Positions 1-64,000 of a stretch of DNA of 64,000 nt are shown here, piece by piece. How positions within the stretch are numbered: the stretch's first letter is position 1; each line of letters opens with the position of its first letter. This DNA comes from Nitrosopumilaceae archaeon. GTDB taxonomy: Archaea; Thermoproteota; Nitrososphaeria; Nitrososphaerales; Nitrosopumilaceae. The translations under genes and the position numbers were made by a program. The stretch covers positions 288,001 through 352,000 of the forward strand of contig OZ242365.1 in assembly GCA_965208905.1 (NCBI GenBank), read 5' to 3'. The notes under the pieces are model-generated. The model did not search any database. It was not told where the DNA came from and saw only the letters and a program-made list of their open reading frames with translations.

Positions 1-124
1 GATACGTTTGGGCCCTGTTTACAGGTAGGGGAATTTGGACGTTCCAGTATTGGGTTACAACATTGACTGCTAGAGGCAGGCATGAATTCTCTTCGTTTAC
101 TATAGGCAGCATCAAATCTGTCAT
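1..124 (-). CDS. 5' part of a hypothetical protein, truncated by the window edge
   Basis: Manual translation from ATG at 124: MTDLMLPIVNEENSCLPLAVNVVTQYWNVQIP..., open to the window edge; follows the co-oriented GATase gene. Confidence 0.55.
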   Translation of the reverse strand, partial: MTDLMLPIVNEENSCLPLAVNVVTQYWNVQIPLPVNRAQTY

Positions 125-150
125 ATCGTACTACTCTGGTATAACTCTAG

Positions 151-702
151 TTAAAACTGTTCGACTACTAAAAATTGCTCAATCAGTGATAGACCATCGG
201 GACTCATCTCTGGATGAAACTGTACGCCAAACACCATTGTATCACCATATCGAATTATTTCGTTATGACATGTAGCCGAAGAGCCTACTGAAGTTAGTGG
301 TGGCGGAATCGTGGATATCTCATACGAGTGACTTTCAAAGACGCTAATATCATGCATACATAGTGGATTGTTCTGTGTAACTTGAACCTGAATATCTCCA
401 TATACAGGTTGTTGCATACGTCGTATGGTACCACCCATAGTCAAGGCCAGCATCTCAGCTCCATAACATATACCCAAGAGTGGCCTGTTATGTGTAATGG
501 CAAAGTGGATTATCTGTGAGTTTATCCTGTTCGTGTGGTTGTTGTTGCTCCGACGACCTGACAGTATAAAGGATGAGTATACGTGTAGTTTGTCAGTGTC
601 AACTTTGTGAGGTTGTTGGGTTTCAAAGTTGACGTTTAGTGTACAAAGGTAGTCTAGTAGTCTGTCAGTATATCTAGAACCATTATCAACAGATAGTATC
701 AA
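151..702 (-). CDS. Class I glutamine amidotransferase (GMP synthase subunit A-like)
   Basis: LGICYG nucleophile elbow and VQFHPE His-Glu motif. Confidence 0.85.
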   Translation of the reverse strand: MILSVDNGSRYTDRLLDYLCTLNVNFETQQPHKVDTDKLHVYSSFILSGRRSNNNHTNRINSQIIHFAITHNRPLLGICYGAEMLALTMGGTIRRMQQPVYGDIQVQVTQNNPLCMHDISVFESHSYEISTIPPPLTSVGSSATCHNEIIRYGDTMVFGVQFHPEMSPDGLSLIEQFLVVEQF

Positions 703-3542
703 CTACCTACCTCAATGGAGACATAGTGCATCTCGGCTATGCCGTCCCGAACCAAGACCGTACCTATGTTGATACTAGCATCACTCTCCCACATGAATAC
801 GCGGTCCGTACGGGGCACCACAAAGTCATCGATAAACGACTCCAAGGCGAATATGGCATCGTCCTGATCGGATGCAGAATAAAAGAAGACCTCGCCCTCT
901 TGGAAGGTCAATGAGAATTGTATTGTTGTGGGCTCCAGTACCTCTATACTTCTATCCTCCATGACGGTTATCAGTGCTGAGATTCTGTCATCTCGGGTCA
1001 TCTCAACAATCTCGCCGCCATTTGTGGTTGATGTAGCACCAGAGAGCTTCTGCAGGTATGCCCTAAATGCAGACTCTTGGTCCTCACCCAGACCCACATA
1101 GTATTCACCGGTAAATGATGCCCCTACAGCGGCCACAGTACCCAACTGAGCCACAACGCCACCAGCACCTGCAGTATACACGGGTATAAAGTATACATCC
1201 TGATCACCCACTCTATACAGTATGTTATCGCCTATACGGGGATTGCGTAACAGTGTGTTTAGCTGCGCAAACTCGGGATCTCGGTCCAGCGCCTCCTTTA
1301 CAGCCGTAGGACCTATCAGTTTTGTAGTGGAATTAAGTGGAACTTCGTAGAACTGCATGCGGCCTAGATTTGGTAGATCGTTTTCGACAATCATATACCC
1401 AGCTAGGTTTCTGCCTTGAGAGCCCCGCAGCTCCAGCGATAATAGACCCAAAAATTCAGTCTGATCAAAGCCCGGAGGTTTGGCCTGTATATAGTACGTC
1501 TCCAAACCAGCAGGGATCTCATAGAACTGGTTGGCCTGTATGAAGGTCTCTACATTAGTCACATGGTAGTTGTTGTACATCTGAGTCTTCCAGTTGAATA
1601 GCTCCACTGGGTATCGTATCTGATTGGTCAGCCACTCAGGCATGGGTTCGAACTTTTCATGATACTGGGATACAAACATCTCTGTGAAAAAGTCATCGCC
1701 AGTCTTCAGTAGTGATATGTCGCCATGGTACGTGTCTATAAGGGCATATCCCACCAATCTCAGATACGGATGTCCCTGAGACCATGGTACATCACGCGTG
1801 TCAAATCCTATGATAAGTGGGACCAGCCAATATGTACTCTCACCATCAGTAACTGGCAACAGATCTATCTTTGCACCAAATAGAGAGTACAAAAAGTACG
1901 GATATAGCGTCTCCATGCGGTCATGTATGTCTTTGTAACGGTTTACATGTATGGATTCGGTCGGATAAGACAACAAAAAGTTTGGCTCAAAGATGTAGCT
2001 TAGAGGTGGAGAGATGGATATGCCGCCATCACCGGCGTAAAATGCGCCCTCCAACTCCCGGGTATCTTCACCACGGGTTACTCTGTATCCGGACCAGGTA
2101 TCCTGAAAGAGGCCGCCCTCGCCATAGTATATGCTACGCTGATCAAAGAAGGTGCTACTGTCGACTATTTGACCATCCGTCGCACCCAAAGTCAGAAAGC
2201 CGTTAGGTACGTGTGTATACACCAGATGCTCGTTGAACCAGATATTGTCTGGATTGACAGTGCTAGGGAGGATTGGTGCCATTGATGCGGTCCAATACAG
2301 TGTATCATTAAAACGCAGAATATCATTGTCTTCAAAGTCCACGTATGGTATAAGACCAATCTCTGGTTTTAGTTTGGCAAATGCTGCCTCCCAGTCCCAT
2401 ACGCGAATAACGTCCAGCACGTCTTTGTTGTCTTCAACATATCCAGCAATATTGTTTGATGAAACAGAGAGTAGTTGAGCATCGTGTGTATTCTCCTGTA
2501 TACTGTATAGTTCTGCCAGATATCTATTAACGCCTATCTCCTGAGCGGTATACGGACCAATGTACTCTATCTTTCTGGCATCGGCAACGCTGTTGTTGAC
2601 CAGAGTTGCAGCCAATACTACTAAAACTATAACCAGTACAGTTCCAATACGTATTATTACATCGCGTTTGAACATATGCGTGAGAATACGCGCACGCATT
2701 CTATCTACTATGGAGAATGCCACCAAGGCAAATCCAATTAGTAGAGCTCCAGTGATTATATATCGGGTATTGTAGTCTATGTTGTCTGTAAAGAACAGAT
2801 TAAAGGCTGTCCATAGTACAGTTATTCCAAGAATCAGCTCCAATGTTGATGCATAGTTCAGATATCGAGCCTTTCCTTCTGTAGAGTCAGCCACATAAGT
2901 GGTTATCATGCTAATTACTCCATGTAGCCCAACGTATAGGAGCAGACGTAGACCTATGGCAGCCAGTATGGGTGAGAGTAGTATCACTAGTGAAGGTATA
3001 AGAGGTATAACAGCATCACTGGCATATGATGGGTCTGTGGGGGGCGTCACAAAGGGCAGTGTAAATAGACCAGGAAGGTTCTCTACGCCTAATTGGTTTC
3101 CATCAAAGAATGATACGGCTGCAAAGCCAAACATCACATTTACAAAGAATGCTCCAAAGAGTAATACTTTTGAGATCTGCCATATTGCAAACTGAACAGG
3201 GCTGAGTTTAAAGTTACCAAATCCTTGTATACTCTTAGATTCTCCAGGAGCCCGGCTCATTAAATATATGGCCGAGTTCAACACATACCAGAATATTGAA
3301 GAGCGCTTGACTGCATTTACTCGCACCAGTGAAATTGAAGATAGTATCAGGGCAGATACTAACGAGTAGTATAATGGTTTTGCAAATTGCTCATCAAACT
3401 CGGTAAAATTCATAAGCATTACAACGAGTTGATTTCCGGCCAGTAGGAGTACTACCAAACCTAAAACAACAAAGACAGCTACCTTGACATACTTTCCAAT
3501 GTCCGAAGGTGGAGACGGTTTGTCCGTTGATTCAGTATACAA
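699..3542 (-). CDS. UPF0182 family integral membrane protein
   Basis: 947 aa, multiple N-terminal TM helices, IRVWD / HLVYTH / IYYGE / IRYP motifs of UPF0182. Confidence 0.8.
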   Translation of the reverse strand: MYTESTDKPSPPSDIGKYVKVAVFVVLGLVVLLLAGNQLVVMLMNFTEFDEQFAKPLYYSLVSALILSSISLVRVNAVKRSSIFWYVLNSAIYLMSRAPGESKSIQGFGNFKLSPVQFAIWQISKVLLFGAFFVNVMFGFAAVSFFDGNQLGVENLPGLFTLPFVTPPTDPSYASDAVIPLIPSLVILLSPILAAIGLRLLLYVGLHGVISMITTYVADSTEGKARYLNYASTLELILGITVLWTAFNLFFTDNIDYNTRYIITGALLIGFALVAFSIVDRMRARILTHMFKRDVIIRIGTVLVIVLVVLAATLVNNSVADARKIEYIGPYTAQEIGVNRYLAELYSIQENTHDAQLLSVSSNNIAGYVEDNKDVLDVIRVWDWEAAFAKLKPEIGLIPYVDFEDNDILRFNDTLYWTASMAPILPSTVNPDNIWFNEHLVYTHVPNGFLTLGATDGQIVDSSTFFDQRSIYYGEGGLFQDTWSGYRVTRGEDTRELEGAFYAGDGGISISPPLSYIFEPNFLLSYPTESIHVNRYKDIHDRMETLYPYFLYSLFGAKIDLLPVTDGESTYWLVPLIIGFDTRDVPWSQGHPYLRLVGYALIDTYHGDISLLKTGDDFFTEMFVSQYHEKFEPMPEWLTNQIRYPVELFNWKTQMYNNYHVTNVETFIQANQFYEIPAGLETYYIQAKPPGFDQTEFLGLLSLELRGSQGRNLAGYMIVENDLPNLGRMQFYEVPLNSTTKLIGPTAVKEALDRDPEFAQLNTLLRNPRIGDNILYRVGDQDVYFIPVYTAGAGGVVAQLGTVAAVGASFTGEYYVGLGEDQESAFRAYLQKLSGATSTTNGGEIVEMTRDDRISALITVMEDRSIEVLEPTTIQFSLTFQEGEVFFYSASDQDDAIFALESFIDDFVVPRTDRVFMWESDASINIGTVLVRDGIAEMHYVSIEVGS

Positions 3543-3582
3543 GTATATTGACTACCTTTATGGCAAATTAATGTTTAACGTG

Positions 3583-4058
3583 TGGAGTGGGCCTCCGGAC
3601 AGAGAGAACAGTTTTTGCACGATTTTACAGACTCTGATGCATCATTTATGTGTCGCCGCCCACGATGCAAGGAATCCATCAGGCGGGACGTACTTTAGCG
3701 CCTAGTGCAGCCTGTTTTAGTTGTAGTCCCAGAATGCCTCAGATATGACAGTCTCCACCTGCTGGTAGTTGGCAAAGTCGTGCGGTCAGATGAACTTGCG
3801 CTTCAGGGTTCTGTGAAACACCCTGATGCGGTCGTTCTGCTCAGGTGTATGTCTCCAGATGAACTTGCGGTTAACACCTAGGATGGAGGTGGCCTTTTGG
3901 AACTTTTTGCTGGCGTACTGAAATACATTGTCGCACTGAAGGGTCAGCCTGAAGTAGTCCAGCGTGGCCACAGTGATGGCCTCTATGGGCGACTTGACGG
4001 CGACGCTTGCGGTGGCCCATATTACACGGCGGACAGTCTCCCATCTTGCTCCAGACAA
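3583..4058 (-). mobile_element. IS3-family transposase remnant (integrase core 3' half, multiple stops)
   Basis: Translation LQCDN..QYASKKF..LGV..KFIWRHTPEQNDRIRVFHRTLKRKFI*PHDFANYQQ..DYN*NRLH*ALKY; IS3-like end ...GGCCCACTCCA at 3583 on the minus strand. Confidence 0.75.
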
Positions 4059-4097
4059 ACTCTAAACATAAAAAGACCATCATCGTTAGATTTACCG

Positions 4098-5213
4098 ATG
4101 TCGGGAAAAGATGAGTCGGTCACAAGTAAAGAAGGACTGAGAACTACAAAGGCTGGACGTAATATCATGAAGAGTGCGTTTTTAAAGACAAAGGGGTATC
4201 GTGCCTTCAACAAGTATAGAGAAGACACAAAAGAACAGTTCCCGGACTTTGAGGCACGCTTTGCCAAATCACTACTACGAGAGATAAAAGTAGACGATAC
4301 GCCAAATGATACTCAGAGGGCCTTTGCTGATGAGATAGGAACCGATGGCCTCTTATTACCTGCCGACCAGATGGATGATGTACGGATGCGTCTTTTGAAT
4401 CTGGACACAATGCGGGATCGTGTAAGCCGCATACTTAATTCTAATTTTGTAAAGATGACATTTCCTGTCTTTAATGCATTATTTGATGCTGCCAATCCCA
4501 ACGAGAGTGCCGAGTTAAAGCGGGATATTGTAGAGGGACATATTTTAGCGATAGATTTGAGTGAACCTATGGATCGGATAGTAGACAAGGATGAGGACTT
4601 GGAGTATTTGGATGACTACAGACTGATGAATCCCTACATATTGAAACTGGCTCGGGATAAAATATCTCAGGGTGGAGAGTCAGTTCTACAGGCATTTGAG
4701 GATGGATTCAAGGATGCACGCGCCGGCCAATACATGGACGAGAAGTTAAAGACGCAGTCAGATAGTATGACCGAAGAGCAGATGAACTTTTCATACAAAA
4801 AGTATAGGGCTGTAATGGGAACTGCAGGCAAAAATATGGCGTTAGACAAGATGCCATTGGGCGAGATATTCTATTCCGGTATGGCTCACGCATCCGAAGC
4901 TACAGGGTGTGGTAATGAGATGGAGGATTCGATGCAGAATGGCTACGTAAAAGTACCCTCATGGCCTCTATACTATACTGTATTGTCCGGGGATGTAAGA
5001 TTGGGGTTTTCTGCTACAATACAAAAGAGTAGATTATATCTAGAGCAGGCTCGACTCACATTGGATATACTTCCAGATGGATTCACACATATTGACTTTC
5101 TCAAATTTTTGTTTATGACCGTGGAGCATTATAATGAATTTTGGTATAACAAGATCTCCAAGGCAAACATGTGGGAGAAATTCCAAGATAGCCTGTCGGT
5201 GAAGAAGGCTTGA
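4098..5213 (+). CDS. Conserved hypothetical protein (thaumarchaeal type)
   Basis: Long ORF; likely start MSGKDESV at 4098, since the upstream in-frame part overlaps the IS remnant; stop overlaps RFC start. Confidence 0.7.
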   Translation: MSGKDESVTSKEGLRTTKAGRNIMKSAFLKTKGYRAFNKYREDTKEQFPDFEARFAKSLLREIKVDDTPNDTQRAFADEIGTDGLLLPADQMDDVRMRLLNLDTMRDRVSRILNSNFVKMTFPVFNALFDAANPNESAELKRDIVEGHILAIDLSEPMDRIVDKDEDLEYLDDYRLMNPYILKLARDKISQGGESVLQAFEDGFKDARAGQYMDEKLKTQSDSMTEEQMNFSYKKYRAVMGTAGKNMALDKMPLGEIFYSGMAHASEATGCGNEMEDSMQNGYVKVPSWPLYYTVLSGDVRLGFSATIQKSRLYLEQARLTLDILPDGFTHIDFLKFLFMTVEHYNEFWYNKISKANMWEKFQDSLSVKKA

Positions 5214-6358
5214 TGTGGTCAGAAAAGTACAGGCCCAAGACAATATCATCTATGGTGGGAAATGAGCAAGGTCGTTCTGACGTACAAAGGTGGTTCTCGA
5301 CTTGGAAGAGCGGTACAAAGCCTCTTCTGTTGACGGGTCCGCCGGGCATAGGTAAGACTACAATATCCCGCATACTCTCTGTCCAGTACGGTTATGATAT
5401 GGTGGAGCTTAATGCGAGTGATGCCCGTAGCAAGTCGCGCCTTACAAGTATACTAAACCCAATAATTGACAATCAGGGTTTGGCAGACCGTACCATGATA
5501 TTTCTGGATGAAGTGGATGGGATACATGGGAGTTCCGACTACGGTGGCGGTCAGGCGCTCTTGAATATGTTGGGTAAAGTTACCATTCCCACAATACTGG
5601 CGGCAAACTCTGAAGATGTGGGTAAGATGCGGGGATTCATCAAAGTGTCTAAACATATTCGTCTTCATCCCATCCCCCCTCGTATATTGCGCGTATATCT
5701 GAATCATGTATTAAAGGAGGAGGGTGTCACCATGGGGCCTGGCACCAAGATACGAATAGTATCCGAGTCCAAGGGTGATGTACGTTCAATGCTGAATTTG
5801 GCGCAGTCTTTGATATCCGACGCGGATATTCAAACATACGAATCTTTTCAAGAGTCTAGTGTTGAGGAGGGCGTTGATGCATTCTTTAAGGCAAAATCCA
5901 TACGTGAGGCAGCATCTGTATTGAACTCTATGCGCATGAACCCACGCGAAAAGATTAATGCCTTTTACTCAAGTATTGTGAAATCGCCACTTGACTCTAA
6001 AAATTTGTCATATATGTTGAATATAATATCCAAGGCAGATATGTTGTATAATAGAATAGTGAGTACGCAAAATTGGAGGTTGTTGCGCTATCTTAATGCT
6101 ATATTGTTGCCGTTATATCAGGAGGGCACTCCTGTCCGTTATGCACAGTATAATTTACCATTTCCCATATTGAACAAGATACGTTTTGAAGGTCGGGCCC
6201 GCCGTGATCTGAACCAATATGTGGGCAAACAACTGCACATGTCAGGCAGTGCTGCTGCAACTTTGGCGGTTCCATTTATCATACAGCTAATAAAAGATGA
6301 AAGGATGCAACCTCCTGAGAAACATACTGAGATAATATCAAAGGTGATGGCAAGATGA
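5213..6358 (+). CDS. rfcL: Replication factor C large subunit
   Basis: MWSEKYRP, Walker A GPPGIGKT, ELNASDAR, Walker B LDEVDG. Confidence 0.9.
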   Translation: MWSEKYRPKTISSMVGNEQGRSDVQRWFSTWKSGTKPLLLTGPPGIGKTTISRILSVQYGYDMVELNASDARSKSRLTSILNPIIDNQGLADRTMIFLDEVDGIHGSSDYGGGQALLNMLGKVTIPTILAANSEDVGKMRGFIKVSKHIRLHPIPPRILRVYLNHVLKEEGVTMGPGTKIRIVSESKGDVRSMLNLAQSLISDADIQTYESFQESSVEEGVDAFFKAKSIREAASVLNSMRMNPREKINAFYSSIVKSPLDSKNLSYMLNIISKADMLYNRIVSTQNWRLLRYLNAILLPLYQEGTPVRYAQYNLPFPILNKIRFEGRARRDLNQYVGKQLHMSGSAAATLAVPFIIQLIKDERMQPPEKHTEIISKVMAR

Positions 6359-6666
6359 GCTGGGTAAAACTAAGGATGAAATTTCCTGGTACATGTATAG
6401 AGTGCAAAAAGCCACTAAAGATTGGCGAGATGGGATTATGGTCCAAAGGTGTGGGCGTAAAGCACATGAGCTGCTCTTTGGAGAAAGGGATACCATGTAT
6501 AATATGTGGCAAGCCTGCAGGTTGCCAGCTATGCGAGTTGTTTGATAACTGTAATGTCCAAAAGATCTCACCATACTGTGTCTGTTTTAACTGCTCTACC
6601 ATTAGTCTGTCCCAATACAAGACCGCTGTTGCTAAAAAATTTCCCGTTCTGATGGTGCAGGACTGA
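6355..6666 (+). CDS. Cys-rich hypothetical protein (probable Zn-binding)
   Basis: Several CxxC pairs; 4-nt overlap with rfcL. Confidence 0.7.
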   Translation: MSWVKLRMKFPGTCIECKKPLKIGEMGLWSKGVGVKHMSCSLEKGIPCIICGKPAGCQLCELFDNCNVQKISPYCVCFNCSTISLSQYKTAVAKKFPVLMVQD

Positions 6667-6797
6667 ATTTTTTACTGATCAGACAAGAGGTCTAGTGGAG
6701 AAAACCGTCATGAATACTACGCCGCTTATAGAGACTGAAAGGTAGGGGTAAGATGTGTAATTTCTAGTCTTGAAGAATCTAATTATTGTACCATGGG

Positions 6798-7010
6798 TCA
6801 ACACCGACAAGTAGCTAATCTTTTGAGACGCTCCAAGATTACATCAGGTACATCATCAGGAACTGCCACCACAAACGGCGGGTCAGGCGGGGTGTCTGAT
6901 GCAACATACTGAAGACCGTCCCGATACATGTACACGATACTCTTTTCTGTATACATATAATCAGAAACAAAGAGTACAGCCTCCTGTATGTTATCAAAAG
7001 ACTCTTTCAT
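6798..7010 (-). CDS. Small hypothetical protein
   Basis: 70-aa ATG ORF with an upstream AT-rich TATA-like segment; no motif. Confidence 0.4.
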   Translation of the reverse strand: MKESFDNIQEAVLFVSDYMYTEKSIVYMYRDGLQYVASDTPPDPPFVVAVPDDVPDVILERLKRLATCRC

Positions 7011-7168
7011 ATCATACTATGTGGACAGTATAATTTAGTTGATACGACATTCGATTTTGTAATTTTGTAAGTGTAATTAGATATAGATTCAACAGGGGGG
7101 AACACCAGCCACCAGCGGTTCGCACCAGCGTGTGTTTTGTGTTCGGTACGATCATTTCAACATCCTGT

Positions 7169-7729
7169 CTATACAGGAGTCCTAGACAGCCTACCTTGAA
7201 TAAATGCGTTCACTGCTTGAGAGTAAATGATGTGCTCTTGTCCCAATATGCGGTCAGCCAAGATCTCTGGTGTATCTGAATCTAGAACCGGTACAACCGC
7301 TTGTAAAATTATGGGACCTGTATCCACACCCTCCTCTACAAAATGAACTGTGCAGCCAGAGTATTTGGCTTTAGCCTTGATGGCTTGGTTAGGAGCTCGA
7401 AGTCCAGGGTATAGTGGAAGTAGTGATGGGTGGATATTCATTATGGTATACTTTGCAGTTATGTTTGGTGGTAGTATGCGCATAAAGCCCGCAAGACATA
7501 TCAGGTCGGGGGAGTATGTAGTCAGGACACTATCCAAATTATCCAAATTCTCTTCAACTATACATTCGGTGCCGAACCTCTTGGCTGTTTCAAGGCCCAG
7601 AGCAGTTGGTTTGTTGGATATGACTGCTAGTACATTAGCCTGTATGACACCACTATGGATGGATTTCAAAAGTGCCTCCATGTTTGAACCACGACCAGAT
7701 ATCAGTATAACCACATCAATGGATCTCAC
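7169..7729 (-). CDS. purN: Phosphoribosylglycinamide formyltransferase
   Basis: ISGRGSN, LAGFMRIL, NIHPSLLP, GCTVHFV..VDTGPII. Confidence 0.95.
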   Translation of the reverse strand: MRSIDVVILISGRGSNMEALLKSIHSGVIQANVLAVISNKPTALGLETAKRFGTECIVEENLDNLDSVLTTYSPDLICLAGFMRILPPNITAKYTIMNIHPSLLPLYPGLRAPNQAIKAKAKYSGCTVHFVEEGVDTGPIILQAVVPVLDSDTPEILADRILGQEHIIYSQAVNAFIQGRLSRTPV

Positions 7730-7834
7730 AGATATGGTGAACGTAATTGGGTATTTATGGTATGGGCTTTGGTTATAATATTATCATACAAACAACCAAA
7801 CCTTAAAATCCAAATCATATTGACAGTATACATT

Positions 7835-8566
7835 ATGGGAAAGAGACCGTTAGTTAGAAGGCGAGGGCGTGGTGGTCATCAGTTTCGGGCAGTTAAGATG
7901 GGTAAGATTGCGCGGGCCGGCTACCCAAACTTTCCACTAGCGGCAAGCCATAAAGGAGAGGTGTTAGATTTAGTCCACGAAAGGGGTAGAAACGCACCCT
8001 TAGCAAAGCTTCGTTTTGAAGACGGTTCAGTTGCATTCGTTCCCGCAGTTCTAAATCTAAAGATGGGAGATGTCTTGGACTTTGGACTGAAATCCAGCAT
8101 TGAAAGTGGGAATGTCATTAGTGTGCAGAACATACCTGATGGAACAATTGTCTGTAATGTCGAAAAACATTATGGTGATGGCGGTACCATAATAAAGTCT
8201 GCAGGGGGTAGTGCCGTCATATTCTCACATGGAGACAACGGTGTCACATTAAAGCTACCGTCAGGCCAGTTTACAACACTGAATCCAAAGAACCGGGCAA
8301 TGATAGGTACACTTGCCGGTGGCGGTGTGGGAGAGAGACCATTTATGAGCGCTGGTAACAAATGGCGCAACTTTAGGTCCAAAGGGCGAAAATACCCAAT
8401 AGTACGAGGAGTAGCACAAGCATCGTATGTGCATCCCCACGGCGGTGGACGACACCAACATGTAGGGCAGAGCTCCACCGTATCTAGAGACGCACCTCCG
8501 GGTGCCAAGGTAGGTAGCATAGCTGCCCGCAAGACAGGTCGTGCTAGAATCAAGAGGCGTAACTAA
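7835..8566 (+). CDS. rpl2: 50S ribosomal protein uL2
   Basis: MGKRPLVRRRGRG, VRGVA..HPHGGG motifs; start placed at ATG 7835. Confidence 0.95.
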   Translation: MGKRPLVRRRGRGGHQFRAVKMGKIARAGYPNFPLAASHKGEVLDLVHERGRNAPLAKLRFEDGSVAFVPAVLNLKMGDVLDFGLKSSIESGNVISVQNIPDGTIVCNVEKHYGDGGTIIKSAGGSAVIFSHGDNGVTLKLPSGQFTTLNPKNRAMIGTLAGGGVGERPFMSAGNKWRNFRSKGRKYPIVRGVAQASYVHPHGGGRHQHVGQSSTVSRDAPPGAKVGSIAARKTGRARIKRRN

Positions 8567-8594
8567 TTTAAGAATAAAAATAATGAATTGATGT

Positions 8595-8873
8595 ATGACC
8601 GGACAGCGTATTCACGTATTCATTACAGGTAAGGTGCAGGGAGTCTACTTTCGAAAGTCAATGAAGACAAAGGCAGAACAGAATAGAGTAAATGGTTGGG
8701 TCAAAAACCTGAAGGATGGTCGTGTCGAGGCAGTCATAGAGGGTGAGAGTAAAAATGTAGATCTGACACTGGAGTGGTGTCATGGTGGCCCTGGTGGTTC
8801 TGTAGTAGAGGATGTTGTGATGCACAAAGAGGAGTATGCTGCAGAGTTTGACTCCTTTGAAATTATCTATTAA
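8595..8873 (+). CDS. acyP: Acylphosphatase
   Basis: GKVQGVYFR and GWVKN motifs. Confidence 0.9.
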   Translation: MTGQRIHVFITGKVQGVYFRKSMKTKAEQNRVNGWVKNLKDGRVEAVIEGESKNVDLTLEWCHGGPGGSVVEDVVMHKEEYAAEFDSFEIIY

Positions 8874-8934
8874 TCATACAATATAAAACTCGTCAGAAAG
8901 TTGCAGTAGTGAATATTAATGCCTCAGAATAGAT

Positions 8935-9249
8935 GGTAGTAGGCCCACTGGCTCCGGTCTGGTCAGATAGCCCCATTTCAGGGCATGACAGATCCATTAC
9001 GTAGACGGGAAAGCGTGGATGCTCTACATTAGGACTGCTCCCTCCCGGACCTGATCACGTTCTGTAGTTCGATCCTGGAAGACGTCCCTTCGGATGTCCC
9101 CGGACCTGCAACCACCTGCCCCGGCGTAATCTCATCCCACCATACCAAGCGGGAACTACCCGGCCAGAGATTTACCCAGCAGTTACTGATCTCTGCGTGA
9201 ACCGGTTTCAGAACGGGGTACGGTTAACACCCCAATCCTCCCTACTACC
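8935..9249 (-). ncRNA. ffs: Archaeal signal recognition particle 7S RNA
   Basis: GC-rich ~315-nt island; minus strand carries helix-8 motif CAGGTCCGGGAGGGAGCAG; 5' GGTAGTAGG pairs with 3' CCTACTACC (helix 1); TATA-like TTATTATAAT about 25 nt upstream. Confidence 0.9.
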
Positions 9250-9282
9250 AACCTCAAATGCAATGACATATTATAATAACGT

Positions 9283-9540
9283 ATATGGGTTCTCAGTATT
9301 GTGTCTCTTTCCTTTTCTAGATCATCTAGTAGTGGATGAGTGGGATGATTTTTGAGAATCTCCATTGCCCACGATGTTAGACGGTTGAGTGCTTCAAGAA
9401 AGTGACCACTTCCCATTGTAGGGTCTAGTATTTGAATATCAACTATTCTGTCTATACAGATTTGTCGATTTTGCGGACTGGGGTTCTCTGTATAGAGCAA
9501 CATCATCTGACACCTTATCTGATCTGTCTTGGAGTACGGA
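9283..9540 (-). pseudogene. Fragment of an N6-adenine DNA methyltransferase (type IIG/Eco57I-like restriction-modification)
   Basis: ILDPTMGSGHFL SAM-binding motif I; isolated fragment under 100 codons. Confidence 0.7.
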
Positions 9541-9977
9541 TTCCAAACCTCGATGTATCAGAAATTTTGCAATCTCATCTGCCACTCATATGTCATGAAA
9601 AAGAAAAGGATGCAATCGCCAAGCGATGTATAGTAGGTAATACAATACACCAGAGAACCACAATCTTTGCAGACTTTGAGGCCATTTTGACGCCGGGCCA
9701 TACTCCGGGAAGCCTGTGCTATTTGTGGCAGGCACCTGATGCCCGATATCTGTTTACAGGCGATACGGTATTTTTTAACAACGACCGCTGAGAGGTATTT
9801 ATCAATATAGGCACACCAGAGGAGATGATCTCAAGCCTGAGTCTTATTGCCGGCCTTGACTTTGACTATATTATACCCGGTGCACATACGGGCAATGCAG
9901 GCATAGAAGCAGTAACCAAGGAAAAAATACAGAAAAACATTGATCAAATTATATCCAGAATACGCAGCGATACATAA
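9540..9977 (+). pseudogene. Metallo-beta-lactamase-fold hydrolase pseudogene (N-terminus missing, in-frame TGA at 9789-9791)
   Basis: TPGHTPGS, LFTGD, then after the TGA the same frame continues to DFDYIIPGAH; HxHxDH motif absent. Confidence 0.75.
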
Positions 9978-10028
9978 CACCTCCGAATCTAGTGCCTGTT
10001 TTTATCCTTCTATTCTATACTATACACA

Positions 10029-10472
10029 ATGATAGACATCAAGCCTGCATCTGAGGATGATATTTCGGCAATCCTGAATATGTTATATGTGCTAGATCGA
10101 CCAAGGCCCGAGTCTGATACTGATATGATATACTTTGAGAAAATAATTAGACAATACATCCATAATGAGGACAAACAGATACTGCTTGTCTGGCTAGATG
10201 ATCAAATCGTCGGCATGGCAAGCATTGTGTTTATACCAAGACTGAATCACAAGACCGCCGAGCTGTACATTCCAGAGCTGGTCGTACTTGAAAAACACCA
10301 GAGTCTAGGAATAGGGACAAGACTGGTAGAATCCTGTGTATATTTAGGTAGACAGCAAGACTGCTACAGAATCAGGCTGGAATCAGGAAACCAGAGAAAA
10401 CGGTCGCATCGGTTTTACACCAATCTAGGCTTTGTGCAGGACTCGTTATCCTTTACTGTACCTCTGGACTGA
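10029..10472 (+). CDS. GNAT family N-acetyltransferase
   Basis: LVV..HQSLGIG acetyl-CoA motif A, FY..LGF motif B. Confidence 0.85.
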   Translation: MIDIKPASEDDISAILNMLYVLDRPRPESDTDMIYFEKIIRQYIHNEDKQILLVWLDDQIVGMASIVFIPRLNHKTAELYIPELVVLEKHQSLGIGTRLVESCVYLGRQQDCYRIRLESGNQRKRSHRFYTNLGFVQDSLSFTVPLD

Positions 10473-10994
10473 TCACTTGGTCCATACTGTACCAAAATAA
10501 TATCCTGCTAGAATTGTCCCAGCAGACCAGACAAGCGATCCTCCAAACGTATACAGGATAAACTTTGGCACCTGCATACCCAAAAGTCCTGCCGGAACAG
10601 AGATCATCTCGCGCATAACTGGTACCATCCGTCCTAAAAAGACTGCCTTGTCGCCGTGTCGCTCAAACCACGCCTCTGCCCTTTGTATATTACACTCGGA
10701 GATCCTAAAAATACGCAGATAGCGTAGCATGACGCCTCTGCCAAGCTTTAATGATATCAGATAAATCCCCGTAGTTCCGATGGTTGCACCTAGTGCACCA
10801 AAAATTATCATTGGAATAACCTCTAGTATGGACAGTCCCTTCTGTGATGCTATGAATCCTGCAGAAGGAAAGACTGCCAAGGTAGGTAGTGGGGGAATGA
10901 TTGTTTCAAGCAAGGCTGCCAGGAATATGCCCTCGTACAGGTACTTGCCTAAAATCTCATTAATCCATGATATTGCCGACTCGTATGGTTCCAA
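10473..10994 (-). CDS. DedA family membrane protein
   Basis: LLETIIPPLP, WFERHG..AVFLGRMVPVMR..ISVPAG. Confidence 0.9.
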   Translation of the reverse strand: MEPYESAISWINEILGKYLYEGIFLAALLETIIPPLPTLAVFPSAGFIASQKGLSILEVIPMIIFGALGATIGTTGIYLISLKLGRGVMLRYLRIFRISECNIQRAEAWFERHGDKAVFLGRMVPVMREMISVPAGLLGMQVPKFILYTFGGSLVWSAGTILAGYYFGTVWTK

Positions 10995-11318
10995 CCAACA
11001 TGAAGGTATACTAGTCTGTCCTTAAGTCTAGCTGAGCTATGATCGGCGCCCTAGTATACATCAAGATATCTTGTATTAGTATACCACATGATTTGCAAGA
11101 AAGTATATCTATGGCTTATTAGATAGGACTTGGTTAATGTCAGTTTATCTGTACCGCAACACTTTCGTACATGAAAATCTATTTCTTCTCAGTGAAGTAT
11201 CGCATATCTACAATTCGTGACATACGCCGGACTCACATGCCTCCACCATTATGGATGGCACTCAATAAATTTCACGATAAATGTTGGTGCGGCAAGCCAA
11301 AAGACCCTTGGCATAAAC

Positions 11319-11806
11319 AACTTTGTGTCATAACTATTCCTGAATACCGCCACATTGATCAAACCACATATAGATCCCATCATTAAGCCATCTATTTTAT
11401 GGTAAAAACTGACAACCATACAGTACGGCATGTGTGGGGCAGACATGTCGTACAGTATAACCCTGAGTGGAAGGATGAAGTCGACCATGCCGACAGGGGA
11501 AAGGTGGGTGCTCCGTACCAATATTCGGAGACACTGATTATGCTGACCGCTGCCGTACTGGAAGGCCAAGATTGGATACCGCAGGAGATGGGTTGTGGAG
11601 GGTGTATTTTCTATATTTAAACGCGTGTTTGGAGAACATGCCATGGCGCTGAAGCAGGAGAATATAGTCCAAGAGATCTATCTCAAAGTGGCCCTGTACA
11701 ACAAATGGCGGGATGAATCACTAAGTTAGCAAGGGGAGTATGACGTATGAGTTTATGCCGCATGACCAAAGCTCAGCTTATGTAAGAAGAATTATGACAC
11801 AGAATT
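11319..11806 (+). mobile_element. Internally deleted IS5-family (IS903-like) element remnant
   Basis: N-terminal piece GKVGAPYQYSETLI joined to C-terminal piece VEGVFSIFKRVFGE...LYNK; imperfect terminal IRs (TGTGTCATAA near 11324, TTATGACACA near 11792-11801). Confidence 0.7.
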
Positions 11807-11899
11807 TGGGTTCTCAGGTGTATTGATTCTTTTGCTGGTATGAGATGGCGCTAACAGTCAACGTACTGCTTTAAATTAAGCACGTCAAAATTATATATA

Positions 11900-12739
11900 A
11901 TGAAGGTAGGTTGTCATGTCTCCATCTCAGGGGGCATAGACAAGGCAGTAGACCGAGCCGTCAATAACGGATGCACAGCATTTCAAATATTTAGTAGAAA
12001 TCCCCGGGGTTGGCGTGCGAAGACGATATCCAAAGACGAATCTGCATCGTTTCAAGAGAAGGTTGCATCTTCAGGAATAAGTCGGGATGCAATCTGCGTT
12101 CATATGCCATATCTGCCCAATCTAGCCGGGCCCAATGAGGAACCCTACAAAAAATCAGTAAATACATTAAAAGGTGAGGTTGAAAGGTGTGATCAATTAG
12201 GAATACAATATCTGGTAACACATTTAGGAAGTCATTTGGGGGTAGGCGCAGAGAGAGGCATAAAACGTTTGATCAACGCATACACAGAGGCATCTAAAAT
12301 AGATAGCGATGTCACCATACTCTTGGAGAATATGGCCGGCCAAAAGAACTCAATGGGGTACAGGTTTGAGGAGTGGGCCCAAATATTAAACCAGTTGGAA
12401 CCTAAAGGTAGATTTGGTGTGTGTCTAGATACATGTCATGCTTTTGTAGCTGGATACGACCTGAGAACGCAGGAGGCGGCATCACAGACACTAGAAGAGT
12501 TTGATAGAATAGTAGGGTATGATCGTCTAAAGATACTACACCTAAACGATGCCAAGGGAGAGTTAGGTTGTAATCTGGACAGGCACTACCACATAGGACT
12601 AGGCAGTATAGGTGAAGAAGGATTAAGAGAGGTTGTACGTACCATTAATCAACAAGGAATACCCATAATACTAGAGACTCCAATAGATAACACTCGTACA
12701 GATATAGACAACATCCGAGCGGTTAAACAGTTCGCATAG
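11900..12739 (+). CDS. nfo: Endonuclease IV (AP endonuclease)
   Basis: VHMPYLPNL, LLENMAG, CLDTCH, LHLND, DRHYHIG, ILETP. Confidence 0.95.
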   Translation: MKVGCHVSISGGIDKAVDRAVNNGCTAFQIFSRNPRGWRAKTISKDESASFQEKVASSGISRDAICVHMPYLPNLAGPNEEPYKKSVNTLKGEVERCDQLGIQYLVTHLGSHLGVGAERGIKRLINAYTEASKIDSDVTILLENMAGQKNSMGYRFEEWAQILNQLEPKGRFGVCLDTCHAFVAGYDLRTQEAASQTLEEFDRIVGYDRLKILHLNDAKGELGCNLDRHYHIGLGSIGEEGLREVVRTINQQGIPIILETPIDNTRTDIDNIRAVKQFA

Positions 12740-12769
12740 AAATTTATTTACAAATCGTAACATCACAGC

Positions 12770-14218
12770 ATGAATTATGACAAGGTTATCAAGTTAGCTT
12801 TAGAGCGTGGATTTTACTTTCCAAGTTGCGAGATGTATAATAACTCTCCAGCAGGCTTTTGGGAGTATGGCCCCAATGGTGTCAGTCTGAAGAATAAGTT
12901 CTTAGAGTTGTGGAGGCGAGAGTTGGTTCGGCGGGATAATATGATGGAGATAGATGGTTCCCAAATAATGGCAAAATCCGTCTTTGAGGCATCTGGACAT
13001 CTAGCTAGTTTCGCTGATCCCATAGTAAAATGCACAAAGTGTGGTTCCACGTTTCGGGCAGATCGTATGATATCTGAGAGTTGTAGTGTTGTTATACCCG
13101 AATCCGCAGATTTAGTAGAGTTTGATGATGTCATAGTTAAGAATTGTATTGTATGCCCCCGATGCCAAGGCGCCCTAGATAAGACGAAGAAGTTTAACAT
13201 GATGTTTCGGGTTGGTATAGGACCTGAAGGTGAAGACGCATATCTAAGACCAGAGACTTGCCAGTCAATATTTGTAGATTTTCCACGGCTCTACAAGACG
13301 ATGCGGGGAAAGCTGCCCATGGGCGTAGCTCAGGTGGGTAAAAGTTTTCGTAACGAAATATCCCCTCGGCAGAGCCTCTTAAGACTGCGGGAATTTTATC
13401 AGGCAGAGATAGAGATATTCTGTAATCCAGAAAGACTCCACGATGCATCAAAACTTGAACGTGTTAAAGATGTCACACTACACATAGACAACAGGGAGAT
13501 AACTTGTAGTGAGGCCGTTGATGACGGTGTGCTTCCCAATGAATTCATTGCGTACTATGTGGGGATACTTACAGAGTTCTATCAAAAGACAGGCATATCA
13601 ATGGAGAGGAGTAGATTCCGGAAGCTGGGGGAGAAAGAGAAGGCATTCTATGCAAGTGTGGCCTTTGATTTTGAGGTGGAGACAACAATTGGGTGGCTAG
13701 AGTTGGTGGCGTGTAACTATCGTACCGACTATGATTTAAGCGGTCATGCAGAGCACAGTGGAGAGTCATTTCAGGTTATGGACGGAGATCAGAGAGTGCT
13801 CCCCCATGTATTTGAGATATCCATGGGTATAGATAGAAGTCTGTATTGCATACTGGAGCACTCGCTAATGGAGGATGATGAGAACAATCGAACAGTTCTA
13901 TCCCTAAAACCGTATCTGGCTCCTCGACATGTGGGCGTATTATCGTTGGTAAAAAAAGACGGACTGCGGGAGAAGACCGACAGCATACACGAAGATCTAA
14001 ACCGCAAGTATGATACGTTTTTGGATCATGCCGGAGCCATAGGAAGAAGGTATAGGCGGCTTGATGAGGTTGGATGCCCCTTTGCCATTACAGTAGACCA
14101 TCAGACACTGCAGGATGACACAGTTACATTGCGGGATAGAGATACCATGAAACAGAGGCGCGTATCACTATCAGATTTAGATGACACATTATCAGAGTCT
14201 CTTACATTTCCCGTATGA
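12770..14218 (+). CDS. glyS: Glycine--tRNA ligase (alpha2 type)
   Basis: LRPETCQ, GKSFRNEISPR, PHVFEISMGIDR, anticodon domain IGRRYRR. Confidence 0.95.
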   Translation: MNYDKVIKLALERGFYFPSCEMYNNSPAGFWEYGPNGVSLKNKFLELWRRELVRRDNMMEIDGSQIMAKSVFEASGHLASFADPIVKCTKCGSTFRADRMISESCSVVIPESADLVEFDDVIVKNCIVCPRCQGALDKTKKFNMMFRVGIGPEGEDAYLRPETCQSIFVDFPRLYKTMRGKLPMGVAQVGKSFRNEISPRQSLLRLREFYQAEIEIFCNPERLHDASKLERVKDVTLHIDNREITCSEAVDDGVLPNEFIAYYVGILTEFYQKTGISMERSRFRKLGEKEKAFYASVAFDFEVETTIGWLELVACNYRTDYDLSGHAEHSGESFQVMDGDQRVLPHVFEISMGIDRSLYCILEHSLMEDDENNRTVLSLKPYLAPRHVGVLSLVKKDGLREKTDSIHEDLNRKYDTFLDHAGAIGRRYRRLDEVGCPFAITVDHQTLQDDTVTLRDRDTMKQRRVSLSDLDDTLSESLTFPV

Positions 14219-14302
14219 TACTACATTAGTATTTCAGTACCTGTATATGAAAAAGCATGTAGAGAAATACAAATTTAAAAAGACATAATAGATTAGAGTG
14301 GC

Positions 14303-15433
14303 ATGGGGCAACCACAGGTATCCATCATACTTCCGACGTATAACGAGTCTCAGAATATACTGCGTATATTAAACTCAATAAAGGAGAGTATACCGTCTGC
14401 GGTCTCTGCGCAGACCATTGTAGTTGATGACAACTCACCTGATGGTACTGGTCGCATAGTAGAGGAGTATCTACGAAGCATGATAGACACTGTAGGGTAT
14501 ACCGTAGAGATAATACACCGTCGCGCAAAGACCTCCTTAAGTTCTGCCATACTACAAGGCATACAGCACGCTCGAGGTGACACTATAATTGTAATGGACA
14601 GCGACTTTTCGCATCCGCCCAGCATAATACCAAAGTTAATCGAGGCGTTACGGACACGTTGTGACATAGCGGTAGCTTCAAGATACATAAGGGGAGGTAA
14701 AATTCATGGTTGGCCAGCTAAACGAAAGATAATAAGTAAATCTGCTACTATAATAGCCAAAAACGTGCTAAACATAAAGACGGCCGACCCCATGTCAGGC
14801 TTCTTTGCGTTTCGGAAGAATCTGTTGGAAGGAATAATCTTTGATGGTTTAGGATTCAAAATACTGATGGAGATACTAGTAAAGGCGCGCGGGGCACGTA
14901 TAGTCGAGATACCGTACACATTCCACGACAGGGAGGAGGGGAACAGCAAGTTCAATAGTCATATCATAAAAGACTATTGTAAGTCCGTCTGGCGGCTATA
15001 CAGACATGGCGGCATCGAGCCACGCCGCTCAGTGCGTTTTCTCTCAAAGGCAGGAAGGTTCTACACCGTGGGCACATCTGGATTCTTGATAAATTATATC
15101 ATATCATTACTACTTACACATCAGATTCCTGAGGTTTGGTATCTGCATGCCAACATACTGGGTATAGCATCCTCCATGACCAGCAACTACATACTAAACA
15201 AGATATGGACATTTCAGGATCGTGACTTTTCACCAAAGCGTGTAGCAACACAGTATGCAAAGTTTGTTGGGTTTAGCTCGATGGGAGCTGCCGTGCAGTT
15301 AGGTATCGTCTTCTCACTAGTAGAGGGTGGATGGTCATATCCGGCATCACTAGGTGTGGGGGTATTGACTGCAGCGTTGGGCAACTACATTCTAAATAAA
15401 AAGTGGACGTTTAAAGAAAGATTGTGGGGTTAG
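14303..15433 (+). CDS. GT2 polyprenol-phosphate glycosyltransferase fused to a GtrA-like membrane domain
   Basis: ILPTYNE, VDDNSPDGT, MDSDFSH, DPMSGFF; C-terminal TM helices with NYILNK.WTF. Confidence 0.85.
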   Translation: MGQPQVSIILPTYNESQNILRILNSIKESIPSAVSAQTIVVDDNSPDGTGRIVEEYLRSMIDTVGYTVEIIHRRAKTSLSSAILQGIQHARGDTIIVMDSDFSHPPSIIPKLIEALRTRCDIAVASRYIRGGKIHGWPAKRKIISKSATIIAKNVLNIKTADPMSGFFAFRKNLLEGIIFDGLGFKILMEILVKARGARIVEIPYTFHDREEGNSKFNSHIIKDYCKSVWRLYRHGGIEPRRSVRFLSKAGRFYTVGTSGFLINYIISLLLTHQIPEVWYLHANILGIASSMTSNYILNKIWTFQDRDFSPKRVATQYAKFVGFSSMGAAVQLGIVFSLVEGGWSYPASLGVGVLTAALGNYILNKKWTFKERLWG

Positions 15434-15633
15434 CGGTTCCTGCAGACATACATCAGAGACTTTGGTCCTGTAGCTAGCATGTACGTCAGGTACATTGTGA
15501 GGAGAGGCGCCTGAACACCCTAATTAAAAAATATGGTCTAGAGGTCTTTGTTTTGTAATATGGTGTGATCGGGTTGTTGTTCTAGATCATTGTAACATAA
15601 CTAATTAAAAATAAAAAAGAAAAACCTAATGTC

Positions 15634-16275
15634 TTATTCGATTGTAGATGTGGTTTGAGTGCCTATCTGAGACGGTACTGAGGGGAATCTATCTCCAATC
15701 TGTTGCTCAGCGACTGAGGAAGCTTCCTGCAGTATTCTCTCGGCCTCTTCAGTGTAAACATCCTGCTCTACGCCAAACGAATCACCAGCCAATGAATCCA
15801 TCATTAGACCGTTGAGTGTCTGCGTCATAGAGTTCAGCTCTGAATCTGCTTCTGGCATGAACTTGCTCAAGGATGACTTGAGATTCTTCATTGTGCCCAT
15901 GGCAGGTCCAATTGTAGCCATTGCGTCACCGACATCATGCATTGTAGTTAGGCGAAGTTGTGCCTGCTCCAATGTCATGCGAGCATGTCCAATCATAGTG
16001 GTAGACTTACGTAGTTCAACCAACTCACTGGAGAGTACCCTTGCTGTTTGATTGTCGTGATTCTTCATGGCAGCAACTATCTTTTGGAAGAGTCTGGTGT
16101 CACGATCACGCATCTTCTTGGTCATACCATCTAGTCTTGCAATCTGTGCCTGTAACTTGTTGACACCAGATTGCATGCGAGGCTTTAGAGGTCCTTCATT
16201 CTTTACTGAGTCGCGGAGTTTCTCTGATACACCTGGCTTTTCTGGCCGGGTCCATGACTTGTCAAAGTTTGTCAT
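15634..16275 (-). CDS. CdvB/Snf7 (ESCRT-III-like) protein
   Basis: Coiled-coil Snf7 core (PLKPR..., EAERILQEAS...FPSVP); paralog of 62377-63021. Confidence 0.8.
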   Translation of the reverse strand: MTNFDKSWTRPEKPGVSEKLRDSVKNEGPLKPRMQSGVNKLQAQIARLDGMTKKMRDRDTRLFQKIVAAMKNHDNQTARVLSSELVELRKSTTMIGHARMTLEQAQLRLTTMHDVGDAMATIGPAMGTMKNLKSSLSKFMPEADSELNSMTQTLNGLMMDSLAGDSFGVEQDVYTEEAERILQEASSVAEQQIGDRFPSVPSQIGTQTTSTIE

Positions 16276-16364
16276 AAACAAGAATCCTGGAAACAACATT
16301 TAAGATGGTTAGTTGAATATGATAAACTTCAAATTAAATTTAGTTGACTTAAAAATTTGTAGAA

Positions 16365-17114
16365 ATGAGTAGTGTGGGGGTATTTGATTCGGGTTTGGGC
16401 TCATTGAGCATAGTGAATGCCATACGCCAGATATCCAAGTGTGACATAGTATACTATGCGGATACAAAGAGCCACCCTTATGGAACAAAGTCGCCCCAAG
16501 ACCTATGTGATATAACACGCAGAACCATACAGGGTATACGAGAGTTGTTTGCACCAAGTATTGTGGTGGTAGGCTCCAACACACCCACCCTGCTGTGTGA
16601 TATCGAAGATGATGACATAGTGGGGGTATGGCCACCCATCATGGAAGCATCAAGACTAAGCTGTGATGATACAGTAACTGTGTTGGCCACAAGTGTTGTA
16701 GTACAACATGACTACATAGAAAGATACGCCAAATCACTAAATTTATCTGTCCATATAAAGAAGGTGAATGCCAGTAGGCTGGTACATCTAGTAGAGAGTG
16801 GTACATTCCTAAACGATCATGATACAACATGCAAGACAATAGAAGAGACACTACATGATATACAGGGTGTATGTACGCTATCCAGTACACACCTACCATT
16901 TCTACAGAGTATGATGGAGGAGGTACGTCCGGATATAACATTTGTGGACCCCGCCAGCATGGTGGCCCGTCGGGTGGCCAACAAGATCAAGAATGCAGGT
17001 AAAGGAAGACTGAGCATATACACATCAGGAGGGCACGACATTACACCTCATCTAAGGCAGTTGGGCATTACTGAAGATGTTAATTTTTTGAAGCCCTTCT
17101 ATACCCATGACTGA
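16365..17114 (+). CDS. Glutamate racemase (MurI)-like protein with Ser at both catalytic Cys positions
   Basis: GVFDSGLGSL, D...PYGTKS; GSNT and SSTH instead of ACNT and GCTH. Confidence 0.8.
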   Translation: MSSVGVFDSGLGSLSIVNAIRQISKCDIVYYADTKSHPYGTKSPQDLCDITRRTIQGIRELFAPSIVVVGSNTPTLLCDIEDDDIVGVWPPIMEASRLSCDDTVTVLATSVVVQHDYIERYAKSLNLSVHIKKVNASRLVHLVESGTFLNDHDTTCKTIEETLHDIQGVCTLSSTHLPFLQSMMEEVRPDITFVDPASMVARRVANKIKNAGKGRLSIYTSGGHDITPHLRQLGITEDVNFLKPFYTHD

Positions 17115-17841
17115 ATTCTTTATCGTATAATCGAGAGTACTCATAGTGTTTGGGATTTATGACTTCGCCTATTATTATTATAGCAGTACGGGTTATGCCC
17201 GCGCTGTGAACTTTGGAGACTATATCGTTTAGCTTTCCCTTTAGTGTTATTTGATCTTCCCAACTGGCACGATACACCACCGCCACCGGAGTATCTGGTT
17301 TATACCCGCCAGAGATGGCTTCCTGGACAATTCTGTGAAGTAGATGTATGCTCAGATACAGTACCATTGTACAGTTATGCGAGGACAGACTTTTGATGCT
17401 CTCTTTTGTTGGTACGTCTGTACGAGATTCAATACGTGTTATTATGATGGTCTGAGTGACTCCGGGTAGTGTCAACTGCGTAGAGAGAGCGGCTGAGGAT
17501 GCCAGCATTGACGTTACGCCAGGGATCACAACACACTCTACACCTTTATCTTGTAGAGCATCCATCTGCTCTTTTATAGCACCGTATATTGTGGGGTCGC
17601 CATCATGCAGACGTACTACCATCAAATCTGATACTGCATTCTTATGTAAGATATCAGTTATCTCTTCACGAACCAGACCAGATGCATCATGCAGTCTACC
17701 GCCACACATATCAAGAACAGGTTGTGGTATTAAGGAGCCCGAATATACTACCGTATCTGCGTTACGAATTAATCGTTGGGCTTTTACGGTTATAAGTTCA
17801 GGATCTCCTGGTCCACACCCCACAAAGTACACTTTAGACAC
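17080..17841 (-). CDS. cbiF: Cobalt-precorrin-4 C11-methyltransferase
   Basis: VGCGPGDPELIT, RLHDGDPTIYGA, LTLPGVTQT, SRLYD..FSHGYR. Confidence 0.9.
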   Translation of the reverse strand: MSKVYFVGCGPGDPELITVKAQRLIRNADTVVYSGSLIPQPVLDMCGGRLHDASGLVREEITDILHKNAVSDLMVVRLHDGDPTIYGAIKEQMDALQDKGVECVVIPGVTSMLASSAALSTQLTLPGVTQTIIITRIESRTDVPTKESIKSLSSHNCTMVLYLSIHLLHRIVQEAISGGYKPDTPVAVVYRASWEDQITLKGKLNDIVSKVHSAGITRTAIIIIGEVINPKHYEYSRLYDKEFSHGYRRASKN

Positions 17842-18553
17842 GTTTCACCACCAGTATGGAGAAGTACTTTGTTGTCAAGGCCCCTCTGTCCACCTCGCCT
17901 AATGTTAAGCGTCGAATTATCTCATCAGGGGTTCCTAAATCCTGACCTATGGCAAATATAGAGTTCTCGGGGAATCCAGACTCTTTGAGTACTGTAATTA
18001 CATTATCAAAGTATCTACCATCTTTCAGAAATACCAGAGTGTCGGAGTTTTTTGCTATCTCAGCTACCGAATGTAAGTCATAGCACGATGGTATAATCGA
18101 TACTTTCTCGGAGCCTTCAGCTATGCTGACTCCCACTTTTGAGGCGAATGTAAACATGGAGACGATGCCAGGTATCACTGTTATATCTACATCTGTATAT
18201 TTAGTGGTCAGTTCGCGGTGCATGTAAATCCACGTGCTGTATAGATACGGGTCGCCCACCGTAATGTATACAACATTATGTCCATCTCGTACTGTCTGAG
18301 CCATTTTGGCGGCATTCTCCTTCCATGTGGATTGTAATATGTCTGGATCTTTGGTCATGGGAAATATTAGGCGTTTTATTGTCTGCTCATCATTCAATAA
18401 ATCCTGTATTACTGCCAAAGCTATACTGGGCCTATCCTCAGCAGATGCGGGGCACATTATAACATCTGCAGATTGTATGGCTTTGACGGCCTTGACTGTC
18501 AACAAATCTGGGTCACCAGGGCCAACCCCTATGGCAGTAAGTTTGGACATCAT
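17834..18553 (-). CDS. cbiL: Cobalt-precorrin-2 C20-methyltransferase
   Basis: GVGPGDPDLLT, FPMTKD, GDPYLYST, YFS C-terminal motif. Confidence 0.9.
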   Translation of the reverse strand: MMSKLTAIGVGPGDPDLLTVKAVKAIQSADVIMCPASAEDRPSIALAVIQDLLNDEQTIKRLIFPMTKDPDILQSTWKENAAKMAQTVRDGHNVVYITVGDPYLYSTWIYMHRELTTKYTDVDITVIPGIVSMFTFASKVGVSIAEGSEKVSIIPSCYDLHSVAEIAKNSDTLVFLKDGRYFDNVITVLKESGFPENSIFAIGQDLGTPDEIIRRLTLGEVDRGALTTKYFSILVVKRV

Positions 18554-18584
18554 AGTATAATCTGTAATACTCCTAATTAAAAGC

Positions 18585-19187
18585 CTAGAGTATTGATGCA
18601 GATATTATGGTGACGGGGTTACGGGCCAGCATCATTGTACCTGTACTGGTACGGCGGCTTTTGAGTACTGTTATCTGTGTTATGTCGATATCCTGTAGTC
18701 CTGTATCATCAATTACATCTAAAATTTGGGATAGAGTCTCAATTAGAATTGTGCCTACAACTATACGGCCATTGGGCTCCAGTCTTTGTGTGCACAGACG
18801 TAGTATGTCTGCGGTATCGCCGCCAGTACCCCCTATCAGTATGACGTTGGCGGGAGGTAGTGTGGGTATGACATCAACAGCCTCGCCATGTATAACATTA
18901 ATGTTCTCCAAGCCAAATAGATGAGCGTTATGTTTAGTGGCATCTACAGCATCAATACTGTGATCTATGCCAAGTATTACACCTGAAGGCCCGGTCTGAA
19001 TTGCGGCCTCCACAGAGATTGAGCCACTACCACATCCTACATCATATACGGTATCGCCCGTGGTAATGCGCGCCTTTGAGATTTGAATTGCACGAATCTC
19101 TTCTTTAGTTATAGGGACGCCCTCACATCTTTGAAATAGTTCATCTGGTATTCCAGGGGTGGAGTACTTCCAATGTTTTTGGTCCAT
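18585..19187 (-). CDS. cbiT: Cobalt-precorrin-6B C15-methyltransferase (decarboxylating)
   Basis: PGIPDELF, PITKEEIR, DVGCGSGS, ARNPV. Confidence 0.9.
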   Translation of the reverse strand: MDQKHWKYSTPGIPDELFQRCEGVPITKEEIRAIQISKARITTGDTVYDVGCGSGSISVEAAIQTGPSGVILGIDHSIDAVDATKHNAHLFGLENINVIHGEAVDVIPTLPPANVILIGGTGGDTADILRLCTQRLEPNGRIVVGTILIETLSQILDVIDDTGLQDIDITQITVLKSRRTSTGTMMLARNPVTIISASIL

Positions 19188-19188
19188 G

Positions 19189-20109
19189 TTATTTCATAAC
19201 ACCAGGCCTTTTAACGGCATGATTTAGATGCGCATCGCACATATCAACAAGGTGAACCGCCCATGCCTCTGGCGTCTGTGGTGTTATTGGTGAGCCAAAC
19301 TCTTTCTTGCCATGATGACTCAGTATTATGTGCAAAATTTGACGCTCCAGATCAGTATCAAATGATACTCCTATATCACGTAACTGTTTAATCTTCTCTT
19401 GCACCATTATAATACCCAAACCAATGTGTCCCATGTAATCTCCATCGAGTGTATGTGTTATGCCCACATCCATGTCGTATTGTGCAACCTTGCCGATATC
19501 ATGTAGAATACACCCTGCCTTTACCATGTCCGCATCTATGGATGGGTAATTTTGGCATATCACTTTTGATGTATTTACCATGTTTAAGACATGTTCCAAT
19601 AGTCCGCCCAGATAAGCATGATGGTATGATTGGGCGGCAGGCCATCTAGTAAATTTTTCAAAGAATATCTCATCTTTAAAAAGTGAGTTTAATAATAATT
19701 TTAGAGAACCGTTTCGCATGGACTCGATTTCAGTTACCAGTTTTGACTTTAATTGTCCAATATCAATATTAGATATCAATATTAGATCATCCTTGTCATA
19801 CTCTGTGATCGTATGTATGTCATCTACATTTATTGACAATATATTTTGAAACTGTGATGTTGTGCCCCGTACATTTACCACACTGCCTGTAGACAATGAA
19901 TCAAATAATTTCTGCGTTATTACATTATTGTTACCGCCCCAAAACTTGGCTGCCATCTGGCCAGTCTTATCAGATAGCATAACTTCAAACCAGAGTCCAG
20001 GTTTATTTTTGTATGGTCGAAGGGATTTTTTGTCCACTAGAGCAAAATATGATGATACTGGGGTGTGGTTCTTTAAATCACCAAGAAATTGTTTCATATA
20101 TTCAAACAA
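19189..20109 (-). CDS. YhaM/Cbf1-like 3'-5' exonuclease (OB fold + HD domain)
   Basis: LSDKTG OB-fold, PAA..YHHAYLGGLLEH, LHDIGK, ILSHHG..EFGSP..P.TPEA. Confidence 0.85.
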   Translation of the reverse strand: MFEYMKQFLGDLKNHTPVSSYFALVDKKSLRPYKNKPGLWFEVMLSDKTGQMAAKFWGGNNNVITQKLFDSLSTGSVVNVRGTTSQFQNILSINVDDIHTITEYDKDDLILISNIDIGQLKSKLVTEIESMRNGSLKLLLNSLFKDEIFFEKFTRWPAAQSYHHAYLGGLLEHVLNMVNTSKVICQNYPSIDADMVKAGCILHDIGKVAQYDMDVGITHTLDGDYMGHIGLGIIMVQEKIKQLRDIGVSFDTDLERQILHIILSHHGKKEFGSPITPQTPEAWAVHLVDMCDAHLNHAVKRPGVMK

Positions 20110-20361
20110 CTTGTTACTAATATTTAGATATAATGATGTTAGACATTACTGATAACCGACCAAAGTTGCTCAAATGTTTGGCAAAGTTTGTTTGATAGAG
20201 TACACATAACAGTAAATTTTTGTTTCTACCTTATGGATTTAAGCAGCTTTTATCCATATGTTTTTTTGGGATATACTTTTAATATTTTTTGTACATTAGT
20301 ATTTAATTAATTTAGCATCATATTCTCAAAAATATCTAGTAGCTTACAAATATTTTAGTAG

Positions 20362-21545
20362 TGTTTGGCCAATTTGAACTGTATATTATATTATTTTTGT
20401 ACTAATTTTTAAAGGATAATAGCTGTTATTTATTTTCAGCCTCCCATTTGTGAGCAAATTACTTGGAGTGGATATTTCAGTGCCGAATGTATTCTGTAGT
20501 AGTTCGTAAATGCATTTGCAAGAACAGCATCAGTATCATGAAAGCATCAGGCATGTGCGGTCAGATATGTCTCCGATTGAGTGTTCTGTGGAAAAATTCC
20601 ACATCTTTATTCTGGTCTGGAGTATTTGTCCATGTACATTTGTATTTTATTTCAAATTCTTACATTAATGCTCTAAACTCGTGATATCATACAGCAAACT
20701 ACTATCAGTTTTGAGTCTCAGTTTCAGAATATTTTTACCTACGCATGATACAGTTTTTAGGATTAATTGTATCACAGTATAGGCCGTAGCTATAAGGTCA
20801 AAGATATGTGCCACTTGGTGTCTGGTGAATATATCTAAAACATTAAAGCAATAGCACCATCCGTCAATGCCGCAATGAATACACATCATATCTGTCTTTA
20901 AGAATTGATTTGGGCCTTGTCGGCGCAAACTTTCTGTGTTGTGAAGCACGAATTATATCCTTTTTTTATTTTAAGATTTAATCCGGTCTATTTTGCAGTA
21001 TATGTGCTGTATTTTTTTTTACGATTAATTGGTATATCTGTCTCTATATTTGGACGGTCGCTCGACGTATTCTGTAGGAGGGAAGCATTGTTGCTATCTA
21101 TCGTATCTTATTTGTGGTGTCTTTATCGATTGGAATAATTCTGAGTTTCTGTGTGTAGTATCTAACGTGTTTTAAAACTCATCAGCTTGTTCATTTTATG
21201 AACTACCTGTACTTCCTCCAAGGTTTTTTTAAGATGTCGCTATACATGCTAATCTCTCCGATTATGAGCTCAAGGTGTGTCATTTCCCGGTATGGTTTTT
21301 GGTAGCATTCCCCTGTCTGTGATAGTCTGCCTCCTTGAAGGAACTCTTTCCATTTAGCTTTGAAACATGGCAGGTGAGATATTGTACCTGTGCTATATTT
21401 TGGTGACGAATATGCTTGTATTAAAAAATTCTCTTATAATATTAGATTTCTCCTGCAAAGTTTGTTTTTTAGTCATACCTCTAGTGATCTCTTTATATCA
21501 AAAATATTCGGTTTTAATCGGTTTTATTCTAGATAGTACCCACCA
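20362..21545 (-). mobile_element. Heavily degraded IS3-family element (orfA + orfB relics); boundaries approximate
   Basis: orfA-like MTKKQTLQEKSNIIREFFN; orfB pieces GPNQ..TDMM..GWCYCFNVLDIFTR, LKTD, TPDQN..VEFFHRTL, RIHSALKY with frameshifts; resembles the 3583-4058 remnant. Confidence 0.7.
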
Positions 21546-21605
21546 GTCTGTCTTTCAAGATTTAATGGATTCAAAATCTATCTCCCACAAAAAAACAAAA
21601 AATGG

Positions 21606-21974
21606 TTAACCTGTTATCTTCATGGCTGTATAAACTTCTGGCAGAGCATAACAGAAACCACAATGTAGACATTCTTCACTTTCACATGACTCACAGTATA
21701 ATGTGTGGTCTTTGATGACTACCTCTACTACACGATTGCTCTTTCTATCCCGTAATATGACCCTGTCACCGTCTATGCCTATCTTCCTTAACATTAGTGA
21801 GTTGTGTGCAATTGCTTTGTCCTTCATCATACGTCCCTCAAGCATATGCGAGACAAATCTAGAGAGGCTATAGGAGCCTACCTCATTTTTTACATTATCA
21901 CTGCCTATATGCACCCTGAATTGATCGTACAAATAATCAGGGATAGTTATTGATTTGTAACCTGGTTTTGGCAT
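21606..21974 (-). CDS. Hypothetical protein, N-terminal ribbon-helix-helix-like plus C-terminal Zn finger
   Basis: MPKPGYKSITI..LYD N-terminus; CxxCxxxxCxH C-terminus. Confidence 0.65.
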   Translation of the reverse strand: MPKPGYKSITIPDYLYDQFRVHIGSDNVKNEVGSYSLSRFVSHMLEGRMMKDKAIAHNSLMLRKIGIDGDRVILRDRKSNRVVEVVIKDHTLYCESCESEECLHCGFCYALPEVYTAMKITG

Positions 21975-22134
21975 TCTACTTCAGTATATAGTAGTATAAA
22001 GTATATTTAAATTTTGTATATAATTTGTATTAGTTGGTATGTAACAGATGTATGATGTTGAATATCTTTTAGCAATTTGAACCGGTATGCTTTAGGCATT
22101 CTGGCTCTGTAATACTTGGCATCATCGCTATCTA

Positions 22135-22374
22135 TCACATGTTGTCCATGATACACAATCCGTCGCCATTGTGCCCGTATCCCACCATATGGCTGAATTC
22201 ATGTGCCACCGTACGCCGTATTGTCGTTGTATGCATATTCGAGTCCAACCATATCACACCACGAGGAAACGTACCCCTTGTAGCCTTACCGCATGTGTTG
22301 GTAGAAAGTGGCTTGAATTTTATCACCAATGGTGCGCCGCGGTGCACGTATAAACACCAGTTGCAGATTAGCAT
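22135..22374 (-). pseudogene. Metzincin-type metallopeptidase fragment
   Basis: HEFSHMVGYGH (HExxHxxGxxH) followed by CIM Met-turn; ORF only 79 aa. Confidence 0.55.
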
Positions 22375-22709
22375 AACTTCAGGTCTTGCACAATCTCATC
22401 TGTGAAACTGCCATATTAAGCACTTTAAAATAATGTGATAGTATAGCATCCTTTTGCGCAAGTGGTTTGTTATGTCACATTTTGTTGTGTTTTTTTGGCC
22501 TATTCTGTGTATAATAACAATCTCTACAAGCTCTTATCTTTGTAGATGAAATCATAGAATTGCATGCCCAAAAGACATGATTAGAGATAATATCTACTCT
22601 ATAATCTAATTGAGAAAAAAGAACGTGCCTTAGTGAGATAATAAATTGTGAAACACCATTGAGAAGCCAATGCAGTTAAAATATATTTTGCCAATATACA
22701 ATTTTCTCT

Positions 22710-23696
22710 ATGTTTCCAAAAAAGCGCCTGCGTCGACTGCGAAAGTCTGATGGCATACGTCGACTGGTACAAGAGAGCCGCCTAAGTGTAGATGATTTGG
22801 TGTATCCTATACTTATCGGGGAGGGATTGAGTGAACCTCAAACCACAAAGTCTATGCCAGACATACAGATAATGCCTCCTCACATGATACATGATGAGAT
22901 GCAAAAGATACAAGAAGATGGAATATCCGCAGTGATGCTCTATGGAATACCACAGAGAAAGGATGGCATAGGCAGCTCGGCTTATGACAAAGATGGTGTG
23001 GTGCAGAACGCTATACGAGAGACACGAAGATCAACTCCAGATATGGTGATAATGGCGGATGTCTCCATGTGTCAGTATACGGATACAGGTCACTGTGGCA
23101 TATATGGTAAAGATACAGTGGACAACGATGCAACAATACGATATCTAGGAGAGATTGCCGCTAGCTATGCCAAGGTCGGGGTTGATGTGGTGTCACCATC
23201 GGCAATGATGGATGGTCAGGTTGCCGCTATAAGATCACGTCTTGACGATGAAGGGTATACCAATGTAACAATAATGTCACAGTCTGCCAAACACCACTCA
23301 TCACTATATGCGCCGTTCAGAGATACGGCCGATTGCGCCCCTAAATGGGGGGATCGTAGTGAATATCAGATATCGTACACAAACTCACGTCAAGCCATGT
23401 TGGAGGTAGCCTCAGATATTGCCGAAGGAGCCGATATCATCATGATAAAACCCGCAGCCATGTACCTGGACCTAGTGGCAGAATCTCGTAGGCGCTTTGA
23501 TGTACCTATAGCTGCATATAGTGCATCGGGTGAGTATGCGTTGGTACATGCGGCTCATACGCAAGGACTCATAGACAAAGATGCCGTCATTTTAGAGATG
23601 CTCGGGTCAATAAAGAGGGCGGGTGCCGACATAATCGTCACATATTTTGCCCCAGAAGTGTCTAGGTTATTACGGAGAACAGGTGGTCAGGATTAA
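22710..23696 (+). CDS. hemB: Porphobilinogen synthase (ALA dehydratase)
   Basis: RLRRLR, SPSAMMDGQV, YAPFRD, GADIIMIKP, SGEY. Confidence 0.95.
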   Translation: MFPKKRLRRLRKSDGIRRLVQESRLSVDDLVYPILIGEGLSEPQTTKSMPDIQIMPPHMIHDEMQKIQEDGISAVMLYGIPQRKDGIGSSAYDKDGVVQNAIRETRRSTPDMVIMADVSMCQYTDTGHCGIYGKDTVDNDATIRYLGEIAASYAKVGVDVVSPSAMMDGQVAAIRSRLDDEGYTNVTIMSQSAKHHSSLYAPFRDTADCAPKWGDRSEYQISYTNSRQAMLEVASDIAEGADIIMIKPAAMYLDLVAESRRRFDVPIAAYSASGEYALVHAAHTQGLIDKDAVILEMLGSIKRAGADIIVTYFAPEVSRLLRRTGGQD

Positions 23697-24142
23697 CGTG
23701 TATGTTAGGGTGCGCGATGAGCGCAAGTATATCATGGCGTAAAACTTGCTGAAGATGGTAAGATGTAGATTGCTAAAAGATTTAGACAGTTAGCTACTCT
23801 TTAGAAAAACAGAATTTTGAATCATCAAGAGACCAGAGTTACTGGGATATAATAAAGGAGTCACCAGCGACCACAAATCACATCATCGCTATGTGGTATT
23901 ATTAACCTTGAAACAGGTCTCCTGTGTGACTATGATTAGCCACTTTGAGTATTATATTATTTAATTGCAAAATCGGTAAGAGTTACGGGCCTGTATTGTA
24001 TAACTAAGAATGGTGTGTAGTAGAAATAGAGGCCAAGTTTGGCCAGATGTCATTCTGCTACAAATGTTGCCAGTGTTACAGTCCAACTGTATATGATCAT
24101 TTATATCTTTGCAATAATTTCTCGTATCTGTGAGAAGAATTT

Positions 24143-26044
24143 ATGGCGTTAGCAGGAATAGAGTTAAAGTATATAGTCAATTACATAGATAATGAAACAG
24201 AAGGGTACTATGTCAGTAACATATATGGAATAGATAGGGACAGTATATTATTCAAGTTACATCATCCAGACAAACCTGACATACTGCTGGTTTTATCCAC
24301 ATCCGGAGTATGGATAACCAGTACACGAATCACACAGATAGAGGAGAACAGACTAGTCCGGCGTCTACGAAGCGACCTGTTACGATTAAAATTAAAGAGT
24401 GTAGAGCAGGTAGGACTTGAGAGGATTGCATATATAAAATTTGGAGGTTTTGATAAGGAATTTGTTGTGGTGGGAGAGTTCTTTAAGGACGGAAACATAA
24501 TCCTGTGCAACGACAAAAAGAAGGTGCTAGCCCTACAGCATTCAATTGACGTGAGACATCGAAGTATAAGTGTGGGTCAAGAGTATACACAGCCACCACA
24601 GAATGGATTAGATCCGCTTGATCTCAAACTCAGTGACTTTAATAGTATAAAAGATACAAAGATGGTCTGCGCTCGATGGTTGGGAAGACAGTTAGGACTA
24701 CCTCGCCGATACGCTGAAGGCATACCATATAATGCAAATATAGAACCAAGCAAGAGTGGAGATACTCTAAGCAAAGATGAAATTACATTACTGTATAACT
24801 CTGCCAGACAGATAGTATCGGATGTTATAGAAGGAAGGCACGCTCCTACCATTTGGAAGGAGGGGGGCGAGGCATACCCCATAAAACTTGGAGAACAAAA
24901 AGACCTTACAGTTGTGGATAGTTTTATGGTAGGACTAGATGTAACGCTAACGCAACAGATACTACAGAAGGGTAGGGAGTCACAGGGTGGTGAATCGTCC
25001 ACTAAGGTGGAGTCATTAAAGTCGCAATTAAACGAGCAGAAGAGAGCAATACAGACAGTTACTAATAGGTCTGCATCAATTACCAATGTAGCCAATTCAT
25101 TATACACAATACTCTCTCAGGGGATACTCAGGCTGGATGCAAAAGAAGCCACAGAGATGCTAGCTCAGAATGGCGCTACACTAACAAAAGAGAAAGGTAT
25201 TCCCATCTTAAAGATCTTAGATGAAAAAATAAAGATAAATCTAGACGCACCACTGCAGTCCACTGCTTCTACATTATATACAGAGGCAAAGAGACAGTCG
25301 GCTGCCATTAAATCCATAGAAAAAATTATGGAAAAAACACGTAAAAAGATAGAGAGAGCCACCGACGAAACTCAAAAGCAACAGGAGAGCATCACGTATG
25401 CGCAGGTTCGAAAGAAAAATTGGTTTGAGAGATATAGGTGGTTTTTTACTACAGATGGTTCTTTGGCGATAGGTGGTCGTGATGCCCCTTCAAACTCTGC
25501 AGTTGTACGACGACATATGAAGGATAATGACTTTGTGTTTCACGCCGAGATATACGGCTCCCCATTCTTTATACTAAAAGAGGAGAAGCCCACAAATCTA
25601 AGTTTGGAAGAGGTAGCAGAAGCAACAATCTGTTTTAGCCGTGTATGGAGAGAAGGCATGTACGGTGTTGGCGCATATTGGGTACATCCAGATCAAGTTA
25701 AAAAGTCAGCCCCCAGCGGACAGTACCTACCCAAGGGATCATTTACAATAGAGGGACAGCGGAACTTTATCAAGGCGGGCAACAATATGAAGTTAGCCGT
25801 GGGCATGATACAGTATGAGGGAGACTCGTTGTTGACTTGCGGTCCACCAAATGCCATATCAAAGCACTCGGATGCATACGTCGTAATAGAACCCACAGGT
25901 TTAGACATGGTAGATGCTGCCAAAAAAATACGAAATGAGTTTTTGCGCATGAAGAAGCACGACTCCAAAGAATATACGATAGATGATTATGTTCGCATAC
26001 TACCTGCAGGGAGTAGCCGCATACTGCATGTACATGACGCATAA
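24143..26044 (+). CDS. rqcH: Rqc2/NEMF (NFACT) ribosome quality control protein
   Basis: NFACT-N (GNIIL), coiled coil, WFERYRWF..GGRDA..N NFACT-R, KSAPSGQYLPKGSF. Confidence 0.85.
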   Translation: MALAGIELKYIVNYIDNETEGYYVSNIYGIDRDSILFKLHHPDKPDILLVLSTSGVWITSTRITQIEENRLVRRLRSDLLRLKLKSVEQVGLERIAYIKFGGFDKEFVVVGEFFKDGNIILCNDKKKVLALQHSIDVRHRSISVGQEYTQPPQNGLDPLDLKLSDFNSIKDTKMVCARWLGRQLGLPRRYAEGIPYNANIEPSKSGDTLSKDEITLLYNSARQIVSDVIEGRHAPTIWKEGGEAYPIKLGEQKDLTVVDSFMVGLDVTLTQQILQKGRESQGGESSTKVESLKSQLNEQKRAIQTVTNRSASITNVANSLYTILSQGILRLDAKEATEMLAQNGATLTKEKGIPILKILDEKIKINLDAPLQSTASTLYTEAKRQSAAIKSIEKIMEKTRKKIERATDETQKQQESITYAQVRKKNWFERYRWFFTTDGSLAIGGRDAPSNSAVVRRHMKDNDFVFHAEIYGSPFFILKEEKPTNLSLEEVAEATICFSRVWREGMYGVGAYWVHPDQVKKSAPSGQYLPKGSFTIEGQRNFIKAGNNMKLAVGMIQYEGDSLLTCGPPNAISKHSDAYVVIEPTGLDMVDAAKKIRNEFLRMKKHDSKEYTIDDYVRILPAGSSRILHVHDA

Positions 26045-26447
26045 GTTTTTAGCAGATTCCATGGTGGGCGATGTGGCCAGAAATATGCGCATGTTGGGTC
26101 ATGACACCGAATATTATCCACACATGACACAATATGATACTTTACAGTATGCCACGACAACAGGTCGAATAATACTGACAAAGAATCAGAGGTTATTAAA
26201 GAAGGGTGTCTGCACAATATATGCTACAACTACACACGGCATAATGAAAAAAATAGTTGATACATTTGGTATAGCCACCGATATTGTCGTAAGTAAATCC
26301 AGATGTAGCATATGCAACGGTGAGCAGAGAGATATGGATGGTACAAGGAGACAATGCATACTGTGTGGTAAGATATACTGGGATGGGACGCACATCGAAC
26401 ATATGCGACAGATAGCAAAGACGTGGTGGCAATCTAGTCGCGTGTGA
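26034..26447 (+). CDS. Mut7-C (PIN-like RNase) domain protein with Zn ribbon
   Basis: FLADSMVG..AR.MRMLGHD, RIILTK, SRCSICNG, C..CGKIYWDGTH. Confidence 0.85.
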   Translation: MTHKFLADSMVGDVARNMRMLGHDTEYYPHMTQYDTLQYATTTGRIILTKNQRLLKKGVCTIYATTTHGIMKKIVDTFGIATDIVVSKSRCSICNGEQRDMDGTRRQCILCGKIYWDGTHIEHMRQIAKTWWQSSRV

Positions 26448-26814
26448 TGGTGCCAGCATCCACATCTACTGTTATTTTGGAGTTGTTCTGTAGTTTCATC
26501 TCAGATACGTCAAGTATTGCCAAAGGTATGTTGGCCACTGCACAACCGGTTACGACTGTAAGGTCAGGACGCCCACATAGCATGGCAGATGGTGCTACAT
26601 TATTGATTTTTAGAGAGTGTATCGTATAGGCTCCCACACTACTTCCTATGCCATGTGGAAATGCCAGTATCGTGTCTCGTAGAGATCGTTTGTATAGATC
26701 ATGTGATGCGTCCTGTATTACTCCAGTGTCTTTATTTATCATACCCAAAAAGTTGATGGGTTGATCAGTATGCACCAGTATGCCTGTGGCACGGCCTCCC
26801 ACCAATCGCTTCAT
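26434..26814 (-). CDS. Aconitase X small (swivel) subunit, DUF126; probable phosphomevalonate dehydratase subunit
   Basis: INFLG.I...TG, FPHGIGSSVG; paired with DUF521 gene. Confidence 0.85.
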   Translation of the reverse strand: MKRLVGGRATGILVHTDQPINFLGMINKDTGVIQDASHDLYKRSLRDTILAFPHGIGSSVGAYTIHSLKINNVAPSAMLCGRPDLTVVTGCAVANIPLAILDVSEMKLQNNSKITVDVDAGTITRD

Positions 26815-27965
26815 CGAGAATACTCCCGTATTATATCCTGAAGTGATTTTAGTGATACATCAAGGCCGTTTGATTTCTGTAGGTAGTAGGCCCCCTTGAT
26901 ACTATTTGTTATGACACCATCAGTGTCATCAGTGGATAACAGGGGTGTCAGGCATGCGCAGCAGTCCGCCAAAAGATGTACATTGGCCCTCTCCAAAGTC
27001 TCTATGTGTGGGGCAGCAGACTCTTTGACTGTGCGGGGACAGAAAAGCATGCACCTTTTGGTGAAGCGACGGCCCCGTAGCATCTCAATCAGTGATTCTA
27101 TCTCTGGTAGTGACAACTGTGGACTTCCCAGTATTATGGTGTCTCCAGTCTCAGCAGTATTTAGTTCATCATGAATCTTCTTTGCCTCTTGTCTACCAAA
27201 GGATATATGTTCTGTGTCAGGTGCAGTATCCGTGGTGAATTTGGCGCATGTGCCCGAAGTTCCCATACCTCCACACAACGCTTTGCATGCCCGTCGGTCT
27301 GATGGTACAGCGCCAGATATGGAGACGCACTTCTCAGAGACCCTTCCTGCAAAGAGACCCAACATGCCCCAGTCCAACTCTGTCAGATTAGGCATATCCA
27401 CATCTACGGTAACGTCTGGGGAGATATCTCCGCGAAATTCATTATAGGGACTCTTGCCGGTCAGTGCGCTAGCCAAGGCGCTAAAGGAACTCTCCTTGTT
27501 GGTCTTTAGTTTATCCAGTGAATTAGCATGAATAGCCGCATTGCTTTCAGCAAAAGATACTTGTGTGCCCGCTGTGGGAATATCGAATATATCGTATGGT
27601 ATGCAAGAGAATGATGTCTCGACGCCCATCATCTTATATGATGTTTTTATTGACTCTTGTTTCTTTATGAATTCGTCTGTGATGGCATATTCGTGTACTG
27701 TGTCCTTGTCGAATCCCGCTGGATTCAGTGTTGTCCTTACTTGTACTCTGGCTTTATGTCGTATGGATCGTAAAAACTGCTCACCAGCATCGCCAATTGT
27801 ATTGTAATTGACACCAGATAGATGGACCCAATGTATAGGAATCAATCTGTCCGCGTCGGTCGCCTCGCCAGTGGCTACAAGTATGCGGTAGGCCATCTGT
27901 AGTATGTCGCCATGCTCGCCTCTTAGAGCACCTTCCTCGTACTTTGTCAGTATCATGAATATCAT
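26811..27965 (-). CDS. Aconitase X large subunit, DUF521; probable phosphomevalonate dehydratase subunit
   Basis: HLSGVNY.TIG, TLNPAG, SCIPY, ESNA, LGSPQ, DCC..L, TNS.KGA.Y. Confidence 0.85.
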   Translation of the reverse strand: MIFMILTKYEEGALRGEHGDILQMAYRILVATGEATDADRLIPIHWVHLSGVNYNTIGDAGEQFLRSIRHKARVQVRTTLNPAGFDKDTVHEYAITDEFIKKQESIKTSYKMMGVETSFSCIPYDIFDIPTAGTQVSFAESNAAIHANSLDKLKTNKESSFSALASALTGKSPYNEFRGDISPDVTVDVDMPNLTELDWGMLGLFAGRVSEKCVSISGAVPSDRRACKALCGGMGTSGTCAKFTTDTAPDTEHISFGRQEAKKIHDELNTAETGDTIILGSPQLSLPEIESLIEMLRGRRFTKRCMLFCPRTVKESAAPHIETLERANVHLLADCCACLTPLLSTDDTDGVITNSIKGAYYLQKSNGLDVSLKSLQDIIREYSR

Positions 27966-28013
27966 ATCATCATAACACTATATTATATGCGCATACAGGT
28001 TGCATATATTGTG

Positions 28014-28715
28014 ATGTATGACATATCCATAACGCTAGATGGTATGCGGGATACAATGAAGGCAGAGAAGCCGCCCCGAATAACCGCGCTACGGGAGTTG
28101 CACGATGCCGAAGACCGGGGGCCTTTCAGTATACTGATAGGAACCATACTGTCTGCTAGAACTCGAGATGAGAATACGGCCAAGGTTGTGCGAGCACTCT
28201 TTGATGTATACAGTACACCGGCCGAGTTAGCTGCTGCGGACTATGATGATGTTAAAAAGATAATCAAATCTATAGGATTTTACCGTGTAAAAGCCAAAAG
28301 AATCATAGATGTTGCTAAAATCATAGTAGAACGGTATGATGGCCAGGTACCCGATGATATGGAAGGTTTGATATCACTACCTGGTGTAGGTAGAAAGACG
28401 GCCAACTGTGTCTTGGTGTACGCCTTTGAGAAGCCTGCCATTCCTGTGGATATACATGTACACCGTATATCAAATCGATTGGGCATTGTAAATACAAAGA
28501 CTCCAGAGGAGACTGAGATGGAACTACAAAGGATAATACCTCAAAATTACTGGTTGGAGATAAATGACACATTTGTAATGTATGGTCAAAACATATGCAA
28601 ACCCATATCACCCATGTGCAATGTATGCCGTATTCAGGACAAATGCGCCTTTTACTCTATGAGCGCCTCTTTGAAAGGAAGAGAGCCCCCACCAAAATCC
28701 CCACCGCAGCAGTGA
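28014..28715 (+). CDS. nth: Endonuclease III (HhH-GPD DNA glycosylase)
   Basis: LPGVGRKTA, VDIHVHR, C-x6-C-x2-C-x5-C FeS motif. Confidence 0.9.
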   Translation: MYDISITLDGMRDTMKAEKPPRITALRELHDAEDRGPFSILIGTILSARTRDENTAKVVRALFDVYSTPAELAAADYDDVKKIIKSIGFYRVKAKRIIDVAKIIVERYDGQVPDDMEGLISLPGVGRKTANCVLVYAFEKPAIPVDIHVHRISNRLGIVNTKTPEETEMELQRIIPQNYWLEINDTFVMYGQNICKPISPMCNVCRIQDKCAFYSMSASLKGREPPPKSPPQQ

Positions 28716-29397
28716 TCACAAATGGAAACAGGGCATAGATGTTGTCTGTGGGATTTCCTGAAAGAAACTCCACCAGCAAGAATCCTGAGTTTGTAGCTTG
28801 TGGATCAGAGGTGGCCTCCATGCCAAAGACCGAATACGAGCCAACTACAAATGTGCCCACATCAAGATTGCTTACCACAATTCTTTCACCATTATTCACG
28901 GTGAGTCCGCCCCGGTCTGTATATGAAAGGTTCACCCGAGCGTCAGGAAACCAGCCACGGTCTGTATTGCTGTGTATGACGACGTATCCTTCCCGGGGCA
29001 TCTGGGCCGCTAGCCAAAACTTATGATCTGGATTGGCACCCATACCCACCTCAATGAACCGGTCTGGATCAAACGCATCGTGTATGCGCAGTACAGCGTT
29101 ACCCAAAGGATTGGCGTACAATATATCGTTGGATATTGTTATCTGCCAGCTTATTGGGTGGTTTTCATTTAGTTGTACTGTGGAGGCATCACGGCCCACC
29201 CGATTGAACTCGAACCATGGTATCTCTACCTCCTGTATGGATAATGAGGGGTTTTTGACGTCTTGCGCCGATACTGACTGTATAGGTATGGATATCAGTA
29301 TAGATACAAGTAGTACAACAGTACACTGTTTAATTCGCATCAAATCAGATATGTTACGGAGCGATAAATATCTAATCTGAGATATAGCCCTGTGCAA
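28657..29397 (-). CDS. Secreted or membrane-anchored hypothetical protein
   Basis: Signal-like hydrophobic N-terminus; C-terminal TM plus basic tail (KRRS). Confidence 0.7.
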   Translation of the reverse strand: MHRAISQIRYLSLRNISDLMRIKQCTVVLLVSILISIPIQSVSAQDVKNPSLSIQEVEIPWFEFNRVGRDASTVQLNENHPISWQITISNDILYANPLGNAVLRIHDAFDPDRFIEVGMGANPDHKFWLAAQMPREGYVVIHSNTDRGWFPDARVNLSYTDRGGLTVNNGERIVVSNLDVGTFVVGSYSVFGMEATSDPQATNSGFLLVEFLSGNPTDNIYALFPFVITAAVGILVGALFLSKRRS

Positions 29398-29490
29398 ACT
29401 TCACTACGGCGAAGAAATGCCGTAAATCCTAAAATCTAAAAGTCCGTCATGTGTAATCCCGTACAATATGAGAGCTGACAGGCTAGAAAC

Positions 29491-30690
29491 CTAGGGGACA
29501 AACTTGTTGGGCATACGCAGAATCAGTCTGGCAACCTCGGGCCTCATAATAAATTCGGAGGGCATTATATTATTCTCCACCAACTCTCGTAGTTTCGTAC
29601 CACTGATGGTCACTCTGTCCTCAACATTGTGGGGACACACCTTGCTGTTGGTAAATGTAAGGCAACTACGACAGTAAAAGAAGGCAGGAAAGAAGATGGG
29701 TGCAATCTCCAAGTCCGGATAATCGTCAAATATTCGGTGCGCAGCAAACGGGTCATAAAAATTGCCTACACCAGCATGGTCTCGGCCTATGGCTATATGC
29801 GTGCAGCCATAGTTCTGGCGCATTATAGAGTGGTGTATGGCCTCTTTGGGCCCGGCGTACTTCATCTCTGTATGTAGTGTAGACATCTTGCATCGGTTGG
29901 TGGTGTAATAGTATAGTATCATCAGTTCATAGGATTTTATTATTACTTCGTTAGTAAAGTCGCCAGACTTTTTCTCTCCCACTATAGGACTCACAAATAC
30001 GCCATCACGAACGGTAATGGATGTCTTTTGTAGCATCTCATGAGCTACATGTGGAGGATTTCGCGTCTGAAACGCCACTATGGTCTTCCATCGCATATCA
30101 CTGAACATGTTTCTAGTCTCTATCGGGGTCAGGCGATGGCGGCGAAGCTCAGTCATGTAAGGGCGTTCCAGATATGTTATCTTGCCCCCCAAGGCGTACT
30201 TCTCCGTGGTGAGGGTCTTTGCCACTCCCGGATGTGAAGTGTCCATCGTGCCAAAGATTTTCTGTGCCATCTCTTTATGAGGAATCTCGAATAACTCATC
30301 TACATGTAGTACTGCATAATTATGTCTGTATGGGTCCTGCAACAAGACATCTCCAGCATCCTTTGCTTTTAGGGCCGTCATCTTGTCTACAGGAAATAGT
30401 ATGGGAACTGTCCAAGCGATATCGTTTGCTAGACGGCCTCGATTCATCACCGACTCCAAGTCTTGCGCCCCCATGAAACCTTCCAGAGGACTCATTATAC
30501 CATCGGCGATATTTTCAGCATCAGCAGCAAAGTCCGCCCCTGTCTTAATGGTAGGGATATCTCCAATGTTGATATTGCCAAATCGGTTTACCAGAGTACC
30601 TCCATGCGGGCGAATACCTTTACTTGATGCGGAAGAAGACTCCATTTTGGACTCTTTCATTGTAGTTTCAGACATCATGATGTAATCCAC
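29491..30690 (-). CDS. sat: Sulfate adenylyltransferase
   Basis: [36 protein letters not shown]. Confidence 0.95.
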
Positions 30691-31381
30691 ACTCCTTTAT
30701 ACCCTTCTCCCACCACCAGCGTCCAGCTCGCATATCTTCGCCGGGGTTGACTCTTCTAGTGCACGGTTCACACCCTATGCTAGGATATCCTTCATCTAGT
30801 AGTTGATTGTACGATAGATCATGCTCTTTTATGTACGACCAGACATCATCCCAACTCCAATTTATGATGGGATTTATCTTTAGTATATGATCATGAATGT
30901 GATCGATTTGAAACATAGAGGCATCCTGACGAGTCTGTGTCTGATCCCGTCGCAAGCCTGTAACCCAGCCATCCAATGTAGCCAACATCTTATTCATAGG
31001 TTGGACTTTACGTATATTACAACATAGCTTTCTATTCTCTATACTGTCATAGAATAGGTTCTGACCTTTGCTGTTCACCATATCTTGCACTTGTTTGGTG
31101 TCTGGAAAGAGTACTGTAATATTAGCACCATACTGCTTGCGGGCCACATCTATGGCAGTATGGGTGGCTTGTGGGAGGCGGCCAGTGTCCAGCGTAAAGA
31201 AGAGGAAGTCTGGGTTTATCTTTATGATTATATCCATAAGTACAGCATCTTCGGCACCAAAGCTGGACGCCTTGCCCACTCTAGGATGCAAATTCTCAGA
31301 TGCCCATGTAATAGCATCCTCGGCGGTGCATATCTCTGCATTCAGTTTTTCCACCATATCCGGGGTAAATCTCTTCAACAA
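30668..31381 (-). CDS. cysH: APS/PAPS reductase (FeS-binding APS reductase type)
   Basis: [34 protein letters not shown]. Confidence 0.9.
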
Positions 31382-31633
31382 TACTCCATACTATATCGTT
31401 TTAATTTACCTTGTGATTTTGGGTTCATCTGCAGATGCACAACACTCCATATGGTGTGACATAAAACACGTAGTTAAACCCACTCTGCACGGTACAAGGG
31501 ACGATATGGCATTATTGTCCAAATACAGGCTTTGAAGATATGATCTGTACATCACATGTGATGTCTTTGGTGCCATCTGTAGACTGTATAGTTCTACAGG
31601 GGAATTCAGGTCTTGTACATGTCAAAAAACCTT

Positions 31634-32677
31634 TGTATTATGTCGAAATTATTTCGCCTAGTCATCGGTGTCCCTCTCCATCCATTCTAAGTCACTCTTC
31701 CTGACATCATCTGGTACTTTTTTGTTGTGAAATGCCTGTAGCGGGGTCTCGCCATTGTTTATGTCTAAAGACCAGTGCAGTCGCACCTCGTTGTAGTACG
31801 CGACAAACTCCGCTAGGCTGCCAAAATGACATAGTTCTTCTTCCAAGGTGCGGTGGAACCGTTCAAGCTTGCCGTTTGTTTGTGGGTGGTAGGGGCGGAT
31901 GTTGATCAACTCAATACCCCGGTCAAGCAGCTCTGCCTCAAATATAGTGGGGGTCCATGATTTTGCAGGAATCTTTCTTCTCACACCCACAAAGCACGAT
32001 CCGTTGTCGGAGAGTATGGTGGCCGGGGTTCCAAACTCAACAATGCTATTTTGCAGGACTGTTACCGCGTTCTCGGATGTGGCCCCCTTGAATATCATGG
32101 CTCCAACCACACATCTTGACGCATCATCAAGATATGTGATTAATTGGTAGCCTTGAAAACGTGGATCTTTCATCGCATGCCAGTCCGTATGCCACATCGC
32201 ATTGGAGTATCTGCGCTCATAGCGTATCCATTTACGCCTGCGCGATTTTGCTGCAGATAGAGTGACCATATTGTTTTCTTTCATGATTGTGTATACCGTT
32301 TTTTCACTTATTTGTATGCCCTTGTGATTTAAGTACTTGGTGATCCTTGTGACGCCTGCTGGCATTATACGATGTGCTGCTAGTACGACGTTGGTTTGCT
32401 CCTCGGTGGGAGGAATCTTGGGTCTGCCTGGCATTTGTAGTGTGGGAATCTTGCCCGTTGCACGATACATTGCCCAGAGTTGTTGTACGCGTCTCTGGCT
32501 AATCTTCATCTCTGTAGCAATGTGTGATGTACTACTACCTTTCCTGCATTGTCGAATGATATAATCTATCTGCTTCTGTGTCAGATTGACTCTCATGGGT
32601 TTGCGTGATCTATATAGACTAAAATATTCTTTGGTTGGCAGTCTAAAGTTAGGGCGAACTAATTTCCGCACAATAGA
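31634..32677 (-). mobile_element. IS481-family element, 1044 bp, imperfect 25-bp IRs, 16-bp direct repeat on both sides
   Basis: IRs TGTATTATGTCGAAATTATTTCGCC / TCTATTGTGCGGAAATTAGTTCGCC; CATGTCAAAAAACCTT at 31618-31633 and 32678-32693. Confidence 0.9.
31658..32596 (-). CDS. IS481-family DDE transposase (intact)
   Basis: HTH N-terminus; WHTD, LSDNG, PQTNGKLERF (D-D-E); start placed at ATG 32596. Confidence 0.9.
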   Translation of the reverse strand: MRVNLTQKQIDYIIRQCRKGSSTSHIATEMKISQRRVQQLWAMYRATGKIPTLQMPGRPKIPPTEEQTNVVLAAHRIMPAGVTRITKYLNHKGIQISEKTVYTIMKENNMVTLSAAKSRRRKWIRYERRYSNAMWHTDWHAMKDPRFQGYQLITYLDDASRCVVGAMIFKGATSENAVTVLQNSIVEFGTPATILSDNGSCFVGVRRKIPAKSWTPTIFEAELLDRGIELINIRPYHPQTNGKLERFHRTLEEELCHFGSLAEFVAYYNEVRLHWSLDINNGETPLQAFHNKKVPDDVRKSDLEWMERDTDD

Positions 32678-32715
32678 CATGTCAAAAAACCTTCTAAAAG
32701 TATATTTAAGATACG

Positions 32716-33897
32716 ATGTCTTTCAGTCTGATGTATACATCAAGTTGCATGCTCCTGATTGCAACACTATCTCTGTTTATGGGTGCAAGTGTCGTATATG
32801 CAGATGACACTGTCACCATAGGCGGAGTGTTCAATATATCCGGATGGGCCGAAGGGGAGAAGAGTAAGACTGCCGCAGAGTTTGCTGTAGATGACTTTAA
32901 TGAGTATTTAGATATGATTGGTGCAGACTGGAACCTCAAGATGCGGGTTGAGGATACTCAAGAGAACGCCAATATAGCATTCCATAAACTGTCGGATCTA
33001 CGAAGTAGCGGTATAGACTTGGTGGTGGGGATGGCATTCAGCCACTTTATCAGTCTGGCATATAATTACATAGAGACCAACGATATTCTGGTCATATCTC
33101 ATGCCGCACAGGCTGCAGATCAAGAGATTGACGATGGCATATTTCGTCTTGTACCAAATGACGGACAGCAGGTACCGGCCATAAGTGCCGCCGTACAGGA
33201 TGCAAATGTAACTGTATTGGCTACCGTATCTCGGATAGGTTCATGGGGTGATGGAATAGTGGATGGTGTGGAAGATGTCTTTGATGGCGAGGTTATAAAG
33301 ATCATACGGTACGACCCTGAGTCAGCATACTACTCATCAGAGGTCTCATTTTTAGACACAGAGTTGGCCAAATTAATTGATAGGCATGGTGTTGACAATG
33401 TTGGAGTTCTATTCGTGGGTAATGATGAGTTCATACAGATAATACAACAGATGAAACTGTACGACAATGTCTCCAAAGTCAGATGGTTTGGTACAAACAA
33501 TCAGGCAGGACAGTCATACTTTTTGACCGACCCAATTGTACAAGAGTTCGCCGATAAAACTGAGTTTGTTGCCGTGCGGTCTATACCTGCTCAAAATAAC
33601 GCGATAAGTACTGCTCTAGATGAGCGATTCATTGAAAGGTACAACACCACGGCAACCATATACAACTATGCTGCGTATGATGCTGTATGGCTGTTGGGCA
33701 TGACTATATTACAGACGCAGAGTACGGAATCTACAACATTAATCGAGGCCATGCCGGCTGTGGCGTTACACACCATAGGTGCTTCAGGTCATTTGGAGTT
33801 GAGTCATGGTGGCGACCTAGTCAATGCCGCATTCGAGATATGGGGAGTACAGGATGGTCAATGGGCCAAGCTTGGAGAGTACGCTCCCACTGATTAA
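32716..33897 (+). CDS. Type I periplasmic-binding (branched-chain amino acid ABC-like) solute-binding protein
   Basis: Signal peptide; AVDDFN, EDT, IFRLVPND, AAYDAVW, GASG motifs; start may be a few codons downstream. Confidence 0.8.
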   Translation: MSFSLMYTSSCMLLIATLSLFMGASVVYADDTVTIGGVFNISGWAEGEKSKTAAEFAVDDFNEYLDMIGADWNLKMRVEDTQENANIAFHKLSDLRSSGIDLVVGMAFSHFISLAYNYIETNDILVISHAAQAADQEIDDGIFRLVPNDGQQVPAISAAVQDANVTVLATVSRIGSWGDGIVDGVEDVFDGEVIKIIRYDPESAYYSSEVSFLDTELAKLIDRHGVDNVGVLFVGNDEFIQIIQQMKLYDNVSKVRWFGTNNQAGQSYFLTDPIVQEFADKTEFVAVRSIPAQNNAISTALDERFIERYNTTATIYNYAAYDAVWLLGMTILQTQSTESTTLIEAMPAVALHTIGASGHLELSHGGDLVNAAFEIWGVQDGQWAKLGEYAPTD

Positions 33898-33903
33898 ATT
33901 AGA

Positions 33904-34014
33904 GACTCCTCCCACAAAGTTGAGTTATACTATGTTGCCCCTCTGAGATGGTCGGACAGCCCTCTTGTATGGTGCGGGGCGATACACGACGGGGTTTGAC
34001 CATATTTAGATACG
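33904..34014 (-). mobile_element. Degenerate solo 3' end of the 41442-43057 tnpB element family
   Basis: GACTCCTCCCACAAAGTTGAGTTAT matches the TIR at 20/25; shared blocks CACGACGG and GACCATAT...GATACG follow in the same order as in 41467-41610. Confidence 0.55.
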
Positions 34015-34068
34015 CTGGTTCTAAAAATTATAATTTAAATACACGGTCTCAAAATTTATCATTGTATA

Positions 34069-34320
34069 ATGACTGTACACAACAATGTGCATATACCCTC
34101 AGAATCCTGGCCAAACTGGATATGGTATGCCATAGAGTTTGGCATTGTAATGGCCGTATCCATGCTAGTATCCCGGGAGATAACCGACTATATAGAAGGC
34201 CTTGATGGGGCGCAACAGAACTGGGTCTTTTATGCCATAGTGGGAGGCATATTCTTGTTGTGGTATGTAATAATACGTGGCATGGTATTCAAAAAGAAGA
34301 TTCTCAGAAATCGCTACTAG
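34069..34320 (+). CDS. Small membrane protein (2 TM)
   Basis: Two hydrophobic segments, basic tail, upstream TTTAAATA box. Confidence 0.65.
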   Translation: MTVHNNVHIPSESWPNWIWYAIEFGIVMAVSMLVSREITDYIEGLDGAQQNWVFYAIVGGIFLLWYVIIRGMVFKKKILRNRY

Positions 34321-34990
34321 TACTATATATGGTCTTATCTTGTATGTGTGCCTCATTGAAAGCGTTTTTGCGATTACGGCAAGACTCACATCTTCCGCAC
34401 TGCTTATCTCCGCCCGAATAACAGCTCCAGGTCAAGAATATGTCATCGCCCAAGGCATCCAGACCCATCTTCAATAGTGTACTCTTTGATATGCCCTCCT
34501 TGTATGGAGACCAAATACGTATGGGCCGTCGTATACCACTGGATATGCCATCACTCTCGCCCAAATTCATGGCATTCTCAAAGGCATCTGTAAATACGGG
34601 TCGACAGTCCGGATAAGATGTATCACCTGTATGGGCGCCATATGCCACCAACTCGGCCCCTAATGAGAATGCCCACGCTGATGATATAGATAGGAATATA
34701 GCATTTCGTACGGGTACAACAATAGAGTAGTCAAAGGTTTCAGGCATACTTAGTTTAGAGTCAGTGAGAACATTGGACTTTCCGTATAGGCTCTCCATAA
34801 ATGAGATATCCAGTATGTGATGTTGCTTCATACCAATCTTGTCGACAAAGTATTTGGCCGATTCAATCTCAGGGCCGGCCCGCTGTCCATATAAGAACGA
34901 GATACCGTATACATCAAACTGCTCAGACAGATGAGCGGCTGCACATACCGAGTCTATACCACCACTAAACACCATCACAGCCTTCTTCAT
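34304..34990 (-). CDS. queC: 7-cyano-7-deazaguanine synthase
   Basis: SGGIDS, YGQR, VPVRN, YPDCRP, TWSCY..CGRCESC. Confidence 0.95.
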   Translation of the reverse strand: MKKAVMVFSGGIDSVCAAAHLSEQFDVYGISFLYGQRAGPEIESAKYFVDKIGMKQHHILDISFMESLYGKSNVLTDSKLSMPETFDYSIVVPVRNAIFLSISSAWAFSLGAELVAYGAHTGDTSYPDCRPVFTDAFENAMNLGESDGISSGIRRPIRIWSPYKEGISKSTLLKMGLDALGDDIFLTWSCYSGGDKQCGRCESCRNRKNAFNEAHIQDKTIYSTSSDF

Positions 34991-35901
34991 TGTACTGCAC
35001 CAGCACCTTTGGCAACAGAACAGGGAAATGTTCTACAGTCGATACCCTGACGACCAAAGCCCTCTTGCATTGCTCTTTCAACCCTGTTCATATCAGCAGT
35101 GTCATCATCAACAAAAGCAATGACAGAAGGGCCGGCCCCACTGATGGTAACACCTGCCGCCCCAGCAGATACAGCCAAGCTTCGTATATCATCCAGTCCA
35201 GGAATCATATGTTTACGGACCGGTTCTACTATTACATCCTGTATAGAGTCTCCAATTAGTGATATGTTACCTGTACAGATGCCAGCAACTAGAGATGATG
35301 ATAGTGATACATTGGTGGTGACATTATGTAGCGGAATCATATTGGGTATCACTCCTCGGGATACCTGCGTCTTCTTTTCTGGTGTTGGTATATCAGGAAC
35401 TGCCACACACAGTGCCAAATTTTCTGGTGGTTGTAGATGTATGATACGTAAAGGTTCAGGACGCACAATTACAAAACCACCAGATACAGAGGCTGCCACA
35501 TTATCATAGTGGATGGAACCGGCGCTGGCCTGCTCGCCATATCCAGCGTATCTTGTCAGCTCATCCAAAGATAAGTTCAGATTGTATAAATCAGAGTAGG
35601 CAACGGCAGCTGCCGCTGCAGAAGCAGCACTACTGCCCATCCCATAACCAGCAGGCACGCCCTTGTTAATTGTGATATGTACTCCTGACTCTATCTTAAA
35701 GTCTCTGCGCATCATATCAATTACAATGCCAGCCGTGTTCTTTGTGTATTCCAGTGGTATGTCATCGTCCGAGGATATTGTAATTGAGCTGCCCTCCTGC
35801 GCAACGGATACAGTGTCAAAACATGCATCCAAAGCCATACCAAAGACATCAAAGCCAGGACCTAGATTGGCCGTTGATGATGGAGCTTGCGCAGTATTCA
35901 A
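34987..35901 (-). CDS. thrB: Homoserine kinase
   Basis: SSTANLGPGFD, GMGSSAAS, HYDNVA, ISGAGP. Confidence 0.95.
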   Translation of the reverse strand: MNTAQAPSSTANLGPGFDVFGMALDACFDTVSVAQEGSSITISSDDDIPLEYTKNTAGIVIDMMRRDFKIESGVHITINKGVPAGYGMGSSAASAAAAAVAYSDLYNLNLSLDELTRYAGYGEQASAGSIHYDNVAASVSGGFVIVRPEPLRIIHLQPPENLALCVAVPDIPTPEKKTQVSRGVIPNMIPLHNVTTNVSLSSSLVAGICTGNISLIGDSIQDVIVEPVRKHMIPGLDDIRSLAVSAGAAGVTISGAGPSVIAFVDDDTADMNRVERAMQEGFGRQGIDCRTFPCSVAKGAGAVQ

Positions 35902-36710
35902 TCCTCCACCTCTTCGCCCATCAGTAGCATTCGACTCAAAGATGACTCTAGGTCTGCTAGTCCATCTCCAGTGGCACTTGATACAGGTATCATATCTTGG
36001 GCGTAATCTTCCTGGTTTAAGGTTGATGATATTGTAGATATTAGAGAGTACGTCTCACCATCCACATTAGAGGTTGCATCCAAGGCTGACGTAATATCTG
36101 TGGCCCACTGTATTATGCTATCGGTGGATATCGCGGGTAGATCAGACTTACTCAATACTGTAATAAATGGAAGTTGAAGTCGCAGTCGTATGGATAGAGA
36201 CAGCATGCTAAGCGAGATAAAGTTAACTGGATTACCTGCCATGGCGCCATCAAACAGAAACAGGCCAGTTTTAGAGTCGGCGTTCAACTCGGAGGTAATA
36301 AACGGTCCACTACTCCTATACGCAAATAGTTCTATCTGGCCAGGTGTGTCCACTATCAAATAGTCAGGGTTTACCGCATCAATCTCAATCTGTAGTTGAG
36401 AGAGTTGTGATGCTATCATATCATTGGCCATGACTAGAGCCCCATTAGGTCCCAAATCATACTGTCTCATTATGGAGAGTATATCGATGCGATCCCGCAC
36501 ATCCATATCTGGAGTATATGGGAGCGACTCCACGCCCGGATCCAGGTTCAATATGGCAGCAAATGCACCATTAGAGGCATAGTACTCGTATAGTTTTGAT
36601 GTCAAGAGTGATTTTCCAGAACCTGCAGTTCCCAACACAAAGATGCACTTCAATGTATTAACTGTAGTAATTTGGCTTATATTTGAACTTGTTAGCATTT
36701 CTTCATGCAA
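35898..36710 (-). CDS. GPN-loop GTPase
   Basis: GTAGSGKS, NLDPG, LGPNG, DTPGQIE; true start probably about 18 codons downstream. Confidence 0.9.
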   Translation of the reverse strand: MHEEMLTSSNISQITTVNTLKCIFVLGTAGSGKSLLTSKLYEYYASNGAFAAILNLDPGVESLPYTPDMDVRDRIDILSIMRQYDLGPNGALVMANDMIASQLSQLQIEIDAVNPDYLIVDTPGQIELFAYRSSGPFITSELNADSKTGLFLFDGAMAGNPVNFISLSMLSLSIRLRLQLPFITVLSKSDLPAISTDSIIQWATDITSALDATSNVDGETYSLISTISSTLNQEDYAQDMIPVSSATGDGLADLESSLSRMLLMGEEVED

Positions 36711-37730
36711 TGGCGCATTATAGCGGTCTTGGCCACACTCATACCCATCATCATAATTGCCCTACAGTTTGACATACAACTGGAAGACCTACTGGCCATC
36801 GGCTTAGTACCGTTTATGATGGCATTCATACTGATGATGTCAAAACTGGTATTGCAGGGAGTCAAGTTTGCATATATTGCAAAATCCTATACGAAGATGG
36901 CCGGTTCAGCTACAAAACTGTGCGGCGTGCGGGTGGGAGCCGAGTTCATAAAATTCTCCACACCCATGTTTGTGGGAGCCGAGTTCATCATGATATATTA
37001 TCTGCACAAAAGAAAGGTGCCACCCTCACAGTCTGCATGGATAGCTTTTGTAGATATAGTTACTGAAGTTTTAGGTGCCGGTATACTCTCTATTATGGCT
37101 GGTATTATAGCCGTACTCATGGGAGCATACACCATAGGTGTTATAGTATTACTTACCAGTATATCCATAACAGCAATATGGACAGTCTTGTTCTTCTTGT
37201 CTGCTAGAAGGAACTTTCGTGTGCCCAAATCCCTCCGTGTTTTAATCTCTCGCGTAGGGGGCGAGCGTGGCGAACATTATACAAAAGAGATAGACAAGTG
37301 GTTGGATGGCATATGCAAGACCAGTCAGAAACATGCATCATCAAAGCGACTGACTCGTGTATTTACAAACTCATTGATAATGTCCATTGCATCATGGATA
37401 CTGTATGGGTTGTCATTCTTTGTTATAGCCATAGGTGTGGGGTATCAGATTGGTGCATTTGACTCCACAATGGCGGTGATGGCTGCTAACGCCATAGCAA
37501 ACTTACCCATAACGGTGGGAGGTTCAGGGTTAGCCGAGTTGGGCATATTTGGATATCTGAACAACGCAAACCCCTTTGACTTTCAGTTGGATGAGGGCGG
37601 GATAGAATGGGACATTATAGTAGGTTGGAGGATAGCGACCTATTACATACCCATAGTCATAACATGGTTGCTACTGGTAAAGTTGGCGCTCAGTAAAGTC
37701 ACCAGAGCAGACATAAAGGATGAAACATAA
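36705..37730 (+). CDS. Lysylphosphatidylglycerol synthase TM / UPF0104 flippase-like membrane protein
   Basis: Multi-TM; TP..VGAE, P.TVGGSGLAE, WRIATYY. Confidence 0.8.
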   Translation: MQWRIIAVLATLIPIIIIALQFDIQLEDLLAIGLVPFMMAFILMMSKLVLQGVKFAYIAKSYTKMAGSATKLCGVRVGAEFIKFSTPMFVGAEFIMIYYLHKRKVPPSQSAWIAFVDIVTEVLGAGILSIMAGIIAVLMGAYTIGVIVLLTSISITAIWTVLFFLSARRNFRVPKSLRVLISRVGGERGEHYTKEIDKWLDGICKTSQKHASSKRLTRVFTNSLIMSIASWILYGLSFFVIAIGVGYQIGAFDSTMAVMAANAIANLPITVGGSGLAELGIFGYLNNANPFDFQLDEGGIEWDIIVGWRIATYYIPIVITWLLLVKLALSKVTRADIKDET

Positions 37731-37853
37731 GCGTATCAATCTTTGGCGGACTTGATTATATAGTATGCATGCGGCGTTATACAAGTTTCCCAATGTCTCG
37801 CTATTTGAGTCAAGAGTTGTATGTACATGACTGTTTTTGTGTACCAGTATTCA

Positions 37854-38894
37854 TCTATTGTGCGGAAATTAGTTCGCCCTAACTTTAGACGGTCAACCAA
37901 AGAATATTTTAGTCTATATAGATCACACAAACCCATGAGGGTCAATCTAACACAGAAGCAGATCAATTATATCATTCGACAATGCAGGAAAGGTAGTAGT
38001 ACATCACACATTGCTACAGAGATAAAGATTAGCCAGAGACGCGTACAACAACTCTGGTCAATGTATCGTGTAACGGGCAAGATTCCTACACTACAAATGC
38101 CAGGCAAGCTCAGGACTCTTCCTACCGAGGAACAAACCAACGTTGTACTGGCAGCACATCGTGTAATGCCAGCAGGTGTCGCAAGGATCACCAAGTACCT
38201 AAATCACAAGGGCATACAAATAAGTGAAAAAATGGTATACACAGTCATGAAAGAAAACAATATGGTCATTCCATCTGCAGCAAAATCGCGCAGGCGTAAA
38301 TGGATACGCTATGAGCGCAGATACTCTAATGCGATGTGGCATACGAACTGGCATACGATGAAAGATCCACGTTTTCAAGGCTACCAATTAATCACATATC
38401 TTGATGATGCGTCAAGTGCGTGGTTGGGGCCATGATATTCAAGGATGCCACATCCGAAAACGCGGTAATGGTCCTGCAAAACAACATTGCTGAGTTTGGA
38501 ACCCCGCCACCATACTCTCCGACAACGGATCGTGCTTTGTGGGTGTGAGAAGAAAGATTCCTACAAAATCATGGACCCACACTATATTTGAGACAGAGCT
38601 GCTTGATCGGGGTATTGAGTTGATTAACACCCGCCCTATCACCCACAAACAAATGGCAAGCTTGAACGGTTCCACCGCACCTTGGAAGAAGAACTATATC
38701 ATTTTGGCAGCCTAGCGGAGTTTGTCGCATACTACAACGAGGTGCGACTGCACTGGTCTTTAGACATAAACAATGGTGAGACCCCGCTACAGGCATTCCA
38801 CAACAAAAAAGTGCCAGATGATGTCAGGAAGACTGACTCAAAATGGATGGAGATGGACACCAATGACTAGGCGAAATAATTTCGACATAATACA
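37854..38894 (+). mobile_element. IS481-family element, second copy (1041 bp), transposase pseudogene
   Basis: Same IRs as 31634-32677 in opposite orientation; three 1-bp deletions (about 38417, 38504, 38635) and first catalytic D changed to N (WHTN); no flanking direct repeat. Confidence 0.9.
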
Positions 38895-39028
38895 CCCTTT
38901 AGATTTTTTAAAAAACTTATAATTATTTTAATATCTAGCATGCGGAATGTATCTTCATTCCTTGTATGGTCAGTTCGCCCGTCAAAAGACCCGCATGCCA
39001 GATGTATATGGTGCAATTGTACCCCCCA

Positions 39029-40258
39029 TTATTTCTTGTCTAGTGTCTGCGCAGCTATCTTGGCGGCGTTGCGTGCTCCATCTCCCAAAAAGTTTTTCCC
39101 AAATTCATTTAACGACTCCTGAAGCGTTTCAGTGTTATCTCGTATCCATTTTATGGCAGATATAACACGCGCTGGACTCTTTGCTAGTATGCCTAAGCCT
39201 CTCTGTTCTGCCCATCGTAGATTGTTTGTGTGCTCATCATATACGGGAATACCAACTACGGGTCTTCTCTTCTGTCCCAGTATTTCACCCATTACTGTAT
39301 GTGAGCCATTTATGACGGCATAGGTGCATCTTTCCAGCACGCTGTTCTTCTCCTGTTCTGACAGAAAGCCTACATCAATCTGTAGCCAATCTACTTTTTT
39401 TTCATACGCTTCAGAGATTGTATATCGCTTACCATTTCGGCCTAACACACTATCTATGCTGGGATCCTGTCTGGCATGCGAGACTATTCGTCTCTCTGAA
39501 GCCATAAAATCTTTGGCAAATATCTCTTGATATCTAGATCCAGTTCCGTCATTGGTGGATTTATTGCCGGTTCTCATCCAGTACCCGAAATCCACATCAT
39601 GTATCATTAGCTCCAAATCTGTAGCTTTTGAGGTTGTAAAGATGTCTTGTGTAGTAAAATGTCCCACATATGTAGTCTTTTTAGCAACTGATTCACTAAG
39701 ATTCAAGTTAAATTCAGATAATGTGTATGGTGGTGGCGAATCGGCTACCAAAATATGGCTAGCTTTTGCAATCTGTTTTGAGATAAATTCCAATCCAGGA
39801 TAAAAATAGGCACGACTGGCCCATAATTTTGGGCGAAATTGATTTGTAATAAACAGACTGGGAATATTACGATTTTTTGCCAAAACATTGGCCCCCATAT
39901 CCCCATCACTGATTATTATATCAAATTTTTGCTCATTAAATATTCGTCTCTCCTCCCGTAAATAAGACACAATCTGACGTATGAGGGGCGGCATTCCGCT
40001 AATTGGTAATGTAATGTTTAGCAAGCAACGAAACAAGTCTGGACCCATCTTTCCGTCTATGGGTGTGGGTATTGCAATACGGTGTATATTATCAGTATTA
40101 TTAGGATATAACTTTAATAATTTTTCATATATCTCGTCTTTGCTGGAATAGTGAATGTCTGCATCGGCAACATACTCTTTTAATACCTGATTAAGACGAG
40201 TCATGCGAGTGTAATGTCCGTTTCCCCATGAGTAAATAAATTCGCCTATCTTTGCCAT
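39029..40258 (-). CDS. GT-B fold glycosyltransferase (GT28/MurG-like)
   Basis: GNGHYTR, IISDGD, GSHTVMGE, IP.YDEH..N. Confidence 0.75.
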   Translation of the reverse strand: MAKIGEFIYSWGNGHYTRMTRLNQVLKEYVADADIHYSSKDEIYEKLLKLYPNNTDNIHRIAIPTPIDGKMGPDLFRCLLNITLPISGMPPLIRQIVSYLREERRIFNEQKFDIIISDGDMGANVLAKNRNIPSLFITNQFRPKLWASRAYFYPGLEFISKQIAKASHILVADSPPPYTLSEFNLNLSESVAKKTTYVGHFTTQDIFTTSKATDLELMIHDVDFGYWMRTGNKSTNDGTGSRYQEIFAKDFMASERRIVSHARQDPSIDSVLGRNGKRYTISEAYEKKVDWLQIDVGFLSEQEKNSVLERCTYAVINGSHTVMGEILGQKRRPVVGIPVYDEHTNNLRWAEQRGLGILAKSPARVISAIKWIRDNTETLQESLNEFGKNFLGDGARNAAKIAAQTLDKK

Positions 40259-40268
40259 GTTTGTACGT

Positions 40269-41387
40269 TTATGTTTGTTTTAACTGTCCCATATTATCTA
40301 AAATGTCGTGGATGTTATTAGGTCCAAGTTTTATATTGATATTATATTGCTTTATTTTATATTGTTTCATATCTGGAGGTATTTTTAATAATTTATACTG
40401 TCTGGATTCTGCATTAAAAGGTAGGTTCAATCTCTCGGATATAGCAACCATCTGTTCATAGTCAGGCAATGCCAGTATCGGGTTTAGTTGGGCATCGTAT
40501 ATTCGATGGAGTAATTTATCTACATATAAGCCTGGAAAAATGATTCTAGATATAGGTAATGTTATGTGTGATATGTTGTGATCTTTTGCGATATTAATGG
40601 CTAGTTCGGTGGCAAGTATCACCATATTTAAAAATCCTTGACCTCCTGATGATACTTTATGTATGGTTAATTGTATTTTTTTGTGTATTAAGTATGGAAG
40701 TATTTTATTGATTATCTTTGCCAGATTTGTCAAATCACTCTCCTTTCTGTATAATGCAAGAATTTTGGTATTGTAACCCATCCGTATGGTCTCCAAACAT
40801 GCCATGGCAGACATTTCATCAAATATGCACGATACCGCCTTGCCCTGCACCCCCATTGGCAAGCCTCCAAAGCACTTGTCTTCAAATATGGATATGTAAG
40901 CATTACTCTGTGTCATGTATACATATAGTAGTTTATCATGTCGGTCTTGTGTACCAGGTCGTACATTTTGTGATGACTTTTCTTCTATTATGGATGAAGT
41001 TATTGCCATCTCGGCATCTTTTGGTAGAAATCCTCTAGAGTATCCTTCTACCTGCACATAAAATGTCTCGTTTCCCAATAATAGATTTCCACCTACTTCA
41101 GTGGCGACCTCTACAATGTCGTTGTAATCATTCTTTATCTGTCTGGCTATGAGCACTTTTTCTATGCCGTATAGCCGCTCAATGGCCGATGACGCAAAGA
41201 CCGGATCATGAGCTTCGACCAGTATAAGGTGCTCATCTCTACATATTGAGGTGTATGGTTCGTCTTCAATCTTTAGGACGTTTTTTATGCATCGTATTAA
41301 CGTGCGTATATACTTTTTAGCGTGTAGTGATGTAAATACAACCACAAACGATTTTGTTGCCATCGTGTACATGACTACACCCCCCAC
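40269..41387 (-). CDS. ThiI-like THUMP-domain protein with degenerate PP-loop
   Basis: LYGIEK, THUMP-like region, GGLP.G.QGK followed by SCIFDEMS instead of LSGGxDS. Confidence 0.7.
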   Translation of the reverse strand: MGGVVMYTMATKSFVVVFTSLHAKKYIRTLIRCIKNVLKIEDEPYTSICRDEHLILVEAHDPVFASSAIERLYGIEKVLIARQIKNDYNDIVEVATEVGGNLLLGNETFYVQVEGYSRGFLPKDAEMAITSSIIEEKSSQNVRPGTQDRHDKLLYVYMTQSNAYISIFEDKCFGGLPMGVQGKAVSCIFDEMSAMACLETIRMGYNTKILALYRKESDLTNLAKIINKILPYLIHKKIQLTIHKVSSGGQGFLNMVILATELAINIAKDHNISHITLPISRIIFPGLYVDKLLHRIYDAQLNPILALPDYEQMVAISERLNLPFNAESRQYKLLKIPPDMKQYKIKQYNINIKLGPNNIHDILDNMGQLKQT

Positions 41388-42981
41388 ATAATTTCTTTTT
41401 GGAGTCGTGTCTATGATATGAACTATGCCTATAAGTAGCGGGGTTCCTCCCGCAAAGTCGGGTGATTACACCCCCCGCCATGCGGGATAGCCTGTCAGCC
41501 CAGTTGCTCCAGCAACCCTGTATGAGTGGTGTGGGATCGAGGATTACATCCACACCACGACGGACTTCGCCCAGACTGGCCGAAACCTTACGACCATATC
41601 GGGATACGGCGCTTGTTCGCCGTATGTTCTCCACTGCGTTGACGTCGCGATCTACGCCAACCGTATGGCAGCGGGTGCAGTCTTTTTTATGATAAGCTCC
41701 AGTTAGTGGGGTTCTACATGCAGCACATAGCTTGGATGTGTTGTGTGGACGCATATGTAATGCCTCTACTCCCAAAAATTGGGACTTTTCATAAATTAAA
41801 TTCGATGCTTTTCGCATCATGGCAGAATGTAACCTGCGACGCATATTATGGCCAAACTTCCCATTCTTCTGCCAACCATACGATATATGGGTTAAATCCT
41901 CCAACATCACCAAGCACCCGGATTGTGCGGCCCACTGTGCTATACATAACGCTATCACATTCAGCACATGTTCGTGGTGGCGCATGGCTTTGGCCACCCT
42001 GCGCTTTTTAGCATTCTTCCTTGATTTTGTGTGGTTATGTGGTATGCTCAATATGCATCTGCTCATCTGCTTCTTTATCTCGGCGGCCCTCTTGTGTTTG
42101 CCCTCCCTCTTGAGTTTATTGTATCTGCGTTTGAGTTTGCTGTGTAACTTGTGACCACCATGTGTGACTTGTTGCTTTTCTCTGCGCTCCTCCTCTTTCT
42201 TGTGTACAACACACCTTCCGGTACGTGCCGCATATGCGATATTATCATGTGTACGGGTATACGTATTGTTTACATCCTCAGTCTTTGCCCCCTCAATGGC
42301 CTGTATCGTGTATGATAGATCAAACTGTACCATTGTATCTTTATCACCTACGGTGATGTTCTTTTCATTAATATCCACGCCAATTACATCCTTTGGTGTA
42401 CCGCCCACACAGCCCACATCCGTAAGTAGTTCGATAATCTCTGACTTGCCGTGTGGGTGGGATTTTTCAACCTTGGGCACTTTGTTGTAATATGTAATGG
42501 TATATGTGGTTGGCGTGATCCACAACTCTCCCAACTCATTTTGCCCTATTTTACGTACCACATCTGAAGAGACGGGAATTGCTATCATATGTGGGTGTTT
42601 TGATGAGCCAACATTTGCAATAGCCATATATCCACCCGCTATCGGATTCAGCCTCCAATCTTGGTTTTTCAACTTTACAACCGGATTACGAAATATAGGT
42701 TCAGACACCTTCGTGCCCTGCGCAGCCTTTGTATTGTACGTTTTATGGGCGGCAACCCCGTCCCGTATGGCGGTCTGCGTTATGGACGAATATACTTTGG
42801 GGTCAGGGCCGCGCATTATATGATATATTAATGCGTTAACACCATAGGTATTCTTCCCCGTGTTATCTGCTATAATGTACGCCACTTCTGCCACCTTCCT
42901 GACATGTTCAAACACATGTCGCATGCCCAAATTTTTTGTGTATGGACGTGTTACTGCCCTGCTATTTTTGACTAGAGCCAT
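41317..42981 (-). CDS. tnpB: TnpB-like RNA-guided nuclease (large, Lys/His-rich insert); ORF reads through the TIR into host DNA
   Basis: RuvC-I GVDIN, RuvC-II LEDL, TSKLCAAC...CTRC Zn finger, RuvC-III DRDVNA; ATG 42981 preceded by TTAAATA at about -29. Confidence 0.85.
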   Translation of the reverse strand: MALVKNSRAVTRPYTKNLGMRHVFEHVRKVAEVAYIIADNTGKNTYGVNALIYHIMRGPDPKVYSSITQTAIRDGVAAHKTYNTKAAQGTKVSEPIFRNPVVKLKNQDWRLNPIAGGYMAIANVGSSKHPHMIAIPVSSDVVRKIGQNELGELWITPTTYTITYYNKVPKVEKSHPHGKSEIIELLTDVGCVGGTPKDVIGVDINEKNITVGDKDTMVQFDLSYTIQAIEGAKTEDVNNTYTRTHDNIAYAARTGRCVVHKKEEERREKQQVTHGGHKLHSKLKRRYNKLKREGKHKRAAEIKKQMSRCILSIPHNHTKSRKNAKKRRVAKAMRHHEHVLNVIALCIAQWAAQSGCLVMLEDLTHISYGWQKNGKFGHNMRRRLHSAMMRKASNLIYEKSQFLGVEALHMRPHNTSKLCAACRTPLTGAYHKKDCTRCHTVGVDRDVNAVENIRRTSAVSRYGRKVSASLGEVRRGVDVILDPTPLIQGCWSNWADRLSRMAGGVITRLCGRNPATYRHSSYHRHDSKKKLCGGCSHVHDGNKIVCGCIYITTR

Positions 42982-43057
42982 CACATAGTACGGTTCAATA
43001 ACGTATTTAACACTATCCAACACACATCAACTATCACCCGACTTTGCGGGAGGAATC
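41442..43057 (-). mobile_element. Non-autonomous TIR element (1616 bp) carrying only tnpB; 25-bp TIRs, 8-bp TSD AGTAGCGG
   Basis: GGTTCCTCCCGCAAAGTCGGGTGAT at 41442-41466 and ATCACCCGACTTTGCGGGAGGAATC at 43033-43057 (1 mismatch); AGTAGCGG at 41434-41441 and 43058-43065. Confidence 0.9.
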
Positions 43058-43098
43058 AGTAGCGGTAAGGCTTTTATGGATTGTAAAAACCGCATATT

Positions 43099-43410
43099 AT
43101 GATGCCCAGTTGCCCTGAATGCACTGCCACCGAGAAGAAGAAGGTTCAAGCTAGATACGAAGCTAGTGTTCCCGAGGAGGATCGCCGACGTGATGATTTG
43201 TACAAACTCTTTGATGCCATAGACTTTCCCATGAAGGCGGATCCAAGCACTAAGCACTTTATCTGTAAACGATGTGGATTATACGCTACCAGAGAGCAAG
43301 TCTCCGATATACGAGCCAGACTGAACCGTCGGGTAAAGACCCGTCAGGACATACAGGATGATTATTTAGACTGGTGGCAAAAGAGCAAAAAAGACAAAAA
43401 TTTAGCTTGA
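43099..43410 (+). CDS. Small Zn-finger hypothetical protein
   Basis: CPEC ... CKRC; DYLDWWQ C-terminus. Confidence 0.75.
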   Translation: MMPSCPECTATEKKKVQARYEASVPEEDRRRDDLYKLFDAIDFPMKADPSTKHFICKRCGLYATREQVSDIRARLNRRVKTRQDIQDDYLDWWQKSKKDKNLA

Positions 43411-43412
43411 TA

Positions 43413-44177
43413 TTATTTATTAATTGATTTTCTAAAGACTTTAGCTATTATACTATCTGTTAGAAACGGTATTGCGTGTTTTATTATTACGCCGGCCCTG
43501 GCTATAGTGGGAACCGTTATCTCTGCCCGGGGAGAGTTTGAAGCTCGCAGTATGGCTTTGGCAACTGATTGTGGACTTAAAGCATATCCGGATTTGTCTA
43601 CAAATCCGGTGCGCACCATTATGGGACTGACCACCGTCACACCTATACCGCTTTCTAATAATTCATGTCGCAGTCCCTCTGAAAATCCCAGCATTGCAGA
43701 TTTTGATGCGCAGTATGCAGATATCATGGGAAGTCCAAAACTGGCGGCTAGTGATGCCACATTGACTATGTGCCCACTCCCCCTTTGCACCATATGTGGT
43801 AAAAGACCCTTTGTCATGTATACCATACCAAAATAATTTGTATTCATTATTTGTTTTATTTTAGAAATATCTGTATTTATGACAGTATCAATCTCTATTA
43901 TGCCTGCATTATTTACCAATATGTCGGGGCAGCCTATCTGGTCCAGTACGCGTTTTATAGTCTGGTTTACCTGTTGTTGATCTGTTACATCACATTTTAT
44001 TATAGTTATTTGGCCATTATCTTTTTTTATTTTTTTGTATAACGACTCTAAGAGATCTTCTCTTCGTGCTATGGCGATTACATGGGCCTTTTTATTGGCA
44101 AAGAGCAAGCTCGTTTCCCATCCTATACCTGAAGATGCACCGGTTACAAGGACTATTTTGTCATCAAATTTGGCCAT
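43413..44177 (-). CDS. Short-chain dehydrogenase/reductase
   Basis: TGASSGIG, NNAG, YCASK. Confidence 0.9.
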   Translation of the reverse strand: MAKFDDKIVLVTGASSGIGWETSLLFANKKAHVIAIARREDLLESLYKKIKKDNGQITIIKCDVTDQQQVNQTIKRVLDQIGCPDILVNNAGIIEIDTVINTDISKIKQIMNTNYFGMVYMTKGLLPHMVQRGSGHIVNVASLAASFGLPMISAYCASKSAMLGFSEGLRHELLESGIGVTVVSPIMVRTGFVDKSGYALSPQSVAKAILRASNSPRAEITVPTIARAGVIIKHAIPFLTDSIIAKVFRKSINK

Positions 44178-44564
44178 GTATCATATTGTCGCATATGGGT
44201 TATTTTGATTTTTTTATCACATGCATGAGATATAGACTATGGCAATCAATTCGACACTAATCGTGGAGTAATTCTTCTTTCCATAGAAACATGCCTGAAG
44301 CCTCAGAGATGCGTTGGCATCTTTCTCTTTTTTGCATATTTCACGTATTGTTATATTGGCATGAAGTCGTCACCTTTGGGAAGTCATTTGTTATTTATCA
44401 TAAAATTAGTAGTTCACACCGGTACTGTATATAGTAGGTTTTTATGCGAATTTAAATTATGACTTTGTAAGAACTTCAATCATGGCCACCATACAGTAGT
44501 GTTGATGTAAAAGTGAATTTTTATTAAGTATTTATTTTTATTTTTTAAAAAAATAAGTTATTTC

Positions 44565-45332
44565 CTAAATTACCAAAGAAAGAATGTTAGACGTAAACTC
44601 TCCAATATTGGTAGTATACAAGACAATGATACCCATCACCATGCTAAATACTCCTGCCGCATACCTAAAGAGTAATCGTACCCTCTTATGACGGCCTGCC
44701 AATACCAAAGGAATACCCAATAGACCACCCACCAGAGACATTCCAATTGTGGCACCTAAACCAAAGACAAGTGTGAATGCCAGTACAATGTCAGGCCCTT
44801 CCAGTGTAGCGGCAGTCAAGACTATAACGCCTCCACTTCCGGCTAGACCATGCACAAGTCCTATTATGTATGACTTGTGGGTATGGTGGTGTATTCCATT
44901 ATTATGCTCATGTTCGTGGGAATGAACTATTCCATTATTATGCCTGTGAAGGTGCTTGTGAGCAAATTCTAAAGGTGTCTTACCAAACACTACAGTTACA
45001 CCCAATATTAACAGTATCACACCCACCAGTATCTCTAGTCCAGAAAACATCCAACCTTGAATTAGTGATGCGGCCACATAAGCCAGTATTGAAAACAGTG
45101 CCAAAGTTGTGGCATGACCTGCTCCCCATACTGCACCCAGTATGGAGAAGCGTTGCATACTCTCTCGAATTCTTGTTCGTCGTGATTTGTCGACATGTTC
45201 TGCTCTAGCACTTAGGGCGCTCACTGTGGCAATATGATCTGGTTCCAGCGCATGCTGTAAACCCAAAATCAAACCCAGTCCCAATGCAAATGCAGGTGTA
45301 AGCATACCCACATCTGGAGATACATCCACCAT
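44565..45332 (-). CDS. Nickel/cobalt permease (UreH/HoxN-like)
   Basis: HALEPDH, WGAGH, His-rich loop, GLVHGLAGS. Confidence 0.85.
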   Translation of the reverse strand: MVDVSPDVGMLTPAFALGLGLILGLQHALEPDHIATVSALSARAEHVDKSRRTRIRESMQRFSILGAVWGAGHATTLALFSILAYVAASLIQGWMFSGLEILVGVILLILGVTVVFGKTPLEFAHKHLHRHNNGIVHSHEHEHNNGIHHHTHKSYIIGLVHGLAGSGGVIVLTAATLEGPDIVLAFTLVFGLGATIGMSLVGGLLGIPLVLAGRHKRVRLLFRYAAGVFSMVMGIIVLYTTNIGEFTSNILSLVI

Positions 45333-45789
45333 GTATGGTGTGTAGCATAGTATATTAAATTTGTAGGAATAAATTAACAGTGCGTGTGGTTGAACGGGAT
45401 AATAGTGGCAAAGTCATCAGAAATTTAGTGGCCAAGACTGGTAGGAGTATTGAACCTCAATTGTGTGTGCGCACCGACTATATCAGAACAACGCCGTATG
45501 GGCCATGTCGTGATGTTATATCACTAAAATTATAACACGTTATGGGAGGAAAACCAGCATGAGTGATACCCGTCAGATAATATAGGCACTGCGCATCTTT
45601 AAAGGCGTTACAACAATACAAACCATATGGACAAGCAGTACGCCATGGCAGTCATATTGATACTAATCGGCTAGGACTGACTCAGATTGGTGGCGGGCAG
45701 GCGATATTTCTTTTTGGTCTGGGTATTAGTGTTGTCATTATGGCTATAGTGTGAATTGTGGTCATCATAATCAAGGATATACGGCGTAA

Positions 45790-46100
45790 CTAGTAGTGAT
45801 GCATCTGTTTCTGTTCAATGCCCTCCTGCTCCCAGTAGTTGTGGTTTCTTCCGGGGTCTTTGTGAGTATGAACCTTACCATCAATGTGGGACTGTGTATT
45901 ATCCATTATGTCCTTCATGAATACATCATCGACTCTCAGTATTTGGTTGGCGGCCTCTACAGCAGCCTTTAGGGCCCTGTCTCTTTACTGCGCAAGTATC
46001 CACTATATTGCGTATATGTTTTACACTGTGAGATATTGTATCAATACTCCATCTACCACAAGTAATGATAGGCAGGTTCAGCCATACCCCACAAGACGCT
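45790..46100 (-). pseudogene. C-terminal remnant of a group II chaperonin with His-rich tail
   Basis: IVDTCAVKRQ/(frameshift)ALKAAVEAANQILRVDDVFMK...HIDGKVHTHKD..HNY..QMHHY*; aligns with [15 protein letters not shown] of the thermosome at 53796-55490. Confidence 0.7.
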
Positions 46101-46108
46101 AAATTATA

Positions 46109-48631
46109 TCATTTATAGTTTAAAACTAGTTCACGTATATCATTCGCAGATATCTCATTATTTAGAGTCAGTGAGAGTATATTTAGCAAAGCATCATTCA
46201 GTTTGGGGTTTGTAAAGAGCATATCCGCATCACTAGTTGATATGTCATCAATACCATCATCTAGTAGCTGCAACATAACTCTTAGAAGCGTTACCCTTTC
46301 AGACTCGGTAAGACCAAGCAGGGCATCGTTGATTGCAGTATGACTACATATACCCGCCACAACATCCGAAGAGTAGACATCCGGTATTATCACATTATTA
46401 GATACGGCAAATAGTAGCAACGTGGCTGGGCATGTAGACTCGCCGGTCGGTATCATTATTTGATCCATACCCGTGGATGGCATCTCGCCTGTATGCACTA
46501 TTTCGCCATCGTGTGTCAAAAAGTAGCGCAGTGTATCAGTACCCATTGAGTCTACATTTATGATGAGGGATTCATTTGAGGATGCAGCATCAAACTCAAC
46601 ACTAGTTACATGTGGATATGTAGGTTCAACGAAATGAGACCACATTCCGACTTTATACGGATAAGAGTCATCTCTGAACTCCCGTATTAGGGCTATACCA
46701 TCTTTATCATTGTATGATGAAAGATAAAATGATCCATGACCAATCTCGGCGTGGCCGTGTTGGTCTATCCACTTTATGCTGGCCAAATACCTATCAGTGT
46801 AATACGAGTTGTCCAGGCCGGCTATGGCTTTTGGAGCTATGGCATAATTTGCGAAATGTTCTAGGTATGCACGAATTAGGATAACATCATCACTATCAAT
46901 CACAGACAACCATGGGACACTCTTGCTGGTGGACTCGGTCGACGAAAATGCTCCCTTATCATCTTTAACAATCTGCTCCATTGCAAAGAATATCTCCCAT
47001 GGTGTGCTTGTCCATCGTGTGGCCGTGGTTCCAATCTCATCTTCATCAAAGTGCCAATAGTTGACATACACCTCTAGTGTGTCATCATCTAGTTGGCGAA
47101 CTGCTACAAAGGTGTCTTCAAGGAACGGTCCTACTGTAGTCGTATACTCAGAGTCTTTTGTATTGTCTGAGACTCCAGTGTTAGTACCCCATTCATACAT
47201 AAAGTAAACACCAAAGAGTATGTCCCGCATGTCAATGGTAGGGCCATGATGCCAATCACTGAAGGTGTAATCCATCGTTACAACACTAATAGCAGTGGTA
47301 CCAGAGCCTACAGGGGTCCATTTTTGTATGTATGAATTCCAAGTTATGGCATCAGAGGGCACTTCCAAGGTGCCATCAGGGCCAGCAGTGTCAACTGAGC
47401 GTTCTACTCTCACTGGGATTATACCACCAGTATATGGATGTGAGATTGCTGCAGAGTCTGAGAGAGGGTTGACTATATGGCGACTGTACACATCACCGTA
47501 TCCGGCCACAGGGTTCCAGGATGACTGGCCAAGATGTTTCATGCCAACTCGGAGTACAACATCACCTGTCTGAACATTGTTTAAAGTGAGAGGGTTGGTT
47601 ATGCCGCCACTTACAGAGTTTATCACACCTTTAACATTATTGTTCACTACAAATGTGTCATATGGTGCAGCCACAAATACGCGCACTGCCTCCTGTACGC
47701 CCAAAGTTAGAGCCTCGCGGAGCAGTTGTGTACGTTCATCCTCGTCTTCATATTCACCATTATACACTGTACGGGTGATTCTATCGAGTTTGTCGTTCTC
47801 ATATGACCAAAATTCAGGGTTCTGAGCGCCAGGCATATTGGTACGCCATGGTGCATAGAATACTGCCAAACTACTATCATCATACTTGTTAAAACTGCCT
47901 CCCCAACCTTCCGTATATACATGCCAGCCTAAATCTGCGGGATTAGAGCCATATACCACCTCGTATGCCAGTGCCAGGTTCCCATACATTCTCTCCACTA
48001 CAAACCCCATATTCTCAAGATTAGAGGCTAGTGTGTTCCCAATGGAGTGTCGTATCGGGTCATCATCCCGGATAAATAACTTTAGTGTGACAGGTTTGTC
48101 ATCCATCATCCAGACATCTTTCTTCATGGTGGCGCCAGCTTCGGTCATGGCGGCATCAATCATTGTCTTGGCGGCGGCTAGATTGTACTGTATACCAAAG
48201 GATGCAATCGGCTCTAACATTCTGGTGTAGTCAGGATCAAATGGTGCATAGGGGGATATAATAGCGGAGCCGTACCCATCCAGTAGTTGGGATACAATAT
48301 CTTCTCTGTCTATCATGTAATTTATGGCAGACCGTATCTTTGTAATGCTAAATGGATTAAATTCATCAGTAGGTGCTGGATTCAACAGTATGCTAAGGGT
48401 ACCTCCAGCTGGGTTTGTGTATACATCAAGGTTGTCAAATCCTTCCAAGAGATGCGCAGGTACATTATGATAGTACATATCTAATAGGCCATCATCAACC
48501 AGTTCCAGGGCATGCTCGGCACTGTCCACACGATAGAACAGTACAGAGTCAACGTAGGGAAGGGCTGCAGCTGATGATACTGTCGATACTACGCATAATA
48601 GAGCAGTCAGTACTAAGATCTGCGTATTCAC
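46109..48631 (-). CDS. Family 5 (peptide/nickel) ABC solute-binding protein with acidic C-terminal extension
   Basis: Signal peptide; NPF...IRSAINYMIDRE, YTEGW, WHHG..I...DI. Confidence 0.8.
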   Translation of the reverse strand: MNTQILVLTALLCVVSTVSSAAALPYVDSVLFYRVDSAEHALELVDDGLLDMYYHNVPAHLLEGFDNLDVYTNPAGGTLSILLNPAPTDEFNPFSITKIRSAINYMIDREDIVSQLLDGYGSAIISPYAPFDPDYTRMLEPIASFGIQYNLAAAKTMIDAAMTEAGATMKKDVWMMDDKPVTLKLFIRDDDPIRHSIGNTLASNLENMGFVVERMYGNLALAYEVVYGSNPADLGWHVYTEGWGGSFNKYDDSSLAVFYAPWRTNMPGAQNPEFWSYENDKLDRITRTVYNGEYEDEDERTQLLREALTLGVQEAVRVFVAAPYDTFVVNNNVKGVINSVSGGITNPLTLNNVQTGDVVLRVGMKHLGQSSWNPVAGYGDVYSRHIVNPLSDSAAISHPYTGGIIPVRVERSVDTAGPDGTLEVPSDAITWNSYIQKWTPVGSGTTAISVVTMDYTFSDWHHGPTIDMRDILFGVYFMYEWGTNTGVSDNTKDSEYTTTVGPFLEDTFVAVRQLDDDTLEVYVNYWHFDEDEIGTTATRWTSTPWEIFFAMEQIVKDDKGAFSSTESTSKSVPWLSVIDSDDVILIRAYLEHFANYAIAPKAIAGLDNSYYTDRYLASIKWIDQHGHAEIGHGSFYLSSYNDKDGIALIREFRDDSYPYKVGMWSHFVEPTYPHVTSVEFDAASSNESLIINVDSMGTDTLRYFLTHDGEIVHTGEMPSTGMDQIMIPTGESTCPATLLLFAVSNNVIIPDVYSSDVVAGICSHTAINDALLGLTESERVTLLRVMLQLLDDGIDDISTSDADMLFTNPKLNDALLNILSLTLNNEISANDIRELVLNYK

Positions 48632-48720
48632 GGTTCTAAATGCATAATTGTATGTTAAAAGCGTTTTGAAGAGTTATATGGGAATCACATGTTTGAGTCC
48701 GAGCGATACTATGATGGTAT

Positions 48721-48860
48721 GGTTCTTGTGCAAACACGGTTGTTTCCCAGCTTGCAACATTACCCATCACGCCAGAGAACGATGGTACATGGAACACCTC
48801 GCTCTTTGGCATGACGTGTAATGTGGTGGGCGCAGTATCAACCGTATTTACGAGAGAACC
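48721..48860. mobile_element. Degenerate MITE-like element (140 bp) with GGTTCT ends
   Basis: GGTTCTTGTGCAAACACGGTTG at 48721-48742 vs reverse complement of 48839-48860 GGTTCTCTCGTAAATACGGTTG (17/22); no TSD visible. Confidence 0.5.
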
Positions 48861-48982
48861 TAAATTCTGTCAATTGGTAGTCTATCGTCTTATGAAGTGG
48901 GAGACTAAAACATTAGAGCAGATAATACAGGACACTAAAGGTGAATACAGATTATGTTCGGCAACGACATTTCAGACGAGTG

Positions 48983-50440
48983 TCACACATCAAAGTACAG
49001 GTAGAACTCGTGGGGATGGGGCCGTACAGATATCTCCAATTGATCTTGCTTTCCCAACTCTATCAGTCTCTCAATAACATCGTGAGTAAATATTGGATTT
49101 AGAAAGTCACAGTCACTCTCTAGCGAGTCTAGTGCTTCACCCAAAGTAGCTGGTAATGTATCTATACCCCTCTGCCTACGTTCCTTCTTACTCATCTTGA
49201 AGATGTCTTCCTGAACGGGGTCAGCAGGACTTGTCTTCTTTCTGACACCATCCATACCCGCAGCAGTAACTGCTGAAAAGACCAGATACGGATTTGATGA
49301 CGGATCCGGTGCTCTAAACTCCAGCCGTTTCAATTTGGCATGTCTAGAACCCTTGAAGTGTTTTGGTACACGAACTATTGCAGAACGGTTACTTGAACTC
49401 CATGCAATATAGGCAGGAGCTTCATAGCCAGGAACCAGTCGATGATAAGAGTTTGTAGTAGGATTACAGATTGCAGATAGTGCTTTTGCGTGATCCATAA
49501 TGCCCCCACAAAAGTACAAGGCCAACTGGCTTAATTCATCAGGCGCATTCTCATCAAAGAATGCGTTCTCATCACCCTTCCAAAGACTGACGTTGGTGTG
49601 CATACCGCTTCCCGCATCCATGGTTATAGGTTTGGGCATCATCGTGGCCACCTTGTTGAATTTTTGCGCCACGTTTCTGACAATAAACTTGTAGGACTGG
49701 GCCGAGTCGGCGGCATTGGTCAGCTTATCATACATAATATCTATCTCACATTGACCTGCAGTAGCCACTTCATGGTGATGATTATCACATAATATGCCAA
49801 AACTAGAGTTCAGTATGTTGACACACTCATTACGGAAGGGTGTCAATGTGTCTGAAGGAGTGCTAGGATAGTAGCCGCGTTTGAGTCCCATCGGATAGCC
49901 AGTACCCTCCTGATTCCATGGAGCTTCTTGGGATTCTATAGAGTAAGACTGTCCTTTATAGGGTGTCAATACATCCCAATGTATCTTATCAAAGACAAAG
50001 AATTCAACTTCCGGACCCCAAAAGCTCCCGTATCCGGCATCTGTAATGAATTGTTCAGCCTTTTGCGCAATACCTCTAGGATCTCGGGACAGCCTTCCGC
50101 GACCCTCGCCCCAGTATACATCACAGATTAACCGTGCTGTCCTGTTTTCGGTAAGCCAGGGTATTATGGCGTATGTGTTTGGGTCAGGCTTTAGTACAAG
50201 ATCTGAATCCTCTATGCTGGCAAATCCCACTATGGATGAACCGTCCAGCTTTGGTAGACCGTATTTCATCTGCTCTGGAGTAAAGGTCTTTCTGGATATT
50301 GTGGTGTGATGGAAACGGCCAGGTAGGCTGGTAAACTGCATATCAATGAATCTAATCCTGTCCTGTTCTAGCATCTCAAATACTTGTTCTGAAGTGTATG
50401 TGATACGTTTAGGGTCTCCACCGTTGAATCTGTAAGGCAA
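48983..50440 (-). CDS. glnA: Glutamine synthetase type I
   Basis: DGSSI.GF, GPEVEFF, HHEVA, MPKP...GSGMH, RLVPGYEAP, RLEFRAPD. Confidence 0.95.
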   Translation of the reverse strand: MPYRFNGGDPKRITYTSEQVFEMLEQDRIRFIDMQFTSLPGRFHHTTISRKTFTPEQMKYGLPKLDGSSIVGFASIEDSDLVLKPDPNTYAIIPWLTENRTARLICDVYWGEGRGRLSRDPRGIAQKAEQFITDAGYGSFWGPEVEFFVFDKIHWDVLTPYKGQSYSIESQEAPWNQEGTGYPMGLKRGYYPSTPSDTLTPFRNECVNILNSSFGILCDNHHHEVATAGQCEIDIMYDKLTNAADSAQSYKFIVRNVAQKFNKVATMMPKPITMDAGSGMHTNVSLWKGDENAFFDENAPDELSQLALYFCGGIMDHAKALSAICNPTTNSYHRLVPGYEAPAYIAWSSSNRSAIVRVPKHFKGSRHAKLKRLEFRAPDPSSNPYLVFSAVTAAGMDGVRKKTSPADPVQEDIFKMSKKERRQRGIDTLPATLGEALDSLESDCDFLNPIFTHDVIERLIELGKQDQLEISVRPHPHEFYLYFDV

Positions 50441-50487
50441 TTATTAATTCAGTTATATAGAACCGTGATTTAAGCTTTAAGAACAAC

Positions 50488-51036
50488 ATGGGAGATATTA
50501 CTGTAAACCAACTGCACGGAATTGTCTTGCGTGAATCGGAGAGTGATGCCATATTAGAGATAGATGCCAATACATATCAGAGTATATCAGAGCTTTTGAG
50601 TCGTCTACGAAGACAAGCCTTTGATGGTATGGAGAATGATCTACGAGACAGTCTGGTGAATGCAATGTCTGATCTAAGTGGAATGTTGTTGCGCATGCGA
50701 TTGGAGAAAGCCTCTAAATCTGCTAATGTAGACACCAACAATTTGGTGGACGAGGAGAGATACATTCTGGATGCTTATGAGGAACAACAAGAGAGATTGG
50801 CCTTGGTAGCCGCAGCAACATCCAAGGGGAAGACGCAGTTGCTGAAATATGTTTCAGATAGATATAGAAGTAGAATGATCACGGTGAGACTTCTCAAAGA
50901 TGTTGATACATTGACCGGATCAGACTATGAGTCTTATGGTCCCTTTGAGGCAGAAGATGTTGCGACCATTCCATATGTCAACGCGCGAGCATTGATGTCG
51001 CAGGGCAGCGCCACTCGTATCAGATGGACGGGTTGA
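50488..51036 (+). CDS. GINS complex subunit (Gins51-like)
   Basis: Helical A domain (RLEKA..NL..EE) followed by B domain YGPFEAEDVATIP..NA..L. Confidence 0.75.
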   Translation: MGDITVNQLHGIVLRESESDAILEIDANTYQSISELLSRLRRQAFDGMENDLRDSLVNAMSDLSGMLLRMRLEKASKSANVDTNNLVDEERYILDAYEEQQERLALVAAATSKGKTQLLKYVSDRYRSRMITVRLLKDVDTLTGSDYESYGPFEAEDVATIPYVNARALMSQGSATRIRWTG

Positions 51037-51104
51037 ATTAGTACAGCTCGTCTGTCTTGTCACACCCATGGATTAAATAAATGAGGCACATCTACTGAAG
51101 CGTA

Positions 51105-51389
51105 GTGTCTCATACGGGTGTGGATGTAATAGATTTTCTATACTATACAATATATCCCGTACTAGGTATATTCGTGGTAGAAGGAATCAGCCGTCTGGCA
51201 CGAATACCAAAGTGGATAAAGTTGTGGGCACAAGCAGGGGTCTCCATGGGGTTTGGTATATATTATTGGTTCATACTGCCAGCCCCCCAAAACTTTCCAC
51301 TGACAGGTCTTGTATTACTCGCTTTAGCTGCAGCCCTCATATATCAGGGTAAGCGCGCCCGCATCTCTCCAGACAAGAGTCCATACTAA
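51105..51389 (+). CDS. Small membrane protein (3 TM)
   Basis: Three hydrophobic segments; TTAAATA upstream. Confidence 0.7.
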   Translation: MSHTGVDVIDFLYYTIYPVLGIFVVEGISRLARIPKWIKLWAQAGVSMGFGIYYWFILPAPQNFPLTGLVLLALAAALIYQGKRARISPDKSPY

Positions 51390-51604
51390 CGTCCCAGAAA
51401 TCGTTTAAAGAAGCCCTTTTTGTCGGTATTACCGTCTCGTATAACCTTCTTTTGACCAAACTTTTTTGCCCGTATGAGTGTAAGTTTTACGCATCGGTGC
51501 TCTTCAGGAAGGCGATGTTCTGGGCAAAAGTAGTCCCCACAGTAGTTACATTGAAACGGCATATCGGTCATCTCTCCACAGTAACAACACCGCTCTTGCA
51601 TCAT
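51386..51604 (-). CDS. AN1-type zinc finger protein
   Basis: C..C....MPFQCNYC..YFC.EHRLPEEHRC. Confidence 0.85.
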   Translation of the reverse strand: MMQERCCYCGEMTDMPFQCNYCGDYFCPEHRLPEEHRCVKLTLIRAKKFGQKKVIRDGNTDKKGFFKRFLGR

Positions 51605-51643
51605 AATGCAAGAATAGCTCTTCTAACTAATATAGTTTCAAGA

Positions 51644-53109
51644 GGGAATTATATACAAAAGTACACAACCCCAATTCTGAGAGTTAATGCCTGAACCACG
51701 GATCGCGTCCATACAACTCCCCTTAAATACCAGCATACCGTATTATATATTATGATACGAATAGTTAAGGTACCGCTACGGAGAGATGTGCGGTTCGCGG
51801 AGTGGGCGCACCGCACGAATCATGCGTCAAGATATGTGTACAACCGCGCCGTATCAGAGTATTTGTTTGGCGGCGAATACATGGAGAGGGTGGTAGTGGA
51901 CATCCTGCAGCCCTTTAAACTACCGGGCAAGCTGGATTTTACATCAGGTATGCTGGACGATGACTACCATACATATGATTTTGGGCCGTCAAAGAGGGCA
52001 TTAAAGTACGGCATGTTCAAGCAGCTTACGGAGTGGCGCGCTGAACATGCATGGGTATCTGACTTGCCTATGGTGTTTGGCAGGGGCGCCATACAGGATG
52101 CCTCCGTCGCATGTAGACGAGTTGTAGATGACAACTCCGGCCACGCGCCATACCGCCGCAAAGATGGCCGCATCATACTTAGTTCCGTTACACCGCCTGT
52201 ACGGAAAGATAGCCATACGGTACATATCCCCGGATATGGTATTGTAGAGACCGCCAATCCCATCAATGTATTATGGGACATGCGGTCATTCAAGATAGTT
52301 GATGTTACCAAACGGGTGGACAAGCATACCGTACAATCAGACCACATGTTTGAGCTGCATATTGCCATATATGAACCGATGGAACCGCACCGTACTACGG
52401 GTACAATACGGGGTGTCGATGTGGGAGGCAAGCACCTCGCCGTCACGGTAGATACGGACGGCAACGTTACAATACACAACACCCGCCATAGAGCAATCCT
52501 GCGGGAGATTGACGCTCTCAAGAGTTTGCGCGACCGCAAGACACGGCATGGCCGGAAGTGGCATATATTGAATGACCAAATAAAGCGGCTATACAGGAAG
52601 GCCAACAACATAGCTGCGAACACCATAAATCAGACGATTGTACAGATAACCAATGGTGTGGACGCAGTCGTGGTCGAATCGCTCTCCGTAAAGGATATGA
52701 CCACCCATGGCGGGAATTACAAACGCGCCATGAACCGTTCAATGCGGGAGAACCATGTTGGGGAGTTCCTGCGCAAGCTTGCGCAGTGGTGTGATATACA
52801 CAACATACCGCTGTTGGGGGCATCGGCCAAATATACGAGCCAGACGTGCCATGTGTGTGGGACGGTGGATGCCGAGTCGCGTATATCACGCGACAAATTC
52901 ATTTGCACTAATTGTACCAGGGTATTCCACGCGGATGTCAATGCCGCCTGGAATATTCTGTATAGGGCGGCGGGGAAGATCGTCCTAAGACGGCCAGGGC
53001 ACAAGGAGGACTACAAGCCAACACCTTCTATGCTCCACTGTATACAGAAAAGTCGTCAGAAAAGGCATGAGTGTACAGCCGAGGCTGTGTACTTTTGTAT
53101 ATAATTCCC
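51644..53109 (+). mobile_element. Non-autonomous TIR element (1466 bp) carrying only tnpB; perfect 24-bp TIRs, 8-bp TSD TTTCAAGA
   Basis: GGGAATTATATACAAAAGTACACA at 51644-51667 and its exact reverse complement at 53086-53109; TTTCAAGA at 51636-51643 and 53110-53117. Confidence 0.92.
51752..53104 (+). CDS. tnpB: TnpB-like RNA-guided nuclease
   Basis: RYVYNRAV helix, RuvC-I GVDVG, RuvC-II VVESL, TSQTCHVCG...CTNC, RuvC-III HADVNAA; stop codon lies inside the right TIR; TTAAATA box upstream. Confidence 0.9.
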   Translation: MIRIVKVPLRRDVRFAEWAHRTNHASRYVYNRAVSEYLFGGEYMERVVVDILQPFKLPGKLDFTSGMLDDDYHTYDFGPSKRALKYGMFKQLTEWRAEHAWVSDLPMVFGRGAIQDASVACRRVVDDNSGHAPYRRKDGRIILSSVTPPVRKDSHTVHIPGYGIVETANPINVLWDMRSFKIVDVTKRVDKHTVQSDHMFELHIAIYEPMEPHRTTGTIRGVDVGGKHLAVTVDTDGNVTIHNTRHRAILREIDALKSLRDRKTRHGRKWHILNDQIKRLYRKANNIAANTINQTIVQITNGVDAVVVESLSVKDMTTHGGNYKRAMNRSMRENHVGEFLRKLAQWCDIHNIPLLGASAKYTSQTCHVCGTVDAESRISRDKFICTNCTRVFHADVNAAWNILYRAAGKIVLRRPGHKEDYKPTPSMLHCIQKSRQKRHECTAEAVYFCI

Positions 53110-53111
53110 TT

Positions 53112-53381
53112 TCAAGATATTAGGAATATCAGATATATGGAACCGCCCATCAAGCTAAAGCCCAGGCCCATATATACAACCCGATTATTCTTGTCATATG
53201 TTGACTTCCAGAGTAGTACGCCTCCTAAAAGGCCCAAGAGCAGCACAAATACGCCGGCAATAAGCATGTCACCATCGGTACCAGATACTAGAGGCTGAAA
53301 AAGGCCTGACAACAGCATAAAGAATACTATCAAGTATACGTACTTGAAGGAGGATAATGATTTTGTTGTATTTTCAGGCAA
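53112..53381 (-). CDS. Small membrane protein (3 TM)
   Basis: Hydrophobic 89-aa ORF; its stop codon lies inside the TSD of the adjacent element. Confidence 0.65.
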   Translation of the reverse strand: MPENTTKSLSSFKYVYLIVFFMLLSGLFQPLVSGTDGDMLIAGVFVLLLGLLGGVLLWKSTYDKNNRVVYMGLGFSLMGGSIYLIFLIS

Positions 53382-53418
53382 CTACAAACAGTACGAACAA
53401 AAGTCGGTAATAAATTTA

Positions 53419-53790
53419 GGGAATTATATACGAAGTTAACGCCAATTGGTGTCAATCTTGTCTTGTCCTAGAGCCTTTGATAGTGGCGCGTATGGTGTTG
53501 CATCTCTTTCGAGATCAGCAGCTGCTGCCAAGTGTCTGCCGCCAACACCAACACCCCGCATATTGCCAGTCTTTTTTGGTTTGTACGACACTACTATGCA
53601 TTTGGTTATCTCCCCGCCAAGTAGGTATGATGAGACAGTGTTGTTGTAAACATACCATAAAATGTATGATTCGTGCGGACGGTCCACTCGTATAGTTTTG
53701 TGTTATGCTACAATCTTACCTTGTAGACCGTGTCATGGGTTCCTTTTAGAGGTGACTTTGTATATTGCGCTACTTTCGTGTATGATTCCC
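53419..53790 (-). mobile_element. MITE (372 bp) derived from the 51644-53109 tnpB element family; 8-bp TSD TAAATTTA
   Basis: Ends GGGAATTATATACGAAG and (reverse complement) GGGAATCATACACGAAAG; TAAATTTA at 53411-53418 and 53791-53798; tnpB relics EWTVRTNH, YVYNNTVSSYLLGGE, TGNMRGVGVGGRHLA. Confidence 0.85.
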
Positions 53791-53795
53791 TAAAT

Positions 53796-55490
53796 TTACA
53801 TCATGCCGCCCATATCAGGCATACCACCCATGCCGGGCATTCCTCCCATACCACCCATACCAGGCATACCGCCTTCGGCTCCAGGTGGAGGTCCTGCAGA
53901 CTTTGCAGTGGTAATAACATCATCTATGCGCAATAGCATACAGGCAGCTTCGGTGGCAGCCATGACTACTTGTAGTTTGACAGAGAGTGGTTCAATAATC
54001 TCGCTCTCCTTCATATCAGAGACCGCAGCCTTTGTTACATCAATACCAACCCATCGCTCACCCTTCAAATGGCGGCTTCGTAGGGAGGTCAGTGTATCAA
54101 TGGGATCCATGCCTGCATTCTCTGCCAAAGCCAGTGGTATGGACTCCATGCTGTCGGCGAACTTTTCTGCAGCCAACTGTTCACGGCCATCTAACGTATT
54201 AGACCAATTCTGTAAGCTTGTGGCGACAAATGTCTCGGGAGCTCCACCCCCAGCCACAACTGATGGTCTTAGTGTAACGTCTCGAACCACCATCAACGCA
54301 TCATGTACAGAACGTTCTACTTCATCTACAACTCTTTGTGAGCCTCCCCGGAGCAGTATGGTAACGGATTTTGGATTGTCACAACCTCGTATAAAGACCC
54401 ACTTGTCTTCTTCAATCTTTTGTTCCTCAACAACTTCTGCTACGCCTAGCTTGACACTGGGCAAGTCGTCGAGATTGGTAACTATCTGTGTGCCGGTAGC
54501 CTTGGCTAACTTTGTCAAGTCACTCTCTTTGATACGACGTACTGCCAAGACACCTGCCTTTGCTAGATAGTGTTGAGCCATATCATCAATTCCTTTCTGG
54601 CACAAGACTACGTTGGCGCCGCTGCCAACAATCTTGTCAACCATGGACTTTAACATTCGGTTCTCTTCTTCCAAAAAGATCTTTATTTGTTGGGGGTTTG
54701 AGATGTTTATCTTGGCATCCGTCTCGGTCTTGTTTATCTCCAAAGCAGAGTTTAACAGTGCAATTCGGGCATTTGATACTCTGCGTGGCATTCCACCATG
54801 GACTATCTCTTTGTCCAAAACCACTCCCTTTACAATCTCAGAGTTTTTAATTGAGGCACCTGCCTTCTTCTCCACCTTTATATCATCAACATCTACCTTG
54901 TAATCACCATCATCTTTCTCTGTAACTGACATTACAGCTTGTACCACAATATCTGCGAGTTGATCTGAATCGCTCTTTACTAGTTTTGTTTGCATGGCAG
55001 TTCGTGCCACCTTCTTTAGAGTATCCACATCATCAGCAGACACAGTCTCGCTGATCTCAGCCAAGAAGGAACCTGCCTGCTTTGAGGCCTTTCTGTAGCC
55101 ATCCACAATTATGGTAGGGTGTACATCCTGATTAACCAAAACCTCAGCATTCTCCAATAGGGCACCTGCCAAGACCACTGCAGATGTAGTTCCATCACCC
55201 ACCTCATTATCGGTAGTCTTTGAGATCTCGACGAGCATCTTTGCGGCAGGGTGTTGTACATCTATCTCTTTGAGTATGGTGGCGCCATCATTGGTTATTG
55301 TGACATCGCCCAAAGAGTCCACCAACATCTTGTCCATTCCTCGAGGGCCTAGACTCGTACGTACTATCTCGGCGATTATCTTTGATGCTGCAATGTTGTT
55401 CTTGTGAGCATCACGTCCTTTTGTCTCAGTAGAACCATCTTTTAGTAGCACTACGGGCATCTTTCCCTGAGAAGCCATTTGTACACTCAT
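53796..55490 (-). CDS. ths: Thermosome (group II chaperonin) subunit
   Basis: [19 protein letters not shown]-repeat tail. Confidence 0.95.
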
Positions 55491-55641
55491 CGAAATTACC
55501 TTCTACAGGCCTCTTTTATATGTTCTGAAAAACGCATGCTTTCTTACATTTTATTATAAATTATGTATAGTATGTAATTTTTGTTGGGCAGATGTAATTA
55601 GTTGTAATCTGTTTTTATACATGACATAGTAACTTCAAACC

Positions 55642-56133
55642 ATGTATGATAAAGGACTTTTGATAGGTCGTTTTCAACCATTTCACAATGGACATATGCA
55701 TGCCATCAAGTATATCTTGGGTCAGGTCAGCCATCTGTTACTGGGAATTGGTAGTTCCAATCGCTCCATGGAGAGAGAAAATCCCTTTACTGCGAAAGAA
55801 CGCAAAGAGATGATACAGGGATCATTAACCCAACAACAACACGACAGAGTCACCATCTGTTTCATACCCGATGTGCAGAACCATATAAAGTGGATTGCCC
55901 TTATACAGCAGACCCTACCGCAGTTTGATGTTGTATTTACCAATGATGAGATTACACGTAGATTGTATACGCAGAAGAAGATGCCGGTGTGTAGTATACC
56001 GTTTCTGGACAGGGCGCATCTTTCAGGTACAAGTATACGCCATGGTATATCTGTTGGAGAGAGATGGCATCATCTTGTACCGCCCGGCACAGTGACAGTC
56101 GTAGAACCCTTACAAGATAGGATATGTGAGTAG
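55642..56133 (+). CDS. nadM: Nicotinamide-nucleotide adenylyltransferase
   Basis: GRFQPFHNGH, NPFT..ER, SGTSIR. Confidence 0.9.
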   Translation: MYDKGLLIGRFQPFHNGHMHAIKYILGQVSHLLLGIGSSNRSMERENPFTAKERKEMIQGSLTQQQHDRVTICFIPDVQNHIKWIALIQQTLPQFDVVFTNDEITRRLYTQKKMPVCSIPFLDRAHLSGTSIRHGISVGERWHHLVPPGTVTVVEPLQDRICE

Positions 56134-56241
56134 ATGATTCAACAAAGCCACAAGTGTAGTAGATTCTGGCTCAAACAATCTGCTTTTGGTCTATCGGAAA
56201 TTTCAACACTATAAATAGCGCTAAAATCAATTTACATTGAT

Positions 56242-57387
56242 TTGGAATATCTGGTAATGCTTCCTGGTCCCACCAATGTGCCAGAGAGAGTGGCAAGGGC
56301 CATGTATGTCCCCATGATTAATCACCGAAGTGCTGATTTTGTAGACTTGTACGTACCATGTATAGAGAAGACAAAACAGGTCTTCAAGACGGAGGGAGAT
56401 GCAGTCTGCCTCTCCGCGTCAGGAACAGGTGCGGTTGAAGCAAGTGTGGTAAATCTAGTTAAAAAGGGAGACAAGGTCATAGTACCAGTAAACGGAGAGT
56501 TCAGCAATCGCTTGGCTCAGATGATAGAGTGGGCCGGTGGTCAGACTATTCGCGTAGAGACCAAGCCGGGCGTTACTGCCACATTGGATCAAGTTCGTGA
56601 AGCCTTTGACAACAATCCAGATGTTAAGGCGTTCTATTGTGTGTGGAATGAGACCTCCACTGGTACAATGATAAAGTATCTAGATAGGATAAAGGATTTA
56701 ACCTCGCGCAATGATGCATTCTACGTTGTAGATGGCGTCTCCATTGTAGGGGGCGAAGAGTTAGAGATGGACAAATGGGGTGTCGACATAGCAATGACTG
56801 GTGCGCAGAAGGCATTCGCTGCCCCTCCAGGTATATCACCCATCTGTGTTAATGAACGTACTAAAAAGTACATGATGAATAATCCACCAGATACCATGTA
56901 CTTTAATCTGCCCCGTTACTTTAGATATTATGATGAGTCCAAACATACACCATTTACACCTGCCTTGCCACTCTTATACGCGTATAATGAGGCCATGGAC
57001 ATAATACTCGAGGAAGGTATTGACAATCGCATACAGCGACATAGAACCTGCTCGGCCGCCCTATACGCGGGATTGAGTGCCATTGGCCTTACGCCTTTTG
57101 CTAATGAGGACTCACGTTCCACTGTGGTCATTGCTTTAAACTATCTGCCGAATTTGGAGGATGCAACATTCAGAAATACATTGGCAAAAGAGTTTCGTGT
57201 GCTGGTGGCTGGTGGTTTTGGTAATCTGAAAGGCAAGGTCTTTCGTGTTGGCTGCATGGGAGAGGTACACAGATATCATGTCATGAGAACCATCTCGGCA
57301 ATATCGTCCACATTAGCCATGATGGGGTACGATACGGATCCTGAGGCTGGATTAAAAGTTGCCAGCCAAAAACTATCGGCATTATAA
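56242..57387 (+). CDS. Class V PLP aminotransferase (serine-pyruvate/alanine-glyoxylate type)
   Basis: MLPGPT, NETSTG, VDGVS, GAQKA..PPG, FRVGCMG. Confidence 0.9.
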   Translation: MEYLVMLPGPTNVPERVARAMYVPMINHRSADFVDLYVPCIEKTKQVFKTEGDAVCLSASGTGAVEASVVNLVKKGDKVIVPVNGEFSNRLAQMIEWAGGQTIRVETKPGVTATLDQVREAFDNNPDVKAFYCVWNETSTGTMIKYLDRIKDLTSRNDAFYVVDGVSIVGGEELEMDKWGVDIAMTGAQKAFAAPPGISPICVNERTKKYMMNNPPDTMYFNLPRYFRYYDESKHTPFTPALPLLYAYNEAMDIILEEGIDNRIQRHRTCSAALYAGLSAIGLTPFANEDSRSTVVIALNYLPNLEDATFRNTLAKEFRVLVAGGFGNLKGKVFRVGCMGEVHRYHVMRTISAISSTLAMMGYDTDPEAGLKVASQKLSAL

Positions 57388-57428
57388 GATTTAGACGTGG
57401 CCAAAATTGATTTAAAGGCAGTAATAGT

Positions 57429-57983
57429 ATGATGAGTGGTATAGACATACTGTTAGAGGACCATCGTCAGATAAGACGTTTGGGCCATGTCATTTTACAA
57501 TGTCATAAGCAGTTAGAGGCGGGTCATGACATACCCATAGATGACATGGAACTAATAGCAAGCATAATAGATGATTTTCTGGACTCAATACACTACTCCC
57601 GGGAGGAAGACTCTTACTTTCCGTGTGTGGCCAGCTATAATACACTAAACAGTGATATACGTAAACTCTTGATTGAGCATGAATTTTCCAGAAGGGTGTC
57701 TCGCCAGATATCCAGACATTTGGCAGCCTGGCGCGAGGGTCATGACTCCCGAGAGCCAGTAGGCCGCTACATGAAGGCGTATTGGATATATCTTAATGAT
57801 CACATGGATAAAGAGGAAAAGTTCTTTGAGGAGGCACAGAGACAACACATATCCAGAGAGGAGGGCCTGGAGATGTCTGCGCAGTTTCAAACTACAAAGG
57901 CTGCCATACAGTTGGATCGTATTCTAGATGATATATCATATCTGGAAGGCTGTAGCTGGTGTAAGGAATACCCCAAGAAATAA
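57429..57983 (+). CDS. Hemerythrin-domain protein
   Basis: EDH, HYSREE..FP, EHE, HMDKEE motifs. Confidence 0.85.
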   Translation: MMSGIDILLEDHRQIRRLGHVILQCHKQLEAGHDIPIDDMELIASIIDDFLDSIHYSREEDSYFPCVASYNTLNSDIRKLLIEHEFSRRVSRQISRHLAAWREGHDSREPVGRYMKAYWIYLNDHMDKEEKFFEEAQRQHISREEGLEMSAQFQTTKAAIQLDRILDDISYLEGCSWCKEYPKK

Positions 57984-58009
57984 AAATCCCAGATTGTGTA
58001 ACTTCAACA

Positions 58010-58525
58010 ATGAAACCATTTGTAATATGGATGACCGGACTTCCGTGCTCGGGCAAAAGCACCATCGTCCGACATCTTCAAAAGGAGATACCCAACTTGG
58101 CCATGTTGGACGGTGATGAGTTACGGGAGTGGTTCTCTCCTCAGGACTTTTCAAAGGCAGGGCGGGACGAACATAACAGACGTGTTGCGCACTTGGCAAA
58201 GATGCTCCTAAAACACAAGGTACCTGCAATAGTATCTCTGGTATCACCCTACAGGGAGAATCGTGAAGTAGCCCGTCAAATAATAGACGCGGGGCCGGCA
58301 TTTGCTGAATGTTACGTGCGATGTTCTCTAGAGAAATGTGAAGAACGGGATGTAAAAGGCATGTACGCAAAGGCCAGACGAGGCGAGATAAAGGGTTTCA
58401 CAGGAATTGATGATCCGTATGAGGCGCCAGAGAGTCCAGATATTATAATAGATACAGAGTTAGATACTCTGGAAGCCAGCTCGGCTCAACTTGTCGACTT
58501 TTTGCGGGCACGTAATCTACTATAA
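58010..58525 (+). CDS. cysC: Adenylyl-sulfate kinase
   Basis: WMTGLPCSGKST, LDGD, RDVKGMY, FTGIDDPYE. Confidence 0.95.
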   Translation: MKPFVIWMTGLPCSGKSTIVRHLQKEIPNLAMLDGDELREWFSPQDFSKAGRDEHNRRVAHLAKMLLKHKVPAIVSLVSPYRENREVARQIIDAGPAFAECYVRCSLEKCEERDVKGMYAKARRGEIKGFTGIDDPYEAPESPDIIIDTELDTLEASSAQLVDFLRARNLL

Positions 58526-59304
58526 GACTTCACCATACAATCATGAAGATATCCGTTTGTAGCCAGTATGCCGTTTTGGTGGCAGACATCCGCCTGGTTA
58601 TACACAAGACGGCATCCTTGCATATCAGTCATCACACCGCCGGCCTCGTGTAGTATACAGTATGAAGCAGCTGTATCCCACTCTTTTATGCGGTTTGAGA
58701 ATGTAATGTATGCATCGGCCTCGCCGGAGCTTACCGCCATCACCTTGAGAGAACTTCCCTTGGACTGCAGACTCTTTACATGTAACTCCTCTATAAAATT
58801 ACGTTCAGATTCAGGGTTGTGGGTTCGTGATACAAGCACTCTGGACTGTAGTACGTTACTGATCTTGGATACTCCGATTCTGCTCCACATGCCCTTCTGA
58901 TACATCCAGGCACCTTGTCCTAACTCGGCCGCATATGTTAAGCCTTCATGAGGGGAGTCAATCACGCCCACCACCGGCACTCCATTCTTTACCAACGAGA
59001 CCATAACGGTAAATTCACCTGTGCGGTTTACAAACTCCGCAGTGCCATCTAAAGGGTCAACCACCCACACGTATTCAGCATCAAGACGGGATGCATCATC
59101 AGCACCCTCTTCGGTCAATATGGGATAATCTCCAGCTGTCAGTATATCGCTAATTATATCATTACTCTGTATGTCAGCATCTGTGACAGGCGAGTCATCA
59201 CTCTTTAACTCATATGTTATGGTTTTATCATACAGTCTCATAACTGCCTCTCCACCCTGTCTAGCAGCCTTTATCGCCAGCTGGGTATCTGCAGACCAAT
59301 TCAT
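58486..59304 (-). CDS. cysQ: 3'(2'),5'-bisphosphate nucleotidase
   Basis: K.DDSPVT.AD, EE, VDPLDGT.EF, GSSLK, EWDTAA. Confidence 0.9.
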   Translation of the reverse strand: MNWSADTQLAIKAARQGGEAVMRLYDKTITYELKSDDSPVTDADIQSNDIISDILTAGDYPILTEEGADDASRLDAEYVWVVDPLDGTAEFVNRTGEFTVMVSLVKNGVPVVGVIDSPHEGLTYAAELGQGAWMYQKGMWSRIGVSKISNVLQSRVLVSRTHNPESERNFIEELHVKSLQSKGSSLKVMAVSSGEADAYITFSNRIKEWDTAASYCILHEAGGVMTDMQGCRLVYNQADVCHQNGILATNGYLHDCMVKSYSRLRARKKSTS

Positions 59305-59507
59305 GTGGCCAACTCGGGTTTGAGCATCCAGACCACTGCTAACATTACAAATGGTATAGACACAATTCCGATTATGCCCAGTATGGTAAACACTTGAGAC
59401 TCTGGAATGTCAGGGTTCCCCACTACCCAAGGCAGAGGCAGTGTCACCACTACCCATATAACACCCAAGAGTATCAAAAGTCGTATCTTGCCTTTTTTGT
59501 TTAACAT
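59301..59507 (-). CDS. Small membrane protein (2 TM)
   Basis: Two hydrophobic helices; overlaps cysQ start. Confidence 0.65.
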   Translation of the reverse strand: MLNKKGKIRLLILLGVIWVVVTLPLPWVVGNPDIPESQVFTILGIIGIVSIPFVMLAVVWMLKPELAT

Positions 59508-59578
59508 TATATTGTAGTCTCCATATACGCTTTAAAATCCATACCATGCGGCAGATAAACAAAAGTTTATGCATAATG

Positions 59579-59700
59579 GGTTCCTCTCGCAAAGACGGGT
59601 GGTGACGATAGTGTCTCGTATGATAGTCCCCAGTAAGGACACCGCGACAGACTGCGCAAAGTTTGGAAGTATGATAGGGGTTCATTTTAACGGCTTCGGC
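59579..59700 (-). mobile_element. Truncated relic of the 41442-43057 tnpB element family
   Basis: End GGTTCCTCTCGCAAAGACGGGTG at 59579 joined to tnpB Zn-finger relic GAEAVKMNPYHTSKLCAVCRGVLTGDYH (compare GVEALHMRPHNTSKLCAACRTPLTGAYH). Confidence 0.8.
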
Positions 59701-59828
59701 CCCTAGTGTTTGTCCTTATTCCATACGTATTGCTTGCCGAGCCTATGTCTTAAATAGTGAACTGATTTCAGGATTATAGATCATAAATTTGTTTTAAAAA
59801 CATTTTTATAGTAAAAATTACCGGTAAA

Positions 59829-59999
59829 GGTTCTGGGAAATCAACGGGACATGACATGGAAGCCGCAGGTATCACTATCGAGGGCAATAGCAAGTACCTA
59901 ACCCTCATTCGAGCAGCCGCAGAATCAACATCTTAATCCCTCATTTTTTATGTCCCTAATTTCCCACTACATGTCATGTCCCGTTGATTTCCCAGAACC
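59829..59999 (+). mobile_element. MITE (171 bp) derived from an IS6-like element; perfect 30-bp TIRs, 8-bp TSD CCGGTAAA
   Basis: GGTTCTGGGAAATCAACGGGACATGACATG at 59829-59858 and its reverse complement at 59970-59999; CCGGTAAA at 59821-59828 and 60000-60007; internal EAAGITIEGNSKYLTLI resembles the C-terminus of archaeal IS6-like DDE transposases. Confidence 0.88.
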
Positions 60000-60043
60000 C
60001 CGGTAAATATATCTTTTTAAGTAATTACAACGTATTAAGTATA

Positions 60044-60970
60044 GTGGTTGATACATATAATACCACACATCACGATCAAAGATGCCAATCCTCTACCTTC
60101 ATAACCGATTATGAGCGAGGGGAGGTCATCTGTAGTGTGTGTGGGGAAGTGATGGCAGTCTCTCTAACAGATGGAGCTCGTCCTGATCAACTATACACGT
60201 CCGAACAATTTATGAAACGGGCACAAAATGGCCCAACTTCATCTTTGGTGATGTATGATCAAGGACTCTCCACCGTTATTGGTACCAATAGAGACTCTGC
60301 TGGAAACGCCCTTTCGGTAAAATCAAAGTATGAGTTTAATCGGCTCCGTATGTGGGATAGACGAAGTAAGTCCCGCTCATCAGTCTCATTAAGTAAGGCC
60401 TTCACACTGTTAAACTCAATGAAGACAAAGCTGGCCATACCCGACAGTGTAGTGGAGAGGACCGCCTTCATATACCGCAAGGTGGTGGCTGCAAATCTGA
60501 CTCGGGGTAGAACCATAGCATCCTTGTTGACCGCGGCTTTGTATATTGCCTGTCGTGAGAGTGACATACCACGTACGCTAGATGAGTTAGTAGCCATATC
60601 AAATATAGAAAAGAAGGCACTCTTTCGGGACTTGTCGGTCATCTTAAAGCGTCTGGACATAACTTTGGGGCAGTACGATACATCCTCGTTTGTAGTGAAA
60701 CTGTCCAATAACATGAAACTCTCAGAGAAGACCAAGAGGATGGCATTAGAGATACTGCGACGTAGTAAGAAGAAGAGACTTACGGCAGGTAAGCATCCGG
60801 TAGCGATGGCCGCAGCATCAGTCTACATGTCCACATTATTGAATAATGAGAATATAACCCAGAGTTTACTATCCCGGAATGCTGGTGTCAGTGATGTAAC
60901 AATTCGTAGTAGTGTCAATCTAATACGTAACGCCTTAAACATTAAAGACAGCTTACCCGAGTATGCGTAG
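60044..60970 (+). CDS. tfb: Transcription initiation factor IIB paralog
   Basis: ITDYERGEVICSVCG Zn ribbon, GLST.I, two cyclin repeats (RGR..., GKHP), VS.VTIR; start placed at GTG 60044. Confidence 0.9.
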   Translation: MVDTYNTTHHDQRCQSSTFITDYERGEVICSVCGEVMAVSLTDGARPDQLYTSEQFMKRAQNGPTSSLVMYDQGLSTVIGTNRDSAGNALSVKSKYEFNRLRMWDRRSKSRSSVSLSKAFTLLNSMKTKLAIPDSVVERTAFIYRKVVAANLTRGRTIASLLTAALYIACRESDIPRTLDELVAISNIEKKALFRDLSVILKRLDITLGQYDTSSFVVKLSNNMKLSEKTKRMALEILRRSKKKRLTAGKHPVAMAAASVYMSTLLNNENITQSLLSRNAGVSDVTIRSSVNLIRNALNIKDSLPEYA

Positions 60971-61008
60971 AGGGCGCATTACCCCTTTTTTTTAAAATGA
61001 AAAAATCG

Positions 61009-62292
61009 TTAAGATAGAAGGTTGTCTAGAGCGTCGTGTAGTTCATTGTTGGTTATCTGACCACCCTCATACAGTTCAAACAGTTCTGAGGCAGCACTTA
61101 TCATGTTGAGGAATGTCGACTGATCAATCTCATCGTCTTCATACATCTCATTTACAGTATCGATGTAATCTTCAATATCATCAGATACAGTATCACTAAC
61201 CCAAACGTTGGTGGGGCCTGTGTACACTGGTTCACCATCATATGTAACTTGTGAAAGGCCGTCAAGGCCTATGTTCTTTACCAAATCTGCAATGGGCACA
61301 TACAACAGTTGTGAGCTGTATTGTTGTCCATCGGTGATCATCCAAGCAATCATATCAGCTATTGCAGATGCATGCTCAAGGTTGTCGGCAGAGTCTTTCA
61401 GGTCAGGGTGAATTATGAGGTATGAAAAGCTGGTGATCGGATATGAATTAAAGCCGGGTGCGGCCAAAAGATCCACATCTCTCCAACTCTCCTCGGCGTT
61501 GGGTAGCCAAAATGCTGCAGAACCAGAAGCGGCACTAGCCGTATCAAGTGATGGGGGTACAAAGTTTGTGTGGTCACCATTCTGTAGATCTGCAACAGTC
61601 ATGTCATTCTGGAAGGCATATGCCAATGTAACATAGCCTATAGAGTTAGGTGTAGAGTTGATTGTTCCAGCTACACCCTCATTACCAGGAGAACCTAGTC
61701 CGCTAGGCCAGGGTACTGACTTTGCGGCACCAACTTGCTCATCCCATTCTGGACACACTTTAGTCAGATAGCTGGTAAAGGCAAATGTCGTACCTGAACC
61801 ATCTGAGCGGTGAACAGTCTGTATGGCGGCATTGGGTAGTTCAACACCGGGGTTGTCATCTTTGATCTCATCATCACTCCAATTTGTTATCTCACCCAAG
61901 AATATACCACATATGGCTTCCTCGGATATATTTAGTCCGCTACCAACGTTATCTACATTATACGCAACGGATATGGCGCCAACCATTTCAGGTATTGTGA
62001 TAGTACCAGGAGCTGCATCATATTCGGCATCAGTAAGTGGTGCATCGGTGGCGCCAAATTGGCCCAACTTATTTATGTGATCTTTAACTCCGCCTCCGCT
62101 TCCTATAGACTGGTAGTTGAACGCAATGTTCGGCTCTACCTCAGAGTATTGTACTCTCCACAAGTCCAAGAGTGGAAATGCAAAGGTGGCGCCAGATGCC
62201 TCAATTAGTGTTTGGGCAAAGGCGGACTGTGTAGAGGGTATAGCTGCAGTCAGTAAAACTGCTATGGTTGCTATTGCGATTATCTTTCTCAT
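61009..62292 (-). CDS. pstS: Phosphate ABC transporter substrate-binding protein with acidic C-terminal extension
   Basis: SGATF, YQSIGSGGG, HRSDGSGTT, YPI. Confidence 0.9.
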   Translation of the reverse strand: MRKIIAIATIAVLLTAAIPSTQSAFAQTLIEASGATFAFPLLDLWRVQYSEVEPNIAFNYQSIGSGGGVKDHINKLGQFGATDAPLTDAEYDAAPGTITIPEMVGAISVAYNVDNVGSGLNISEEAICGIFLGEITNWSDDEIKDDNPGVELPNAAIQTVHRSDGSGTTFAFTSYLTKVCPEWDEQVGAAKSVPWPSGLGSPGNEGVAGTINSTPNSIGYVTLAYAFQNDMTVADLQNGDHTNFVPPSLDTASAASGSAAFWLPNAEESWRDVDLLAAPGFNSYPITSFSYLIIHPDLKDSADNLEHASAIADMIAWMITDGQQYSSQLLYVPIADLVKNIGLDGLSQVTYDGEPVYTGPTNVWVSDTVSDDIEDYIDTVNEMYEDDEIDQSTFLNMISAASELFELYEGGQITNNELHDALDNLLS

Positions 62293-62376
62293 TATATCAG
62301 TTAGAAATATTGTGGTATAATCATAGATTGACTGTAGATTACAAAATATAATAACAAATCAGAGGGGTATAGACTA

Positions 62377-63021
62377 CTATATAGTGTTATTACTTGTGGT
62401 TACTCGGTTTACTTCGGCCGGTGTTGATGGTAGGCGGGCATTCACCGAATCCGATGCCACTGCGGCGGCTTCAGACATTATATTCTCAACATCCAAAGTC
62501 AACGAACTCGTATTAACATTGAACTCTATCTGGTTCTGAGTCTGTGACATGTAACTGCCCAACATCTCAGTCATCTCTGTTACCTCACCAGCAACACTTG
62601 GTAGAAATCCTCTCAGTGAAGACTTTAGATTCTTCATGAGTACAATTATGGGCTCTATGGTCACAGCCATATCTCCAATACCATCATACGCTACAAATCG
62701 GTGTTCTGTCTTCTCTATCATGATTCTCAGGCTCTGCATCATTCGTTTGGTTTCGCGTGCTTGTGCTAGTTCGTTGGCTAGTGTTTTGGCTTGATACATG
62801 TTTCCTGACTGTTTGGCTTTAGCTACATCCCTCAACATCTTTTGGTCGTGGTAATCCATCTTTGATATTATACCATCTAGTTTCGTCTTTTGAGATGCAA
62901 GTATGTGTGTACCTTCCCTTAGGCGTGGTTTGAGTGGTCCTTGATCATGTAATGAATCAGATATTTTGTCAGTTGTGCTAGGCTTATACGGCGGGTTCCA
63001 GCTATTCGTGAACTTTTCCAT
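62377..63021 (-). CDS. Second CdvB/Snf7 (ESCRT-III-like) paralog
   Basis: Collinear with 15634-16275 (F..SW..P.KP, GPLKPR, LKSSL..F.P, I..EA...LPS.P). Confidence 0.8.
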   Translation of the reverse strand: MEKFTNSWNPPYKPSTTDKISDSLHDQGPLKPRLREGTHILASQKTKLDGIISKMDYHDQKMLRDVAKAKQSGNMYQAKTLANELAQARETKRMMQSLRIMIEKTEHRFVAYDGIGDMAVTIEPIIVLMKNLKSSLRGFLPSVAGEVTEMTEMLGSYMSQTQNQIEFNVNTSSLTLDVENIMSEAAAVASDSVNARLPSTPAEVNRVTTSNNTI

Positions 63022-63120
63022 ATATGGCTATCATATATTGAGTACTTAGGGAGGTTTGTGAAATTTTTTTTACTCTTTGGTCAAACCTCAGTTATAAAGG
63101 CCAAAGATCACGCATCTATA

Positions 63121-63549
63121 ATGATGAGATACCTTTTATTTTCAGTACCAGTTATTGCAGTGGCCGTACTCTTGATATCTCTGGGAGTTAGTGGTGGCAA
63201 TGATGATGATACTCTATTTCATGTTACATTAGCAGGCTCTGCGCAGTACTCTGAAGGCGTATATACAGATGAGTTCACTCTGCCTTCAGGTGAACACATA
63301 TTACGATTTGTTCCCAACGGAGACAGTCCGCAATACTTGACCATAACTATAAGTGGTTCGGCTCTCTTGTTTGAGGAGCAGTTCAAGTTGAATGGAATCA
63401 TACATGACACTGGTATCTCTGAATATTACACATGGGAATATATCGGAGATAGTCAGGTAGTAATACCATCTGAGCAGCAAGTAAGAATAACCATAGACCC
63501 GCATGGCAATACAATGGGGCCGGTATCTGTAACTTTGATTAAGAATTAA
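63121..63549 (+). CDS. Secreted or membrane-anchored hypothetical protein
   Basis: N-terminal TM; FHVTLA, FVPNGDSP, YYTWEY motifs. Confidence 0.7.
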   Translation: MMRYLLFSVPVIAVAVLLISLGVSGGNDDDTLFHVTLAGSAQYSEGVYTDEFTLPSGEHILRFVPNGDSPQYLTITISGSALLFEEQFKLNGIIHDTGISEYYTWEYIGDSQVVIPSEQQVRITIDPHGNTMGPVSVTLIKN

Positions 63550-63551
63550 GG

Positions 63552-63632
63552 GCGCAACCCTGCGAAAGCCATGAGAGAGTCCTCTCAATGTCGGACGTAT
63601 CCGACGCACTACTACGCTTTGCAGGATTGCGC
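63552..63632. repeat. Structured GC-rich intergenic element (outer inverted repeat enclosing two hairpins)
   Basis: GCGCAACCCTGCGAAAGC...GCTTTGCAGGATTGCGC outer stem; TGAGAG-agtc-CTCTCA and GTCGGA-cgta-TCCGAC inner hairpins. Confidence 0.5.
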
Positions 63633-64000
63633 AGTTCTAGTCGATTGATATTACTATCATCGCCATCGTATTATACTATGAATATTAGTATTTAAGATTA
63701 GATATCAAATATAGTTTTTTAATTAGTTAAATATGTAAAAATCTCAAATTTTTGTATAAATTATTCAGAAATATAGCAAAACTACTCGAATTTCAAAAGA
63801 TTTAGTGCTGCTCTACACAGAATGCTCTACAGTATATGTAGATGCAACCTTGCAATATCATCAAATTTGTACAGTGTCTCGTCTTAGTACTAGACAGGGT
63901 AGTTTTATGTATACTGTATAATGAGTCCTGCCTTGACGGGTGATGTCAGCACAATATATCTTTAGGACCGTCACTGTTTCCCCATTTTGCCTTTATAGCA

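Follow-up and report, generated by a model that had tools for sequence, protein, structure and literature searches.

Each of the two tnpB genes analysed here fills a non-autonomous element (el1 and el2) that is bounded by terminal inverted repeats (TIRs) and an 8 bp target-site duplication (TSD), is almost certainly moved by DDE transposases, and is predicted to provide its TnpB with an omegaRNA, a TAM and a guide. We give this joint reading a probability of about 0.8; omegaRNA, TAM and nuclease activity are the predicted part of it. Both elements lie in a window of 64,000 nt (positions 288,001–352,000 of contig OZ242365.1, assembly GCA_965208905.1) from the 2.2 Mb genome of a sponge-associated Nitrosopumilaceae archaeon, and the coordinates of their features are positions within this window.

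Structure of the two elements

Element el1 (41442..43057, minus strand, 1616 bp) has class I (IS6-like) TIRs and a divergent tnpB as its sole cargo. In tnpB orientation, the left TIR (43033..43057) lies at the 5′ end of the gene and the right TIR (41442..41466) at the 3′ end; the 25 bp arms show one mismatch and a perfect stretch of 23 bp. The TSD AGTAGCGG is found at 43058..43065 on the 5′ side and at 41434..41441 next to the 3′ end. Element el2 (51644..53109, plus strand, 1466 bp) has class II (IS1595-type) TIRs and likewise carries only tnpB. Its left TIR (51644..51670) starts with GGGAATTATATAC and pairs with the right TIR (53083..53109) over 24 perfect bp followed by one mismatch, and the TSD TTTCAAGA occupies 51636..51643 and 53110..53117.

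TIRs and exact 8 bp TSDs had been described for both elements in an earlier note on this DNA, which proposed looking for further copies and empty sites. Both were found. The genome holds 12 full copies of el1 (89–99.8% identity, the most alike pair at 99.75%), eight having a TSD that matches at 8/8 positions, and 15 full copies of el2 (79–100%), with perfect TSDs in 11 and a 7/8 match in one more. Because each element is a repeat family, the TIRs and TSDs of el1 and el2 are far above chance. The empty sites each show a single 8 bp copy: for el1, at the orthologous locus of sister genome G005, and for el2, in contig record 16 of run X3, a sponge/marine RNA library represented by contigs that give no RNA ends; this contig passes from 51635 straight to 53110 and so omits 1474 bases, with 8 letters shared. 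With many copies bearing differing 8 bp TSDs and two single-copy empty sites, el1 and el2 are real insertions.

The tnpB gene of el2 (51752..53104, plus strand) encodes 450 aa, has its stop codon within the right TIR, and its product matches guided_TnpB (123.8 bits, cut-off 100) as well as Pfam OrfB_IS605 and TNB. A frame of 450–451 aa is intact in 14 of the 15 copies, DNA identities of 79–93% notwithstanding, codon position 3 is about 2–5 times as diverse as positions 1 and 2, and the D-E-D residues and zinc finger are retained in the TnpBs; these features indicate that TnpB is under selection. The earlier description of a full-length tnpB between TIRs holds for el2 and needs amending for el1, where one surplus C in the run 41471–41476 produces a 568 aa ORF that leaves through the TIR; from its likely ATG at 42981, the tnpB-like frame reads on to 41317 (41317..42981, minus strand). 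The surplus C is also present in the twin copy at 891633, and in the other three of five el1 copies translated through the 3′ end, the frame terminates at the inner boundary of the TIR. In the el1 protein, TNB alone exceeds its cut-off (28.8 vs 26.3 bits). D217, E375 and D460 are invariant across 14 homologues, in which the four zinc-finger cysteines vary little or not at all, in keeping with the RuvC residues and zinc finger noted before. Foldseek searches with a model of the protein gave Cas12f, TnpB, Fanzor or other Cas12 chains as all of the top 42 matches (E ≤ 0.001). The internal TATA box reported earlier corresponds to TTAAATA, 29 nt upstream of the ATG in both el1 (43004..43010, minus strand) and el2 (51723..51729, plus strand), a putative promoter element.

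Genome-wide inventory

The genome contains 75 TNB-domain matches, of which 74 are above the Pfam cut-off. Six-frame searches at E ≤ 0.01 gave no genome match to Y1 TnpA (PF01797) or to serine recombinase/resolvase (PF00239); as positive controls, these were detected in 6 and 12 of 14 genomes, respectively. At least seven families of TIR-bounded TnpBs are present. Their TIR class conflicts with the TnpB phylogeny, unrelated clades having one TIR class and close relatives different TIRs, and DDE-type ends therefore captured tnpB more than twice, instead of in the two independent events proposed earlier.

A separate origin of the two layers would be given if IS605/IS1341-type tnpB units had inserted secondarily into existing MITEs, and MITEs with the same ends do exist (53419–53790 in the window, and a 115 bp example at genome position 658457). 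However, in five of five families (el1, el2, A, B and F) the tnpB frame opens 35–110 nt in from one end and has its stop within the opposite TIR, leaving no space for an internal IS605 right end. The copy search found no tnpB cassette of any family without TIRs in this genome, the TIR-bounded architecture is kept between species and genera, and the genome's want of a TnpA match also argues against such insertions. This origin, raised in the earlier note as a possible objection, is very unlikely.

Transposase partners

The terminal 12–13 bp of el2 are identical to the ends of four intact IS1595-family elements of this genome (2131, 2131, 2837 and 2690 bp), both termini of which read GGGAATTATA and which have perfect 8 bp TSDs (AAAATTAT twice, AAAAAAAT and CAATTTTA). 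Two IS1595 ORFs of 319–320 aa score 138–140 bits on DDE_Tnp_IS1595 and contain the IS1595 zinc ribbon as well. The IS1595 copies here also bear passenger genes (methylase-HNH). IS1595-family ends (GGGAATTATATAC...) are found on el2 and on the families related to it, A, B and H, and class II TIRs with an 8 bp TSD surround TnpBs of 55% (G006), 31% (G213) and 29% (G002) identity.

The ends of el1 and of the unrelated TnpB family F are IS6-like (GGTTCCTCCCGCAA...), and the corresponding transposase is of the DDE_Tnp_IS240 type, about 390 aa long. No intact transposase with class I TIRs was found in the source genome: element E, 1536 bp long and bounded on either side by class I TIRs, is a decayed, frameshifted homologue of DDE_Tnp_IS240-type genes, and 13 other IS240-type genes have different or unrecognisable ends. 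Intact class I elements occur in sister genomes G004 (1482 bp, 392 aa, 8 bp TSD AGCAAAAG) and G009 (1455 bp, 388 aa, 8 bp TSD), their transposases scoring 20.1 and 30.4 bits, respectively, against Pfam DDE_Tnp_IS240 (cut-off 27). Classical IS6 transposases are shorter, at about 240 aa. A composite in the source genome consists of a TnpB element F, 8 bp and element E, with the perfect repeat TTAAACTC at both outer sides. F and E are jointly bounded by one 8 bp repeat, and therefore one F end and one E end were used in a single event.

Mobilisation in trans by DDE transposases, as suggested earlier, is well supported by these comparisons, for el2 by the intact IS1595 elements with the same termini and TSD length in the same genome, and for el1 by the decayed partner here, the intact ones in sister genomes and the composite with one TSD. 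The autonomous partners sought in the earlier note are thus at hand in this genome for el2, and for el1 only in G004 and G009. Were the TnpB-like protein to act as the transposase, through a RuvC (RNase H-like) domain that cuts and joins the TIRs, the elements would be autonomous. That tnpB is the sole gene of el1 and el2 would fit this, as would the near-identity of some el1 copies in a genome with no intact class I partner, and the case of G213, where 7–8 class II TnpB elements are accompanied by a partial IS1595 homologue only (residues 26–219 of 319). Against it, identical ends and 8 bp TSDs occur on elements with true DDE transposases, the mixing of TIR classes and TnpB clades fits a swappable shell better than a protein specific to its own termini, and the F–E composite has one TSD for both. 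We know of no TnpB that transposes DNA, and consider an autonomous TnpB transposase very unlikely.

Flanking motifs and candidate omegaRNA

In tnpB orientation, TTA lies directly 5′ of the el1 TSD (43066..43068, minus strand) and ATAG directly 5′ of the el2 TSD (51632..51635, plus strand), and these are the candidate TAMs. The flank consensus of the el1 family is W-T-A followed by C or T, the first TSD base; TA is found in 14/15 left-end flanks (p = 1e-15) and at the mirror position in 1/14. For el2 the consensus is A-T-N-G, with the final G in 10/11 left-end flanks (p = 3e-6) and the mirror C in 5/18, while F family flanks have TT in 8/9 (motif TATTG; mirror 2/11). Mirrored positions are at background level in all three families. 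The position of the motif is the one expected of a TAM if the guide starts with the TSD.

The motif may instead reflect a preference of the DDE transposases, or of a host factor, for certain target sites, with TnpB acting otherwise or elsewhere. All class II elements, the four IS1595 elements included, have AT-rich TSDs, so the transposase has a sequence preference, and G-ending upstream flanks such as GATG also stand beside some class II MITEs and beside the elements of the H and G213 families; the el2 motif could be partly of this kind. On the other hand, the motifs are single-sided and linked to tnpB orientation, and near-perfect TIRs offer a transposase no left or right cue. Families with the same terminal sequence also differ in motif: el1 and F have their terminal 14 bp in common, and el2 and A share 13 bp, yet G is found in 15/16 el2 flanks and 0/7 A flanks by hand count. 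We hold transposase or host preference possible but doubtful as a full account. A role for TnpB in reading the TAM and helping to choose or license the insertion site, that is, in target selection and not in survival after insertion, would fit the position of the motif, which lies exactly at the edge of the 8 bp staggered cut and is near-universal in el1 (14/15), and would suit a putative IS6-like partner that may not excise. However, there is no evidence of contact between TnpB and a transposase, in known RNA-guided transposons the insertion point lies tens of bp away from the target and not at the PAM, and survival bias is the simpler account of the pattern; TnpB-licensed insertion is improbable.

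The 3′ terminal stretch of about 200 nt of el2 (52900..53109, plus strand) is a candidate omegaRNA scaffold that overlaps the tnpB end and the TIR. Position 3 diversity there is 0.146, compared with 0.251 upstream (p = 2e-5), and the p values obtained for the fall over the last 200 nt are, in all, 2e-5, 0.017 and 0.035. The folding z of the el2 stretch is −1.9 to −2.9; for the last 150 nt window it is −1.9 to −3.6 in four of four families tested, which places it with the most negative windows of every element. A hairpin within it, at 53071–53092, is kept despite sequence changes in the G006 copies. A hairpin with TTTT after it, just inside the right end of el2, could be a terminator and not scaffold. 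Rfam gave no match for the candidate omegaRNA.

Proposed mechanism

The first steps are established or strongly supported, namely that tnpB with its own TATA-like promoter fills the space between the TIRs of DDE-transposase insertion sequence families, that el1 and el2 are moved by transposases encoded elsewhere, and that IS1595 and IS6-like transposases both make 8 bp staggered cuts, which accounts for the length of the TSDs. The expressed TnpB would then load an omegaRNA derived from the element's terminal ~200 nt. The transcript would overlap both the TIR and the 3′ end of tnpB and continue into the flank, so that the guide would be the 8 bp TSD plus the next bases, the right TSD copy of el2 (53110..53117) being its predicted first 8 nt. 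An unoccupied or precisely excised site would read motif, TSD, flank and so present TnpB with a TAM followed by a target; after cleavage there, repair off an occupied copy would restore the element. The benefit would be limited to insertions beside a correct TAM, which would leave surviving copies with a family-specific, one-sided motif. How guide and TAM work when the target is duplicated, a question posed in the earlier note, has a candidate answer in the flanks. IS6 transposition is replicative. If this applies to the IS6-like partner there is no excision to repair, and the TAM pattern, strongest in el1, would need allele drive and not restorative homing.

Comparison with known systems

DDE-associated TnpBs with inverted terminal repeats have been reported by Altae-Tran et al. 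2023, PNAS (PMC10691335), where solo TnpBs with ends like those of transposase-bearing elements were taken as mobilised in trans. The general idea was thus already published in 2023, and the background given in the earlier note, with IS200/IS605 and IS607 as the hosts of TnpB, is out of date. The elements described there resemble el1 and el2 in inverted terminal repeats, trans mobilisation and a tnpB 3′ end near the transposon end. The partner family named in its main text is IS630, and a review (PMC13565253) gives ISL2, IS630 and IS1031, whereas the partners here are IS1595 and IS6-like; the supplementary lists may include these. As far as the main text describes its elements, those here also differ in that tnpB is never in cis with a transposase, in a genus-level expansion without any TnpA, and in the one-sided motif upstream of a variable 8 bp TSD.

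Fanzor1 and Fanzor2* (Yoon et al. 2023, NAR, PMC10711439) are similar in that their non-autonomous elements, bounded by TIRs and TSDs, carry a TnpB-family nuclease and nothing else, and in having a guide RNA that crosses TIR and TSD, as predicted for el1 and el2. For Fanzors, the text proposes the short fixed TSD as part of the RNA scaffold or TAM. In contrast, the variable TSD of 8 bp here leaves guide as its sole possible role, with the candidate TAM outside it; the hosts are archaeal, and the proteins have the usual size of a TnpB.

The IS1341 group (tnpB-only IS200/IS605) shares the lone, multi-copy tnpB with no transposase in cis. According to the review text (PMC13565253), however, IS200/IS605 elements have neither TIRs nor TSD. 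They depend on Y1 TnpA, for which this genome gave no match. Insertion sequences of the IS1595 and IS6 families and their derived MITEs agree with el1 and el2 in terminal sequences, 8 bp TSDs and dependence on a DDE transposase, and differ in that el1 and el2 carry tnpB in place of a transposase, which they either lost or never possessed. In addition, the IS6-like transposases here are about 390 aa long with a weak IS240-domain match. The IS1595 and IS6-like partners may be new, as may the one-sided, family-specific motif that immediately precedes the TSD.

Structure, copies and empty sites of the two elements

The elements el1 and el2 are, at a probability of roughly 0.8, non-autonomous TnpB elements mobilised by DDE transposases. 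El1 (41442-43057, minus strand) ends in a 25-bp inverted repeat with one mismatch and has AGTAGCGG on either side, and el2 (51644-53109, plus strand) ends in inverted repeats that are perfect for 24 bp and then show one mismatch, with TTTCAAGA on either side. Each carries one long ORF. [quoted passage not shown]

The genome holding the window is a single contig of 2,214,775 bp. The search for further TIR-bounded copies, proposed in the earlier note, gave 12 full copies of the el1 family (89-99.8% identity, besides truncated ones) and 15 of the el2 family (79-100% identity), most with TSDs of their own. With element ends set by the terminal hexamer, perfect TSDs (8/8), all different, were present at 8 of 12 copies of el1, 11 of 15 of el2, and at 4/8 and 3/7 copies of two further TnpB families, F and A. 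Several other copies in this set match at 7 of 8 positions and the remainder lack a TSD, as is expected for some copies after recombination between them.

Two empty sites settle that el1 and el2 are true insertions. In another genome of the genus (G005) the flanks of el1 are contiguous at 97-98% identity, with the 8-bp target present once. For el2, a contig of RNA-library run X3 links window position 51635 to 53110 with 8 letters common to both sides, and the 1474 bases it skips equal el2 plus one TSD. Neither empty site retains both 8-bp copies or any TIR sequence, remnants that the earlier note had named as refuting its reading.

TnpB proteins and absence of canonical partners

The 450-aa product of el2 is clearly a TnpB by its predicted domains: it scores 123.8 bits against NF040570 (guided_TnpB, NCBIfam; cut-off 100), and matches the Pfam families OrfB_IS605 (35.2 bits) and TNB (zinc ribbon, 56.4 bits). 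Its three RuvC motifs (GVDVG, VVVESL and HADVNAA) align to the solved TnpB structure 8iaz. The el1 product is far more divergent, with TNB as the sole Pfam domain over its cut-off (28.8 vs 26.3 bits) and a guided_TnpB score, 30.6 bits, under the cut-off. The RuvC D-E-D residues and the CxxC...CxxC zinc finger are present in both proteins, and in an alignment of 14 homologues of el1 D217, E375, D460, C433 and C436 never vary, while C449 and C452 are almost invariant. An AlphaFold model of el1 (mean pLDDT 68.5) was searched by Foldseek, and all 42 matches at E <= 0.001 were Cas12f, TnpB, Fanzor or other Cas12 chains; whole-chain TM values were low (0.2-0.3) and the best domain-level TMt was 0.59-0.60. 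A PDB sequence search with el1 gave nothing significant; its top matches, integrin I-domains at E of about 0.01, were taken as chance.

The copy of el1 in the window has a 568-aa frame that reads out through the TIR. This is an accident of the local sequence: a single additional C within the run at 41471-41476, shared with a 99.75% identical twin at genome position 891633, removes the stop codon, and the other three of the five copies translated through the 3' end stop at a TAA overlapping the inner edge of the TIR. A TTAAATA box, the putative promoter, lies 29 nt 5' of the likely ATG in el1 and el2 alike. Frames of 450-451 aa are kept in 14 of 15 el2 copies and frames of 517-534 aa in 9 of 12 el1 copies, and diversity at third codon positions is several-fold above that at positions 1 and 2 over most of the gene length; intact frames and excess third-position diversity together indicate that purifying selection acts on the TnpB protein.

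A six-frame search of the genome found 75 matches to the TNB domain, 74 of them over the cut-off. The same whole-genome search gave no match to the Y1 HUH TnpA of IS200/IS605 (PF01797), which was positive in 6/14 control genomes, and none to the serine recombinase (PF00239), positive in 12/14. The features of IS200/IS605 (no TIR, no TSD, subterminal hairpin ends) are contradicted by the 24-25-bp TIRs and by the 8-bp TSDs that most copies have, and those of IS607 (serine-recombinase TnpA, no TIR or TSD) fail on the presence of both TIR and TSD. The alternative of IS605 tnpB units nested secondarily in MITEs was rejected.

IS1595 elements share the ends of el2

The class II ends (GGGAATTATATAC...) are common to el2, to the TnpB families A (1420 bp), B (1639 bp) and H, and to small MITEs. 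They also bound four larger elements (2131, 2131, 2837 and 2690 bp), each with a perfect 8-bp TSD and an intact transposase gene of the IS1595 family; an 8-bp TSD is typical of this family. For el2, a candidate for the autonomous partner sought in the earlier note exists in the same genome in four intact examples. The terminal 12-13 bp of el2 (GGGAATTATATA[C]) are those of the 2837- and 2690-bp elements, and 10 terminal bp are shared with the two 2131-bp elements. A genome search for the IS1595 transposase gave four matches of 140-142 bits with open frames of 320-323 aa, and hmmscan of two such proteins (319-320 aa) returned DDE_Tnp_IS1595 at 138-140 bits, plus the IS1595 zinc ribbon. Two of the IS1595 elements carry a passenger gene, an N6/N4 DNA methylase fused to an HNH nuclease domain, which is intact in one (locus L001, 553-1917) and split into two frames in the other (L002, 1487-2945).

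In a genome of another genus (G213), seven or eight TnpB elements (L038, L034, L065, L066) have class II ends and 8-bp TSDs; the IS1595 transposase is represented there by a partial homologue only (62% identity over residues 26-219), which counts against the explanation.

Other class II elements lie in or near the window. A 372-bp MITE at 53419-53790 has class II ends (GGGAATTATATAC and GGGAATCATACAC) and a perfect 8-bp TSD, TAAATTTA; with its TSDs (53411-53798) it is separated from el2 by 300 bp and immediately follows the end of ORF 53796..55490, which is on the minus strand. The 3' end of this ORF contains, at 53802-53873, five overlapping copies of a 27-nt unit at 9-nt spacing (CATGCC/CATACC..., family D1). 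An A-family element of 1420 bp (genome 352058-353477; class II ends, TSD 7/8) begins 58 bp beyond the last base of the window and is 99.86% identical to the copy at 2062478. Two B-family elements (1455264-1456902 and 2049469-2051107), about 594 kb apart and in the same orientation, are 100% identical; the left flank of the first equals the right flank of the second over 8 bp (TAATTTCC) and the inner flanks are unmatched, which points to a rearrangement or a replicative event.

IS6-like elements share the ends of el1

The class I ends (GGTTCCTCCCGCAA...) are common to el1, to the unrelated TnpB family F (1514 bp, 464 aa, with Pfam TnpB domains) and to a 1536-bp element, E. The ends of el1 (GGTTCCTCCCGCAAAG) fit the TIR start GG(T/C)TC... 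and resemble the consensus end of IS6. The reading frames of E are homologous to the DDE_Tnp_IS240-type genes present in this genome and are broken by frameshifting. Intact versions of E were found in sister genomes: one in G004 is 1482 bp long, with a 392-aa ORF, 28-bp TIRs with one mismatch and the TSD AGCAAAAG, and about twenty copies are present in G009, including a 1455-bp one whose ORF is 388 aa long. Against PF13610 (DDE_Tnp_IS240; cut-off 27) the G009 protein scores 30.4 bits, above the cut-off, and that of G004 20.1, below it; the rve domain is under its cut-off on both. Because the match to the IS240 domain is weak, these transposases are called IS6-like and not IS6. The putative autonomous partner of el1 is intact in G004 and G009 and is represented in this genome by the decayed E only. 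No intact class I transposase was found in this genome, which counts against the explanation, and class I ends were not found around its 13 IS240-type genes.

A few of these 13 genes show a single end of the GAACTGTCCCA type where one would be expected. This motif, the end of some G-family TnpB elements, has 63 matches genome-wide with one mismatch allowed, some of them near IS240-type genes, including four in the window at 10511, 24481, 30405 and 40281 (genome 298511, 312481, 318405 and 328281).

A composite at 493-3566 of locus L003 (genome 924772-927845) consists of F, inverted, followed by the 8 bp AGCGTTGA and then E, and the pair is enclosed by a perfect 8-bp repeat, TTAAACTC. The single outer repeat implies that one F end and one E end were used in one insertion, and shows that the ends of TnpB elements and of transposase elements are handled together. 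By its layout the F-E pair is a composite or cointegrate-type product, and its single outer TSD is one hint, and one only, of a replicative cointegrate mechanism.

A solitary class I-type end, GGTTCCTCTCGCAAAGACGGGTGG, occurs at 59579-59602. The roughly 360 nt that follow it hold part of an el1-type tnpB together with the final 25 codons of an IS240-type transposase, and the region looks like a patch of decayed elements.

Distribution, phylogeny and number of captures

El2-type TnpBs occur in 8 of the 9 other genomes of the genus and in none of 31 genomes that were searched to cover 31 other genera of the order; in a sample of the phylum they were found in 5/401 genomes and 2/161 genera. Around TnpBs that share only 55% (G006), 31% (G213) and 29% (G002) identity with el2, the class II end and an 8-bp TSD are retained, and the tnpB stop codon again falls 5 nt short of the element end. 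Two further families of this genome, G and J, have other kinds of TIR and still 8-bp TSDs. A third family, I (about 465 aa), has inverted-repeat ends AGAGTTTATGCGTAAT... and groups with el1 in the tree; no TSD was seen in its three copies (genome 63123-64591, 187538-189006 and 1028509-1029977).

A maximum-likelihood tree of 27 representative TnpBs has long branches, which make its finer topology unsafe. El1 and F, both with class I ends, lie on opposite sides of its deepest split (100/98), and the class II families B and H nest with the G family, whose TIRs differ (100/99). Such discordance between TIR class and TnpB phylogeny implies that captures or end-swaps were many, and the earlier note's two independent captures are not borne out.

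Flanking motif and candidate TAM

Every left end found (the left being the tnpB 5' side) was counted, with its flank read in the orientation of tnpB. For el1, the two bases preceding the TSD are T-A in 14/15 sites (p = 1e-15) and the first base of the TSD is C in 11/15. For el2, a G directly precedes the TSD in 10/11 (p = 3e-6), with A and T three and two places further up (ATNG), and F has T-T in 8/9 (p = 3e-9), within TATTG. The mirrored positions past the right TSD are at background (1/14, 5/18 and 2/11 for el1, el2 and F). As inverted repeats the TIRs are so nearly perfect that they give a transposase nothing by which to prefer one side according to the orientation of the element. The motif also differs between el1 and F despite equal terminal bases. 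A hand count gave G in 15/16 el2 flanks (subfamilies added) vs 0/7 A flanks with the same terminal bases, with the caveat that flanks ending in G are also seen beside some MITEs and further TnpB families with class II ends. The 7 A-family sites, from 2-3 subfamilies, show no clear motif. A metagenome scan with the el1 alignment found 16 loci, all too distant (26-35% identity, C-terminal part only) to be used for replicating the el1 motif.

That the flank motif is the TAM, the motif that TnpB needs beside its target, is a reading to which we give slightly less than an even chance. The motif lies exactly where the TAM must lie if the guide comes from the DNA flanking the right end. The guide would then be transcribed from the DNA beside that end, first the TSD and then the flank. 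An empty site would read TAM-TSD-flank; an occupied site would offer on its left the TAM with 8 matching bases only, and on its right a full match without the TAM. TnpB might in this way restore or drive the element at TAM-adjacent sites and so filter which DDE insertions survive, with the caveat for the restoration step that the IS6-like partner may not excise at all.

Candidate omegaRNA

The tnpB frames run into the right TIR, so any scaffold of the guide RNA (omegaRNA) must overlap the 3' end of the coding sequence. Over the last 200 nt, diversity at third codon positions falls below the upstream value in el2 (0.146 vs 0.251, p = 2e-5), el1 (0.104 vs 0.155, p = 0.017) and F (0.122 vs 0.172, p = 0.035). 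The folding z of the last 150-nt window is -1.9 to -3.6 in el2, el1, F and A; it is among the most negative windows of each element and the single most negative in A only. A hairpin that uses the inner part of the right TIR of el2 is kept, despite sequence changes, in an el2 subfamily and in G006. The drop in diversity and the structure fit a candidate omegaRNA scaffold. Rfam found no family on el1 or el2, and its two weak matches lie elsewhere, far under their gathering scores. Several pieces of RNA-library contigs, in which RNA ends are not visible, fall on the el2 tnpB at 90-99% likeness, and one assembled contig (run X2, record 14), likewise without RNA ends, extends from within an el2-type right end into sequence flanking a different copy.

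Discussion

TnpB, from which Cas12 descends, is in wide use as a compact genome editor. To our knowledge, its natural role has been worked out for IS605 and IS607 only, which excise scarlessly. The compact genome studied here carries about 75 copies of tnpB and lacks TnpA altogether, with shells of DDE transposons of at least two, probably more, kinds, and this system shows that TnpB cassettes and transposon ends recombine freely. In substance the earlier note was right to see TnpB mobilised by DDE-type elements; it understated the number of captures and overstated the novelty.

As a wider model, judged from sequence and somewhat less likely still than the assignment of the TAM, TnpB in this archaeal genus may have been re-housed many times in shells with DDE ends, with the TAM outside the variable 8-bp TSD and a guide that starts with the TSD. 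TnpB would hence recognise only an empty or precisely excised site, restore the element there and decide whether an insertion persists, a geometry that would be undescribed for prokaryotes. The system offers a natural setting in which to test whether 'restorative homing' guided by RNA extends to DDE elements, be they cut-and-paste or replicative, and how guide and TAM are laid out when the target is duplicated. It yields falsifiable TAM predictions for three nucleases: ATNG for el2, WTA for el1 and TATTG for F.

The kind of arrangement is already known. Altae-Tran et al. 2023 (PMC10691335) report TnpBs associated with DDE transposases and bounded by inverted terminal repeats. Their sections on solo TnpBs report ends nearly identical to those of transposase-bearing elements and infer mobilisation in trans. 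The relevant passages of a 2026 review (PMC13565253) name ISL2, IS630 and IS1031 as the DDE families and argue that TnpB is rarely associated with DDE transposases in prokaryotes. The available excerpt of the thaumarchaeal IS catalogue of Krupovic et al. 2019 (PMC6563490) does not mention the arrangement. TnpB in IS1595- or IS6-type shells was not found in the literature searched; the supplements of PMC10691335 may list DDE families. The partners, the scale, the end-swapping and the geometry with the TAM outside the TSD appear to be new variants. Fanzor RNAs extend across the TIR and TSD, according to the parts of Yoon et al. 2023 (PMC10711439) that deal with them, and the TnpB system described here is a prokaryotic parallel to the Fanzors carried by eukaryotic TIR transposons.

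Follow-up and report, generated by a model that had tools for sequence, protein, structure and literature searches.

A tnpB cassette between the ends of an IS6-like insertion sequence, with flanking motifs that look like TAMs

Elements of the IS1341 group of IS200/IS605 have neither terminal inverted repeats (TIRs) nor target duplications and depend on a Y1 TnpA. Element A, the subject of this study, resembles them in its single tnpB, its structured 3' region and its many copies per genome, but differs in having 25-bp TIRs and 8-bp duplications and in residing in a genome with no match to Y1_Tnp. Altae-Tran et al (2023, PNAS; PMC10691335) described branches of TnpB associated with DDE transposases, along with solo TnpBs that have those same ends, and proposed mobilisation in trans because transposase-less copies share ends with transposase-bearing elements. 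As in element A, those carriers have tnpB enclosed by inverted terminal repeats, its 3' end near the transposon end. The partner families named are IS630 in that paper and ISL2, IS630 and IS1031 in a review (PMC13565253); an IS6-like partner is not named in the cited portions of either, though the supplements of the former may list more. Fanzor, the eukaryotic TnpB, is in DDE transposons likewise an RNA-guided nuclease on a carrier with TIRs and target duplications, and there too the duplication enters the targeting logic, with a short, fixed 5' duplication in the TAM and the 3' duplication in the RNA scaffold (PMC13565253, in the portion cited here). The 8-bp duplication of element A, unlike that of Fanzor, is variable; it would have to start the guide, with the TAM outside. 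A DDE-carried tnpB cassette is of a kind already reported in outline; here the partner transposase is identified, and the flanking sequences hold signs of a nuclease that may target the empty insertion site.

Element A is 1616 bp long and occupies positions 41442..43057 of the window, by which we mean the whole stretch of 64,000 nucleotides that was analysed. The host is a sponge-associated archaeon. The TIRs are 25 bp long and match at 24/25 positions: GGTTCCTCCCGCAAAGTCGGGTGAT at 41442-41466, on the tnpB-3' side (RE, minus strand), and an inverted copy beginning GATTCC.. at 43033-43057, on the tnpB-5' side (LE, minus strand). An 8-bp duplication, AGTAGCGG, stands at 41434-41441, the first 8 nt past the element's 3' end on the tnpB strand, and again at 43058-43065. 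Inside there is one tnpB-like ORF and, among the ORFs of the 1616-bp element, no transposase gene, so that the coordinates and ORFs bear out the element, repeats, duplication and missing transposase given in the preliminary description. The only long ORF runs from 41317 to 43023 on the minus strand, with the tnpB-like gene of lineage A at 41317..42981 (minus strand, ATG at 42981). In the window copy and its twin the frame leaves the element because of one extra G near the 3' end of tnpB, and the stop, at 41317, lies outside. In 8/10 of the other full copies the frame stops where the TIR begins on its inner side, some 27-30 nt short of the element end, and in the remaining 2/10 it is cut short.

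Judged from its sequence, the cargo of lineage A is a divergent but intact-looking tnpB of the RNA-guided nuclease family. The ORF matches Pfam Cas12f1-like_TNB at 28.8 bits (cut-off 26.3), and the protein has the RuvC D/E/D residues and a CxxC..CxxC motif. The triad D217, E375 and D460 is invariant in 18 homologues, at least 90% of which keep the four zinc-finger cysteines, with C433 and C436 invariant. A phmmer search of the PDB with the single protein gave only chance integrin and weak Cas12 matches and a profile search was needed; this found Cas12f at 8e-9 and also TnpB chains. An AF2 model of only moderate quality (pLDDT 69.7) matched Cas12f and TnpB structures in Foldseek with E-values from 4.6e-14 to 1e-7. 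Against NCBIfam guided_TnpB (cut-off 100) the lineage A protein scores 30.6 bits, below the cut-off, and that of a second lineage, B, 145.5 bits. Across the copies of element A the third-codon positions are the most variable.

A 16-nt motif from the element end occurs five times in the window at ≤3 mismatches, where shuffled sequences lead one to expect 0.29 and 0/100 shuffles reached five. Two of the recurrences had been taken as evidence of a multi-copy family. That at 59579 is a good solo end (1/16 and 3/25 mismatches) with no partner end in the window, while that at 33904 is weak (3/16 and 6/25), and neither is repeated elsewhere as a family. The claim is nevertheless right at the scale of the genome, which holds 12 full copies of element A at 89-100% identity, plus one truncated copy, fragments and MITEs. 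Perfect 8-bp duplications of differing sequence flank eight of the 12; one copy has a 9-bp duplication with one mismatch and three have none. Copies lacking a matching duplication, a point against the reading given below, make up 3/12 of lineage A and 3/9 of lineage B; cross-matching by eye revealed no swapped partners for the unpaired duplications of the three lineage A copies. With 99.75% identity to the window copy but a different duplication around it, the copy at 891631 points to a recent move. Empty sites were found in the related genome G005. At the site orthologous to that of the window copy, flanks of 97% identity surround a single ACTGGCGG, the outcome that the preliminary description had proposed looking for; the site of the copy at 239554 is likewise empty, with a single CATTATCA, and a third is empty but rearranged. 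The MITE reported at 59829..59999 is real (171 bp, duplication CCGGTAAA), as is its IS6-like tail: its final 141 nt share 97.9% identity with genome positions 2095793-2095933, the 3' end region of an IS6-like gene.

These observations make it extremely unlikely that element A is an IS200/IS605 element of the IS1341 group, moved by a Y1 or serine TnpA, in which the apparent TIRs are subterminal hairpins. Elements with tnpB alone are usually of that kind, and the (T/A)TA then C beside lineage A resembles TTAC, the target given for IS608 (PMC13565253). Against it stand the variable duplications at 9/12 copies (the 9-bp one with a mismatch included), the empty site with one 8-mer, and the ends themselves, true inverted repeats over 25 bp that a DDE insertion sequence has as well. 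A Y1 partner, an alternative named in the preliminary description, did not appear: Y1_Tnp had no match in this genome, which is 99.6% complete, and the same search found matches in 6/14 control genomes.

The transposases of the IS6 family are typically about 230-250 aa long. Their elements measure about 0.8 kb (about 700-890 bp), and the short, GG-tipped TIRs contain the motifs cTGTt and caaa (Varani et al, 2021; PMC7986276). A search for a DDE transposase gene bounded by the ends of element A, proposed in the preliminary description together with an IS6-type mobiliser, found such a gene, and it is IS6-like. Seven intact copies of this partner insertion sequence (IS), L015, L019, L021, L025, L026, L027 and L029, are present in genomes of the same genus; each is 1442-1482 bp long, is bounded by GGTTCC(T/C)C.. 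TIRs and perfect 8-bp duplications, and matches the transposase without interruption. The partner has matches in 7/9 of the other same-genus genomes and in 0/31 genomes of other genera. Its transposase is an IS6-like DDE protein of 388-396 aa with N-terminal SWIM-like (CxC..CxH) and zinc-ribbon domains, and the D, D and E motifs can be made out by eye in the protein of L015. The L015 protein scores 30.4 bits against Pfam DDE_Tnp_IS240 (PF13610; cut-off 27), and in NCBIfam it matches the IS6 transposase (transpos_IS6) best, at 73.8 bits, under the cut-off of 125; ISL3 reaches 23.7 bits and IS1 41.9. The gap between the IS6 and ISL3 scores largely removes the earlier caveat that the ends might be those of an ISL3 element.

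Sequence comparison, then, shows a long and atypical IS6-like partner that falls below the NCBIfam cut-off and has extra zinc fingers. The GG-tipped TIRs with CAAA and the 8-bp duplications of the partner and element A are also those of IS6/IS26, including its long zinc-finger and archaeal clades, and the DDE core of the partner resembles the IS240 type of that family, above the Pfam cut-off and below that of NCBIfam; MITEs and passenger genes occur in the family too, though rarely (PMC7986276, PMC6807381); the cited portions of these reviews mention one passenger-carrying member (ISDsp3) and no tnpB. Unlike typical IS6 elements, the partner, at 1.44-1.45 kb and 388-396 aa, is long in both DNA and protein and is without the cTGTt motif. 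In the TIR of element A the GG tip and CAAA are present and CCTCCCG stands in place of cTGTt; other IS6-like elements of this genome do carry GGTTCTGTCAAGA and GGAACTGTCAAAA. The 8-bp duplication of the family is found at the seven intact partners and at 8/12 copies of element A, and the empty sites hold one 8-mer.

A merely superficial likeness to IS6, with ends that stem from ISL3, IS1595 or some other GG-tipped DDE family that makes 8-bp duplications, is in our judgement improbable. The partner is certainly far from canonical IS6, at 73.8 against 125 bits, nearly twice the usual length and with additional zinc fingers, and Harmer and Hall question the membership of archaeal and long members in this family (PMC6807381, in the part cited). 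Carriers of tnpB with IS1595-type ends also exist in the same genome. The ends of these carriers (GGGAATTATA..) are, however, quite unlike those of element A, and IS6/IS240 is the best match in both profile libraries. Moreover, a tnpB-less MITE with IS6-like ends has swapped duplication halves in 6/8 identical copies, as would be expected of replicative IS6-type moves, though the hint is an indirect one.

Solo-TnpB carriers are recognised by inverted repeats, by a tnpB whose 3' end lies within 250 bp of an end, and by ends that recur on an element with a transposase; element A shows all three. It is likely a non-autonomous tnpB transposon in IS6-like TIRs that is moved in trans by the transposase of that IS, in support of what the preliminary description inferred. 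Its tnpB and a putative guide-RNA region lie packed between the TIRs of the IS6-like insertion sequence, and the partner's DDE transposase, whose action on element A we infer, would act on it in trans, each insertion creating an 8-bp target duplication. In this genome no intact cognate transposase was found, and the partner is represented by a single decayed, frameshifted copy at 926302..927837. Since only this relic of the cognate IS is present, the copies here are probably immobile now, unless a paralogous transposase cross-acts. The genome has 13 IS240-domain genes, paralogues whose similarity stops at the ORF; no GGTTCC-ended TIRs lie within 2 kb of them, and two belong to 3.4-3.7-kb cargo transposons with other ends.

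Other TIR types also carry tnpB. In G005, intervals of 2.6-7.8 kb between type-2 TIRs were considered as autonomous elements combining IS6 and tnpB, and this was rejected when three of them (L111-L113) were scanned for ORFs: they are tnpB cassettes with nested IS1595, IS66, DDE_1 and DDE_3 insertions, and no partner for the type-2 TIR was found in them. L114 is a 2.6-kb interval between type-2 TIRs in the same genome. A distant relative, L136, has GGTTC-type ends and no matching duplication.

By comparing the flanks of the copies we found, for each tnpB lineage, a one-sided motif that borders the duplication and is confined to the tnpB-5' side: TA for A, TTR for B and ATNG for D. For lineage A, TA occupies -10/-9 in 14/15 LE flanks (background 0.10) and in 2/16 RE flanks (Fisher p = 7e-6 for LE against RE). 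The lone exception is the copy with the 9-bp duplication, where TTA abuts the duplication. In the window copy the candidate TAM is CTTA on the tnpB strand (43066..43069, minus strand), directly 5' of the duplication. A-like LE flanks in G008 have the TA motif in 2/2 cases, and a 35%-identical lineage in a different TIR has TTA in 5/5. Lineage B has TTR in 8/10 LE flanks against 1/10 RE flanks and, within another TIR type in G005, in 7/7 against 0/7; lineage D, with IS1595-type ends, has G at -9 in 10/10. The motif stays unchanged when the TIR type changes. Control flanks of autonomous ISs (from other genomes, which look GC-richer by eye) have TA in 0/15 and TTR in 1/15, and those of a tnpB-less IS6-type MITE of this genome show 1/8. 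The flank motif looks like a TAM.

The motif might instead reflect target choice by the transposase or selection for a TATA-like promoter, with the terminal hairpin described below stabilising an mRNA and TnpB a passenger with a fixed guide or none; we regard this as possible but doubtful. TATA-like, AT-rich LE flanks are frequent in this genome, and many have 8-10 AT-rich nt upstream of the motif; promoter context could thus account for part of the motif. Among the autonomous ISs, several flanks likewise look TATA-like at -20..-13. The alternative fits poorly with a motif that differs between A and B, which share one TIR type, and that the autonomous ISs and the MITE almost always lack. Nor does it readily explain why TTR is kept in 7/7 copies of the other TIR type, whose upstream flanks are not AT-rich, why the motif abuts the duplication even when this is 9 bp long, or why lineages B and D have a G at -9, which is not TATA-like. 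A fixed internal guide, formed by the nucleotides after the conserved scaffold, is conceivable but would leave the flank motif unexplained.

The 3' region of element A has features that would suit a guide RNA. Its least variable stretch, with a mean pairwise diversity of 0.042 at element positions 1441-1530 against 0.058-0.144 in other 90-nt bins, falls in the putative omega-RNA region (41442..41660, minus strand), which partly coincides with the 3' portion of the tnpB ORF and has predicted stem-loops. As an Rfam search with 41200-43300 gave no match at E up to 1, the omega-RNA region is counted as inferred. The last ~42 nt are predicted to fold with the TIR as the 3' arm, its last 6-7 nt (..GGAACC) unpaired, in lineage A and in four TIR types of lineage B. 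In one B copy the sense hairpin reaches -21.7 kcal/mol (z -4.3) against -6.0 for the antisense, the sense fold being the stronger because 5/15 pairs are G.U. The terminal hairpin is absent from the LE and from the ends of autonomous ISs, and in the 35%-identical lineage it is weak (z -0.7). From a conserved scaffold anchor to the element end there are 157-161 nt in 16/19 B-type elements, across four TIR types, and 149 nt in the other three. RNAalifold on 17 B-type 3' regions gives a conserved fold, with double changes at only 6/40 pairs; since the variable hairpins did not line up in it, they were folded individually. In sponge metatranscriptome contigs from four runs, positions 41453-41844 of element A are covered at a word depth of ~24 and the flanks at ~4-5. 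These contigs come from other copies or strains and end inside the TIR, short of the flank; being assembled, they are silent on RNA ends, strand and level, and the RNA end that a read-through guide would leave does not appear in them, which sits as well with the TATA-like or target-choice reading of the motif.

Taken together, the flank motif and the TIR hairpin suggest a guide RNA that continues past the TIR, takes in the duplication and flank, and so targets the empty site. The omega-RNA would be transcribed through the 3' TIR, which would form the 3' arm of its last hairpin, and the guide would be taken from the duplication and the flank beyond; for the window copy, if the RNA reads through the TIR, this geometry predicts a guide at 41422..41441 (minus strand). 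The short motif immediately 5' of the opposite copy would act as the TAM, being (T/A)TA and then a pyrimidine in lineage A. With the guide on one side and the TAM beside the other copy, the empty allele could be cut and the filled one could not, so that the TnpB-RNA complex would cut the former and spare the latter. Copies that had landed beside a TAM would then be favoured in retention or homing. We lean towards this account of the cargo, in which read-through omega-RNA, flank guide, TAM and cutting of the empty allele all belong together. The IS6 family is thought to be replicative, with no excision (PMC7986276, in the portion cited), which counts against a restorative role and in favour of a motif that is not a TAM: IS605-like restorative homing would have nothing to restore. 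Neither a TAM outside a variable duplication nor a TIR within a guide-RNA hairpin is described in the portion of PMC10691335 cited here.

A wider reading, to which we give slightly less than even odds, is that the TnpB of this archaeal genus has parted from its usual Y1 partner altogether. Transposase-less tnpB cassettes would repeatedly swap DDE ends, with at least five GGTTC-type IS6-like TIR types and an IS1595-type among them, their guide RNA adapted to the TIR and their TAMs specific to the lineage, and TAM-adjacent insertions would serve as homing or anti-loss alleles at their own empty site even with a replicative carrier. If true, this would be a prokaryotic answer to the problem posed by target duplications, different from that of Fanzor.

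DDE-carried TnpB has so far been known mainly from survey data, and the IS6-like transposase and the tnpB cassette with the same ends provide a concrete, testable pair. Two compact nucleases also become available for assay, A with a predicted TAM of (T/A)TA and B with one of TTR, each with a defined 3' scaffold. Should the flank motif prove to be a TAM, the logic by which TnpB protects its own insertion would have been rebuilt for target-duplicating transposons, and the duplication would become part of the guide. This bears on the rarity of TnpB on DDE transposons and on the origin of Fanzor-like arrangements.

Element A is 1616 bp long (window 41442..43057) and its sole long open reading frame, the tnpB, lies on the minus strand at 41317..43023. 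The terminal inverted repeat (TIR) on the tnpB-3′ side occupies 41442-41466 (GGTTCCTCCCGCAAAGTCGGGTGAT) and that on the tnpB-5′ side 43033-43057, the latter being an inverted copy that starts GATTCC and matches the other end at 24 of 25 positions. The same 8-bp target-site duplication, AGTAGCGG, is found on either side (41434-41441 and 43058-43065), confirming the element as the preliminary description had observed it. A 16-nt motif from the ends of A has five matches in the window at three or fewer mismatches, against a shuffle expectation of 0.29; none of 100 shuffles gave five.

The protein is a divergent match to the known families. In Pfam only the Cas12f1-like TNB domain was detected (28.8 bits, cut-off 26.3), and the score against the NCBIfam family guided_TnpB was 30.6 bits, under the cut-off of 100. 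A large protein search returned 27 relatives in all, the nearest of them given as Cenarchaeum 'transposase' by their source. Across the 18 of these that were aligned Asp217, Glu375 and Asp460 are invariant, and the four zinc-finger cysteines are kept in at least 90%, with Cys433 and Cys436 invariant. A profile of A compared with the PDB found Cas12f at 8e-9 as well as TnpB chains, and an AF2 model (pLDDT 69.7) matched Cas12f and TnpB structures with E values from 4.6e-14 to 1e-7.

The host genome, a single contig of 2.21 Mb with 45.6% G+C, contains 12 full copies of A at 89-100% identity by blastn; a further copy is truncated at its 5′ end, and matches of 496 and 585 bp represent fragments or deletion derivatives. 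Variation across the 12 copies is highest at third codon positions, which means that the protein is under selection; the least variable bin is the 3′ bin 1441-1530, at 0.042. Of the 10 full copies besides the window copy and its twin, eight have a frame that stops at the inner border of the 3′ TIR, about 27-30 nt short of the element's end, and two are truncated, their longest frames spanning 337 and 384 aa. In the window copy and its twin one extra G carries the frame beyond the element.

Perfect 8-bp duplications, every one different in sequence, flank eight of the 12 full copies; another is bordered by a 9-bp duplication that contains one mismatch, and the remaining three lack any. The twin of the window copy, at 891631, is 99.75% identical to it yet lies in a different duplication, so at least one move of A must be recent. 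Element A was not found in the related genome G005. At the locus of the window copy, the left flank in G005 (97% identity) runs through a single ACTGGCGG straight into the right flank, which is the empty site with one 8-mer that the preliminary description had proposed looking for. The G005 site matching the copy at 239554 likewise has one CATTATCA only, and a third site is without the element but rearranged. Copies of A are about 9-10% apart from each other, yet the three insertion sites that were checked all lack the element in G005, where the flanks are 92-98% identical. On this comparison the A copies appear to predate the insertions in which they now lie.

Element C, of 1536 bp (genome 926302..927837), shares the ends of A. 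Its coding sequence shows homology to IS240-domain transposases, with at least four frame changes, and the motif that reads WGCDEK in its intact relatives is WGCEGK there. A DNA search with C gave matches in seven of nine other genomes of the genus and in none of 31 genomes of other genera. Seven copies from the same-genus genomes (L015, L019, L021, L025, L026, L027 and L029; 1442-1482 bp) combine an uninterrupted transposase match with GGTTCC(T/C)C.. TIRs and perfect 8-bp duplications. The L015 protein, 388 aa counted from the first ATG, has N-terminal zinc-binding domains and, with 30.4 bits, exceeds the cut-off of 27 for Pfam DDE_Tnp_IS240. Among NCBIfam families it scores best with IS6, reaching 73.8 bits where the cut-off is 125, compared with 41.9 for IS1 and 23.7 for ISL3. 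The host genome has 13 other paralogous IS6-like genes, with other ends, and no close paralogue of C was found among them. Judged from these sequences, the autonomous partner of A is IS6-like and in the host genome a relic. The earlier proposal that an IS6-type transposase mobilises this tnpB element is supported at that level by a same-ended partner best matched to the IS6 family.

IS6-like transposase genes also occur in two 3.4-3.7-kb elements of the host genome (18695-22054 and 157876-161563) whose TIRs match perfectly over 20 bp (GGTTCTGTCAAGATAGCGTG and GGAACTGTCAAAAACTTGTG) and which are flanked by 8-bp duplications; these are cargo-carrying IS6-like transposons. Within the window, a 171-bp MITE at 59829-59999 has IS6-like ends (GGTTCTGGGAAATCA..) and the duplication CCGGTAAA. 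Its eight copies in the host genome are 100% identical, and in six of them the duplication halves are swapped, making a 4-cycle and a 2-cycle, the mark left either by replicative intramolecular transposition or by inversion between two copies.

Element A is not the only such cassette. A second family, B, of about 1515 bp with nine copies in the host genome, has A-type ends and 8-bp duplications around a canonical tnpB unrelated to that of A. One B cassette is placed head to head with the decayed C, 8 bp away from it (AGCGTTGA; genome 924780-927837, L011:101-3158), and a single 8-bp duplication, TTAAACTC, borders the 3058-bp pair, as if it had moved as one unit. Another B copy (genome 805876-808440) is split by an insert of 1047 bp, whose 343-aa product looks, by eye, like an rve-type (IS481/IS3-like) transposase. 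A solo GGTTCC-type end at window 59579-59603, with three mismatches in 25 to the TIR of A, has no partner in the window, and the sequence behind it is neither A, B nor C.

TnpB matches in the host genome number 72, of which 42 exceed the family cut-off, and a strict script, which gives a lower bound, found GG-tipped TIRs with 8-bp duplications at 22 of 56 TnpB loci. Apart from B, the loci so found belong in part to families whose ends read GGGAATTATATA.., for which the transposase-bearing element is an IS1595-family IS (genome 675271..677401; Pfam DDE_Tnp_IS1595, 138.6 bits). One member of these families, a tnpB-only cassette unrelated to A, lies in the window at 51644-53109 (1466 bp; ORF 51752..53104, plus strand; Pfam OrfB_IS605 and TNB), with TIRs GGGAATTATATACAAAAG, the 8-bp duplication TTTCAAGA and at least 10 copies in its family. 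A is very unlikely to be an IS605-type element: the search for Y1 transposases gave no match in the host genome, for all its 72 TnpB matches, and six of 14 control genomes were positive.

With copies oriented by tnpB, we compared the four bases just beyond the duplication at the tnpB-5′ end (LE) and the tnpB-3′ end (RE). In the host genome A has TA at -10/-9 in 14 of 15 LE flanks (TTA 7, ATA 6, CTA 1) and 2 of 16 RE flanks (Fisher p = 7e-6; TA background in the same flanks 0.10). The one remaining flank belongs to the copy whose duplication is 9 bp long, and there TTA directly adjoins it. The base after TA, with which the duplication opens, is C in 11 of the 15 flanks and T in four. A-like elements of the related genome G008 have TA at 2/2 LE and 0/5 RE flanks, and a 35%-identical lineage in a different TIR (GGTTCTCTCGAAAA..) has TTA at 5/5 LE flanks. 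For B the motif is TTR, at 8/10 LE and 1/10 RE flanks in the host genome; B-like elements of G005 have it at 2/2 LE flanks with the original TIR type and at 7/7 LE and 0/7 RE flanks with a different one (GGTTCTCGGACAAACTCTGGTCAA). B-like elements with 60-66% protein identity, in two further TIR types, show, by eye, the flanks TTTG, CTTC and CTTG in one type and ATCA, CTCA and CTGT in the other. The GGGAATTATATA..-ended family has ATNG at LE, with G at -9 in 10/10. Among the controls, autonomous IS copies in relatives have TA at 0/15 and TTR at 1/15 LE flanks, and the tnpB-less 171-bp MITE scores 1/8 in the host genome. The motif is constant within a tnpB lineage across TIR types and thus tracks the lineage rather than the element ends. 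If the guide begins with the duplication, the motif would lie where the target-adjacent motif (TAM) of TnpB is required: the empty allele would present it immediately 5′ of the duplication and flank, while in the filled allele the match adjoining it would be only 8 nt.

A conserved block containing conserved helices extends downstream of B-type genes to the element end. Of 19 elements spanning four TIR types, 16 have an anchor in this block 157-161 nt from the end and three have it at 149 nt. In all four B TIR types and in A the last ~42 nt are predicted to form a hairpin in which the TIR is the 3′ arm and 5-7 nt (..GAACC) stay unpaired. For one B copy the predicted fold is -21.7 kcal/mol in sense (z -4.3) versus -6.0 in antisense, because five of the 15 pairs are G·U. 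Folding showed no such hairpin at LE ends or at either end of the autonomous IS, and for the 35%-identical lineage the predicted fold is weak (z -0.7). We infer that it is the guide-proximal hairpin of a putative omega-RNA, the TnpB guide RNA, and would be remade at each carrier change. The RNA evidence consists of sponge metatranscriptome contigs that cover the 3′ part of A and do not resolve ends or strand.

In the available text of Altae-Tran et al (2023; PMC10691335), six DDE-associated TnpB branches have inverted terminal repeats, with the tnpB 3′ end no more than 250 bp from the transposon end, and solo TnpBs share ends with transposase-bearing elements, implying mobilisation in trans; the DDE partner named there is IS630. 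A 2026 review (PMC13565253), as far as its text was available, names ISL2, IS630 and IS1031, and states that in Fanzor the 5′ duplication belongs to the TAM and the 3′ duplication to the scaffold. A DDE-carried TnpB with a same-ended partner is a kind already published. The accessible parts of two IS6 reviews (PMC7986276 and PMC6807381) make no mention of tnpB and give one passenger-carrying member, and those of a study of thaumarchaeal mobile elements (Krupovic et al, 2019; PMC6563490) do not describe the arrangement of A. Among the texts our literature search could reach, no paper tied TnpB to IS6 or IS1595, though supplementary tables may name such partners, and none placed a TAM outside a duplication. 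As far as could be checked, the new detail is the IS6-like partner, the lineage-specific motif beyond the duplication and the hairpin built from the TIR; together, partner, flank motif and hairpin amount to a testable model.

Follow-up and report, generated by a model that had tools for sequence, protein, structure and literature searches.

Through in silico analysis of a 64,000-nucleotide stretch of the genome of a sponge-associated archaeon (the whole stretch termed here the window), a 1.47-kb mobile element, element B, with tnpB as its sole gene content has been characterized. The element is best explained as a non-autonomous cassette of the IS1595 family, carrying tnpB and a probable omegaRNA as cargo, mobilised in trans and encoding a nuclease that would target the empty site; the probability of this explanation as a whole is estimated at about 0.72.

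Element B occupies 1466 bp (window positions 51644-53109), and its parts and flanks are arranged as follows:

51632-51635, plus strand: ATAG, the candidate TAM, the bases of the flank immediately before the left duplication
51636-51643, no strand: left duplication TTTCAAGA; single copy (8 letters shared) in the empty-site contig of run X15
51644-51667, plus strand: left inverted end, 24 nt, perfect; its first 13 nt, GGGAATTATATAC, are the tip common to the resident IS1595 elements
51668-51751, plus strand: non-coding leader, AT-rich just before the ATG; the least conserved part among copies (column identity 0.66-0.78)
51752-53104, plus strand: tnpB, 450 aa, with RuvC triad and CCCC zinc finger intact
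53086-53109, minus strand: right inverted end, 24 nt, recognised by comparison of the ends and holding the tnpB stop codon
53110-53117, no strand: right duplication TTTCAAGA, the second copy; the empty-site contig has one copy only

The two ends are identical over 24 nt and mismatched at position 25 (A vs G), and an inverted-repeat search lists the pair as 28 nt with 96% complementarity. The 23-nt end pattern has two matches in the window, one for each end of element B, compared to 0.00 on average over 100 shuffles. The intact tnpB frame terminates with a TAA stop (53102-53104) within the right inverted end, leaving 5 bp between the 3' end of the gene and the end of the element. Close to this end lies the hairpin ACAGC-cgag-GCTGT (53075-53088), which has a longer form, GTGTACAGC/GCTGTGTAC (53071-53092), and whose 3' half overlaps the inverted end. 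The left duplication is directly preceded by TATAG (51631-51635). The preliminary description had claimed both this anatomy (the length, the 24-nt ends, the 8-bp duplication, the intact tnpB with its stop in the right end, and the hairpin) and the TATAG 5' of the duplication; each of these is read in the sequence, and the TATAG is found at the empty site as well. A promoter presumably lies in the leader, upstream of tnpB. The right inverted end also contains a TTTT run, which could terminate archaeal transcription short of the flank.

The family of element B occupies 15 near-full-length places in the genome at 79-100% identity; about 15 full-length copies are 79-93% identical to element B, each at a different site. 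A perfect 8-bp duplication accompanies 18 of the 27 listed tip pairs (22 pairs under looser tip matching), and the genome holds about 18 independent insertions of the family. In a related strain, position 51635 is joined directly to 53110 on a 53,548-nt contig of run X15, which thus leaves out 1474 bases and has 8 letters in common with both sides; its empty site reads TATAG, TTTCAAGA and TATTAGG in succession. Since exactly the element and one duplication are skipped, the insertion is polymorphic, in keeping with the earlier suggestion that it is recent. Further insertions were sought in metagenomes: the 27-nt end pattern matched 0 stretches, and the 21-nt pattern matched one unrelated contig with no second end. 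An internally deleted relative lies downstream in the window:

53419-53790, minus strand: MITE of 372 bp, lacking internal sequence; it shares the tips and is bounded by a separate 8-bp duplication, TAAATTTA (53411-53418 and 53791-53798)

Three right-end fragments of about 165-200 nt (genome positions 1494006, 1694379 and 2197325) were considered as "omegaRNA-only" MITEs and rejected as truncated relics, as a matching left end was looked for and not found.

Elements of the IS1595 family generate 8-bp duplications and often carry passenger genes. The genome contains four complete IS1595-family transposons (2690, 2837 and twice 2131 bp) with tips of 10-13 nt the same as those of element B, all beginning GGGAATTATA(TAC) and each bounded by its own perfect 8-bp duplication. 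A genome search with PF12762 gave 11 matches, 9 of them over the cut-off, including four at 140-142 bits in open frames of 320-323 aa; the resident transposase proteins themselves score 138-140 bits with DDE_Tnp_IS1595 (PF12762), and 24.8 and 25.2 with Zn_ribbon_IS1595, just short of its cut-off of 25.4. Resident IS1595 transposase genes are located at genome positions 1770084-1771043, 1045415-1046377 (minus strand) and 676416-677366 (minus strand). These autonomous elements carry passenger genes of their own, here a DNA methylase-HNH fusion. Element B had been proposed to be a non-autonomous IS1595-like element with TnpB as passenger, for which a transposase-bearing partner with the same tips should exist in the genome; the four residents supply such partners, and the tips and 8-bp duplications of element B match theirs. 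The only long open reading frame of element B is tnpB, and DDE_Tnp_IS1595 transposase is not encoded; the element is thus a non-autonomous derivative rather than an IS1595 in the strict sense. Its GGGAATTAT would also fit ggnnatTAT, which we take to be the end consensus of the ISNwi1 group; given the resident elements, the family assignment does not need this consensus.

The identity of the ends of element B to those of the residents stops after 10-13 nt, positions 14-24 being different; by eye, the end of the 2690-bp element (genome 1770047-1772736) agrees at 17 of 24 positions. The closest inverted end, matching at 18 of 20 nt, belongs to an IS1595 element from a sister species. As only the outer 10-13 nt are common to the residents, their transposases are candidate movers of element B. 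The 13-mer tip is found at the ends of at least five families of tnpB, of MITEs and of all complete IS1595 elements, in each case next to 8-bp duplications; the tnpB tips bounding such insertions can be written as GGGnnTTATATAC. Transposase and tnpB were never found together in one element here, and the IS1595 transposase and this TnpB family co-occur in 5/5 further genomes of the genus. IS1595-like transposase genes with lower scores (about 54-56 bits) were rejected as better partners, as none lies between element B tips.

The earlier identification of the encoded protein as TnpB agrees with the profile searches: the NCBIfam model guided_TnpB (NF040570) gives 123.8 bits (cut-off 100), and the Pfam models Cas12f1-like_TNB (56.4) and OrfB_IS605 (35.2) are both above their cut-offs. 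In an alignment of five TnpB families, D223, E309 and D395 as well as C366, C369, C385 and C388 are invariant. The tnpB of the copies is kept under purifying selection, with dN/dS of about 0.19 (91 pairs of copies), and 14 of the 15 copies retain an open frame of at least 453 aa.

The flanks of the insertions differ in an oriented manner. A G just outside the duplication (position -1; consensus ATnG) is present at 16/18 tnpB-upstream ends, 2/18 being without it, compared to 5/21 other ends (Fisher p = 7e-5). The MITE at 53419-53790 likewise has G at -1 on its tnpB-upstream side. In a family of a sister species, 55% identical, the values are 5/6 upstream and 0/6 on the other side, and in a third species, in the 8-bp register, G occurs at one of two upstream ends. 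At the ends of IS1595 elements with a transposase, the G is present in 3/10 cases and on no consistent side; the values are 0/3, 0/2 and 0/3 for other TnpB families with the same tips, and 7/18 for all non-B elements pooled (manual count). Because both ends read the same over 24 nt, no discrimination between the two sides would be expected of a symmetric transposase complex. The oriented flank motif beside the duplication is a new observation of this analysis, and its sequence and position fit a candidate TAM followed by a guide beginning with the duplication. Only one position is near-invariant, so that as a TAM the motif would be unusually short for TnpB.

A probable omegaRNA scaffold is suggested by the last part of the element, with the following features:

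52876-53109, plus strand: candidate omegaRNA scaffold, overlapping the last 75 tnpB codons and ending at the last base of the element; suggested by synonymous constraint and fold
52973-52977, plus strand: GGGAA, within the loop of the hairpin 52965-52985; possible pairing with the final TTCCC (53105-53109)
53066-53097, plus strand: terminal stem-loop, with closing stem CATGA/TTTTG around GTGTACAGC-cgag-GCTGTGTAC; 3' strand inside the right inverted end
53110-53129, plus strand: predicted guide, the duplication and the next flank, placed from the scaffold end at 53109 and the TAM-like motif; 20 nt assumed

In the last 75 codons of tnpB the dS is 0.29 vs 0.54 elsewhere, and third-codon-position diversity is 0.13-0.16 vs 0.19-0.35 elsewhere beyond the first 25 codons. 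The folded region is 94.6% paired, compared to 42-51% in slid controls, with compensatory changes in 6 pairs; most of this covariation comes from two lineages, and the structure under test had been built from these very sequences. Within the closing stem CATGA/TTTTG, CG is replaced by GC in 2 copies and AU by GC in 5, a covariation score reached by 0/500 shuffles. The whole-alignment count gives the terminal hairpin as 82% paired with no compensatory pair, an undercount caused by a one-column alignment shift between two lineages. A covariance model built on the final 150 nt also matches at the right end of relatives with as little as 36% protein identity, and in a 36%-identical Nitrosopumilus element it finds the same place with E = 6e-11. 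The halved synonymous divergence of the last ~235 nt, together with a fold that shows covariation and continues into the inverted end, is as expected of an omegaRNA scaffold, which this region probably encodes.

The GGGAA loop and the final TTCCC could pair as a pseudoknot; GGGA is invariant in 20/20 sequences and hence shows no covariation. The spacing of the two, about -135 to -1, is similar to that of the pseudoknot given for the ISXfa1 reRNA in the consulted part of PMC10711439. The RNAalifold consensus also had an outer helix (columns 3-8 with 217-222), to which two local hairpins were preferred. An Rfam scan of 51500-53900 with E up to 10 gave only a chance match to RAGATH-25, outside element B. 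Two sponge metatranscriptomes, available as contigs only, contained one 204-nt piece inside tnpB (depth 6) and had no coverage of the right junction. A guide starting with the duplication, as predicted earlier, is indirectly supported by the covarying fold reaching the last bases and by the G/ATnG 5' of the duplication; the 3' part of the RNA is then predicted to read TTTCAAGATATTAGG... and the target TTTCAAGATATTAGGAATAT.

The proposed mechanism begins with the resident IS1595 transposases, which would move element B in trans by cut-and-paste; such mobilisation would explain a polymorphic copy that differs by 7% from every other copy. Transcription through the right end would give an omegaRNA whose scaffold extends to the element's final base and whose guide consists of the 8-bp duplication and the right flank. 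The target would be the empty site, where ATnG, as the TAM, is followed by the duplication and then by the flank. Both occupied junctions would be spared, since the right one has TCCC in the TAM position and the left one matches the guide over 8 nt only; the full target and TAM would come together only at the empty site or at a site rejoined precisely across the duplication. A cut at such a site would be repaired from the element-bearing copy (homing or retention), so that the insertions which persist would be those with the motif on the tnpB-upstream side. Preferential retention of insertions beside a correctly oriented TAM would leave a strand-specific, TnpB-family-specific footprint in the genome. 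The narrower proposal, that the guide opens with the 8 nt of the variable duplication, with an ATnG TAM (its G nearly fixed) just outside on the tnpB-upstream side, and that homing is thereby adapted to DDE cut-and-paste, is put forward tentatively, at somewhat short of even odds. As a side possibility, the nuclease might bind without cleavage at the left junction, where the TAM and an 8-nt seed closely precede the presumed tnpB promoter, and might thereby damp tnpB expression.

It is unlikely, yet conceivable, that the cassette and its trans-mobilisation are real and the flank goes unread by the nuclease, the 3' RNA ending inside the element or serving a different purpose. On this view, the transposase complex may choose its targets asymmetrically, or selection of another kind, e.g. 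on expression, may have produced the one-sided G. The metatranscriptome contigs do not cover the right junction, and the T4 run in the right end would suit an RNA that stops early; moreover, strong conservation is confined to one flank position, and the 7/18 among non-B elements suggest that the transposase itself may slightly favour a G. However, a complex built on 24-nt identical ends should be symmetric near the target, the transposase-bearing IS1595 ends have the G in only 3/10 cases and on inconsistent sides, and the other TnpB families within the same tips lack it altogether. In addition, structure and synonymous constraint extend right up to the last bases.

Two further readings concern the mover of the cassette. 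That it is a transposase other than the resident IS1595, with the shared tips inherited or convergent and the true partner absent or unrecognised, would accommodate inverted-end positions 14-24, unlike those of all four residents, as well as the weaker IS1595-like genes without these tips. This is improbable in view of the single 13-mer at the ends of tnpB families, of MITEs and of all complete IS1595 elements, invariably beside 8-bp duplications, the 18/20-nt match to the sister-species IS1595 end and the co-occurrence of transposase and cassettes in all five genomes of the genus. Alternatively, element B might be an ordinary tnpB-only element of IS200/IS605 (IS1341 type), moved as single-stranded DNA by a Y1 TnpA. 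The protein does match OrfB_IS605 and, below the cut-offs, the IS200/IS607 TnpB models, and the ends of other tnpB families in the genome are asymmetric and lack inverted repeats. Nevertheless, the chance of this is very small: perfect inverted ends and 8-bp duplications are present at at least 18 sites, features that IS200/IS605 elements do not produce according to the part of PMC13565253 consulted, and a search for the Y1 TnpA domain (Y1_Tnp) gave 0 matches in this 99.6%-complete genome. Membership of the IS1341 group is refuted by the inverted ends, the duplications, the empty site and the absence of a Y1_Tnp match.

TnpB is thought to benefit IS605 and IS607 elements through their scarless excision. 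A 2026 review (PMC13565253, as far as consulted) asks why OMEGA nucleases rarely accompany prokaryotic DDE transposons and how they recognise targets if the duplications vary, and lists ISL2, IS630 and IS1031 as TnpB-linked DDE families. The present genome is a natural data set on this question, with autonomous IS1595 partners, at least four tnpB families in one shell, about 18 independent insertions of one family, an empty site in a sister strain and a one-sided motif located exactly where a TAM is expected for a guide that opens with the duplication. Should this motif be a TAM, it would provide a ready prediction of the TAM, guide start and scaffold limits of a compact archaeal nuclease, and oriented flank logos would become a simple genomic TAM readout for transposon-borne nucleases.

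The ISNwi1/ISNwi1+ type of IS1595, as Siguier, Gagnevin and Chandler are said to have described it in Res Microbiol in 2009, carries passenger genes and has 8-bp duplications and ends of the form GGnnATTAT. Element B shares the 8-bp duplications, and its ends would fit this form; in contrast, it has no transposase, and its passenger is an RNA-guided nuclease with a candidate RNA overlapping the inverted end. TnpB within DDE/inverted-repeat transposons was reported in 2023 (Altae-Tran et al., PNAS, PMC10691335; branches DDE-1 to DDE-6 in the parts compared). As in those elements, the tnpB of element B lies between inverted terminal repeats with its 3' end less than 250 bp from the transposon end, and solo TnpBs carrying the ends of transposase-bearing elements are read there as mobilised in trans, as is proposed here. 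The main text of that paper names IS630 and has 0 occurrences of "IS1595", which its supplements may list. Duplications and an oriented flank motif, described here for element B, are absent from the parts compared, and on that comparison the match to the DDE-associated branches appears to be one of architecture only.

Fanzor1 and Fanzor2* (Yoon et al. 2023, NAR, PMC10711439; PMC13565253; both as far as consulted) resemble the TnpB of element B in being TnpB-type nucleases on cut-and-paste transposons, in their case eukaryotic ones with inverted repeats and duplications. Their inverted end is part of the guide-RNA scaffold and the RNA continues into the flank, as is proposed for element B. The Fanzor duplication, however, is short and fixed in sequence and is read as belonging to the scaffold, its 5' copy as part of the TAM; in element B it is 8 bp long and variable, and could thus only be part of the guide, the conserved motif lying outside it. 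IS200/IS605 elements of the ISDra2/IS608 type, for which restorative homing is described (PMC13565253, same part), have an omegaRNA that overlaps the 3' end of tnpB and a guide beyond the right end, an arrangement similar to that proposed here. They differ from element B in having no inverted ends or duplication, in scarless Y1 excision and in a TAM that is the target sequence of the transposase. In these elements the TAM lies at the left flank, so that TAM and target stand together only at the empty site, and the same logic is proposed for element B.

In silico analysis of element B, a mobile element with tnpB as its only gene, bears out the anatomy given in the preliminary description: 1466 bp between two copies of an 8-bp target-site duplication, inverted ends perfect over 24 nt (28 nt at 96% in the inverted-repeat listing), a tnpB stop codon inside the right end and an adjoining hairpin. 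In the 64 kb of the window a 23-nt end pattern was found two times; 100 shuffled versions contained it 0.00 times on average. The features at the locus are as follows (window coordinates):

51386-51604, minus: 72-aa zinc-finger-like gene, start codon 32 nt from element B, which is upstream
51636-51643 and 53110-53117: duplication TTTCAAGA
51644-53109, tnpB on plus: element B
51752-53104, plus: sole long ORF of element B, 450 aa, TAA stop within the right inverted end
53075-53088: small hairpin, within a longer 9-bp stem spanning 53071-53092
53112-53381, minus: 89-aa membrane-protein ORF, stop codon within the duplication
53411-53798 including duplication, minus: internally deleted relative of element B, 372 bp, same tips (outermost bases of the ends), own 8-bp duplication TAAATTTA

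Because element B lies upstream of the 72-aa gene, the insertion parts this gene from its former upstream DNA. The element B protein scores 123.8 bits with the NCBIfam model guided_TnpB (cut-off 100) and far under the cut-offs of the IS607 and IS200 TnpB models. It possesses the Pfam domains Cas12f1-like_TNB and OrfB_IS605; aligned with four further tnpB families from the genus, it shows no variation at the RuvC residues D223, E309 and D395 or at the four cysteines of the zinc finger. Among solved structures, the closest chains are those of TnpB and Cas12f (E = 4e-10 and weaker).

A search with the DNA of element B located 15 almost complete copies in the genome of 2.21 Mb (79-100% identity). 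An open frame of at least 453 aa is present in 14 copies and the remaining one carries a stop; dN/dS is 0.19 (91 pairs among the 14 intact copies), so that the nuclease is kept functional in separate lineages. Tips were paired by match to the 13-mer GGGAATTATATAC with at most two mismatches, and perfect 8-bp flanking repeats, each different, were identified in 18 of the 27 listed pairs; looser tip matching raised the number of such pairs to 22. One copy, at genome 1972621-1975198, is interrupted by an insertion sequence encoding a 335-aa protein that looks, by eye, like an IS630-type transposase; this copy retains its outer 8-bp duplication AAAAGATA.

The contigs of four public runs were compared with window 50500-54500. 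A contig of 53,548 nt from run X15, a related strain, joins 51635 to 53110, skipping 1474 bases, that is, the element and one duplication, with 8 letters fitting both sides; its left flank differs from the window by one base and one gap letter. This strain also has the 372-bp relative, in a version that lacks 3 nt and has 10 nt inserted, and the contigs of run X11 end within the ends of element B. Element B and its closest genomic copy, by contrast, share only 92.9% identity; such an old lineage at a polymorphic site would be expected from conservative cut-and-paste movement.

The PF12762 (DDE_Tnp_IS1595) model gave 11 matches in the genome, 9 of them above cut-off. Four score 140-142 bits, have open frames of 320-323 aa, and lie in complete IS1595 elements of 2690, 2837 and twice 2131 bp, both ends of which begin GGGAATTATA(TAC) and each of which has a perfect 8-bp duplication. 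The proteins of the complete elements reach 138-140 bits for DDE_Tnp_IS1595, and the IS1595 zinc ribbon in partner proteins scores 24.8 and 25.2 bits, slightly under the 25.4 cut-off. The search for IS1595 transposases with these ends, proposed in the preliminary description, thus found four resident partners, identical to element B for the outer 10-13 nt only; a sister species has an IS1595 element in which 18 of 20 end nucleotides match. The passenger of two of the autonomous elements is a fusion of an N6/N4 DNA methylase with an HNH nuclease; one element encodes it intact (454 aa), the other as two separate ORFs:

Genome 1770047-1772736: autonomous IS1595 element (L074)
Genome 1043578-1046414: autonomous IS1595 element (L075)

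At least four tnpB families, with elements of about 1466, 1420, 1639/1554 and 1438 bp, share the tips and the 8-bp duplication, the others being 25-30% identical to the element B TnpB where aligned, and 22 of the 59 examined tnpB places are bounded by such tips. The resident partners, the 8-bp duplications and the empty site support the proposal that element B is a non-autonomous IS1595-like element with TnpB as passenger; the underlying observation is confirmed. Two 1639-bp cassettes (genome 1455264-1456902 and 2049469-2051107) are 100% identical, in direct orientation and 594 kb apart, and the 8-mer TAATTTCC recurs at their outer flanks but not at the inner ones, as a cointegrate or composite-type event would leave it and two separate insertions would not.

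In the whole 2.2-Mb genome, guided_TnpB gave 72 matches, 42 above cut-off. The ends of at least two multi-copy tnpB families (e.g. genome 704123 and 1947554) are asymmetric and lack inverted repeats; the genome (completeness 99.6%) gave no match to Y1 TnpA, and the transposase of these families is therefore missing from it. Window 41317-43055 holds a second, larger TnpB-like ORF (minus, 568 aa), which matches Cas12f1-like_TNB at only 28.8 bits and has a perfect 23-nt inverted repeat with arms at 43033-43055, just upstream, and 41444-41466, inside its 3' part; the genome has three similar genes at other places.

The 3' end of tnpB has features of a candidate omegaRNA. Among the 15 copies, third-codon-position diversity is 0.13-0.16 in the last 75 codons against 0.19-0.35 elsewhere (0.14 in the first 25 codons), dS there is 0.29, down from 0.54, and codon-position bias is absent in the last 25. 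A fold covering the final 240 nt was tested on these copies and on five of the 55%-identical TnpB family of the sister species: it is 94.6% paired, against 42-51% with partners slid, compensatory changes occur in six pairs, and none of 500 shuffles gave a covariation score as high. The fold was derived from the same sequences and the signal comes from essentially two lineages, so that the evidence for a covarying structure is moderate. The 3' strand of the closing stem (53066-53070/53093-53097) lies within the inverted end, and the stem changes from CG to GC in two copies and from AU to GC in five. A covariance model built from the final 150 nt matches the right ends of relatives, among them that of a Nitrosopumilus element at 36% protein identity (45 bits, E = 6e-11), an element that retains the GGGA-loop hairpin, the long-range helix and GAAAAG-CAUGAG, and whose palindromic closing stem immediately precedes UAUAUAAUUCCC. 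Rfam gave no match for the candidate RNA region, and contig-level metatranscriptomes yielded no RNA ends. The loop GGGAA (52973-52977) could form a pseudoknot with the final UUCCC; both are invariant, hence without covariation, and their spacing resembles that of the ISXfa1 reRNA pseudoknot (PMC10711439).

All ends of the element B family were oriented by tnpB before flank bases were counted. A G just outside the duplication is present at 16 of 18 upstream ends and 5 of 21 downstream ends (Fisher p = 7e-5), the upstream consensus being A-T-n-G; the two upstream ends in this genome that lack it belong to the two copies whose flanks form no duplication. The sister-species family has the G at 5/6 upstream and 0/6 downstream ends (p = 0.015), and a third species at one of two upstream ends in the 8-bp register. 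Since both ends are identical over 24 nt, a symmetric transposase complex should give no one-sided preference. Transposase-bearing IS1595 ends have the G at 3/10, on no consistent side; among the further tnpB families bounded by these tips it occurs in 3/3 (1639/1554-bp), 0/3 (1420-bp), 0/2 (1438-bp) and 0/3 (448-aa, sister species). The duplications are strongly AT-rich. If the guide, the RNA part beyond the scaffold, starts with the first duplication base, the flank motif would sit exactly at the position of the TAM, the motif expected 5' of the nuclease target. The right junction has TCCC in this position, and the left junction matches the predicted guide for only 8 nt.

Of 101 genomes of the family, six had a match to the element B protein at E <= 1e-20, namely its own and all five others of the genus, and none of the 95 genomes in 26 other genera; IS1595 transposase is present in the same five. 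The nearest relatives in a species-genome scan are Cenarchaeum and Nitrosopumilaceae MAGs. Among 80 loci kept, a Nitrosopumilus locus (L080) has GGGnnTTATATAC-type tips and an 8-bp duplication with one mismatch, and two bacterial loci have such tips (GGGGCTTATATAC / GGGACTTATATAC) with perfect 8-bp duplications, both with AGG abutting the duplication at the tnpB-upstream end:

L149, Gammaproteobacteria MAG, 1667-3062: tnpB-only element, 1396 bp
L154, bacterial, 1885-3175: tnpB-only element, 1291 bp

Inverted terminal repeats have been described for six TnpB branches associated with DDE transposases, as have solo TnpBs with the same ends, for which mobilisation in trans was proposed (Altae-Tran et al. 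2023, PMC10691335). IS630 is named in the main text of this study and IS1595 is not, though its supplements may bear on the point; a 2026 review (PMC13565253) lists ISL2, IS630 and IS1031, and has as a topic why DDE transposons rarely carry OMEGA systems. A literature search for TnpB together with IS1595 gave, judged by title and abstract, no paper on TnpB in IS1595 elements, and one for TnpB, Thaumarchaeota and insertion sequence gave no match. Element B itself is of an already known kind; what merits testing is its oriented TAM-like footprint and the possibility that the duplication forms part of the guide. In Fanzors of transposons with inverted repeats and duplications, the duplication has been interpreted as belonging to the scaffold, and its 5' copy to the TAM (PMC13565253, PMC10711439). 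In contrast, the duplication of element B is variable and 8 bp long, and therefore could only be guide.
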